From IMG/VR virus record IMGVR_UViG_2737471857_000019: 33,990 bases of DNA; one strand, given 5' to 3'. The stretch's first letter is position 1; each line of letters starts with the position of its first letter. Below are positions 1 to 33,990 of this stretch, piece after piece. The notes beneath the pieces are model-generated. The model worked only from the letters and a program-made list of their open reading frames with translations. It was not told the origin of the DNA and made no database searches. The position numbers were made by a program, and so were the translations under genes. Source of the stretch: a virus. Its lineage: Duplodnaviria > Heunggongvirae > Uroviricota > Caudoviricetes.

Positions 1-273
1 ATGCAGTTATCGAGACAAGATCTAACTGACTTGTTTGTTCGTCGCGGACAAGACTGGTCTAGCAAAGCAATTGCAGCCGCCCTTGATAATAAAGGGGTTG
101 ATATCACCACGATGGAGCGTGTACGCGGCTTAAAACCTGGAGCAATGCGTAACGTGTTTTATCGCCGCGTACCTGCATATGAATCAGCAATTGCAGAAGC
201 GATTGGTGTGGAACCGGAAGTTATCTGGCCATCACGTTATCGGAATAAAAATCCGCATAGCAACGCTGCATAG
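1..273 (+). CDS. ner: Ner-like DNA-binding regulator (Mu Ner / E. coli Nlp family); may be complete, since it starts with ATG at base 1
   Basis: C-terminal motif EPEVIWPSRY and a DW...IAAAL core resemble Mu Ner and Nlp as recalled; lies immediately upstream of the transposase as in Mu. Confidence 0.6.
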   Translation: MQLSRQDLTDLFVRRGQDWSSKAIAAALDNKGVDITTMERVRGLKPGAMRNVFYRRVPAYESAIAEAIGVEPEVIWPSRYRNKNPHSNAA

Positions 274-281
274 GTGGTGTT

Positions 282-2324
282 ATGTGGATTACAGCAAAAG
301 AGTGTGCTGGCATTGGAGGGCTACCAACACGTGAACACAATGTCAGGGCGCGTCTAGATCGTGTAATTGAAAATAAACCTGAATTAAGGCGCAAGCGTGA
401 AGGTACCAAAGCATTCGAGTATCACATCGACTGCCTGCCCGCAGAAGCGCAGAAGATTTTACGTAAACACCTGACTAATCGGGTTCTGGAAGATGCACAA
501 CTGCCTGTTGTGGCTGAACAGAAGGCAGTTAAGAACGTCACCATTCGCGATGAACTGGAGGTGATGGTCAAATGCCCGGAACTGGCATTACGCGAAGTCC
601 AGGCACTGACTGACAAGCAAAAGGCCATCGCTGATGCGCGGATATTGCTGGCTACTGAAGTGCATAAACTGCGCGAATACGCCGGAATGACCAGGAAAGC
701 CGCGTTAAAGCACATCGTTGATGGCGTGCGCATGGGGGCGTTACCTGACCGCATTATTGAAGCGGCAAATACCGCAAATGCACGTCAGGGAAAGCGAACT
801 GGTGTCAGCACCGGCAGCCTGGATAGCTGGTACTCCAGCTGGGTGATGGCGCGCGGTGATGCCAATCAGTTACTGGCGTTACTGGCTCCCGGTCATCATA
901 AGGGGACACCGTGGGAGCAGGTCTGGTGGTTGAGCGATTTCTTTATGTTCTATCGCTCATGGAAGCGACCGACCGTTGAATATGCGTATCGCGAGTTTTC
1001 AGCCTGGTGGCATGAAAAACACGCGGATGATGCGGGAATGCTGGCGGCACTGCCTTCAGTTCACGCAGTAAGACGGGTGTTAAGCAGCGTCCCGGTGATT
1101 GTTAAAGAGCGTTTCCGCTCCACCGGTTCAGCCTGGCGTTCGCTCAATCCCTTTGTGCGGCGCGACTGGACATCGCTACCGGTTAATGCGGTATGGGTCG
1201 GAGATGGTCACTGTATGAAAATGACCGCGTTTAACCCACTGACCGGCAATATTTTCCGACCAGAAGTGACGCTGGTTATGGATGCGGGGCAACGCTTTGT
1301 TGTGGGCTGGTCACTGTCCCTGTCGGAGAACGTGATAGCTGTTGCTGATGCATTACGTTACGGCATGGCACAGCACGGGATACCGCTGATTTATTACTCC
1401 GATAACGGGGGCGGCGAAAAAAACCGGGTGCTTGATGCCGATATTACCGGGATTCTGCCCCGTCTGGGTGTGGAACATCACACGGGGATACCAGGTAACC
1501 CGCAGGGGCGCGGGGTGATTGAGAGGCTTAACAAGGAAATTCCCCGGGATGTGGCCCTGAGTTTCCAGACGTACTGCTCAAAGGGAGCAGACAAGGAAAC
1601 CGTAATGATGCAGCAACGGATTATGCAGTCAGCCATTAAGGCCACCCACAAAGGGAAAGAGCTGACAAAACGGCAGGTTAAGGCGAGGGATGAAATCCCC
1701 ACCTTTGAGCAACTGATGGCCGCCATAGAGCTGGAGGTCAGACGCTATAACAACCGGCCACACAGCAGCCTTCCCCGCAAAGAGGATGGCGAATATTACA
1801 GCCCGGCAGCGTATCGCCGGAAACTGATAAAAGAGCAGAATGTTGAAATTGATTTCCTGTCACCGGAAGAACTGCATGAAATGTTCAGACCGGAAGTGAC
1901 GCGCAAAACATTTCGCGGGGAAATTCAGTTATTCAACAATATTTATTACTCGTATGAGCTGGCCGCAGAGCACGGGAATGAAGTCAGGGTCAGTTACGAT
2001 ATTCATGATGCAAACAGCGTCATTGTCCGGCGGGCTGATGGCTCTTATATCTGCGATGCCATCTGGAACGGTAACAAGGTTGATGCCTTCGCTAAACCAG
2101 TTATCGAACAAAAACTGGAGAAACGCGTCAGGGGCCGCATTGCACGGGCCACGCAGAAAATCGAAGAGGCTAAACGCGAGCTTACCCCGGCTATTACGCA
2201 GAAACCTGACTTTAATTTTGGATTTGGTCTGGAGCGTAAGGAGGAAAAGAAAAAAGAAGAACTTTATTTCTTTGCATCCGAGCGTGACCGCAATTTAAAG
2301 AAAGACGGCACAAATAACCGTTAA
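282..2324 (+). CDS. Mu-type DDE transposase (MuA-like), 680 aa
   Basis: Size and position after ner and before a MuB-like ATPase; candidate catalytic acidic residues (WVGDGH, YYSDNGG); ATG with upstream GGTGGTG Shine-Dalgarno. Confidence 0.85.
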   Translation: MWITAKECAGIGGLPTREHNVRARLDRVIENKPELRRKREGTKAFEYHIDCLPAEAQKILRKHLTNRVLEDAQLPVVAEQKAVKNVTIRDELEVMVKCPELALREVQALTDKQKAIADARILLATEVHKLREYAGMTRKAALKHIVDGVRMGALPDRIIEAANTANARQGKRTGVSTGSLDSWYSSWVMARGDANQLLALLAPGHHKGTPWEQVWWLSDFFMFYRSWKRPTVEYAYREFSAWWHEKHADDAGMLAALPSVHAVRRVLSSVPVIVKERFRSTGSAWRSLNPFVRRDWTSLPVNAVWVGDGHCMKMTAFNPLTGNIFRPEVTLVMDAGQRFVVGWSLSLSENVIAVADALRYGMAQHGIPLIYYSDNGGGEKNRVLDADITGILPRLGVEHHTGIPGNPQGRGVIERLNKEIPRDVALSFQTYCSKGADKETVMMQQRIMQSAIKATHKGKELTKRQVKARDEIPTFEQLMAAIELEVRRYNNRPHSSLPRKEDGEYYSPAAYRRKLIKEQNVEIDFLSPEELHEMFRPEVTRKTFRGEIQLFNNIYYSYELAAEHGNEVRVSYDIHDANSVIVRRADGSYICDAIWNGNKVDAFAKPVIEQKLEKRVRGRIARATQKIEEAKRELTPAITQKPDFNFGFGLERKEEKKKEELYFFASERDRNLKKDGTNNR

Positions 2325-2341
2325 TTTAAAAGGTGTTTAAT

Positions 2342-3235
2342 ATGAGTTTAATTACGCAATTAAATGACGTAATGGTCCGTTGCGGCTATACACAGACCCA
2401 CGTTGGCCGCGCAATTGGTCGTAGTAGCGCCGTTATCAACCAGTACTTACAGGGTAAATATGTAGGTGACGTTACTGACGTTGAAGAGCGTATCTCTTCC
2501 TTTGTCAGTCGTGAGCTGGAGAAGCAAAGTAATCGTCGTGTTAAAGCGAAATTTGTCGCCACGGAAATGGCAGATAAAGGGTTGGAGATGCTCTCTTATG
2601 CTCATGCGTATTGTGAAATCTGTGTGCTACATGGCGAGGCTGGTCTTGGAAAAACAATGATTCTGAGTGAATACGCCGCCAGAAACCGGGATGCGATACT
2701 GATTGAGGCTGACACAGGCTATACAGCCAGGGCGCTACTCGGGGAGCTGTGTCGCCAGCTGGGGGTAAAGGTTCGCGGCAGTATTCACGAACTGATTGAT
2801 ATCTGTGTGCGCGAACTGCGTGATTCCGGTCGTCTGCTGATGGTGGATGAAGCCGAGCTGCTCCCCTACCGTGCACTGGAGGTTCTGCGCCGTCTGCATG
2901 ACAAGGCGGGGATCGGGATTGTCCTGGCGGGTATGCCACGCCTTGTAACCAATCTTAAGGGTAATCGTGGTGAGTTTGCTCAGTTATACAGTCGTGTGGG
3001 CGTGGCGCTTGATATGGGGAGTGCGTTGTCGCCAGAGGATTTTACTCCAATAGCTACAGGATTGATGCCGGAAGCGGAAACGCCAGAAATCAGCGAGGCG
3101 CTTTACACGTATTCGCGTGGTAACGCCCGTCGCCTGTTCAAACTGGTGCGTGGCGTGTACCGGATGAGTGATGTCACCAAAGTGCCGGTGAGCGTGAAAG
3201 CCATTGAGAAATTCTCCGAAATGTTAATTAAGTGA
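2342..3235 (+). CDS. MuB-like AAA+ ATPase (target DNA activator / transposition helper)
   Basis: Walker A GEAGLGKT and Walker B LLMVDEAE; N-terminal HTH-like segment; follows the transposase. Track start 2333 is GTG; ATG at 2342 has the better spacing to AAAGG. Confidence 0.85.
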   Translation: MSLITQLNDVMVRCGYTQTHVGRAIGRSSAVINQYLQGKYVGDVTDVEERISSFVSRELEKQSNRRVKAKFVATEMADKGLEMLSYAHAYCEICVLHGEAGLGKTMILSEYAARNRDAILIEADTGYTARALLGELCRQLGVKVRGSIHELIDICVRELRDSGRLLMVDEAELLPYRALEVLRRLHDKAGIGIVLAGMPRLVTNLKGNRGEFAQLYSRVGVALDMGSALSPEDFTPIATGLMPEAETPEISEALYTYSRGNARRLFKLVRGVYRMSDVTKVPVSVKAIEKFSEMLIK

Positions 3236-3244
3236 TTGGGGGGC

Positions 3245-3577
3245 ATGGAAAAAGTGGCTCTCAGAAATGAAATCAGGGCACTCAGGAATATTGGTTGTCA
3301 TGGGCGCGTTTATTTTGATGGAACCCCTGGTGAAATTATTCCGTTTGTTGATTGCCGCGTACCGGGTGAACTGTGCGTTGATTTGTATTCCCGGGAAAGG
3401 GAAATCAATGGAACCGGAAATACCAGCGATGACTGGGACGTTGATGAATGCTGTGCGCGATTAATGATTATCCCTTTTGAGCAGAATTTACAGGGGTTTC
3501 GCCGGGCTTATCGTCTTGCGCGTATGTGTGCCCGTCTTCCCCGTTATCAGCCACGGCTTGCGTTTGCACTCAGATAA
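3245..3577 (+). CDS. hypothetical early-region protein (~110 aa)
   Basis: ORF starting right after the MuB stop with a G-rich SD; Cys-rich; no recognisable family. Confidence 0.4.
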   Translation: MEKVALRNEIRALRNIGCHGRVYFDGTPGEIIPFVDCRVPGELCVDLYSREREINGTGNTSDDWDVDECCARLMIIPFEQNLQGFRRAYRLARMCARLPRYQPRLAFALR

Positions 3578-3603
3578 TGCAGCAGAGAAATGTTAATTCA
3601 CTG

Positions 3604-3843
3604 ATGGAGAACAAAATGATGGAAAAGCAGACCATTAATGCCGTCCGTTCCCGTGCCCGTGTGGCTATCCACACCACTGGCGGTCGTGTAACGGGGCAAC
3701 ATCACCGTTTACCTGTGGTTTATGCCTGCCCGCCCGTGGGTGGTCCTGTGTGGCCGGTAACGGAAATCATCCAGACATTCAGCGGCCTGCGCCGCGTGGT
3801 GAAAACGTCCTGTATCGACGGCTGTACCGTCGTATGGCAGTAA
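3604..3843 (+). CDS. hypothetical early-region protein (~75-80 aa)
   Basis: ORF in the early operon; start may be ATG 3616/3619 behind GGAG. Confidence 0.35.
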   Translation: MENKMMEKQTINAVRSRARVAIHTTGGRVTGQHHRLPVVYACPPVGGPVWPVTEIIQTFSGLRRVVKTSCIDGCTVVWQ

Positions 3844-3857
3844 AGAGAGGAATCAGA

Positions 3858-4109
3858 ATGAGTGTAAAACTATCTGTCGAATTTACAGAAATTGGGGGCG
3901 GTAAATGCCGGATTATGATGAAGATTGACAGGTCTGACTTTCAGACAGACGAAGAGATGGCCCGCGCGGTTAGTATGGCCGGAGCCATGATGGCTGTACT
4001 GAAAGAGCATCATGAGAACGAGGTAATTGATTTACAGGTTAACGGAGGGCGTCCCGTGCAATTAACGCCGGATGCTGTGTCAGGAACAGCAGGAAATCAG
4101 ATGCATTAA
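3858..4109 (+). CDS. hypothetical small acidic protein (83 aa)
   Basis: ATG 3858 with AGAGAGG SD; N-terminus MSVKLSVEF resembles the next ORF (MAVKLEVIIY). Confidence 0.5.
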   Translation: MSVKLSVEFTEIGGGKCRIMMKIDRSDFQTDEEMARAVSMAGAMMAVLKEHHENEVIDLQVNGGRPVQLTPDAVSGTAGNQMH

Positions 4110-4119
4110 GGAGTAAAAC

Positions 4120-4335
4120 ATGGCGGTTAAGTTAGAAGTAATTATCTATACCGATGAAAAAGGCTGTGTTTTAACCCAGACCACGGGGAGTTATTCGGAG
4201 GACGGAGCTTCCGAAAAGGAGTTTCAGGTGGCAACAAGATTACATGATGTTATCAAGGAAACGCTTAGAAATGACTATAACGGCGTGAATCTTTTTTCTG
4301 AAAACGTTGCGCCTCGCGCACATAACACACATTAA
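4120..4335 (+). CDS. hypothetical small acidic protein (71 aa), possible paralogue of 3858-4109
   Basis: ATG with AAGGAG SD; N-terminal similarity to the preceding ORF. Confidence 0.5.
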   Translation: MAVKLEVIIYTDEKGCVLTQTTGSYSEDGASEKEFQVATRLHDVIKETLRNDYNGVNLFSENVAPRAHNTH

Positions 4336-4424
4336 TCTGTAAATATCACTGAGGTAATTTAATTATGACGGCTGAAAATAAAGTTAAGCAATACACGAAA
4401 ACTTAAGCGCCTGAAGGTTATTGG

Positions 4425-5009
4425 GTGGATGCCCGTGGCGTAATGACACCTGAAAGCCTTATCAAAGATATTGACCGCGACCGCGAGCAGCTGGTCGGTG
4501 AGCTTGTGGAGATGGTGATTGCTGCCTCCGCCTCACTGCGGGAACTGAAACTGCGTGCGTTTGGTGATATCCAGGCATTTATTGACCTGTCGGCGGAGAA
4601 ATACGGCGCTGTGAAAGGCGGCAAAAAAGGCAATATCACGCTTTACAGCTTTGACGGGCGATACAAGATTCAGCGCGCCATGCAGGACCGTATCGCGTTT
4701 GATGAACGCATTCAGACCGCGAAGTCGCTGATTGATGATTGCCTGGCTGACTGGACGGAAGGTGCGCGCCCTGAAATTAAAGCCATCATTAGCGAGGCAT
4801 TCAGCACGGACAAGGAAGGCAACATTAACACAGGGCGCGTTCTGGCCCTGCGTCGCCTCGAAATTGAGGACGAACGCTGGAATAACGCCATGATGCTGAT
4901 TGGTGAAGCCGTCCAGGTGATTGGCAGCAAGAGCTATATTCGTGTGTATGAGCGCGTTGGTGATTCTGATGAATACCGCGCAATCCCGCTTGATATTGCA
5001 GGGGTTTAA
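4425..5009 (+). CDS. hypothetical early protein, possibly DUF3164-like (194 aa)
   Basis: GTG start with GAAGG SD; size and position fit a family I recall from Mu-like prophages; assignment from memory only. Confidence 0.35.
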   Translation: MDARGVMTPESLIKDIDRDREQLVGELVEMVIAASASLRELKLRAFGDIQAFIDLSAEKYGAVKGGKKGNITLYSFDGRYKIQRAMQDRIAFDERIQTAKSLIDDCLADWTEGARPEIKAIISEAFSTDKEGNINTGRVLALRRLEIEDERWNNAMMLIGEAVQVIGSKSYIRVYERVGDSDEYRAIPLDIAGV

Positions 5010-5010
5010 C

Positions 5011-5244
5011 ATGCATCAGGATATCAAAGAGTACAGAGCCGGAAATCGTTGCGCGGCGTATTCGCTGGGTGCATCCAGAGCAGAACAACGCGGCGATTAT
5101 GATGAGGCAGAAAAACTGTGGCGCAAGGCAGCGCAAAGCCCGTGTAGCACCCTGCGCCGCATCTGGGCTGAACATCGTGCGGAGTTCTGCGCTAACGCTC
5201 ACCTGAAGGGCTGGAGGCCACGCCATGAATGCGAAGAACTTTAA
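5011..5244 (+). CDS. small protein, possibly ANR-family regulator-like (77 aa)
   Basis: ATG 2 nt after the upstream stop; pattern GDYDEAEKLWRKA...RIWAEHRAEFC resembles ANR-type small proteins as recalled. Confidence 0.3.
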   Translation: MHQDIKEYRAGNRCAAYSLGASRAEQRGDYDEAEKLWRKAAQSPCSTLRRIWAEHRAEFCANAHLKGWRPRHECEEL

Positions 5245-5416
5245 TAAGCAGTATCCGGTAGGGACTCGCTTCATGCACACTGCACATCCGGCGTTGCGTG
5301 GTGGTCGTGTGGTGAAAACCGTTTCACCTGCCAGAGATTTTAAATGTGGTTGTGTGGTTGAAATTAATGTCGAGCCTTATTTCGTTAAAATCGAAACACT
5401 GAAAGCACCGCATTAA
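5225..5416 (+). CDS. hypothetical small protein (63 aa)
   Basis: ORF overlapping the previous stop; no family recognised. Confidence 0.3.
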   Translation: MNAKNFNKQYPVGTRFMHTAHPALRGGRVVKTVSPARDFKCGCVVEINVEPYFVKIETLKAPH

Positions 5417-5423
5417 TTTAATT

Positions 5424-5486
5424 TGTTTTTAATTGTTATTTAAAACAGGCGTAAACCCGCCGGGCTGGCTTACGCCTGAATTAAGG
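5424..5486 (+). repeat. leader repeat copy 1 (AT-rich box, hairpin, SD) upstream of the 5497 ORF
   Basis: About 60 bp highly similar to 6049-6111; hairpin arms CAGGCGTAA (5446-5454) and TTACGCCTG (5470-5478). Confidence 0.7.
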
Positions 5487-5496
5487 GGATTTGTAT

Positions 5497-6042
5497 ATGA
5501 AAGATAAAGTCTGGGATTTTATTGTTACTCCTGAAGGTTTTGCTACCCGTTCATCTGAGAAGTTAACCAATGTAACGTTATGGACGTCATCATTGCTGGG
5601 CCATCTGGGAGCACCTGCCGATTTTATGCATGTGGTACTTGATGCACAGATTGCCGGGAATGCTATGGCCAGTAAGGGGGCTTATATTCAGGGAGATTTG
5701 TTCGCCATGATGGCGAATGACACAGCAGCGCTGTATATCGCCACACGGAACATACTGACAAGAATATCCATGCTGTCTGACTGTAAGGATATGGAAGACC
5801 TCGCATACATCCTTGAAGATGATTTGCTCACTATCTCAGGTGTGCAGGAATCCCTCCCGCGTCAGTTGCGGTTTATTGACCTGATGGAGTCATATAAAGA
5901 TAAGCCTGATTTTTTTCAGATTCGATTCAGTGGAATGGAATTGCTGGATGAATATTATTCGCTGGATTCGATTTCCCGTGATGTGAAGGCGTTTGTTAAG
6001 TCTGTTGATCGCCATTACCGGAAAGCTGAACGCTGTAGTTAA
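5497..6042 (+). CDS. hypothetical protein, visibly AT-richer than its neighbours (182 aa from ATG 5497)
   Basis: ORF with AAGGGGA SD; preceded and followed by copies of the same leader repeat; no family recognised. Confidence 0.55.
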   Translation: MKDKVWDFIVTPEGFATRSSEKLTNVTLWTSSLLGHLGAPADFMHVVLDAQIAGNAMASKGAYIQGDLFAMMANDTAALYIATRNILTRISMLSDCKDMEDLAYILEDDLLTISGVQESLPRQLRFIDLMESYKDKPDFFQIRFSGMELLDEYYSLDSISRDVKAFVKSVDRHYRKAERCS

Positions 6043-6048
6043 TAAATC

Positions 6049-6111
6049 TGTTTTTAATTTTATTTGTATATGACGTAAACCAGTCAGGGCTGGCTTACGT
6101 CTGAATAAGAG
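6049..6111 (+). repeat. leader repeat copy 2 upstream of the 6121 ORF
   Basis: Aligns with 5424-5486; hairpin arms GACGTAA (6072-6078) and TTACGTC (6095-6101), with one compensatory base-pair change relative to copy 1. Confidence 0.7.
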
Positions 6112-6120
6112 AAATTCATT

Positions 6121-6837
6121 ATGGAAAATAAAAGTAAATACATTGCCAGAATTAAAAAACTGTTACGCCTTGCCAGAGGAACATCAAGCCCGGAAGAAGC
6201 CGCTAACGCTATTGCAAAAGCCCAGGCTTATATGCGCCAGCATGGTATCAGCGAAAACGACGCGGAATTGTTCGATATTCAGGAGGCTGCCAGCGCGGGT
6301 GCCCCCAGTAATGCTGTGATTTCGCCGCGCTATATGCATGTTCTGTGTAGTCTGGTCCGCAATGCCTTCGGGGTTGAATGTTATATCTCCTTTAAATATC
6401 TGGAATCTGGTTCACGTAAATGCTACGTGAAATTTTATGGACCTGGCAGCCGCCCGGAAATCGCTGCCTACGCGTTTGATGTGCTTTCCCGTCAGATGAT
6501 GGCAGAGCGCAGGAAATATCAGGATAAACACTGCAAGCGTTGCAAACCATCCACGCGGGTGGCCCGTGGCGACCAGTTCTGCGAAGGCTGGGTCTTTGGT
6601 GCCCGTGATGTCATTGCGGTGTATGACGTCTCCCCGGAAGAAAAAAGCCGCCTTGAGCTTTACAGAAAGAACCTGCACAGCACTAAAGGACTGTGTGACG
6701 GGGATATGCGCACGGCTAAAGCATGCCGGGGTGCAGAGTTTGCCGCTACAGCCGGTTTTATCGCCGGGAAAAATGCCAGGTTGCATCAGGGGGTTAATGG
6801 TCAGAGCAACAGACTGCTGGCACTGGGGAGGGGGTAA
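6121..6837 (+). CDS. DUF2786-like protein with C-terminal Cys cluster (238 aa)
   Basis: N-terminus IARIKKLLRLA...SPEEAANAIAKAQAYMRQHGI resembles the DUF2786 helical domain as recalled; HCKRCKP...FCEGW cysteines. Confidence 0.45.
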   Translation: MENKSKYIARIKKLLRLARGTSSPEEAANAIAKAQAYMRQHGISENDAELFDIQEAASAGAPSNAVISPRYMHVLCSLVRNAFGVECYISFKYLESGSRKCYVKFYGPGSRPEIAAYAFDVLSRQMMAERRKYQDKHCKRCKPSTRVARGDQFCEGWVFGARDVIAVYDVSPEEKSRLELYRKNLHSTKGLCDGDMRTAKACRGAEFAATAGFIAGKNARLHQGVNGQSNRLLALGRG

Positions 6838-6839
6838 CG

Positions 6840-7067
6840 ATGGCTTTTAAACTTCTCAGTGTTACCGAAGCAATATACCAGCCGCCAGGAGAACGCCACG
6901 AATACAGGATGAATGACGGCAGCGCGGCGGTTGAGTTTCCCAAATATCCGGGGGCTTCCCGGTGGCGGTTCTATGACAGTGCGGGACGCCGGATTATTAA
7001 AAGAATCGTGCACAACGCCATGAAAGCCGCTGTAGAACGTCACAAAAGGAGGTTTAACTGCAAATGA
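6840..7067 (+). CDS. hypothetical early protein (75 aa)
   Basis: ORF translationally coupled to its neighbours (ATGA overlap with the next ORF). Confidence 0.35.
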   Translation: MAFKLLSVTEAIYQPPGERHEYRMNDGSAAVEFPKYPGASRWRFYDSAGRRIIKRIVHNAMKAAVERHKRRFNCK

Positions 7068-7294
7068 ATATTGAATTTTATGACTACGGAGTCACCTCAA
7101 AAATCATTGTCACCTGCTGGTTCTGGGAGTTCCGTCGCTATTGCCGGGTTGTGGATGCGGCGTTGTTTGTGGCTCCTGAAGTGCGCCACCAGAGTGGCGG
7201 TGGCCTTTTAATGAAAACCGTCATCACCGGTAAAACGGTCCCGATGTTACGGGCGTTTAAAGTGGCAAAACAGGAGGCTTGCAATGGTCATTGA
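7064..7294 (+). CDS. hypothetical early protein (76 aa)
   Basis: Overlapping-operon ORF; no family recognised. Confidence 0.35.
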   Translation: MNIEFYDYGVTSKIIVTCWFWEFRRYCRVVDAALFVAPEVRHQSGGGLLMKTVITGKTVPMLRAFKVAKQEACNGH

Positions 7295-7574
7295 TAAAAC
7301 GATAACGATCGATGTAGCCATGAATACAGGTCTGGCGCTTATCGGTTATGGCTATATCACTTTTATGTCATTCAGGTGGTTGATTTCTTCGTTCTTTAAG
7401 CAATGTGAAAAACGTTGCCGCAAAGACAAGCGCGTGAAGGCACTAAATGCGTTTAATGACGCTTTTGATATTGACCGTATGCAACAGGGAGACCCGGCAC
7501 GCGTAATTACCCAGGGAGATGTCGTGATTTTGGTATACCGGGGTGAAAAAAATGAACAGGAGGCGGCGCAGTGA
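7284..7574 (+). CDS. hypothetical small protein with N-terminal hydrophobic segment (96 aa)
   Basis: Hydrophobic stretch NTGLALIGYGYITFMSFRWLISSFF followed by a charged tail. Confidence 0.35.
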   Translation: MVIDKTITIDVAMNTGLALIGYGYITFMSFRWLISSFFKQCEKRCRKDKRVKALNAFNDAFDIDRMQQGDPARVITQGDVVILVYRGEKNEQEAAQ

Positions 7575-7879
7575 ACCAGCAAACCAGAATAAGCGATAAG
7601 AGCCTGACCAGACTGATTGCCGATGCTGACAAAATGCTTGATATGCGCGGGCCGATTGTAGACAGAGAGTGGTGGACGCTTTTACGGCAGTCCCTGGTTG
7701 AACTTCAGGAACGCCGGAGTGCCGGAATCATTCCAGTGACGCTGAGAGTAAAGGAGCATCAGGTCAGAGAGCTGGTTAATCAGTTACGAGATGTGGCAAT
7801 CAAATACCACGGAACGCAGCAATTACGGGAGCGTATAGCAACAACAGTCATTTATTCAGAACTGGTTTCAGGGGAATAA
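7571..7879 (+). CDS. hypothetical early protein (102 aa)
   Basis: GTG start overlapping the upstream stop (GTGA); no family recognised. Confidence 0.35.
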   Translation: MNQQTRISDKSLTRLIADADKMLDMRGPIVDREWWTLLRQSLVELQERRSAGIIPVTLRVKEHQVRELVNQLRDVAIKYHGTQQLRERIATTVIYSELVSGE

Positions 7880-8083
7880 TCAGATGAAAAACCGTAAGGC
7901 AAAAATTCTGTTAGCTCGCAGAAACGGTGTTGGGGTCTGGCGATGGTTGAGGATTAGTAACAGACGAGTGAGGTTGACGGGGTGTCGTGGTGTGATGGGG
8001 CACAGTTGTTGCAAAAAGCCCAGCGCGGCGCAAAACCGCTGGAAGAATCACACTAACGCAAAGTAATTAAATAATAACCAATA

Positions 8084-8111
8084 GCAGACCAAAATATATG
8101 TTTTGGTCTGC
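8084..8111 (+). promoter_or_regulatory. perfect 11 bp-stem hairpin / inverted repeat GCAGACCAAAA..TTTTGGTCTGC
   Basis: Read directly; overlaps a direct repeat ATGTTTTGGTC (8098-8108 and 8120-8130) just upstream of the 8134 ORF. Confidence 0.5.
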
Positions 8112-8133
8112 CAAAAGCGATGTTTTGGTCATT

Positions 8134-8412
8134 ATGAAGATTGAACAAATCGGAATGGCAGCCTTCCGGCAGCAGGCTGAAAGCGGTGGCGTGGATGAGT
8201 TCGTCGTGCAGCGGTTCGGTGGTGTGTATCACCTCTTCGCTGTGAATCGCCGCGCTGGTGTGTCTTATTTTCTACAGGAACGCCGTGGCGATTACAAGAC
8301 GTGGCTGTCTCTTGACCGTGCCGCCGCGTTCCTGTCAGGGATTGGCGTTTCACGTTTTACCGTGCGTTTTGAGGATAACAAACATGCTGAAAAAGATGAT
8401 CGGAGCCATTAA
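8134..8412 (+). CDS. hypothetical early protein (92 aa)
   Basis: ATG 8134 downstream of the hairpin; track start 8098 lies inside the hairpin. Confidence 0.35.
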   Translation: MKIEQIGMAAFRQQAESGGVDEFVVQRFGGVYHLFAVNRRAGVSYFLQERRGDYKTWLSLDRAAAFLSGIGVSRFTVRFEDNKHAEKDDRSH

Positions 8413-8779
8413 AGCCGGTCAGGCGTATCTGGGGTGGGATGATGTCCTTTATCGCCAGACGCTGGCCCGCCTGACCGGTAAAACCAGCACCACACGCTGC
8501 AACCTCGATGAACTGCGCATCATCCGGGAATACATGCACGAACAGGGATTTCCGCGCAAGGCCCCCGCCGGTAAAGGTCGCCGCCCTCGTGTTGCAATGA
8601 GCAGAAAATCGGTATTATCCAAAATTGAAGCGTTGCTGGCTGATACCGGTCATTCCTGGGCGTATGCAGAAGGACTGGCATCTCACATGTATAAGCAACA
8701 TGTGATCGAATGGCTGACGGATGAACAGCTTTTTGGGGTGATGGTGGCGCTGGTTAAAGATTCAAGGAGACGTAAATGA
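8384..8779 (+). CDS. GemA-like protein (Mu gp16 / DUF1018 family)
   Basis: MIGAIKAGQAYLGWDDVLYRQTLARLTGKTS...LDELRIIREYMHEQGF matches the GemA/DUF1018 pattern as recalled; ATG 8384 behind GAGG. Confidence 0.55.
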   Translation: MLKKMIGAIKAGQAYLGWDDVLYRQTLARLTGKTSTTRCNLDELRIIREYMHEQGFPRKAPAGKGRRPRVAMSRKSVLSKIEALLADTGHSWAYAEGLASHMYKQHVIEWLTDEQLFGVMVALVKDSRRRK

Positions 8780-9114
8780 AAAAACTGTTATTACTTATTC
8801 TGGCTTTATGTTTTACAGGGATATCCCATGCTTCTGATTCAGAGGAAGATTTGATCAAAAAAACATTACAGGGCGATTATCAGGCACAACGTAATCTGGC
8901 TTATTCATACATGAATGGCTGGGATGATATTTCAAAGGATATCATCAGAGGATGCGCTCTCAGGAAGGTTATTCTCTTGACACAAGCCAAAGCTGACATT
9001 GGCGATTATGGAAATGAAGCCATAGATTGCCGAAAAGTTCATCCAACAGATAACAAGAAAGTATGGGAATATGTCAGAGGATACCTGATGTTGATAAACG
9101 AGAATAAAAAATAA
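8776..9114 (+). CDS. AT-rich secreted small protein with Sel1/TPR-like segment (112 aa); moron candidate
   Basis: Signal peptide MKKLLLLILALCFTGISHA; markedly AT-rich codons compared with flanking genes; last gene before the terminator. Confidence 0.6.
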   Translation: MKKLLLLILALCFTGISHASDSEEDLIKKTLQGDYQAQRNLAYSYMNGWDDISKDIIRGCALRKVILLTQAKADIGDYGNEAIDCRKVHPTDNKKVWEYVRGYLMLINENKK

Positions 9115-9121
9115 TATGAAC

Positions 9122-9150
9122 AAAAACCTTCGCAACTGCGGAGGTTTTTT
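9122..9150 (+). terminator. rho-independent terminator ending the early operon
   Basis: Stem CCTTCGC/GCGGAGG (one G-U pair), loop AACT, followed by TTTTTT; A-run on the 5' side. Confidence 0.7.
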
Positions 9151-9156
9151 ATGGCC

Positions 9157-9184
9157 TGTACAAGCGATCATGTATGGCTATAAT
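9157..9184 (+). promoter_or_regulatory. sigma70-like promoter candidate for the Mor/C-family gene
   Basis: TGTACA, 16 bp spacer, then perfect TATAAT (9179-9184), about 30 bp upstream of ATG 9214. Confidence 0.4.
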
Positions 9185-9213
9185 AACAGTAAGTTACTAC
9201 CGGAGACGCCATC

Positions 9214-9681
9214 ATGCAGACCTTCAGTGAAACAGATCTTCGCGATGCGCAGTCACTACTGCCCGATTCCGTGCAGCAACTGATTAGCGTGATTGGCTTC
9301 CCCGCCCTGACCCGGTTAATTCGTTCTTTTGGTGGTGTGACGTTAAGTGGTAAAACCGGCGCACACGCCGAACGCACCGGCGGTGTCCATGCCCTGTTAC
9401 ATGACGTGCTGACCGAAGACGAAATCAACAGATTGATCCGCTTTCTTGGCGGTGCACCGTTTTACATTCCTCGTTGCGATCATGCGTTACGTGCCCTGCG
9501 TAACACCCGTTTTATGGCTGATTTACAGCAGCATGTAAAAGACGGATGCTCACACCGGCAGGCGCTGGCACTACTCTGTCCCCGTTACGGGATTTCAGAC
9601 CGGTACGCATGGCAACTGATACACCGACGACAAAAACAGACTTCGCTGAAAAGCCCCACCCAGGTGGGGCTTTTTGATTAA
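9214..9681 (+). CDS. Mor/C-family transcriptional activator (middle/late regulator)
   Basis: C-terminal HTH-like SHRQALALLCPRYGISDRYAWQLI and a FYIPR segment as in Mu Mor/C; in the middle position after the early terminator. Confidence 0.55.
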   Translation: MQTFSETDLRDAQSLLPDSVQQLISVIGFPALTRLIRSFGGVTLSGKTGAHAERTGGVHALLHDVLTEDEINRLIRFLGGAPFYIPRCDHALRALRNTRFMADLQQHVKDGCSHRQALALLCPRYGISDRYAWQLIHRRQKQTSLKSPTQVGLFD

Positions 9682-9706
9682 CAGGCCTCAGAAAAAGGAG
9701 ACACTT

Positions 9707-9985
9707 ATGACCAACTATACGGCACCAGGCGAGTATACGGCCTACTCAGAGCAGGCCCGGGATGCTGCCGGACGCCGCTTCGCTTATATGAAAAATCTGG
9801 CCAGCCAGCTAAACCGAATGGCCGAACAACCGGATATGGTTGTTCAGGAAGAAGCGTTGCAGTGTGCCATTGCTGACATCATCGCCAGCGAAAACGAGAT
9901 GCGTGCAGCTATGGAAAAGGCGAACGCCTCTGCTCCGCTTTGTAATAAACCTCTTATTATGCCGGATTCTCTTTCCCGCTTCTGA
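9707..9985 (+). CDS. hypothetical protein (92 aa)
   Basis: ATG 9707 behind AAAAAGGAG; no family recognised. Confidence 0.35.
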   Translation: MTNYTAPGEYTAYSEQARDAAGRRFAYMKNLASQLNRMAEQPDMVVQEEALQCAIADIIASENEMRAAMEKANASAPLCNKPLIMPDSLSRF

Positions 9986-9988
9986 TTT

Positions 9989-10032
9989 AGCACCCCGCCG
10001 CGGCGGGGTGCTGAACTCCCCCAGCAGTACCC
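9989..10032 (+). promoter_or_regulatory. 24 bp perfect palindrome overlapping copy A of the late-block dyad motif
   Basis: AGCACCCCGCCG|CGGCGGGGTGCT at 9989-10012; motif GTGCTGAAC..CAGTACCC at 10008-10032. Confidence 0.5.
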
Positions 10033-10168
10033 ACCACACCAGACCGTTTACCCTCTCCACTCAGACCACAAAGCACCTTAAGGGATAGCGCCCGGCAAAA
10101 GTCATTCTGTGCCTTTGACCGGGTGTTATTTACGGGCCGTCAGTGGCTCAGATTTACAGGAGAAACTC

Positions 10169-10561
10169 ATGTCTGAACCCTTATCAGGCGGCGGAGCTGT
10201 GGCAGTCACCATCGGTGGTGCCAGTGTGTTTGGTCTTCTCACCAATACCGATTTTGGCGTCGTGGTGGGCGCGTTTGCCGGGGCGCTTTTTGTTGTCACG
10301 CAACAGAAAGAAATCCCGGTGTGGCGAATGGCCATCCACCTGCTCGTCGCGTTTGTGGTTGGCGTTCTGGGGGCTGGCGTGGCTGCGTCACTGATGCAGT
10401 GGCTGACCCACTACAACGACAAGCCGCTCGATGCATTGTGTGCGGTCGGTGTCTCGGCGTTATCCATCAAGATACTGACCTTTCTTTATCAACAGGAAAT
10501 TTCATCGCTGTTCGGCCTGTTTTCCAGACTGCGCGGCGGAGGGGGTGGAAATGGAAAGTAG
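10169..10561 (+). CDS. putative holin-like membrane protein (130 aa)
   Basis: Three hydrophobic helices; ATG behind ACAGGAG; immediately upstream of the endolysin. Confidence 0.45.
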   Translation: MSEPLSGGGAVAVTIGGASVFGLLTNTDFGVVVGAFAGALFVVTQQKEIPVWRMAIHLLVAFVVGVLGAGVAASLMQWLTHYNDKPLDALCAVGVSALSIKILTFLYQQEISSLFGLFSRLRGGGGGNGK

Positions 10562-10829
10562 CCTTGCCGGTATCGTGAATGTCTGGCTGTGTCTCGCCAT
10601 TGTGCTGGGGTTGTTTGTGTATCGCCGTCACGGTGCGGCGCATAAACCGATGATTACCTGGCTGGCGTACTGGCTGATGCTCGGCTACATCATCATCCCG
10701 TTCCGCTGGCTGTCAGGTACATACACACACTCCAGCTGGCTGGTTGTGGCGCTGAATCTGGTGTTCTGTGCGCTTATCGTGTGGGCGCACGGGAATTTGT
10801 CAAAAATCCTTTCGTTACTGCGGAGGTGA
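10551..10829 (+). CDS. small membrane protein (holin/antiholin partner candidate)
   Basis: Hydrophobic segments; overlaps the stop of the previous ORF; within the lysis cassette. Confidence 0.4.
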   Translation: MESSLAGIVNVWLCLAIVLGLFVYRRHGAAHKPMITWLAYWLMLGYIIIPFRWLSGTYTHSSWLVVALNLVFCALIVWAHGNLSKILSLLRR

Positions 10830-10831
10830 AT

Positions 10832-11209
10832 ATGTCGGAAAAATTCCGTTTCAGTCAACGTAGCGAGAAAAATCTGGCTGGCGTAAAACCACAACTGGTG
10901 GCGGTTGTACGCCGTGCGCTGGCGTTGTCGGACGTCGATTTTGGTATTACCGAAGGTTTACGCACGAAAGAACGTCAGAAACAACTTGTCGCTGAAGGCA
11001 AGAGCCAGACCATGAACAGCCGTCACCTTACTGGCGATGCTGTTGATGTCGTGGCTTACGTTGGTGGCACCATTTCATGGGACTGGCCGTTATACGAAAA
11101 AATCGCCCGAGCCTTTAAACAGGCTGCCGCAGAGCTGGGTGTCGCCATCGAATGGGGCGGAGACTGGAAAACGCTGAAAGACGGGCCTCATTTCCAGTTA
11201 AAACGCTGA
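10832..11209 (+). CDS. endolysin, peptidase M15 (L-alanyl-D-glutamate peptidase / VanY-like)
   Basis: Zn-ligand motifs SRHLTGDAVDV and DGPHFQL typical of the M15 fold; ATG 10832 behind GGAGGTG. Confidence 0.7.
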   Translation: MSEKFRFSQRSEKNLAGVKPQLVAVVRRALALSDVDFGITEGLRTKERQKQLVAEGKSQTMNSRHLTGDAVDVVAYVGGTISWDWPLYEKIARAFKQAAAELGVAIEWGGDWKTLKDGPHFQLKR

Positions 11210-11222
11210 TGCGGGAGGGATT

Positions 11223-11405
11223 ATGAACAGAAGTCACTGGCCCCACAGAACGCCACGTAAAGCCGTGCGCTGTGTTCTGGCCCTGTTTCTGGTGATGTTG
11301 CTTCCGGTGGGATGCACTGACATTAACAGAGCGGGCCAGCTGTTTGACGCGGCGGCACAGGTCTGCCGGATTATCGACGGTATCCGGCAGTGTTCGCAGA
11401 ACTGA
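11223..11405 (+). CDS. small lipoprotein-like protein, possible o-spanin (60 aa)
   Basis: Hydrophobic leader ending LLPVGC, similar to lambda Rz1 as recalled; follows the endolysin; no i-spanin partner identified. Confidence 0.35.
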   Translation: MNRSHWPHRTPRKAVRCVLALFLVMLLPVGCTDINRAGQLFDAAAQVCRIIDGIRQCSQN

Positions 11406-11425
11406 TTTTTTGAAGGTCTGGCACA

Positions 11426-11632
11426 GTGAGCGTTATCAGATTTACAGAATACACAGGTTCAGGAGGTGCAGGCGCTGTCATGGTGCTCGCTGAACGCATC
11501 ACCCATTTTTACCGTCAGCACGGTACACATGATGGCACTGTCATTGAACTGGATACCGGGAAAAACGTGTTCGTTCTTGAAAATCCCGACGAAGTTCAGC
11601 GCAGGATTGAACAGGCTCAGAAGGACACTTAA
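11426..11632 (+). CDS. hypothetical protein (68 aa; start may be ATG 11480)
   Basis: ORF between the lysis genes and the gp27-like gene. Confidence 0.3.
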   Translation: MSVIRFTEYTGSGGAGAVMVLAERITHFYRQHGTHDGTVIELDTGKNVFVLENPDEVQRRIEQAQKDT

Positions 11633-12132
11633 TGGCGTGGTCACAGGATATCAGGGACAAAGTCCGTAACGGGTACATCTTTGACCAGCTTCCGCTGGAT
11701 ATCGTCGCCATGAAGTACGCCGTGCCGCACGATACCGCGCGGCGCTGGAAAACGCAGGCGATGAAGAACGGTGACGACTGGGACAAGCTGCGGGCCGCTC
11801 ACGCGCTCGCCGGTGACGGGCTGGAAAGTGTCGCCCGCACCGTGCTTATCAGTCTGGTGGTGAAGTGTCAGACGACGCTTGAACGGCTGAACCAGAACCC
11901 GGACATCCCGCCGCAGGAGTCCGTCGAACTGCTGGCGAGTCTGTCTGACAGTCTCAGTAAGGCGGTGGCCAGCAGTAAAAAAATCCTGCCGGAAACCGAC
12001 CGGCTCGCCACGGCACTGGAAGTGGTGCAGCGGCTCGGCGCGTTCATCAAGGAGCGTCACCCGGCACAGTATGCCGCGTTCCTTGAGGTGCTCGAAGGCT
12101 TCGCTAAAGAGCTTGAGGATAATTTCAGTTAA
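11632..12132 (+). CDS. Mu gp27-like protein (DUF1804), putative small terminase / DNA-binding subunit
   Basis: N-terminus MAWSQDIRDKVRNGYIFDQLPLDIVAMKYAVPHDTARRWK fits the DUF1804 pattern as recalled; upstream of the large terminase. Confidence 0.55.
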   Translation: MAWSQDIRDKVRNGYIFDQLPLDIVAMKYAVPHDTARRWKTQAMKNGDDWDKLRAAHALAGDGLESVARTVLISLVVKCQTTLERLNQNPDIPPQESVELLASLSDSLSKAVASSKKILPETDRLATALEVVQRLGAFIKERHPAQYAAFLEVLEGFAKELEDNFS

Positions 12133-12138
12133 CCACAG

Positions 12139-12158
12139 CGGCCCGGTTTTCCGGGCCG
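12139..12158 (+). promoter_or_regulatory. GC-rich hairpin CGGCCCGG-TTTT-CCGGGCCG
   Basis: Perfect 8 bp inverted repeat between the gp27-like gene and the methyltransferase; no downstream U-run. Confidence 0.4.
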
Positions 12159-12178
12159 TCTGATATTCGGGATTTGTA

Positions 12179-12919
12179 ATGCAAAAACAGATTATTGGTA
12201 ACGCAACGTTGTATTGCGGTGATGTTCTTGATGTGCTGCCAGCGTTATCCGAACGTTTTGATGCCGTCATTACCGACCCGCCTTACAGCAGTGGTGGCAC
12301 ACATAAATCAGACCGCAGCATAGCCCCTTCGGACAAGTATGTCGGTCACACCCGGTATGCCGAGTTCACCGGCGATAACCGCGACCAGCGCAGCTGGGCG
12401 TTCTGGTGTTCCATGTGGATTTCTCATGCATTGCACAGGCTGAATCCCGGCGGTTATTTCATGGTGTTCAGTGACTGGCGACAACTACCGGCGCTTACCG
12501 ATGCATTTCAGGCCGGTGGTGTGCTGTGGCGTGGTCTGGTTGTCTGGGATAAAACGCAGGCTTCCCGTGCGCCACACACCGGCTATTTCCGGCATCAGGC
12601 CGAGTATGTGGTCTGGGGCAGCAACGGAAAACTCGACAAATGCCCGCACGGTGGCCCGTTCCCTGGTGTGATTACGCAGCGTGTTGTCCCGTCTGAAAAA
12701 CTGCACATGACCGCAAAGCCAGTTCAGCTGATGGCCGAGCTGGTTAAACCGCTGGCACCGGATGCGCACGTCCTCGATCCGTTTATGGGAAGCGGCACCA
12801 CCGCCATCCCTGTACTTGCCCGTGGCGGACGGTTTACCGGCATTGAAATGACTAACCAGTATTTTGATATCGCCTGCGCACGTATCGAAAAAGCGCAGGC
12901 AGAAGCAGCGCAGGTGTGA
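12179..12919 (+). CDS. orphan DNA methyltransferase, beta-class (N6-adenine or N4-cytosine), 246 aa
   Basis: Motif IV DPPY near the N-terminus and motif I FMGSGTT near the C-terminus; no adjacent restriction endonuclease. Confidence 0.8.
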   Translation: MQKQIIGNATLYCGDVLDVLPALSERFDAVITDPPYSSGGTHKSDRSIAPSDKYVGHTRYAEFTGDNRDQRSWAFWCSMWISHALHRLNPGGYFMVFSDWRQLPALTDAFQAGGVLWRGLVVWDKTQASRAPHTGYFRHQAEYVVWGSNGKLDKCPHGGPFPGVITQRVVPSEKLHMTAKPVQLMAELVKPLAPDAHVLDPFMGSGTTAIPVLARGGRFTGIEMTNQYFDIACARIEKAQAEAAQV

Positions 12920-12920
12920 C

Positions 12921-14561
12921 GTGGCAAAACGTAAACTTTCCATTAAAGAGTTTCAGAGAAGCTTACAGGAGTACATCGCCAACCTCCGCCAGACCATTGA
13001 GGCTGAATGTCTGGGGTTTGATGTTAACCCGCAGGCCACACAGGCCCGCCGGGCGGCAGTCTGCGACCCGGTGACGGGCTACGATTATTTTGTCGAAAAC
13101 TATTTCCCGCACTACGTCCGCAACCCGGCAAAAAGTGAGCTGCATAAATACCTGTTCAGCCGTCTGCCACAGGTTGTGGCAAGCCCGGACCCGGAGAACG
13201 ACGCCATCGCCGCGCCCCGTGGTGAAGCAAAATCCACGCTGGTGACGCAGCTGTTTACCCTGTGGAACATTATCCGGGCCATTAAACATTACCCGGTCAT
13301 CATTATGGACAGTATCGACCAGGCTTATCCGATGCTGGAAGCCATCAAGGCTGAACTGGAATTTAACCCCCGTTTAAAAAACGATTTCCCGGAAGCGTGC
13401 GGACAGGGGCGCGTCTGGCGTATGGGGACTATTGTCACGGCCAACAATATCAAGGTGACCGTCGCCGGTAGTGGTAAAAAACTGCGCGGTCTGCGCCACG
13501 GTCCGTACCGTCCTGACCTGGTTATCCTCGACGACATCGAGAATGACGAGATGGTGCGTAACCCGGAGCAGCGCGACAAGCTGCACGACTGGCTCACTAA
13601 AACCGTGATGCCGCTGGGTGAGGCTGGCGGTAAAACCGATATTATTTATATCGGGACCATCCTGCATTACGACTCCGTGCTGTCGCGCACGCTGAATAAC
13701 CCGATGTGGAAAACAGCCCGCTTTAAGGCTGTTATTCAGTGGCCTGCCAACATGAAGCTGTGGGACGAGTGGGAAGAACTCATCCGCAACAAACAGCCGG
13801 AAGCGGCGGAGGCACTTTACCGGCAGAACGAAGCCGAGATGCTCGCCGGGTCGGTGGTGTCATGGGCGGCGCGTCCCCTGCTGGCACTGATGAAAATCCG
13901 TGTCCGTGACGGTCACGACACCTTTGATTCTGAATACCAGAACGACCCGGTCAGCGGTGAAGATGCGCTGTTTGCGGGCTGCATTAAGTTCTGGGTTAAC
14001 CGTCTTGATGAATGGGTGTTCTACGGCGCTGTTGACCCCAGTCTCGGGAAGAAAAACAAAAACCGCGACCCGTCGGCCATTCTCGTGGGGGGCTTTAACC
14101 GCTTTACCGGCATTCTGGATGTGGTTGAAGCCGATATCCGCCGACGTCTGCCAAATAAACTTATCGAAGACGTGATCAAGTATCAGCGGGAATACCACTG
14201 TCTGTGCTGGTCGTTTGAGTCCGTTCAGTTTCAGGAGTTTCTGCGTACCGTGCTGGTTGAGCGTTCGGCGGCGCTGGGCGTACCGGTTCCGGCGCTGCCG
14301 GTCATCCCTCTGGAGGATAAGGCGCTGCGTATTGAGTCCCTTCAGCCGCATATGGCCAACGGCCTGATTCGCATCAGTCCCGCACATCAGACGCTGATTG
14401 ACCAGCTGCGCCACTACCCCAAAGCCGACCATGATGACGGCCCGGACTGTCTGCACATGCTGTGGACGCTGGCAGTGTCGCGCAGCGCAAAATTTCAGAT
14501 ACACACCCCACGCAGCACCGGGCGTGACCGTGGCGGGCGTTTTGGTTCAGGAGGATGGTAA
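12921..14561 (+). CDS. terminase large subunit (Mu gp28-like)
   Basis: ATPase-like motifs (PRGEAKST, LVILDDIE), about 550 aa, upstream of the portal; track ORF starts at TTG 12864 inside the MTase, GTG 12921 follows the MTase stop. Confidence 0.75.
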   Translation: MAKRKLSIKEFQRSLQEYIANLRQTIEAECLGFDVNPQATQARRAAVCDPVTGYDYFVENYFPHYVRNPAKSELHKYLFSRLPQVVASPDPENDAIAAPRGEAKSTLVTQLFTLWNIIRAIKHYPVIIMDSIDQAYPMLEAIKAELEFNPRLKNDFPEACGQGRVWRMGTIVTANNIKVTVAGSGKKLRGLRHGPYRPDLVILDDIENDEMVRNPEQRDKLHDWLTKTVMPLGEAGGKTDIIYIGTILHYDSVLSRTLNNPMWKTARFKAVIQWPANMKLWDEWEELIRNKQPEAAEALYRQNEAEMLAGSVVSWAARPLLALMKIRVRDGHDTFDSEYQNDPVSGEDALFAGCIKFWVNRLDEWVFYGAVDPSLGKKNKNRDPSAILVGGFNRFTGILDVVEADIRRRLPNKLIEDVIKYQREYHCLCWSFESVQFQEFLRTVLVERSAALGVPVPALPVIPLEDKALRIESLQPHMANGLIRISPAHQTLIDQLRHYPKADHDDGPDCLHMLWTLAVSRSAKFQIHTPRSTGRDRGGRFGSGGW

Positions 14562-14564
14562 TTA

Positions 14565-16160
14565 ATGGCACAGCTTGTTGATATTTACGGACGCCCGCTG
14601 AAACGTGAGGCACTCAAAACCACGCAGTCGGTCAGAGTGGCAGAACGGCTGCGCATTTATCCCGACCACCCGTCCCGTGGTCTGAATATCAGAAAACTGC
14701 CGCGCATTCTGGAAGCTGCCGAACGCGGCTATCTTCCGGCGCAGGCGATGCTGTTTGCGGATATGGAAGAACGTGATGGCCATCTGTTCGCAGAGATGGA
14801 AAAGCGCAAAAAAGCCTTGCTGACGCTGGACTGGTCGGTGGAGCCGCCCCGCAATGCCTCGAAGGCAGAAAAGGAGCTGGCCGCCGCCGTGGATGACTGG
14901 CTGCACGGTATCCCGGACATGGAGGACATCATCCTCAACGGGATGAGTAGTGTCGGTTACGGCTTCAGCTGTCAGGAAATCAGCTGGGCGTTCGTGGATA
15001 AAACGTGGTTACCGGATGCGGTGACGCTGCGCCCGCATAACTGGTTCATTACCCTGCCGGAACACAATGACGAACTCCGCCTTGATGACGGCAACCGTGG
15101 GGAAGATGGTAAGGACGGCTCCGCACTGTGGCCGTTCGGCTGGCTGGTTCATCGTTACAACGCCCGGTCGGGGTTCCTGGGTTCATCCGGCCTGTTCCGC
15201 GTACTGGTCTGGCCGTATCTGTTTAAAAACTTTGCGTTGCGTGATATGGCGGAATTTCTGGAGATTTACGGCCTTCCGGCGCGCATTGCGTACTATGCAC
15301 AGGGCACCAGTGACGAAGACCGGGACAACATTCTCGAAGCCCTGGTTAATCTGGGCCATGAAGCGGTGGCAGCCCTGCCGCAGGGTAACGAAATCGAGTT
15401 CAAGGAAGCCGCGTCCGGTGGGCCGGAGGCGTTCATGTCGATGGTGGAATGGGCGGAGCGTACCACCTCAAAAGTGATTCTGGGCAGTACGCTGACCAGC
15501 CAGGCTGACGGTAAAACCTCCACCAACGCGCTGGGTAATGTGCATAACGAGGTCCGGCACGACATTCTGGCCGCCGATGCGCGCCAGCTGTCCGGCATGT
15601 TCAGCAGCCTGATACAGATGATGGCCAGCCTCAACGGCTGGCAGGATATCCCGCCACGCCGTCTGCCGCGTCTGGTGTTTGATGTGCAGCAGGAAGCCGA
15701 CATTAAGGGGGTGGCGGAAGCCGTCAGTGTGCTGGTCAACAATGTGGGAATGAAGGATATCCCGGTGTCGTGGGTGCGCAAAAAAACCGGTATCCCCACC
15801 CCGAAAGACGGCGAAGAGGTACTGGTTCCGGTGGCACAGCGTCTCCCTGTGCAGGCCGGTCTCAGCCAGCTGCGTGAGCGGATGAATGTTGCCGCACTCA
15901 GTCAGCAGGACAACGGGGAGGACGACCCGGCACAGCGCGCCATCGACCGGGCAGCACTTCCGGCAGAGGCCATCGCGCAGGGAATGAACGAACTGGTGGC
16001 CCCGCTGGTGCAGGCCATACAGGAAGGCCGGAATGCAGACGAGGTCATGAACGTACTGGCGGATGCATGGACGGAGCTGCCGGATGACACACTGCGGCAG
16101 TTGCTGGCGCAGGCATTCTTTGTGGCGGATATCTGGGGGCGACTGAATGCCGACAGCTGA
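14565..16160 (+). CDS. portal protein (Mu gp29 / DUF935-like)
   Basis: 531 aa ORF immediately after the terminase; Mu synteny. Confidence 0.75.
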   Translation: MAQLVDIYGRPLKREALKTTQSVRVAERLRIYPDHPSRGLNIRKLPRILEAAERGYLPAQAMLFADMEERDGHLFAEMEKRKKALLTLDWSVEPPRNASKAEKELAAAVDDWLHGIPDMEDIILNGMSSVGYGFSCQEISWAFVDKTWLPDAVTLRPHNWFITLPEHNDELRLDDGNRGEDGKDGSALWPFGWLVHRYNARSGFLGSSGLFRVLVWPYLFKNFALRDMAEFLEIYGLPARIAYYAQGTSDEDRDNILEALVNLGHEAVAALPQGNEIEFKEAASGGPEAFMSMVEWAERTTSKVILGSTLTSQADGKTSTNALGNVHNEVRHDILAADARQLSGMFSSLIQMMASLNGWQDIPPRRLPRLVFDVQQEADIKGVAEAVSVLVNNVGMKDIPVSWVRKKTGIPTPKDGEEVLVPVAQRLPVQAGLSQLRERMNVAALSQQDNGEDDPAQRAIDRAALPAEAIAQGMNELVAPLVQAIQEGRNADEVMNVLADAWTELPDDTLRQLLAQAFFVADIWGRLNADS

Positions 16161-17313
16161 CGATGTTGACCTGGGGTATGCGTACACACTGAAACCGGAA
16201 GAAGCGATTAAGTATTTCGAAAGTAAGGGATACGTTATCGGCTTCCGCTGGCACGATGTGAAGGATATCGCCAACGCCCGGGCGTTCACGGTGGCGGGCG
16301 TGCTGAAACTGGATGTGCTGAAGGATATCCGTGATGGCCTGACGGCCGCACTGGCTGACGGCGGGACGTTCCGGGAGTTTGCTGCACAACTGGAGCCACT
16401 GCTGGAGAAAAAAGGCTGGCTGGGTAAAAAACTGATTGTGGACGAGGACACCGGCGAACTGCACGGCAGACAGCTGACGCCGCGCCGGTTGCGCACGATA
16501 TTTGATACCAACATTCAGTCGTCCTACAACGCCGGACGTTATCAGCAACAGATGGCGAACGTGGCCGACCGGCCTTATTTTGAGCGCGTGGCGGTGATGG
16601 ACCTTCACACACGCCCGAAACACGCCGCCCTGAACGGCTTTACCGCCCGGGCGGATGACCCGGTCTGGGAGTATTTCTACGCCCCTGACGGGTACGGATG
16701 CCGCTGCCGTATCCGGGCGCGTTCGGCGTCTGATGTGGAGAAATATGGCCTGACGGTGCAGAGCAGCGAGGGGCGACTGGTTGAGGTTGAGCAGGAATAT
16801 GGCCAGCCGGGCCTGACCATCAGAACAATGGGACTGAAGATGCCGGACGGCTCCGTGTATACCGCCGACCCGGGCTTCGGATTTAATCCCGGTCGGGTGG
16901 CATGGCAGCCGGAACTGGAGAAATATGATTACCGCAGTGCCCGCCAGTATGTCACCGGCACTCTGACCGGGCCGGATTTTGCCCGGGGACTGGCGAACGT
17001 CAGCGAACTGGATGCGCGCCAGCGATATCCGCTGGCCATCCGTTCACCGGAACAGGTCGCCGCCACGGGCGCTGCACGGCAGACGGTAAACCTTACGGCT
17101 GACGTTATGAAGCGCCTCAGTGCAACAGACACGCCCCCGGCCGCCGCCGACTATGTGCTGATGCAGCAGACCATCGAACGGGCGGAGCATGTCACGCAGG
17201 ACGGCAACGCGTGGCGGTATGCGTTACAGTCGGGCGACCGCTGGTCAGTGGCGACGGTTGAGGATGACGTGCTGACAGACTGGGTTATGCAGGATACCCC
17301 GGAGGCATCATGA
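16147..17313 (+). CDS. head morphogenesis protein (Mu F / SPP1 gp7 family)
   Basis: 388 aa ORF overlapping the portal stop; Mu synteny. Confidence 0.7.
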   Translation: MPTADDVDLGYAYTLKPEEAIKYFESKGYVIGFRWHDVKDIANARAFTVAGVLKLDVLKDIRDGLTAALADGGTFREFAAQLEPLLEKKGWLGKKLIVDEDTGELHGRQLTPRRLRTIFDTNIQSSYNAGRYQQQMANVADRPYFERVAVMDLHTRPKHAALNGFTARADDPVWEYFYAPDGYGCRCRIRARSASDVEKYGLTVQSSEGRLVEVEQEYGQPGLTIRTMGLKMPDGSVYTADPGFGFNPGRVAWQPELEKYDYRSARQYVTGTLTGPDFARGLANVSELDARQRYPLAIRSPEQVAATGAARQTVNLTADVMKRLSATDTPPAAADYVLMQQTIERAEHVTQDGNAWRYALQSGDRWSVATVEDDVLTDWVMQDTPEAS

Positions 17314-17860
17314 GCAACGGTAAACTGGATATTAAGATTGATTTAAGCGCGTATAACACCACGCTGGGGAAACTGATTCGTTCCGTGAAGGACCGGCGCG
17401 ATCTGATGACGGCACTTGCGGGTTCCATGCTGGATGCGGTTGAGACTAACTTTGAACAACAGGGGCGCCCGAAATGGATGGGCTGGAGTCCGGCTTATGC
17501 GAAACGGCGCGGCCCCGGGCAAATCCTTCAGAAATCCGGGCGACTGGCTGCCAGTATCCGCTCTGCGGTTAACAATAACGAGGCCACGGTCGGGACAAAC
17601 GTCCGTTATGCCCGTATCCACAACGAAGGCGGCGAAATCCGCCATCAGGCACGGACGCAGAACCTGTATTTTAAACAGTACAAAAACGGCAGCGTCAGCA
17701 CCCGCTTTGTGAAAAGCGCAACAGTAATTTTGTGCAGAGCGCAACGGTCGGAGCGTATACGGTCAACATGCCCGCGCGCCCCTTCCTTCAGCTTGTACAG
17801 GACGACATCGACGAGCTGGAGAACACCGCAAACCGCTATTTTGCGCGTGTGATTGACTGA
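17310..17860 (+). CDS. virion morphogenesis protein (Mu G-like), apparently frameshifted by a 23 bp near-tandem duplication
   Basis: Frame of 17310 runs to 17852 with an aberrant tail; the frame shifted by -1/+2 encodes ...NMPARPFLQLVQDDIDELENTANRYFARVID and stops at 17860; duplicated segments 17706-17728 and 17729-17751. Confidence 0.6.
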
Positions 17861-18013
17861 ATGACCACAAACGCGCTGTAATCGTCTGTGGCAACATAAA
17901 CGCCTCACGGATGAGGCATTACAGCACCGCACCCCGTAAATGCTGTCAGAATCGTTTTTAAAAGGGTTTTAAAAACGGTTTTATTTCCCCTTTTATCCTT
18001 TCGCGTTATGGCT

Positions 18014-18040
18014 GGGTGCTGAACACCCTCCACAGTACCC
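18014..18040 (+). promoter_or_regulatory. late-block dyad motif copy B (GGGTG-CTGAA-CACCC then CAGTACCC)
   Basis: Shared with 10005-10032 and 29764-29781; lies 20-47 nt upstream of the protease/scaffold start. Confidence 0.5.
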
Positions 18041-18060
18041 CGTGTTCCCCTTCCGTCATC

Positions 18061-19185
18061 ATGCCGCGTATGAAACTGAACATTGCGGCGTTAAGCCTCG
18101 AAATTACTAAAGCAACCCACAGCGAAATCCAGCTGTTTCCGGCGGGCGAGTTCAGCGCGGTGGATGGTCGCCCACATACCGATGAAGTCGAAAGCGGTAA
18201 ATGGGTGCTGACCGCTGAACTGGCCGCGCAGCTTGTCGCGCAGGTGGCCGCCCGTACCACGCCTTTTGTCATTGATTACGAACATCAGACGCTGCGCGCC
18301 GTAAACAACGGCAAGCCCGCCCCGGCGGCGGGCTGGTTCAGCCAGGTGGAATGGCGAGAAGGCGCGGGCCTGTATGCCACCGGTGTGGAGTGGACGGATA
18401 ACGCGGCGGCCATGATTGCCGCCGGTGAGTACAAATTTATTTCCCCTGTTTTTGCCTACAACAAGCGCGGCGAAGTGCTGGAGCTGTTACATGCTGCGCT
18501 GACCAATACCCCGGCGCTCGACGGTATGGACGCGGTCATGCTGGCTGCGGCCAGCCGTCTGGCGAGTCTGTCAACTGAAACGGAGAACACAACGGTGGAT
18601 GAAGAACTGTTAAACGACTTGCTGTCCAGTCTGCGCTGGATGCTTAACCTCCCGGTTACCTCAACGGCGGAAGATATCAAAAACGAGCTGCAAAAGGTCG
18701 TTGACATGATTTCGAACGGTCAGGGAACGGCGGCGGCATCCGTCAGCCTGCTGGCCCTGCTGAATCAGAAAGACGAGCAAATCGCCAGCCTGTCAGCCAG
18801 TGCCTATGACCCGTCAAAACACATTTCCCTTGCGGCCTTTGAAGAACTTCAGGGGCGTTATGCCGCACTGGCGCAACAGTCCGGTGAGGCCGAAGCCGGG
18901 GCACTGATTCAGGCGGCGCTGTCTGACGGGCGACTGCTTCCGGCGCAGGAAGACTGGGCGAAAGATTACGCCAGCCGCGATATCAACGGCTTTAAGTCCT
19001 GGCTGGATAACGCACCAAAACTTGTTGCACTCAGTCAGACCCAGACCGGCGGTAAACCACCCCAAACGCCGTCGCCTGCCCCGGCGCAGATTAAAACCGG
19101 TGATGACATCGATGTCGATATCGCCATTTGTTCAATGATGGGCGTTGATCCAGAGGATGTCGCCCGTTACGCAGGAGACAAGTAA
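18061..19185 (+). CDS. head protease/scaffold protein (Mu I-like)
   Basis: Position after G and before the major head gene; track start 18016 is a GTG inside the conserved motif, ATG 18061 preferred. Confidence 0.7.
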   Translation: MPRMKLNIAALSLEITKATHSEIQLFPAGEFSAVDGRPHTDEVESGKWVLTAELAAQLVAQVAARTTPFVIDYEHQTLRAVNNGKPAPAAGWFSQVEWREGAGLYATGVEWTDNAAAMIAAGEYKFISPVFAYNKRGEVLELLHAALTNTPALDGMDAVMLAAASRLASLSTETENTTVDEELLNDLLSSLRWMLNLPVTSTAEDIKNELQKVVDMISNGQGTAAASVSLLALLNQKDEQIASLSASAYDPSKHISLAAFEELQGRYAALAQQSGEAEAGALIQAALSDGRLLPAQEDWAKDYASRDINGFKSWLDNAPKLVALSQTQTGGKPPQTPSPAPAQIKTGDDIDVDIAICSMMGVDPEDVARYAGDK

Positions 19186-19581
19186 ATGGATCGCAATACC
19201 CCCTATCGTGACGGCGAGCTGAACCCGGTGCCGGTTGCCGCTGCGACCGAAATTTTTGGCGGCCATATGGTGGCCGTTAACGCATCCGGTTATGCCGTTC
19301 CGGCCAGTGCCACGGCCTCACAGATTACGCTGGGCGTGTCTGATGGCTGGGTGGATAACAGCACCGGCAGCGATGGCGACGCCACCGTTCTGGTGCGTTG
19401 CGGCAAAGCCTTTCTGATGGCGAACAGCACCTCAGACCCGGTCACGCAATCGCAGGTCGGCAAGGTGTGCTACGTGGAAGACAGCGTGACCGTGGCAAAA
19501 ACCGACAACAGCAGCGCCCGCCCTGTCGCCGGGAAAATAATCGGCATCGGTGACGATGGCGTCTGGGTTCATTTCAGTTAA
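19186..19581 (+). CDS. small head-associated protein (Mu Z position; possibly DUF2190-like decoration protein)
   Basis: Gly/Ala/Val-rich 131 aa ORF between the protease/scaffold and major head genes. Confidence 0.4.
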   Translation: MDRNTPYRDGELNPVPVAAATEIFGGHMVAVNASGYAVPASATASQITLGVSDGWVDNSTGSDGDATVLVRCGKAFLMANSTSDPVTQSQVGKVCYVEDSVTVAKTDNSSARPVAGKIIGIGDDGVWVHFS

Positions 19582-19591
19582 GGAGCAAAAC

Positions 19592-20500
19592 GTGATAGTC
19601 AACGTTAAAAACGTCAAACAGATTTTTATCAATCTGAAGGCCACCTTCCAGAAAGCCTTCGACCAGTCACCAACTGACTGGCAGAAGGTGGCAATGGAAG
19701 TGCCATCAAACGGCAAGGAGAACGACTACAGCTGGTTAAGTCGTTTCCCGAAAATGCGCGAGTGGATTGGTGACAAGGTCGTTAAATCACTGGCGGCATT
19801 TAACTACACCATCCGTAACAAGGACTGGGAAGCCACGGTTGAAGTCGATCGTAACGACATCGAGGACGACCAGATTATGGGCTATGCCCTTCAGGCGAAA
19901 GGGGCCGGACAGTCGGCGGCAGAGCTACCAGCAGATATTGTGGCGTCCCTTATCAGTAACGGTTTTACCAATCCCTGTTACGACGGTCAGATGTTCTTTG
20001 ATACCGACCACCTGGTCGCCGGTAAATCGGTGTCCAACAAAGGCACCAAAAAACTCAAAGTTGGCTCGCTTGCCGAGGCGAAAGCCTCCTACGGTGCCGC
20101 CCGTACGGCCATGCGTAGTCTGAAAGATGACGAAGGCGCATCCCTCAAAATTCGCCCGAATCTGCTGGTTGTGCCACCGGCGCTGGAGGATGACGCGAAC
20201 TACCTGATGACCGCCGAGAAGTTCCCGGACGGCACGCCGAACCCGTACCGCAATACCGCCGAAGTGCTGGTGATGCCGGAGCTGGCGTCGGATTCTGCGT
20301 GGTTCCTGTTTGACACCACCAAACCAGTGAAACCGCTGATTTATCAGCTGCGTAAAAAGCCTGTTTTTGTGGAGCAGACGGACTACAACAGCGACAACGT
20401 GTTCAAGCGTAAGAAGTTCCTGTTTGGTGCCGAAGCGCGCTGTAACGGCGGTTACGGCTTCTGGCAGATGGCATTTGGTTCTGATGGTACGACGGAGTAA
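19592..20500 (+). CDS. major head subunit (Mu T-like)
   Basis: GTG 19592 with a strong AGGAG SD 6 nt upstream; about 300 aa; Mu synteny. Confidence 0.75.
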   Translation: MIVNVKNVKQIFINLKATFQKAFDQSPTDWQKVAMEVPSNGKENDYSWLSRFPKMREWIGDKVVKSLAAFNYTIRNKDWEATVEVDRNDIEDDQIMGYALQAKGAGQSAAELPADIVASLISNGFTNPCYDGQMFFDTDHLVAGKSVSNKGTKKLKVGSLAEAKASYGAARTAMRSLKDDEGASLKIRPNLLVVPPALEDDANYLMTAEKFPDGTPNPYRNTAEVLVMPELASDSAWFLFDTTKPVKPLIYQLRKKPVFVEQTDYNSDNVFKRKKFLFGAEARCNGGYGFWQMAFGSDGTTE

Positions 20501-20503
20501 TGC

Positions 20504-20836
20504 ATGGAAAAGGTGATTGAAATTACCGCCCGCCGTGAGGGTTTTCGCCGCTGCGGTGTGGCACACAGCGCAACCACGAAGGAATGGCCTGCGGATGCGT
20601 TCACCCCGGAACAGCTGGCGGTGCTGAAGGCTGACCCCATGCTGATTGTGGTGGAGCGCGATAAAGCGTCCGGCCAGAACGACGCGGCCCGGGGTGATGA
20701 GCTGGCCGCACAGCTGGATGCCGAGCGTCAGAAAGTCAGCGAACTGACGGCGCAGCTGGAAGAAGAGCGCGGGAAGGTCCGGGAACTGACAGCGGCGCTT
20801 AAAGCAGCGCAGAAAGCGGACAAAAAGGAGAAGTAA
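20504..20836 (+). CDS. Mu-like head-region protein with C-terminal coiled coil (110 aa)
   Basis: MEKVIEITARREGFRRCGVAHSA... resembles a conserved FluMu-region protein as recalled. Confidence 0.45.
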   Translation: MEKVIEITARREGFRRCGVAHSATTKEWPADAFTPEQLAVLKADPMLIVVERDKASGQNDAARGDELAAQLDAERQKVSELTAQLEEERGKVRELTAALKAAQKADKKEK

Positions 20837-20839
20837 CCC

Positions 20840-21271
20840 ATGTCTTACGCCACACCGGAACAGTTCATCAGGGCGTTCAGTGAACGCGAGGCGCGCACAC
20901 TGACGGATGAAGACATGACGGGATTCATCGACGAAGAAAAGCTGGCCTCCGCGCTTGCGCGCGCCAGTGCCCAGATTGATGGCTATCTGGTGGGGCGTTA
21001 CCGGACCCCGTGGCCTGACAGCCCGGGGATTCTGGTGGGTTATTGCTGCGATATCGCCCGTTATCACCTGGCGACCGATTACCGTATCTGCTCAGAAGAA
21101 ATTCAGATGCGCTACCGGGACGCCATCCGCTTTCTGGAGAAAGTCGCGGCAGGACAAATCAACCTCGGGCGGGATACGTCCGGCAGCGTGATCCAGTCAT
21201 CGTCACAGGTGCGTATCCGCTCCGGCTCCCGTCAGTTCGGGCGTGAGTCCACGCGGGGAGGTGCATTCTGA
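20840..21271 (+). CDS. Mu gp36-like protein (DUF1320)
   Basis: 143 aa, position after the major head gene; family assignment from recalled pattern. Confidence 0.55.
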   Translation: MSYATPEQFIRAFSEREARTLTDEDMTGFIDEEKLASALARASAQIDGYLVGRYRTPWPDSPGILVGYCCDIARYHLATDYRICSEEIQMRYRDAIRFLEKVAAGQINLGRDTSGSVIQSSSQVRIRSGSRQFGRESTRGGAF

Positions 21272-21324
21272 TTACTGAAATTGAACGGGCGCTGGTTGAG
21301 CGTCTGCGCTGTGGCCTGGGGCAT

Positions 21325-21906
21325 ATGGTGCAGGATGTCCGCACCTATGCCGGTGAACTGGATGAAGACCCGGGCCGGATTGTTCGCAGCCTTCCGGCAG
21401 CCTGGGTGACGTTCGGCGGCATCGTGAAAACCGAACGCTATTCCACGTCACGCCGGAAATACATTGCCATCGGACGCTTTGTGGTTGTGGTGGGTGATTA
21501 CAACACCCGCAGCGAACAGAGCGCCAGACAGGGAGGCTCTGTCCGGGATGAAGTCGGGACAAACCAGCTGGTTGAATCCGTCCGTCGCCTGCTGACCGGT
21601 CAGGATTTGGGGCTGGAGATTGATTATTTCGAACCCGGGCGGGTCAGGACGCTGTTTAACACCGGCGTGGCAGAACGGGCAATGTCCGTGTTTGCCTGTG
21701 AGTTCGATACCCGCTGGGTGGAGCACGCGCTGGAGAACGGCAAATGGCCGGAGCGCGGCGCAGAAGCGGACCGTCTCTTCAACCGCTACCACGGCAGGCT
21801 GTCAGACCCTGACCCGGATTTACTGCGAATTGGTACGCAATACGGCGCAGATATCTGTGGTCTGGATGAATTAAGAGAGCAACAGCATGAACAAAATGAA
21901 GGTTAA
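21325..21906 (+). CDS. Mu gp37-like protein (DUF1834); the true start is probably upstream at about 21268-21271 on a non-ATG codon
   Basis: The frame is open from 21247 and encodes (L)ITEIERALVERLRCGL before the first ATG. Confidence 0.55.
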   Translation: MVQDVRTYAGELDEDPGRIVRSLPAAWVTFGGIVKTERYSTSRRKYIAIGRFVVVVGDYNTRSEQSARQGGSVRDEVGTNQLVESVRRLLTGQDLGLEIDYFEPGRVRTLFNTGVAERAMSVFACEFDTRWVEHALENGKWPERGAEADRLFNRYHGRLSDPDPDLLRIGTQYGADICGLDELREQQHEQNEG

Positions 21907-22129
21907 GGCGGCTCCCGGGGTGAAGTTCCCGATGGAGGATAACGCCCGGAAATACATCACCACGGAAGCGGTGAACGTTGAGAACACCGCTTATTACCGG
22001 CGCGCCGTTCAGGACGGTGACCTGATTCTGGTGAAGGATGAGCCTGAAACCACCGTGACGGCTGAACAGGACGCCGTGCAGGTAAAAGCGAAGGCGAAGA
22101 GAGAGAAACAGGTGGATTCCGATGAGTGA
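21887..22129 (+). CDS. Mu gp38-like small protein (DUF2635-like)
   Basis: 80 aa ORF directly upstream of the sheath gene. Confidence 0.45.
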   Translation: MNKMKVKAAPGVKFPMEDNARKYITTEAVNVENTAYYRRAVQDGDLILVKDEPETTVTAEQDAVQVKAKAKREKQVDSDE

Positions 22130-23543
22130 AATTCAGTTTGACACCATTTCGGGCGGTATCCGTAAGCCCGGTGTGCATTTTGAGTTTAATACCCGGCTGG
22201 CCGTTAACACGCTGCCGGGTAATGAACAGCGTGTTCTTGTGATTGGTCCGATGCTGTCAGGCGGCACCGCCACGCCCCTGAATGCCGTTTCCGTGTATTC
22301 CGAAGACGAAGCGGATTTGTATTTCGGGGCCGGTTCGCTGGCCGCTGCAATGGCGCGCGCGGCCATTAATGCCAACAGCTATCTGCAACTGGATGTTATC
22401 GGTATTGCAGACAGTGGCGCAGGAAAGGCAGCAACCGGCGCGGTTACCGTCAGCGGTACGGCAATCAGCAGCGGCACACTGTCGGTATGGGTTGCCGGTG
22501 AGCAGGTCACGGTGGATGTGGAAACCGGTGATGAACCGTCGAAAATCATTCCGGCACTGGTGGAAGCAATGACGCAGACGCCCTCGCTTCTGGTGACGGG
22601 GGAATACAAATCAGAAACCTCTCAGCTGACGGTGACCACCCGGACCAAAGGAGCCTGGGGGAATGACATTACCCTGTCAGCGTCCACCACGGCAGGCGGT
22701 CTGACCGTGAACGCCACGCCGATGGCGAACGGCGAAATGGACCCGGATATTCAGCCCGCACTGGATGCAGTTTTCGCCGCCGGTCACAACATTCTGATTT
22801 GTCCGTTCAGTACCACGCCAGCCCTTGCCGCCCTGAAGCAGCATCTGGAGAAAACCGGGAACGCGATGGAACAGCGCGGCGCGATTGGCTGTGCGGGCTG
22901 GACGGGCAGTCTCGGGAACGGGATCACCCTGGCAGCTGGTGTGAACAGCGGGCGCGTGTCCGTCCCCTGGTATCGCGGCTCCGTGAAGCTGCCAGCGGTA
23001 CTGGCTGCCATCTACGGCGCTGTGATGGCGGGCGAGGAAGACCCGGCACGTCCGCTGAACTCGCTGGCGCTGTCCGGGCTGGATGTGGTCGCCATGTCAC
23101 AGCGTGAAAGCCGTAACGAGCAGGAAAACGCCCTGCATAACGGCCTGACGCCGGTTGAGGTTGGCCCGGGTAACACGGTGCAGATTGTGCGTGCGGTCAG
23201 TACGTACACGGTTAACGCACAGGGCGTGACTGACGTCTCGTTACTGGATGTCACGTCCATCAGAACGCTGGACTACACCCGCAAGGCGTGCCGCGAACGC
23301 ATCAGCCTTCGCTTCCCGCGCGAAAAACTCAGCACCCGTACTATCGCAAAAGTGGAAAGCGAACTGTATGACGTGCTGATTAAGCTGGAGGAAGCGGAGA
23401 TTCTGGAGAACGTGGAAGCGAACAAGGCAAAGCTGCGCGTTCAGCGAAACGGGAAAGATGCAAACCGTCTCGACTGCGTGGTTCCGGCGGATGTGGTTAA
23501 CGGCCTGCATGTGTTTGCCGGTCGCATCGACATGATTTTGTAA
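22122..23543 (+). CDS. tail sheath protein (Mu L-like)
   Basis: 473 aa ORF followed by a 124 aa tube-sized gene; contractile-tail synteny. Confidence 0.75.
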   Translation: MSEIQFDTISGGIRKPGVHFEFNTRLAVNTLPGNEQRVLVIGPMLSGGTATPLNAVSVYSEDEADLYFGAGSLAAAMARAAINANSYLQLDVIGIADSGAGKAATGAVTVSGTAISSGTLSVWVAGEQVTVDVETGDEPSKIIPALVEAMTQTPSLLVTGEYKSETSQLTVTTRTKGAWGNDITLSASTTAGGLTVNATPMANGEMDPDIQPALDAVFAAGHNILICPFSTTPALAALKQHLEKTGNAMEQRGAIGCAGWTGSLGNGITLAAGVNSGRVSVPWYRGSVKLPAVLAAIYGAVMAGEEDPARPLNSLALSGLDVVAMSQRESRNEQENALHNGLTPVEVGPGNTVQIVRAVSTYTVNAQGVTDVSLLDVTSIRTLDYTRKACRERISLRFPREKLSTRTIAKVESELYDVLIKLEEAEILENVEANKAKLRVQRNGKDANRLDCVVPADVVNGLHVFAGRIDMIL

Positions 23544-23555
23544 GGAGCGCGGTAA

Positions 23556-23930
23556 ATGTCCATTAAAGAATATGTCGGCTCGATTGTGCTGGAGGTGGAC
23601 AGCCAGGAAATCGAGATCACCGACTTTGATGTTCAGATCAACACCGGGCGAAAGCTGGTCAAGACCATGAACAAAACCGGCAGGGCCAAAGGCTTTGCCC
23701 GTGGCATTGCCACTTACGATATTTCAGTTTCGGCGGTTATCCCTGATACCAACGAGCCGGACTGGGAAAATCTGGAAGGTGTGAAAATCTCAATTTATCC
23801 GCTCAGTAACAGCGGTAAGCGCACCTCTTATCTGGACTGCTTCACCGTTGAAGTGGGTGAGAAATACACCGTCGACAGTGAAGCGAAAATTGATATCAAA
23901 ATGGCTGCACTCAGGAAGGTGACAGGATGA
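23556..23930 (+). CDS. tail tube protein (Mu M-like)
   Basis: 124 aa ORF after the sheath gene. Confidence 0.7.
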   Translation: MSIKEYVGSIVLEVDSQEIEITDFDVQINTGRKLVKTMNKTGRAKGFARGIATYDISVSAVIPDTNEPDWENLEGVKISIYPLSNSGKRTSYLDCFTVEVGEKYTVDSEAKIDIKMAALRKVTG

Positions 23931-24310
23931 CTTTGATTAATACACAGACTGGCGAACTGTCTGATGGCGTGGTGTTTAACGGCACCGTTCATAAAAACTT
24001 TGAGCTGCGTCTGCCGGTCATGCGTGATAACGGGCAGGCACTGGAAGAAACGGAAGAACGCTTTCAGACGGTGGATGGCTTCGCGGCGGATTATTACTAC
24101 CGCTGTGCGGTGATGGTGGCAACGCTGGTCCGTCTGGGGGATATTCCGCAGGAAGAACTGACGGCGGAGCTGTTACACGACAACATGACGCCGGACGATT
24201 TTAATATTCTGCTGGCATCACGCAACGTCCTGAAGGTAAAGCGGAACGGCGGGAATCCCGGCTCGCCGGACTCCGGCTCGCAGTCCTCATCCTCGGGCGC
24301 TACGGAATAA
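23927..24310 (+). CDS. tail assembly chaperone (short form)
   Basis: 127 aa ORF immediately upstream of the tape measure gene. Confidence 0.6.
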   Translation: MTLINTQTGELSDGVVFNGTVHKNFELRLPVMRDNGQALEETEERFQTVDGFAADYYYRCAVMVATLVRLGDIPQEELTAELLHDNMTPDDFNILLASRNVLKVKRNGGNPGSPDSGSQSSSSGATE

Positions 24311-24483
24311 CCGAAGAGCAAATCATGACCATGAGCCGTCCCGAGCTGGACGGCTGGCTTGCCGCCGTTGACAGGCTGAACGGCGGCGGCTCAGGAAGGA
24401 AGGACACCTCACAGACCACCCGCCAGTCATTTAAATCCCTCAGAAAGAAACGCAGAAAAGGTAAGCAGAAAAATGGCCGGTAA
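24290..24483 (+). CDS. -1 frame extension of the tail assembly chaperone (putative programmed-frameshift long form)
   Basis: The -1 frame is open across the chaperone 3' end and stops at TAA 24481-24483, overlapping the tape measure ATG 24473; slip site not identified. Confidence 0.45.
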
Positions 24484-26695
24484 TTTCAAAGTTGGCATGA
24501 CCCTGACTGCGAAGGACGAAGCCTCGCAGGTTCTGGAAAAGGGAAAAAAGAAGGTTGTAAAAGCCACTGAAGGAGTGGAAAAAGCAACCAAAAAGGCAGG
24601 TCAGGAACAGAAACGCACCGATGATGAGAGCGTCAACAGCACAAAAAGGGTTGTCACCGAATTACAGCGTGCAGCCCGTGCCCGGGAAACGCTTGGCATC
24701 CGTTCGGAGCATGAAATCCGTCGGGAAATCGCCCTTACTGAAGCCAGTTATAACCGCCTTGCCCGTAGTGGCGTTATGTCTGCCCGCGAACAGGCGCGGG
24801 CATGGCGTGCCACGAAAGAGCAAATCCGGGAACTGAAGCGGGAAATGCGTGGTGTCGGCACGCTGGCAAAGGCGGCCAATATTGGCGGCAACGTCCTGAC
24901 GATTGGTGGTGGTATCGCAGCAGGTGCGGCCATTATGGCGCAGCCGGTCAAAAAGCAGATGAGCTACGAACGCCGGCTGGCAATGATGGCCAATACCGCC
25001 TTCAGTGATGGCGGGCTGGAAGGGCGCAGGGCTGGTCTTGAGCAGATGAAAAGCAGCATCCGTAACGCGGTGACCTATGGCGGCGGTACGAAAGAAGACG
25101 CAGCCGAAACACTGGATGCCCTGCTGAAAGACGGCATTTCATTTGACACAGCCAACAAGTGGCTGCCTGAACTGATGAAATACGCCACGGCTTCTGGTGC
25201 ATCTGCAACAGACCTGGCCAACGTAATGGTCAAAGGAAAAAAGACCTTTGGATTCAGGGATGAAGATATTTCCACCGTTCTGAATATGGCGATTGCAGCG
25301 GGCAAAGAAGGCAGCTTTGAACTGAACGACATGGCCCGCTGGTTATCCCAGCAAATGGGCGCTGCGTCAGCTGCGGGGATGAAAGGCAAAGATGATTTCG
25401 TCAAGATTCTGGCGCTGAATGAAGCTGCCGCCATCACGGCTGGAAGCAGTGATGAAGCCGGAAATAACGTGGTTAACCTGCTGGCAAAACTGACCAGTAA
25501 GGATATTGAAACAGCGGCTGCGGGGATAAATTACAACGGTAAGGGAATCGACTTTTCCGGCACGCTGACTGAAGCACGTGAGAATGGACTTAATCCGATA
25601 GACGCGCTGTCCAGCCTGATAGACAAAATCGTTGCCAGCGATAAACGCTATCAGGAGCTGCAAAAGAAACTGGCCTCCGCCCGGGATAAAGGCGAGCAGA
25701 CGGCTGTTTATGATTCGATGGCAACACTCCTTGAAGGCTTTGGTGTCGGAAAGCTGGTTGCAGACCGTCAGGCGTTGATGGCGTTGTTAGCCTACCGTAA
25801 CAACCCTGAATACCGGAAAAAGGTTGAAGACGCGATTAATCAGCAGCGCACCCTGCCGGAAGGCCAGCGCGCGGGTGATGTGGATTTTAACTTCATATCC
25901 GGCCTCAATGACTTTAAAACCGAACAGGCTAAAAACACGCTTGAATTTTCACAAATGGACAGCATGAAAAAGCTGGCGGATGCGTCCGGTACTGTGGCCG
26001 ATGCCATAAGCTGGGCGGGTGAAAAATTTCCGGGGCTGACCACAGCAGTGGTGGGTGCCACGACCGCGATTGAAGCGATGACCGCAGCGGCTCTGACATG
26101 GGCCGGGATCAAAATCCTGACCGGGGGTAAACCCGGTGGCAAGGCTGGCGAGGTTGTCGGTGATGTAATTGAAAACACGGTCAAAAAAGGCAAAGGATTT
26201 AAATTCCCCGGCATTGCCGGTAGCCTGCTTTCTTTCGGTGGCACCGTTACGGCACTGGCCACCGCAACCAGCCCGGAAGAAGACGCCGCCGTCGAAGGAA
26301 GCGAAGAACGCTGGAAACGCATCCGCGCCCGATATCCCCAGGAAATCATCGACGCCGCCCGCAAAAAATACCAGCCATGGTGGCAGTTTGGGGAAGGCTA
26401 TTCCACCGAAAACGAAGAATGGTTGAGGCGCTGGGAGGAAGACACGAAAAAAGCCGCATCTGATGCCCTGCCATCACCGGCGCAGGTTAACAAAGCCGCA
26501 GGAAACACAACGCCTGAACCGGCATCAACGCAACCCGGACGCATCACCCAGCCGGAATACCTCACGCACTGGGGGCCACCTGCCAGCCCCATTAATTTCA
26601 CCACACAACTGGTGCTCGATGGTCAGGTCGTGGCGGAGGCAGTGAACAAATACAACCTTCAGGACGGTAACAGAGGCACGGGAGGAACTTACTGA
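24473..26695 (+). CDS. tail tape measure protein
   Basis: 740 aa Ala/Gly-rich protein between the chaperone and the DNA circularisation gene. Confidence 0.8.
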   Translation: MAGNFKVGMTLTAKDEASQVLEKGKKKVVKATEGVEKATKKAGQEQKRTDDESVNSTKRVVTELQRAARARETLGIRSEHEIRREIALTEASYNRLARSGVMSAREQARAWRATKEQIRELKREMRGVGTLAKAANIGGNVLTIGGGIAAGAAIMAQPVKKQMSYERRLAMMANTAFSDGGLEGRRAGLEQMKSSIRNAVTYGGGTKEDAAETLDALLKDGISFDTANKWLPELMKYATASGASATDLANVMVKGKKTFGFRDEDISTVLNMAIAAGKEGSFELNDMARWLSQQMGAASAAGMKGKDDFVKILALNEAAAITAGSSDEAGNNVVNLLAKLTSKDIETAAAGINYNGKGIDFSGTLTEARENGLNPIDALSSLIDKIVASDKRYQELQKKLASARDKGEQTAVYDSMATLLEGFGVGKLVADRQALMALLAYRNNPEYRKKVEDAINQQRTLPEGQRAGDVDFNFISGLNDFKTEQAKNTLEFSQMDSMKKLADASGTVADAISWAGEKFPGLTTAVVGATTAIEAMTAAALTWAGIKILTGGKPGGKAGEVVGDVIENTVKKGKGFKFPGIAGSLLSFGGTVTALATATSPEEDAAVEGSEERWKRIRARYPQEIIDAARKKYQPWWQFGEGYSTENEEWLRRWEEDTKKAASDALPSPAQVNKAAGNTTPEPASTQPGRITQPEYLTHWGPPASPINFTTQLVLDGQVVAEAVNKYNLQDGNRGTGGTY

Positions 26696-27915
26696 TGGGC
26701 TGGGCTGAAAACCTGCAAAACGCTTCCTTTCGCGGTGTGCAGTTTGATGTACTGAACACGGATGAGCAAATCAGCCGCGACCATGCGGCCTATGAATACC
26801 CGTTTGTTGACGGGGCGGATTTGCACGACCTCGGACGCAAGGCGCGACCGTTCCGCATGACGGCGTTCCTGTGGGGGGAGTATTACGAATATAAACTCGA
26901 AAAGCTGATCGCCGCCCTGGACGAAGGCGGCGATGGTGAGCTGATTCATCCGGTTTACGGCTCCGTACCGTCGGTGATTGTGACCGGCTACAGCATTCGC
27001 CATGACGCAGAAAGCCCGGACAGCTGCACCATCGACATGAGCTTTCTGGAGAACCGCACCGGCAGCGCGTTGTTCAGCACCCCGTTACCGGAGCTGTTTG
27101 CACAGCAGTTATTTGAAGAACTGGATAAGTTACTGGCACAGTTAAGCGAATTATTTGACGCTGTTACGGCCCCTTTAAAGACCATTAACAGCGTGATTAA
27201 AAAAATCCAGACGGTACGTGCCACGCTGGTGAATACCCTGCTGATGTTCAAAAGCGATTTTCTCTCATCCATCGACAATATGATGTCACTGGCCAGCGAA
27301 CCCGGAAAGTTTATCGGCGGGCTGGCAGAGGTGCTGGAAATCCACACGTCAGATGTCGGGCACGCGCTGCCGGTCGCACTGGTCAGCGGCGATAAAACGC
27401 CGTCTGTGGCACTTCCGCCGGATGCGTCCGTGGAAGACGTGCAGGACGTGAAAGCGGCTTATGCGGTTCTGGCAGCCTCAGAGCTGGCCAGCGTGGCGAC
27501 GGCGATACTGTCAGATGAGGCCCAGTCAGAGCAGCTTATACCGGCGGATATCGGGCGACTGGTCGGGGATGTGCGCACCCGCTTACAGGCCGCCATCACG
27601 CTGTTCCGTGAACGCTATGAAGGCGAACGCGAACGGATAACCGAAACCGCATCACCGCTGGGGCTGATGTACCCGGAAATTATTCAGAGCATGAAGAACG
27701 TGGCGGCATCCGTGCAGGATGTCGGCCTGCTGGTGCTTTCACGCCGCCCACCGCTGACGCAGAAACAGGTGCAGGCGGACAGTTGTCTGCTGTTGCTGGC
27801 GTGGCAGTGGTACGGCGATTACAGCCGTGCGGCAGAGCTGCAACGTCTGAACCCGCAACTGCGTGACCCGAACAACATAACCGCCGGGATGGTGATTAAT
27901 GCCTATGCAAAATAA
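26695..27915 (+). CDS. DNA circularisation protein (Mu N-like)
   Basis: N-terminus ASFRGVQFDV...GRKARPF...TAFLWGEYY matches the DNA circularisation N-terminal domain as recalled. Confidence 0.75.
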   Translation: MGWAENLQNASFRGVQFDVLNTDEQISRDHAAYEYPFVDGADLHDLGRKARPFRMTAFLWGEYYEYKLEKLIAALDEGGDGELIHPVYGSVPSVIVTGYSIRHDAESPDSCTIDMSFLENRTGSALFSTPLPELFAQQLFEELDKLLAQLSELFDAVTAPLKTINSVIKKIQTVRATLVNTLLMFKSDFLSSIDNMMSLASEPGKFIGGLAEVLEIHTSDVGHALPVALVSGDKTPSVALPPDASVEDVQDVKAAYAVLAASELASVATAILSDEAQSEQLIPADIGRLVGDVRTRLQAAITLFRERYEGERERITETASPLGLMYPEIIQSMKNVAASVQDVGLLVLSRRPPLTQKQVQADSCLLLLAWQWYGDYSRAAELQRLNPQLRDPNNITAGMVINAYAK

Positions 27916-29110
27916 CGACGACAAAATCAGCCTGGTCATTGCCGGAAGGTCGCATTCTGACTGGAGCAGTTATCGTATTGACAGCGATTTCCTGAAAGCC
28001 GCCGACGGCTGGCAGCTTCAGCTGGGACTGCCTGAAAAGGTGTTCCCGGCGGATATCGTCCGGGGTGCGCCGGTCCGTTTGCAGGTGGGAGACGAGACGG
28101 TCCTCAGTGGTCGCGTGGACAGCGTGCGCCGCAGTGTATCCCGTCAGAGCTGCACGCTGACCCTGTCCGGGCGTGATGATGCCGCCATTCTGGTGGACTG
28201 TGCCGCGCCGGTGTTCAGCGCCAATCAGCTGACGCTGGACGAGGTCATCGACAGGATTGTCAGACCGCTGGGGATACAGCGCATCCGTATTCAGGCGTCC
28301 GGTGTGTCACGTAATGACAAGGTCGTTATAGAGCCGGGGATGCGTGCGTGGGATGCACTGGCCAAAGCTGCCGCCGGTCGCGGCTTATGGCCGTGGTTTG
28401 AGCCTGACGGTACGCTGGTTGTGGGTGGTCCTGACTACACCACCACGCCGGTGGATACACTGATTCTGAAGCTGGACGGTACCGGGAACAACGTGATGGA
28501 GCTGGACGATACCCGGTCCATTAACGGCTGTTTCTCCGAACTGACAGTGCTGGCCCAGAGCCACGCCCGCCGCGCAGACAGCAAGAAACAGGTGGCCGTG
28601 GTGCCGCTGGATATCTGGAACGAGGACGGCAGCGTGCGCACATTGTCCGGGCAGGACAGCGGTAATACGGACAGTGGCCAGACGGGCATTCATAACATGA
28701 AAGCCGTGGCCACCGACCCCACCGTGGATTATTACCGCCCGCAGATAATCACCCAGGGCGACACCAGTAACATGGAGCAGGTGAACTGGCGCGCCAAAAA
28801 AATGATGAGTGATGCCCGTCTGTCGGGGCTGGATATCGTCGCACTGGTTGCAGGTCATCGCACGGCGGACGGTGTCCTGTGGCAGCCCGGCCAGCGTGTG
28901 CGGATTGTCAGCGAACCCCACGGCATTGATTCCATCTTTTTCCTGATGGGGCGTGAGTTCAGCGGAGGCCGGAGCGGGCAGACAACCCGGCTCCGCTTTA
29001 AGGAGGATGGCGTGTGGATACCTGATGCCTTCCCGCGCGAGAAGAAACGCCATCACCGCAGGGGCAAAAAGAAAAAAGAGGTCGCCATTGTTAAGGTCTG
29101 GGAGAAATGA
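27899..29110 (+). CDS. baseplate hub protein (Mu P / gp44-like)
   Basis: 403 aa ORF following the N-like gene; Mu synteny. Confidence 0.65.
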   Translation: MPMQNNDDKISLVIAGRSHSDWSSYRIDSDFLKAADGWQLQLGLPEKVFPADIVRGAPVRLQVGDETVLSGRVDSVRRSVSRQSCTLTLSGRDDAAILVDCAAPVFSANQLTLDEVIDRIVRPLGIQRIRIQASGVSRNDKVVIEPGMRAWDALAKAAAGRGLWPWFEPDGTLVVGGPDYTTTPVDTLILKLDGTGNNVMELDDTRSINGCFSELTVLAQSHARRADSKKQVAVVPLDIWNEDGSVRTLSGQDSGNTDSGQTGIHNMKAVATDPTVDYYRPQIITQGDTSNMEQVNWRAKKMMSDARLSGLDIVALVAGHRTADGVLWQPGQRVRIVSEPHGIDSIFFLMGREFSGGRSGQTTRLRFKEDGVWIPDAFPREKKRHHRRGKKKKEVAIVKVWEK

Positions 29111-29763
29111 TGTGGGACAAGGTTAATCAGCGCATACAGCAGGCACTGGCCGCCGTTCGCCAGGCATTCAGGGTGGTGACCGGTACGGTGGACAGTTCGA
29201 CCAAAGTACAGTTGCTTCAGCTGAACGGGCTGGCAGGCGAACAGCTGGACGGTGCGGAGTATTTTCAACATTACGGCCTCACCACATCCCCGCCGCCCGG
29301 CTCGATGGGTATTGCCGTTCCGCTGAATGGTAATACCTCCCATACCGTCGTCGTGGCCACAGAGCACGGCGCATATCGCCTGACGGAACTGAAACCCGGG
29401 GAAGTGGCCCTGTATACCGACGAAGGCGCGAAAATTGTGCTGAAGCGCGGACGTGTGATTGAAACGGAGTGTGATATTTACCGGGTGAAATGTAATTCGT
29501 TTGAAGTTGAAGCAAAGGACAGCGCTGGTTTTATTACTCCCCAACTTACCGCAAGTGAGCAATTAATTGCTGAAGGGAAAATATCCGGTAATGGGGGTAT
29601 GGCCATTAAAGGTGGCAAAGGAAAATATACTGCCACCTTTGAAGGCAATATCAACCACACAAGCGGTGTGATTACCTCCGTTGACGTCACCATTAATGGC
29701 GTTAAAATCGGAACGCACAAACACCCGACCCCACACGGCATGTCTGACACGCCGGTTAATTAA
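29107..29763 (+). CDS. baseplate spike / assembly protein V (Mu gp45-like)
   Basis: 218 aa ORF after the hub gene; Mu synteny. Confidence 0.65.
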   Translation: MMWDKVNQRIQQALAAVRQAFRVVTGTVDSSTKVQLLQLNGLAGEQLDGAEYFQHYGLTTSPPPGSMGIAVPLNGNTSHTVVVATEHGAYRLTELKPGEVALYTDEGAKIVLKRGRVIETECDIYRVKCNSFEVEAKDSAGFITPQLTASEQLIAEGKISGNGGMAIKGGKGKYTATFEGNINHTSGVITSVDVTINGVKIGTHKHPTPHGMSDTPVN

Positions 29764-29781
29764 GTGCTGAACACCCTCACC
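29764..29781 (+). promoter_or_regulatory. late-block dyad motif copy C (GTGCTGAACACCCTCACC)
   Basis: Starts immediately after the gp45 stop codon, 36 nt upstream of the gp46 ATG. Confidence 0.5.
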
Positions 29782-29816
29782 TGATTCTGACCTGTCCATG
29801 CTGCCAGACTGGCGGC

Positions 29817-30167
29817 ATGGACCAGACGATTTCACCTGCAACCGGCGACTACGAACGCCGCCGGATTTATACACTCCATAACGCGGTTTATCTGCGACTG
29901 GCGACACCGCTTGGCAGTTACTGGGCGGATGCGTCGCTGGGGTCACGCCTGCACGAACTGAAGCGGGAAAAAGACGTTTCCCGTGTTCACAGGCTGGCGG
30001 CGCAGTATGCCAGCCAGGCACTTCAGCCCCTGCTTGATGACGGGCGGGCAAAATCCATTACCGTTGACACGAAAGCGGGCCAGCGAGGCTGGCTGTTGCT
30101 GTTAATCACCGTCACGGATAACGCGGGCACACCGCAGACGTTTGAACACCCTGTGAGGATTATGTAA
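29817..30167 (+). CDS. baseplate protein (Mu gp46-like)
   Basis: 116 aa ORF between the spike and J-like genes. Confidence 0.6.
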   Translation: MDQTISPATGDYERRRIYTLHNAVYLRLATPLGSYWADASLGSRLHELKREKDVSRVHRLAAQYASQALQPLLDDGRAKSITVDTKAGQRGWLLLLITVTDNAGTPQTFEHPVRIM

Positions 30168-31246
30168 TGCCGTTTCCTGTTCCGGGCGTTGCTGAAAACA
30201 CAGAACGCCAGCTACGTGATATCGCTAACGCCCTGCCGGGAGAAACCATCGACACCGGCGCTGACAGCGATTACCGCATTCGTGCAAATGCCGTATCCGG
30301 CGTGGCGGACGGACTTTATATGCATCAGGGATGGATCCTCCGTCAGGTGTTTCCTGACACGGCAGACCCTGAATATCTGGAGCTGCACTGCCGTACGCGC
30401 AATGTTTTTCGTAAAAAAGCAACGGCCTCATCCGGTCCGGTAGTGATTACCGGCACACCCGGTAAGACGCTGCCAGCCGGTGCGGAAATTCGTGGTGAAG
30501 GTGTCAGCGTGGCCACCACAGCAGACTGCACCATCGGTGATGAAGGCAGCGCAGAGGTGACGGTAAAAAGCACCGCCACGGGTGTACAGACGAACGCATC
30601 CGCAACGCAGACGGCAACGCTGGTCAGCCCGCCGGAAGGCATCAACAGCACGGTGACGATTAAATCCCTGACCGGTGGAACGGACAGGGAAAGTGACACC
30701 GACCTGCTGGCGCGTTATCTGGATATCCTGCGCAGGCCGCCCGCTGGCGGTAACAAATATGATTACAAACGCTGGGCGCTGGAAGTGGATGGCGTTACCT
30801 CAGCATATGTGGAGCCGTTACGTCGTGGGTTGGGGACGGTTGATGTGGCCATTACGTCAGCCAATGACCTCCCTTCGCAGGAACTGATTAATGCCGTGCT
30901 GGCACATATTGAGGAAGTCCGCCCGGTCACAGCGAAGGACACAATGGTACTGGCCCCGACGAAAAAAGCCGTTGATTTCGTTGTTCGGGTAAAAACCAGC
31001 GGCCTGACCGTTGAGCAGATAAAACCGCAGATAACTGACGTTATCACGGATTTTATGAACCGGCTGGAGCCGGGGCAGGAATTAATAATTTCACAACTGG
31101 AAACCCAGATTTCATTAATTTCCGGTGTCAGTGACCGGCGAATCATTACGCCAGCAGACAACGTAAAAGCCATTATTAACGCGTCAACGTGGGAATGGCT
31201 GCGCCCGGGAAATATTGATATTCAGTCTTTTCCACGTGAGGGGTGA
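30167..31246 (+). CDS. baseplate J-like protein (Mu gp47)
   Basis: 359 aa ORF; Mu/P2 baseplate synteny. Confidence 0.7.
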   Translation: MPFPVPGVAENTERQLRDIANALPGETIDTGADSDYRIRANAVSGVADGLYMHQGWILRQVFPDTADPEYLELHCRTRNVFRKKATASSGPVVITGTPGKTLPAGAEIRGEGVSVATTADCTIGDEGSAEVTVKSTATGVQTNASATQTATLVSPPEGINSTVTIKSLTGGTDRESDTDLLARYLDILRRPPAGGNKYDYKRWALEVDGVTSAYVEPLRRGLGTVDVAITSANDLPSQELINAVLAHIEEVRPVTAKDTMVLAPTKKAVDFVVRVKTSGLTVEQIKPQITDVITDFMNRLEPGQELIISQLETQISLISGVSDRRIITPADNVKAIINASTWEWLRPGNIDIQSFPREG

Positions 31247-31250
31247 TTTT

Positions 31251-31823
31251 ATGAATATGGTCGATTTATTTCGCGCCATGCTGCCACCTGTCAGTTATGA
31301 CCTGAACGGGAAATATATTTCCGCAGAACTGACAGCCGAGGCTGACGTCATGGAGGCCGTGAAGGCCTCAGCGGCGCGCGTTCTGGCACAAATCACCCCG
31401 TTGCAGGCATCGATGACGCTGTCCGACTGGGAGCGCGTGTACAGTGTTGTCCCCCGTGAAGAGGCAACACAACAGGAGCGGCGGCAGAACATTCTGGTAA
31501 AAATGGCAGCCACTGGCGGACTGTCAATCCCTTACTTTAAGAGCCTTGCCGCCAGTCTGGGCTATACCATCACCATTACGGAGCCGCGACCGTTCCGGGT
31601 GGGGATAAACCGCTGCGGCGACCGTCTGCTGATACCGGAAATCCGCTGGGCGTGGCAGGTCAACGTTATCGGGACAAAAACACCGGTCTACCGGTTCAGA
31701 ACGGGCGCATCGGCAACCGGCGAACCTCTGACGGCCTTTGGTGAATCCATTTTAGAAAACACGTTTAAAGACCTTAAACCGGCTTTTACAGACTGTTATT
31801 TTACGTATGAGGTGGAGGAATAA
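31251..31823 (+). CDS. tail protein (Mu gp48-like, DUF2313)
   Basis: ATG 31251 with GAGGGGTGA SD (track start 31215 is TTG); follows the J-like gene. Confidence 0.6.
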   Translation: MNMVDLFRAMLPPVSYDLNGKYISAELTAEADVMEAVKASAARVLAQITPLQASMTLSDWERVYSVVPREEATQQERRQNILVKMAATGGLSIPYFKSLAASLGYTITITEPRPFRVGINRCGDRLLIPEIRWAWQVNVIGTKTPVYRFRTGASATGEPLTAFGESILENTFKDLKPAFTDCYFTYEVEE

Positions 31824-32626
31824 TGCAGAATTTAATGCCCCCGGTGAATACGCCGGATAAGTTATTTCATGATGGTGACCCGACTCAGGGAATTGAGGGA
31901 ACCATCGTTACTGCTGAATTTATGAATAATCATCAGGCAGCAACGCGTGATTTGCAGCAGGAGGTGATTAACGTCCTTAAAGAGGCTGGCGTCACCCCTG
32001 ACCCGGAAAAACAAAACCAGCTGGTTGAGGCGCTGACCTCGTTTATTGGTCAGAAAGTCCCGGATGCATCACTGACGCAAAAAGGCGTGGTGCAGCTTAA
32101 CAGTGCTGTTAACAGTGAATCAGAAACAGAAGCTGCCACACCAAAAGCGGTCAAAATTGCGATAGATAACGCAAACGCCAGACTGGCAAAAGACCGTAAC
32201 GGCGCAGACATCCCGAATAAACAGTTGTTTCTGGATAACATCAGCGGTGTGCCAAAAGCACGCAAGGTCAACGGTATGGCCCTGACTTCGGATATCACCA
32301 TCAGCAGCATCAGCGGCAACGCCGGAACAGCAACCCGCCTTCAGAACGCCCGCAGAATCAACAATGTGCTGTTTGATGGCTCCAGCGATATCACAATCAC
32401 CAGTACCGATTCTGGTGCTGTGCGTAATTTCCAGTATACCAACGAGGTGTTTCATAATCCCGGCGGTACTGAAATTACATGGACATTCCGGGCACCTTCC
32501 GGCTGTCAGTTGTCAGGCATTTATGTCCAGGAAACGGGAGATAATACAGCAGACAATATCGGTGGTGTGTATTACAAATCCGCGCAGATTTATATCAATG
32601 GCTCATGGCGCACCGTATCCGGTTAA
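31823..32626 (+). CDS. tail fibre protein (short, 267 aa)
   Basis: Motif TQKGVVQLNSAVNSESETEAATPKAVK typical of phage tail-fibre N-terminal regions; followed by a Tfa-like gene. Confidence 0.7.
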   Translation: MQNLMPPVNTPDKLFHDGDPTQGIEGTIVTAEFMNNHQAATRDLQQEVINVLKEAGVTPDPEKQNQLVEALTSFIGQKVPDASLTQKGVVQLNSAVNSESETEAATPKAVKIAIDNANARLAKDRNGADIPNKQLFLDNISGVPKARKVNGMALTSDITISSISGNAGTATRLQNARRINNVLFDGSSDITITSTDSGAVRNFQYTNEVFHNPGGTEITWTFRAPSGCQLSGIYVQETGDNTADNIGGVYYKSAQIYINGSWRTVSG

Positions 32627-32640
32627 TTAAGGAGAAAATA

Positions 32641-33165
32641 ATGGAACTCAGAAACGTCACGCGTTATTACCCGGAAGAAATGCCTTATGGTGAAAACATT
32701 CAGTATTTCCGCAGTGAAGACGGACAGGATTTTTATGAATCACTGGATAAATTCACGAAGAAATACAAATTGTGTATTCACCCTGAAACCGGCGTGATTT
32801 ATTCGATGGCGGAAGACGTGTCCCGTCTTTATCCGGCTGGTTTCACTATTGTGGAAGTGGACGAACTGCCGGAGGGTTTTGGCATTGAAGCCTGCTGGTA
32901 TTACCGGGATGGCGAAGTGCTGCCGGTTCCGGTTGATTATTCGCAACTGGCAGAAAAGCAACGCCAGCGTCTTCTGGCTGAAGCCAGGGACATCACCTCC
33001 GACTGGAAAACCGAGCTGGGACTGGGCACCATCAGCGACGATGACAAAGCCCGTCTTACGCAGTGGATGGCATATATCAAAGCGGTGAAGGCGCTCGATT
33101 TAAGCCTGGTCAGTGATAAATCTTCCTTTGATTTAATTCAGTGGCCGGAAAAACCTGACGTGTAA
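32641..33165 (+). CDS. tail fibre assembly chaperone (Tfa / Mu U-like)
   Basis: ATG behind AAGGAG; C-terminus resembles the lambda Tfa family as recalled. Confidence 0.65.
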   Translation: MELRNVTRYYPEEMPYGENIQYFRSEDGQDFYESLDKFTKKYKLCIHPETGVIYSMAEDVSRLYPAGFTIVEVDELPEGFGIEACWYYRDGEVLPVPVDYSQLAEKQRQRLLAEARDITSDWKTELGLGTISDDDKARLTQWMAYIKAVKALDLSLVSDKSSFDLIQWPEKPDV

Positions 33166-33171
33166 AACAGT

Positions 33172-33197
33172 AACGGTCGCTGTCTGGTGACCGTTTT
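33172..33197 (+). terminator. rho-independent terminator after the tail-fibre assembly gene
   Basis: Stem AACGGTC/GACCGTT with a 10 nt loop, followed by TTTT. Confidence 0.6.
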
Positions 33198-33213
33198 CAG
33201 TTCAGAAGGCTTT

Positions 33214-33990
33214 ATGTCTGTATTAATTTCAGGAGCGCTGATTAATGGCGCTGGCATTCCGATGGCGGAATGCAAAATTTATTTAGATGCACTGGTTAAT
33301 ACCAGTGAAGTGGTTATTGAATCATTTGCGGTTATTGAAACCGATGCGGCGGGACAGTATGCCTTTGAAGCACAAAAAGGCAAATACACCGTACACATCA
33401 AACAAAAGAACGGCCCTAAGTGCTGTGTGGGTGATATTTCGGTTTACGATGACTCAAAGCCCGGCACACTGAATGATTTTCTGACCGCGCTGGATGAAGG
33501 CGACCTCAAGCCCGACGTGGTGAAACGCTTTGAGGAAATGGTGGCGCAGGCGCAGCAGAGCGCGGAAGCAGCAGCGGAAAGCGAGCGACAGGCCGGGCAA
33601 CATGTCGCTGATGCGCAGAAGATAAAGGAAGACTGCGAGACGCTGGCGGATAACGTACAGCAGAATGCAGAAGCCGTTGCCGAAGACAAAAATCAGGTGG
33701 CGTTGCTGGCGTCATCTGCCACACAGGATGCGGCCCGCGCAGAGCAGGCTGTCAAGGATGCCGACACGATAGTCCGGAAAGCGGTCGATAAACTTGCTGA
33801 TGCCGCAACGCTGACCGGCGAGGCAAAGGCCAGTGCCGAAGCTGCCGCACAAAGCGAACAGAATGCGGAAAATCACGCTGATAATGCAGCACAAAGCGCA
33901 CAGCAGACCGCGCAGGATGTGGAGGCAACGGTCACCGCACGTGATGATGCGGAACGTTTTGCGGGTGAGGCAGAAAACAGCGCACAGACA
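33214..33990 (+). CDS. second tail fibre, lambda Stf-like N-terminal domain with Ala-rich coiled-coil shaft; 5' partial, runs off the window
   Basis: MSVLISGALINGAGIPMAECKIYLDALVNTSEVVI...GTLNDFLTALDEGDLKPDVVKRFEEMV resembles the lambda Stf N-terminus as recalled; no stop before 33990. Confidence 0.65.
   Translation, partial: MSVLISGALINGAGIPMAECKIYLDALVNTSEVVIESFAVIETDAAGQYAFEAQKGKYTVHIKQKNGPKCCVGDISVYDDSKPGTLNDFLTALDEGDLKPDVVKRFEEMVAQAQQSAEAAAESERQAGQHVADAQKIKEDCETLADNVQQNAEAVAEDKNQVALLASSATQDAARAEQAVKDADTIVRKAVDKLADAATLTGEAKASAEAAAQSEQNAENHADNAAQSAQQTAQDVEATVTARDDAERFAGEAENSAQT

What the first reader, a model, noticed from the sequence alone, without database searches (positions are those of the whole stretch)
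33214..33990. Lambda Stf-like second tail fibre behind a terminator in a Mu-type tail module
After a complete short fibre gene, a Tfa-like chaperone and an intrinsic terminator (33172-33197), a new + strand gene begins whose N-terminus resembles the lambda side tail fibre, followed by an Ala/Gln/Glu-rich coiled-coil shaft. Two fibre genes in the same orientation with a terminator between them is not the Mu G-segment arrangement and points to a mosaic host-range module.
Basis: partly seen in the sequence, partly recalled or inferred. Interest (0 to 1): 0.45.

Follow-up and report, generated by a model that had tools for sequence, protein, structure and literature searches.

The report
Add-on side-fibre gene in Mu-like prophage
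The window ends in the first third of a gene for a lambda-Stf-type accessory fibre that closes the tail-gene cluster of a Mu-like E. coli prophage; it is real, but it belongs to a common two-gene cassette already present in sequenced phages.

Summary
An ORF starts at ATG 33214 and stays open to the window edge (259 codons). Residues 1-134 match Pfam PF08400 end to end (E 1.6e-50). Residues 1-93 match the solved Ur-lambda Stf collar domain (E 2.6e-16), and an AlphaFold model superposes on it (TM 0.91, 1.3 A). Residues 101-259 are an Ala/Glu/Gln-rich helix with an unbroken heptad pattern.

Upstream lie a Mu-S-type short fibre, a Tfa chaperone and a 10-bp hairpin; terminator activity of the hairpin is plausible but unproven.

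In near-identical E. coli prophages (99.3-99.8%) the gene runs on to 759 aa. A DUF4376 chaperone gene follows, and then the end of a transposable Mu-like prophage. I found no invertase, gix site, inverted fibre copies or mom.

The same order (fibre, Tfa, Stf-N fibre, DUF4376) occurs in phiP27 and Rac-SA53 and in 51 of the 80 closest IMG/VR loci. The two-gene cassette also sits behind gpD in P2-like prophages and behind stf-tfa in lambda-like ones.

It is therefore a new member of a known kind. The open question is where the lambda-type collar domain docks on a contractile tail. The neck is one candidate, by analogy with Vibrio phage XM1 gp40.

The parts
30167..31246 (+). Baseplate wedge protein, homologue of Mu gp47 (context)
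   Evidence: 34% identity to Mu gp47, E 7e-43. Relatives are annotated 'baseplate J/gp47 family'.
31251..31823 (+). Baseplate wedge protein, homologue of Mu gp48 (YmfQ). In Mu this protein is the docking site of the primary fibre.
   Evidence: PF10076 Phage_Mu_Gp48, E 1.5e-30. In the Mu cryo-EM structure the fibre N-terminus docks on the gp48 loop 133-155 (PMC11915804).
31823..32626 (+). Primary short tail fibre (267 aa), of the Mu S type
   Evidence: 38% identity to Mu S residues 12-200, E 6e-31. The match runs through the region that encodes gix in Mu, but no gix is present. Phage_fiber_2 repeat at residues 83-123.
32641..33165 (+). Tail fibre assembly chaperone (Tfa, 174 aa) for the primary fibre
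   Evidence: PF02413 Caudo_TAP, E 4.8e-21. 31% identity to Mu U', E 3e-25. phrog_136 'tail fiber assembly protein'.
33172..33195 (+). Hairpin (10 pairs, loop GUCU) followed by TTTTCAGTT; a candidate leaky intrinsic terminator marking the old end of the tail operon
   Evidence: About -14 kcal/mol, z -1.9. 97.5% of cells are paired in 4 sequence variants; two pairs change on one side and stay paired, and none changes on both sides. The scanner did not call it. Unrelated, canonical terminator-like hairpins sit at the same position in other lineages.
33205..33209 (+). Shine-Dalgarno-like GAAGG, 4 nt before the ATG
   Evidence: Read directly from the sequence.
33214..33498 (+). Anchor ('collar') domain of the accessory fibre, residues 1-95: a six-strand beta-sandwich plus a short helix
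   Evidence: PF08400. 9e7m at E 2.6e-16. AlphaFold strands at 2-8, 21-26, 39-42, 48-54, 56-63 and 69-77, helix 86-89. Foldseek best match 9e7m_Ta, TM 0.91, rmsd 1.3 A, 42% identity; second match 7kjk_A3, the XM1 neck.
33484..33513 (+). Linker, residues 91-100, between the anchor domain and the shaft
   Evidence: The pLDDT block for residues 91-100 drops to 55. It corresponds to the flexible linker 92-101 of Ur-lambda Stf (PMC12617516).
33511..33990 (+). Start of the coiled-coil shaft, residues 100-259; the ORF is cut by the window edge
   Evidence: Continuous predicted helix 100-258. Heptad periodicity reached by 0 of 2000 shuffles. The XM1 gp40 match extends to residue 197. In relatives the gene continues to 759 aa.

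Best explanation
Positions 33214-33990 are the 5' third of a gene for an accessory fibre of the lambda Stf type. It is the first gene of a portable two-gene cassette: the fibre plus a DUF4376 chaperone. The cassette is the last thing before the right end of a Mu-like transposable prophage, in the place where Mu itself carries the invertible G segment, gin and mom.

The fibre is built in parts. Residues 1-95 form a transthyretin-like anchor domain, joined by a short flexible linker to a long trimeric coiled coil. In full-length relatives a Phage_fiber_2 repeat, a conserved 'LDTLNELAAALG' region and a variable receptor-binding C-terminus follow.

The phage therefore makes two fibres at once rather than switching between two. 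One is a short Mu-S-type fibre that docks on baseplate protein gp48. The other is a long Stf-type fibre held by its own anchor domain. Host range changes by recombination in the conserved linker and shaft DNA, not by inversion.

The hairpin after Tfa is most likely the old end-of-operon terminator of the tail transcript. No room is left for a promoter, so the accessory fibre must be expressed by read-through.

Shown here: gene identity, domain make-up, absence of an inversion system, and recurrence of the module. Inferred: trimer formation, read-through expression, simultaneous display of both fibres, and the docking site.
For: - Domain identity.
- Coiled coil.
- Full-length gene plus DUF4376 gene, then the prophage end, in relatives 99.3-99.8% identical to the last 2.2 kb of the window. 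The prophages sit at different host sites (fliH, near yjfK, puu, fadR, chbG/katE), as expected of a transposable phage. MuA and MuB homologues and a Mu-type head are present.
- No gix, Gin, Com or Mom, and no long inverted repeats.
- The short fibre is a Mu S homologue, and Mu S docks on gp48 (PMC11915804).
- DUF4376 proteins are tail-fibre chaperones in Alteromonas phages (PMC10579305).
- The same four-gene domain order occurs in phiP27 L54-L57 and Rac-SA53 tail1-4. A baseplate-fibre-Tfa set lies directly upstream in 51 of the 80 closest IMG/VR loci. The same cassette follows gpD in P2-like prophages and stf-tfa in lambda-like ones.
- Mosaic structure.
- Hairpin. No sigma-70-like promoter in 31000-33990. 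Analogous terminators occur in other lineages, and hairpins follow Mu U and lambda tfa.
Against: - The window stops after 259 codons, so the rest of its own gene is inferred from relatives.
- In the closest overall relative (RM9088) the gene is frameshifted, and in TUM9812 it is truncated. The gene is therefore dispensable and sometimes decaying.
- The hairpin is statistically weak (z -1.9), has an interrupted T-tract and shows no compensatory double changes. phiP27-type and Rac-SA53-type modules have only a 23-26-nt gap with no convincing terminator.
- No expression or virion data exist for this lineage. INPHARED holds no close phage record.
Confidence: 0.8

Rival explanations
1. The accessory fibre is a neck (collar) fibre. 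Its anchor domains would bind the head-tail adaptor and tail-terminator rings, as the homologous N-domain of Vibrio myophage XM1 gp40 does, and not the baseplate. This is a refinement of the best explanation about the docking site.
For: Residues 3-197 match XM1 gp40 'collar spike' at E 1.5e-6, and Foldseek ranks 7kjk second at E 6.7e-7. XM1 gp40 has the same plan: a 100-residue Ig-like N-domain followed by a ~100-residue trimeric coiled coil. Six trimers bind gp4 and gp5 at the neck (PMC10457771). In lambda the domain rings the bare tube (PMC12617516), a surface the sheath covers in a contractile tail. In Mu the gp48 docking loop holds the S-type fibre. The cassette occurs with lambda-like, Mu-like, P2-like and phiP27-like tails, and a neck is the exposed structure they all share.
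Against: Neck attachment is not shown for any PF08400 protein of enterobacterial phages. The window's adaptor matches Mu gpJ but not XM1 gp4 by sequence, and its terminator matches nothing solved. Anchor domains 68-80% identical sit in phages whose neck proteins share no detectable similarity, which is odd for a specific protein-protein contact. The domain is closer to lambda Stf (42% identity in the Foldseek alignment) than to XM1 gp40 (23%).
Confidence: 0.35
2. [quoted passage not shown] The anchor would form a ring above or around the baseplate or first sheath ring (a lambda-like position), or would branch from the primary fibre or from Tfa.
For: The gene always lies with tail genes, not head or neck genes. 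The closest solved homologue, lambda Stf, is a distal collar. The only virion genes that travel with the anchor domain between unrelated phages are the primary fibre's C-terminus and Tfa: 84% and 70% identity with Rac-SA53, with nothing else matching. That pattern would fit branching.
Against: Co-transfer may reflect only physical linkage. In P2-like prophages the cassette is about 6 kb from the fibre-Tfa pair. Mu gp48 offers one docking loop per wedge. The tube/distal-tail-protein junction used in lambda is buried in a myovirus.
Confidence: 0.35
3. The gene is silent cargo or a decaying remnant. The hairpin would terminate the tail transcript fully and the downstream fibre would not be made in this prophage.
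For: The hairpin lies directly upstream, and no promoter-like site was found. Frameshifted and truncated copies exist in relatives. Lambda's own stf is inactivated in laboratory strains without loss of plaque formation (PMC12617516).
Against: The 259 codons in the window are intact and carry a Shine-Dalgarno sequence. Full-length intact copies with an intact chaperone gene occur in many independent insertions and lineages. The N-domain and linker are strongly conserved at the protein level. The T-tract is weak, which favours leakiness.
Confidence: 0.1

Closest known systems
Ur-lambda side tail fibre gpStf (PDB 9e7m/9mgh; PMC12617516)
   Same: The N-terminal collar domain is homologous (PF08400; 39.6% identity over 134 aa; model TM 0.91). 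Both then have a short flexible linker, a long Ala-rich trimeric coiled coil, a Phage_fiber_2 repeat in the full-length relative, and a dedicated chaperone gene downstream. Both are accessory fibres additional to a primary receptor binder.
   Different: The host virion here has a contractile Mu-type tail, so lambda's docking site (the tube gpV / gpM junction) is covered. The C-terminal receptor-binding part (phrog_2636) is not the T4-gp37-like tip of lambda Stf. The chaperone is a DUF4376 protein, not a Caudo_TAP Tfa. The N-domain belongs to a distinct subtype: 272 of 276 phage records are below 60% identity, and lambda-like prophages can carry both subtypes in tandem.
phiP27 L54-L57 and Rac-SA53 tail1-tail4 (published phage genomes)
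   Same: The four-gene order and Pfam content are identical: fibre, Caudo_TAP, PF08400 fibre, DUF4376. All lie at the prophage end. The N-domain and shaft start are 61-80% identical, and the C-terminal domain is 28% identical to phiP27 L56.
   Different: Head, neck and tail proteins are unrelated or only 23-41% identical. Those phages are not transposable. Their Tfa-fibre gap is 23-26 nt and lacks the hairpin seen here. Fibre lengths differ (490 and 1061 aa against 759 aa).
Phage Mu host-range module (S/U, S'/U', gix, Gin)
   Same: The baseplate (gp44-gp48) and the primary fibre's N-terminal part and Tfa are homologous. A hairpin directly follows the Tfa gene in both.
   Different: There are no inverted second fibre/chaperone set, no gix, no Gin and no Com/Mom. 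The second fibre is a complete gene with its own anchor domain, in the same orientation.
Vibrio myophage XM1 gp40 collar spike (PDB 7kjk; PMC10457771)
   Same: It has a homologous Ig-like N-domain followed by a ~100-residue coiled coil, and it sits on a simple contractile-tailed phage with a Mu-like baseplate.
   Different: Identity is only 23%. XM1 gp40 ends in a tailspike domain. Its neck location is demonstrated, whereas here the location is unknown.

Membership tests
Lambda Stf-type side tail fibre (PF08400 family) | N-terminal PF08400 domain | tested here: met
   E 1.6e-50, residues 1-134 over profile positions 1-134/134.
Lambda Stf-type side tail fibre (PF08400 family) | Fold of the Ur-lambda gpStf collar domain (six-strand sheet plus helix) | tested here: met
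   phmmer against 9e7m, E 2.6e-16. The AlphaFold model has six strands and a helix. Foldseek TM 0.91, rmsd 1.3 A.
Lambda Stf-type side tail fibre (PF08400 family) | Flexible linker followed by a long trimeric coiled-coil shaft | tested here: inconclusive
   The linker has low pLDDT, the helix runs 100-258, and heptad periodicity is reached by 0 of 2000 shuffles. These support a coiled coil. The trimeric state cannot be tested with these tools.
Lambda Stf-type side tail fibre (PF08400 family) | Docking as a 12-mer collar on a non-contractile tube at the gpV/gpM junction | not testable with these tools
   The phage encodes a sheath (22122-23543), so that surface is covered. No multimer modelling or virion data are available.
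Lambda Stf-type side tail fibre (PF08400 family) | T4-gp37-like distal tip folded by a Caudo_TAP Tfa encoded downstream | tested here: not met
   In full-length relatives the C-terminus is phrog_2636, with no gp37 or PDB match, and the downstream gene is DUF4376.
Mu-type invertible G segment | Inverted second fibre-tip/chaperone pair | tested here: not met
   No inverted repeats longer than 22 nt in L001:11400-16400. The second fibre and chaperone lie on the same strand.
Mu-type invertible G segment | gix crossover sites | tested here: not met
   No match to the Mu gix 26-mer within 3 mismatches in the window. The gix sequence was taken from memory and agrees with the Mu S coding sequence FIQNLGLQE.
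Mu-type invertible G segment | Gin-family serine invertase | tested here: not met
   tblastn with Mu Gin finds nothing in the window or in L001 at E <= 0.01.
XM1 gp40-type collar (neck) spike | Homologous Ig-like N-domain plus ~100-residue coiled coil | tested here: met
   E 1.5e-6 over residues 3-197. Foldseek E 6.7e-7.
XM1 gp40-type collar (neck) spike | Attachment to the adaptor/terminator rings of the neck | not testable with these tools
   The window's neck proteins show no sequence match to XM1 gp4 or gp5. No structural data exist.
Rho-independent (intrinsic) terminator | Stable GC-containing stem-loop | tested here: met
   10 pairs, about -14 kcal/mol. Pairing is kept in 4 variants.
Rho-independent (intrinsic) terminator | Uninterrupted U-tract directly after the stem | tested here: inconclusive
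   The tract is TTTTCAGTT, and two of the T pair within the stem. The scanner did not call it.
Rho-independent (intrinsic) terminator | Termination activity | not testable with these tools
   This needs Term-seq or an in vitro transcription assay.

The most novel reading that the evidence does not exclude
The subtype of Stf anchor domain seen here defines a universal plug-in accessory-fibre cassette (anchor, shaft, receptor-binding domain, DUF4376 chaperone). The domains are at least 60% identical to one another but only about 42% identical to lambda's.

The cassette is appended behind the last tail gene of temperate enterobacterial phages with unrelated virions: Mu-like, phiP27-like, P2-like and lambda-like. 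In the lambda-like case it comes in addition to the regular stf.

It would dock on a site common to contractile and non-contractile tails, most likely the neck, without needing a phage-specific adaptor.
Probability: 0.3. Interest if true: 0.55.

Novelty: new member of a known kind. Interest (0 to 1): 0.27.

Why it matters
Prophage fibres set host range and are raw material for engineering phages and tailocins. This locus shows a Mu-like phage lineage that has given up Mu's inversion switch and instead carries two fibres at once. The second fibre comes as a self-contained cassette that moves between unrelated phages.

If the cassette really docks without a phage-specific partner, it would be a ready-made way to add a second receptor specificity to very different phages. 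Locating its anchor on a contractile tail is a well-defined structural question.

As a genome-scan finding, however, it is ordinary. Every component belongs to a known family, and the layout is already present in the published phiP27 and Rac-SA53 genomes.

Tried and rejected
- **Classical invertible segment:** rejected. There is no gix, no Gin/Com/Mom and no long inverted repeats.
- **Own promoter for the second fibre:** no sigma-70-like site in 31000-33990, and only 18 nt separate the hairpin from the ATG. C-dependent Mu late promoters could not be scanned.
- **Known RNA element in the intergenic region:** no Rfam match and no tRNA in the whole window.
- **Covariation support for the hairpin:** there are only 4 variants, with no changes on both sides, and the shuffles equal the observed values. 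This is uninformative.
- **Sequence link between the window's neck proteins and XM1 gp4/gp5:** none. The adaptor matches Mu gpJ only, and the terminator matches nothing solved.
- **Literature on Stf-type fibres in Mu-like transposable phages:** no paper holds the terms. The phiP27 papers found do not analyse the dual fibres.
- **Mapped Mu P-transcript terminator:** the paper I recall (Zha, Zhao & Howe, J Bacteriol 1994) is not held. That point rests on memory plus the hairpin seen in the Mu sequence.
- **Same terminator as lambda's post-tfa hairpin in the lambda-like loci:** the sequences differ.
- **Deposited phage close to this prophage:** none. Only fibre-gene segments match.

Full report
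**What is at 33214-33990.** An ORF begins at ATG 33214, four bases after a GAAGG Shine-Dalgarno motif, and is still open at the last base of the window, giving 259 codons.

- Residues 1-134 match Pfam PF08400, 'Prophage tail fibre N-terminal', over the whole profile (E 1.6e-50).
- Residues 1-93 match the solved N-terminal domain of the Ur-lambda side tail fibre, PDB 9e7m/9mgh (E 2.6e-16).
- BLASTP against lambda Stf 1-134 gives 39.6% identity.
- An AlphaFold2 model built on 28 homologues (mean pLDDT 80) has six strands and a short helix, a low-confidence linker at 91-100, and then one helix from 100 to 258.
- Foldseek places the Ur-lambda domain first (TM 0.91, rmsd 1.3 A, 42% identity) and the neck 'collar spike' gp40 of Vibrio phage XM1 second.
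- Residues 101-259 are 27% Ala, 11% Glu and 11% Gln. Their apolar residues follow an unbroken heptad pattern that none of 2000 shuffles reaches.

The description as a Stf-like N-terminus followed by a coiled-coil shaft is therefore correct.

**Surroundings.** The window is most of a Mu-like transposable prophage.

- Near-identical copies in E. coli chromosomes encode a repressor, a Ner-like protein, MuA and MuB homologues, a Mor-family activator, a Mu-type portal, protease and gpT head protein, a sheath and tube, and the Mu baseplate set gp43-gp48.
- These copies sit in different host genes: fliH, next to yjfK, puu, next to fadR, and chbG/katE.
- Directly upstream of the finding are gp47 and gp48 homologues, a 267-aa fibre and a 174-aa Tfa.
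- The fibre's first ~150 residues are homologous to the constant part of Mu S (38% identity, E 6e-31).
- In the Mu virion the N-terminus of S docks on a loop of gp48, six trimers per baseplate (PMC11915804). The short fibre is therefore the primary, baseplate-attached fibre.

**What lies beyond the window edge.**

- In ten E. coli genomes the last 2.2 kb of the window is matched at 99.3-99.8%.
- In the three of these I examined, the gene runs to 759 codons. It is intact in OkiPb01701 and 08-00022 and frameshifted in RM9088.
- A 192-aa DUF4376 protein follows 15 nt later, and the prophage ends about 75 bp after that.
- Other members of the lineage have 567-aa or 684-aa versions with their own DUF4376 gene.
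- DUF4376 proteins are tail-fibre chaperones in Alteromonas phages (PMC10579305).
- The full-length protein adds a Phage_fiber_2 repeat (343-382), a conserved 'LDTLNELAAALGNDPNFATT' stretch also seen in another phage's collar fibre (9d93), and a C-terminal part that belongs to phrog_2636 and has no solved relative.

**Not an invertible segment.**

- The Mu gix 26-mer has no match within three mismatches in the window.
- tblastn with Mu Gin, Com and Mom finds nothing in the window or in the extended relative.
- The extended locus has no inverted repeat longer than 22 nt.
- Both fibre/chaperone pairs are on the same strand.

**The arrangement is common, not exceptional.**

- phiP27 (L54-L57) and Rac-SA53 (tail1-tail4) have the same four genes with the same Pfam content at their prophage ends.
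- Among the 80 IMG/VR loci closest to the N-domain, 51 have a gp47/gp48-type baseplate pair, a fibre and a Tfa directly upstream.
- Twenty-three more are P2-like. In about 17 of these the cassette follows gpD at the end of the sheath-tube-T-U-D operon, and in 6 it follows a P2-H-type fibre and Tfa.
- Three are lambda-like and carry two Stf-N genes in tandem. The order is J, lom, a fibre with a lambda-type N-domain (89-100% identical to lambda's), Tfa, a terminator-like hairpin, and then a fibre with the N-domain subtype seen here (64-71% identical to the window's, 42-44% to lambda's).
- In the deposited-phage collection, 272 of 276 records with this domain are below 60% identity and, among the records listed, mostly lambdoid phages. 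Only phiP27, Rac-SA53 and 'Actinobacillus' phage pPE4 are closer.

The unit is thus a two-gene add-on cassette placed behind the last tail gene of several unrelated kinds of temperate phage.

**Mosaicism.**

- Within the 25-kb virion region, the only stretch that matches any deposited phage at megablast level is 33419-33871, the end of the anchor domain, the linker and the start of the shaft (88-89%).
- E. coli relatives lose similarity at different points inside the shaft.
- Against phiP27, the sheath and baseplate proteins are 23-41% identical and head and neck proteins show nothing, yet the N-terminal 191 residues of this fibre are 68% identical.
- Against Rac-SA53, no virion protein matches except the primary fibre's C-terminus (84%), Tfa (70%) and this fibre's N-terminal part (80%).

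**The hairpin.**

- Positions 33172-33181 pair with 33186-33195 (about -14 kcal/mol) and are followed by TTTTCAGTT.
- Support is modest: z -1.9, no call by the scanner, and one-sided pair-preserving changes only among four variants.
- Two points favour a real element. Other lineages have unrelated but canonical terminator-like hairpins at the same spot, both top-ranked by the scanner: AGCCGCC-CGCA-GGCGGC-TTTTTAT in Mu-like relatives with a different Tfa, and GCCGGC-GAAA-GCTGGC-TTTTTT in lambda-like loci. Mu and lambda also have hairpins directly after U and tfa.
- From memory, the Mu P-transcript terminator was mapped after U (Zha, Zhao & Howe 1994). I could not check this.
- The phiP27/Rac-SA53 type has only a 23-26-nt gap.
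- My reading is that the hairpin marks the former end of the tail operon and that the cassette was added behind it. Only 18 nt separate the hairpin from the ATG and no promoter-like site lies upstream, so expression must come from read-through. This step is inferred.

**How it most likely works.** By homology with Ur-lambda Stf, three chains form a fibre. Their three anchor domains are tethered by short linkers and join a ring on the virion (PMC12617516). In lambda that ring of twelve domains clasps the bare tube at the gpV/gpM junction. Here the tube is sheathed and the gp48 loop is taken by the S-type fibre, so the site must differ.

- One candidate is the neck. XM1 gp40 is a sequence- and fold-level homologue on a simple contractile phage, and it binds the adaptor and terminator rings as six trimers (PMC10457771).
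- Another candidate is a ring at the base of the sheath or baseplate.
- A third is branching from the primary fibre or from Tfa.

I cannot choose between these. The neck fits the cassette's presence on both contractile and non-contractile phages. Against a tight specific contact, nearly identical anchors occur with unrelated neck proteins.

Functionally, the phage would display a conserved short fibre and a variable long fibre together. It would change specificity by recombination in the conserved linker and shaft DNA rather than by Gin-mediated inversion.

**Novelty and score.** Every part belongs to a described family. PGAP already names the gene, and the layout is in genomes published since 2002. 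The Ur-lambda paper states that Stf is conserved in sipho- and myophages. This is a new member of a known kind.

Three points may be worth following up:

- the distinct N-domain subtype;
- its portability across four tail types;
- the unknown docking site on contractile tails.

Interest is 0.27.

Noticed in passing
window 26695-27915: The gp43/N 'DNA circularization' (tube initiator) homologue is 406 aa. It has a clean in-frame 43-aa deletion relative to the 449-aa protein of the closest prophages, which are 90% identical overall because of that gap.
   Followed up: partly
window 1-3235: The window starts at the Ner-like gene of a Mu-like transposable prophage. MuA-like transposase is at 282-2324 and the MuB-like ATPase at 2333-3235. 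The lineage has no gin, com or mom. At least 80% of its 25-kb virion region is present in 55 of 5426 complete E. coli genomes, and no close deposited phage exists.
   Followed up: partly
window 32076-32230: The primary fibre keeps the conserved segment (KGVVQLNSA...AATPKAVK...AKDRNGADIPNK) that ends at the gix crossover site in Mu and phage 186, but the gix sequence itself is gone. An 18-nt direct repeat of the AATPKAV-coding DNA recurs in the second fibre of the relative (L001:12334 and 14505).
   Followed up: partly
L023, L032, L054 (IMG/VR), positions about 4700-8400: These lambda-like prophages carry two Stf-N fibre genes in tandem. The first has a lambda-type N-domain and a Tfa. A terminator-like hairpin follows, and then a second gene with the N-domain subtype seen in this window.
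   Followed up: partly
L045 2091-10567 and 16 similar IMG/VR loci: P2-like prophages carry the same Stf-N + DUF4376 cassette directly after gpD, about 6 kb from their own H-type fibre and Tfa.
   Followed up: partly
L008:7403-8458 (E. coli JNE21-009): A Mu-like relative with nearly the same baseplate has an unrelated 351-aa ORF in place of the Stf-N gene. That ORF has no Pfam or PDB match. The relative's gp48 gene is truncated.
   Followed up: partly
L007:9005-9388 (E. coli M8): This relative has an extra DUF1353 gene after the DUF4376 gene, at the prophage end.
   Followed up: no
protein hits P0004, P0017, P0027, P0053, P0056, P0061, P0064, P0066, P0069: Public records name fragments of this fibre N-domain 'shikimate transporter' or 'M14 carboxypeptidase N/E family protein'. 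These look like propagated annotation errors. Most database copies are 'partial', probably because this gene tends to break draft assemblies.
   Followed up: no
PP818812.1 43400-44062 (Actinobacillus phage vB_Apl-pPE4): A phage recorded as infecting Actinobacillus pleuropneumoniae carries a fibre N-terminal part 75% (protein) and up to 89% (DNA) identical to this E. coli prophage gene. This suggests either recent exchange or a questionable host assignment.
   Followed up: no
L002:3830-6445 (E. coli 08-00022) and RM9088: An IS66-family element (ISCro1) is inserted in the tape-measure gene of otherwise near-identical prophages, so those copies are defective.
   Followed up: no
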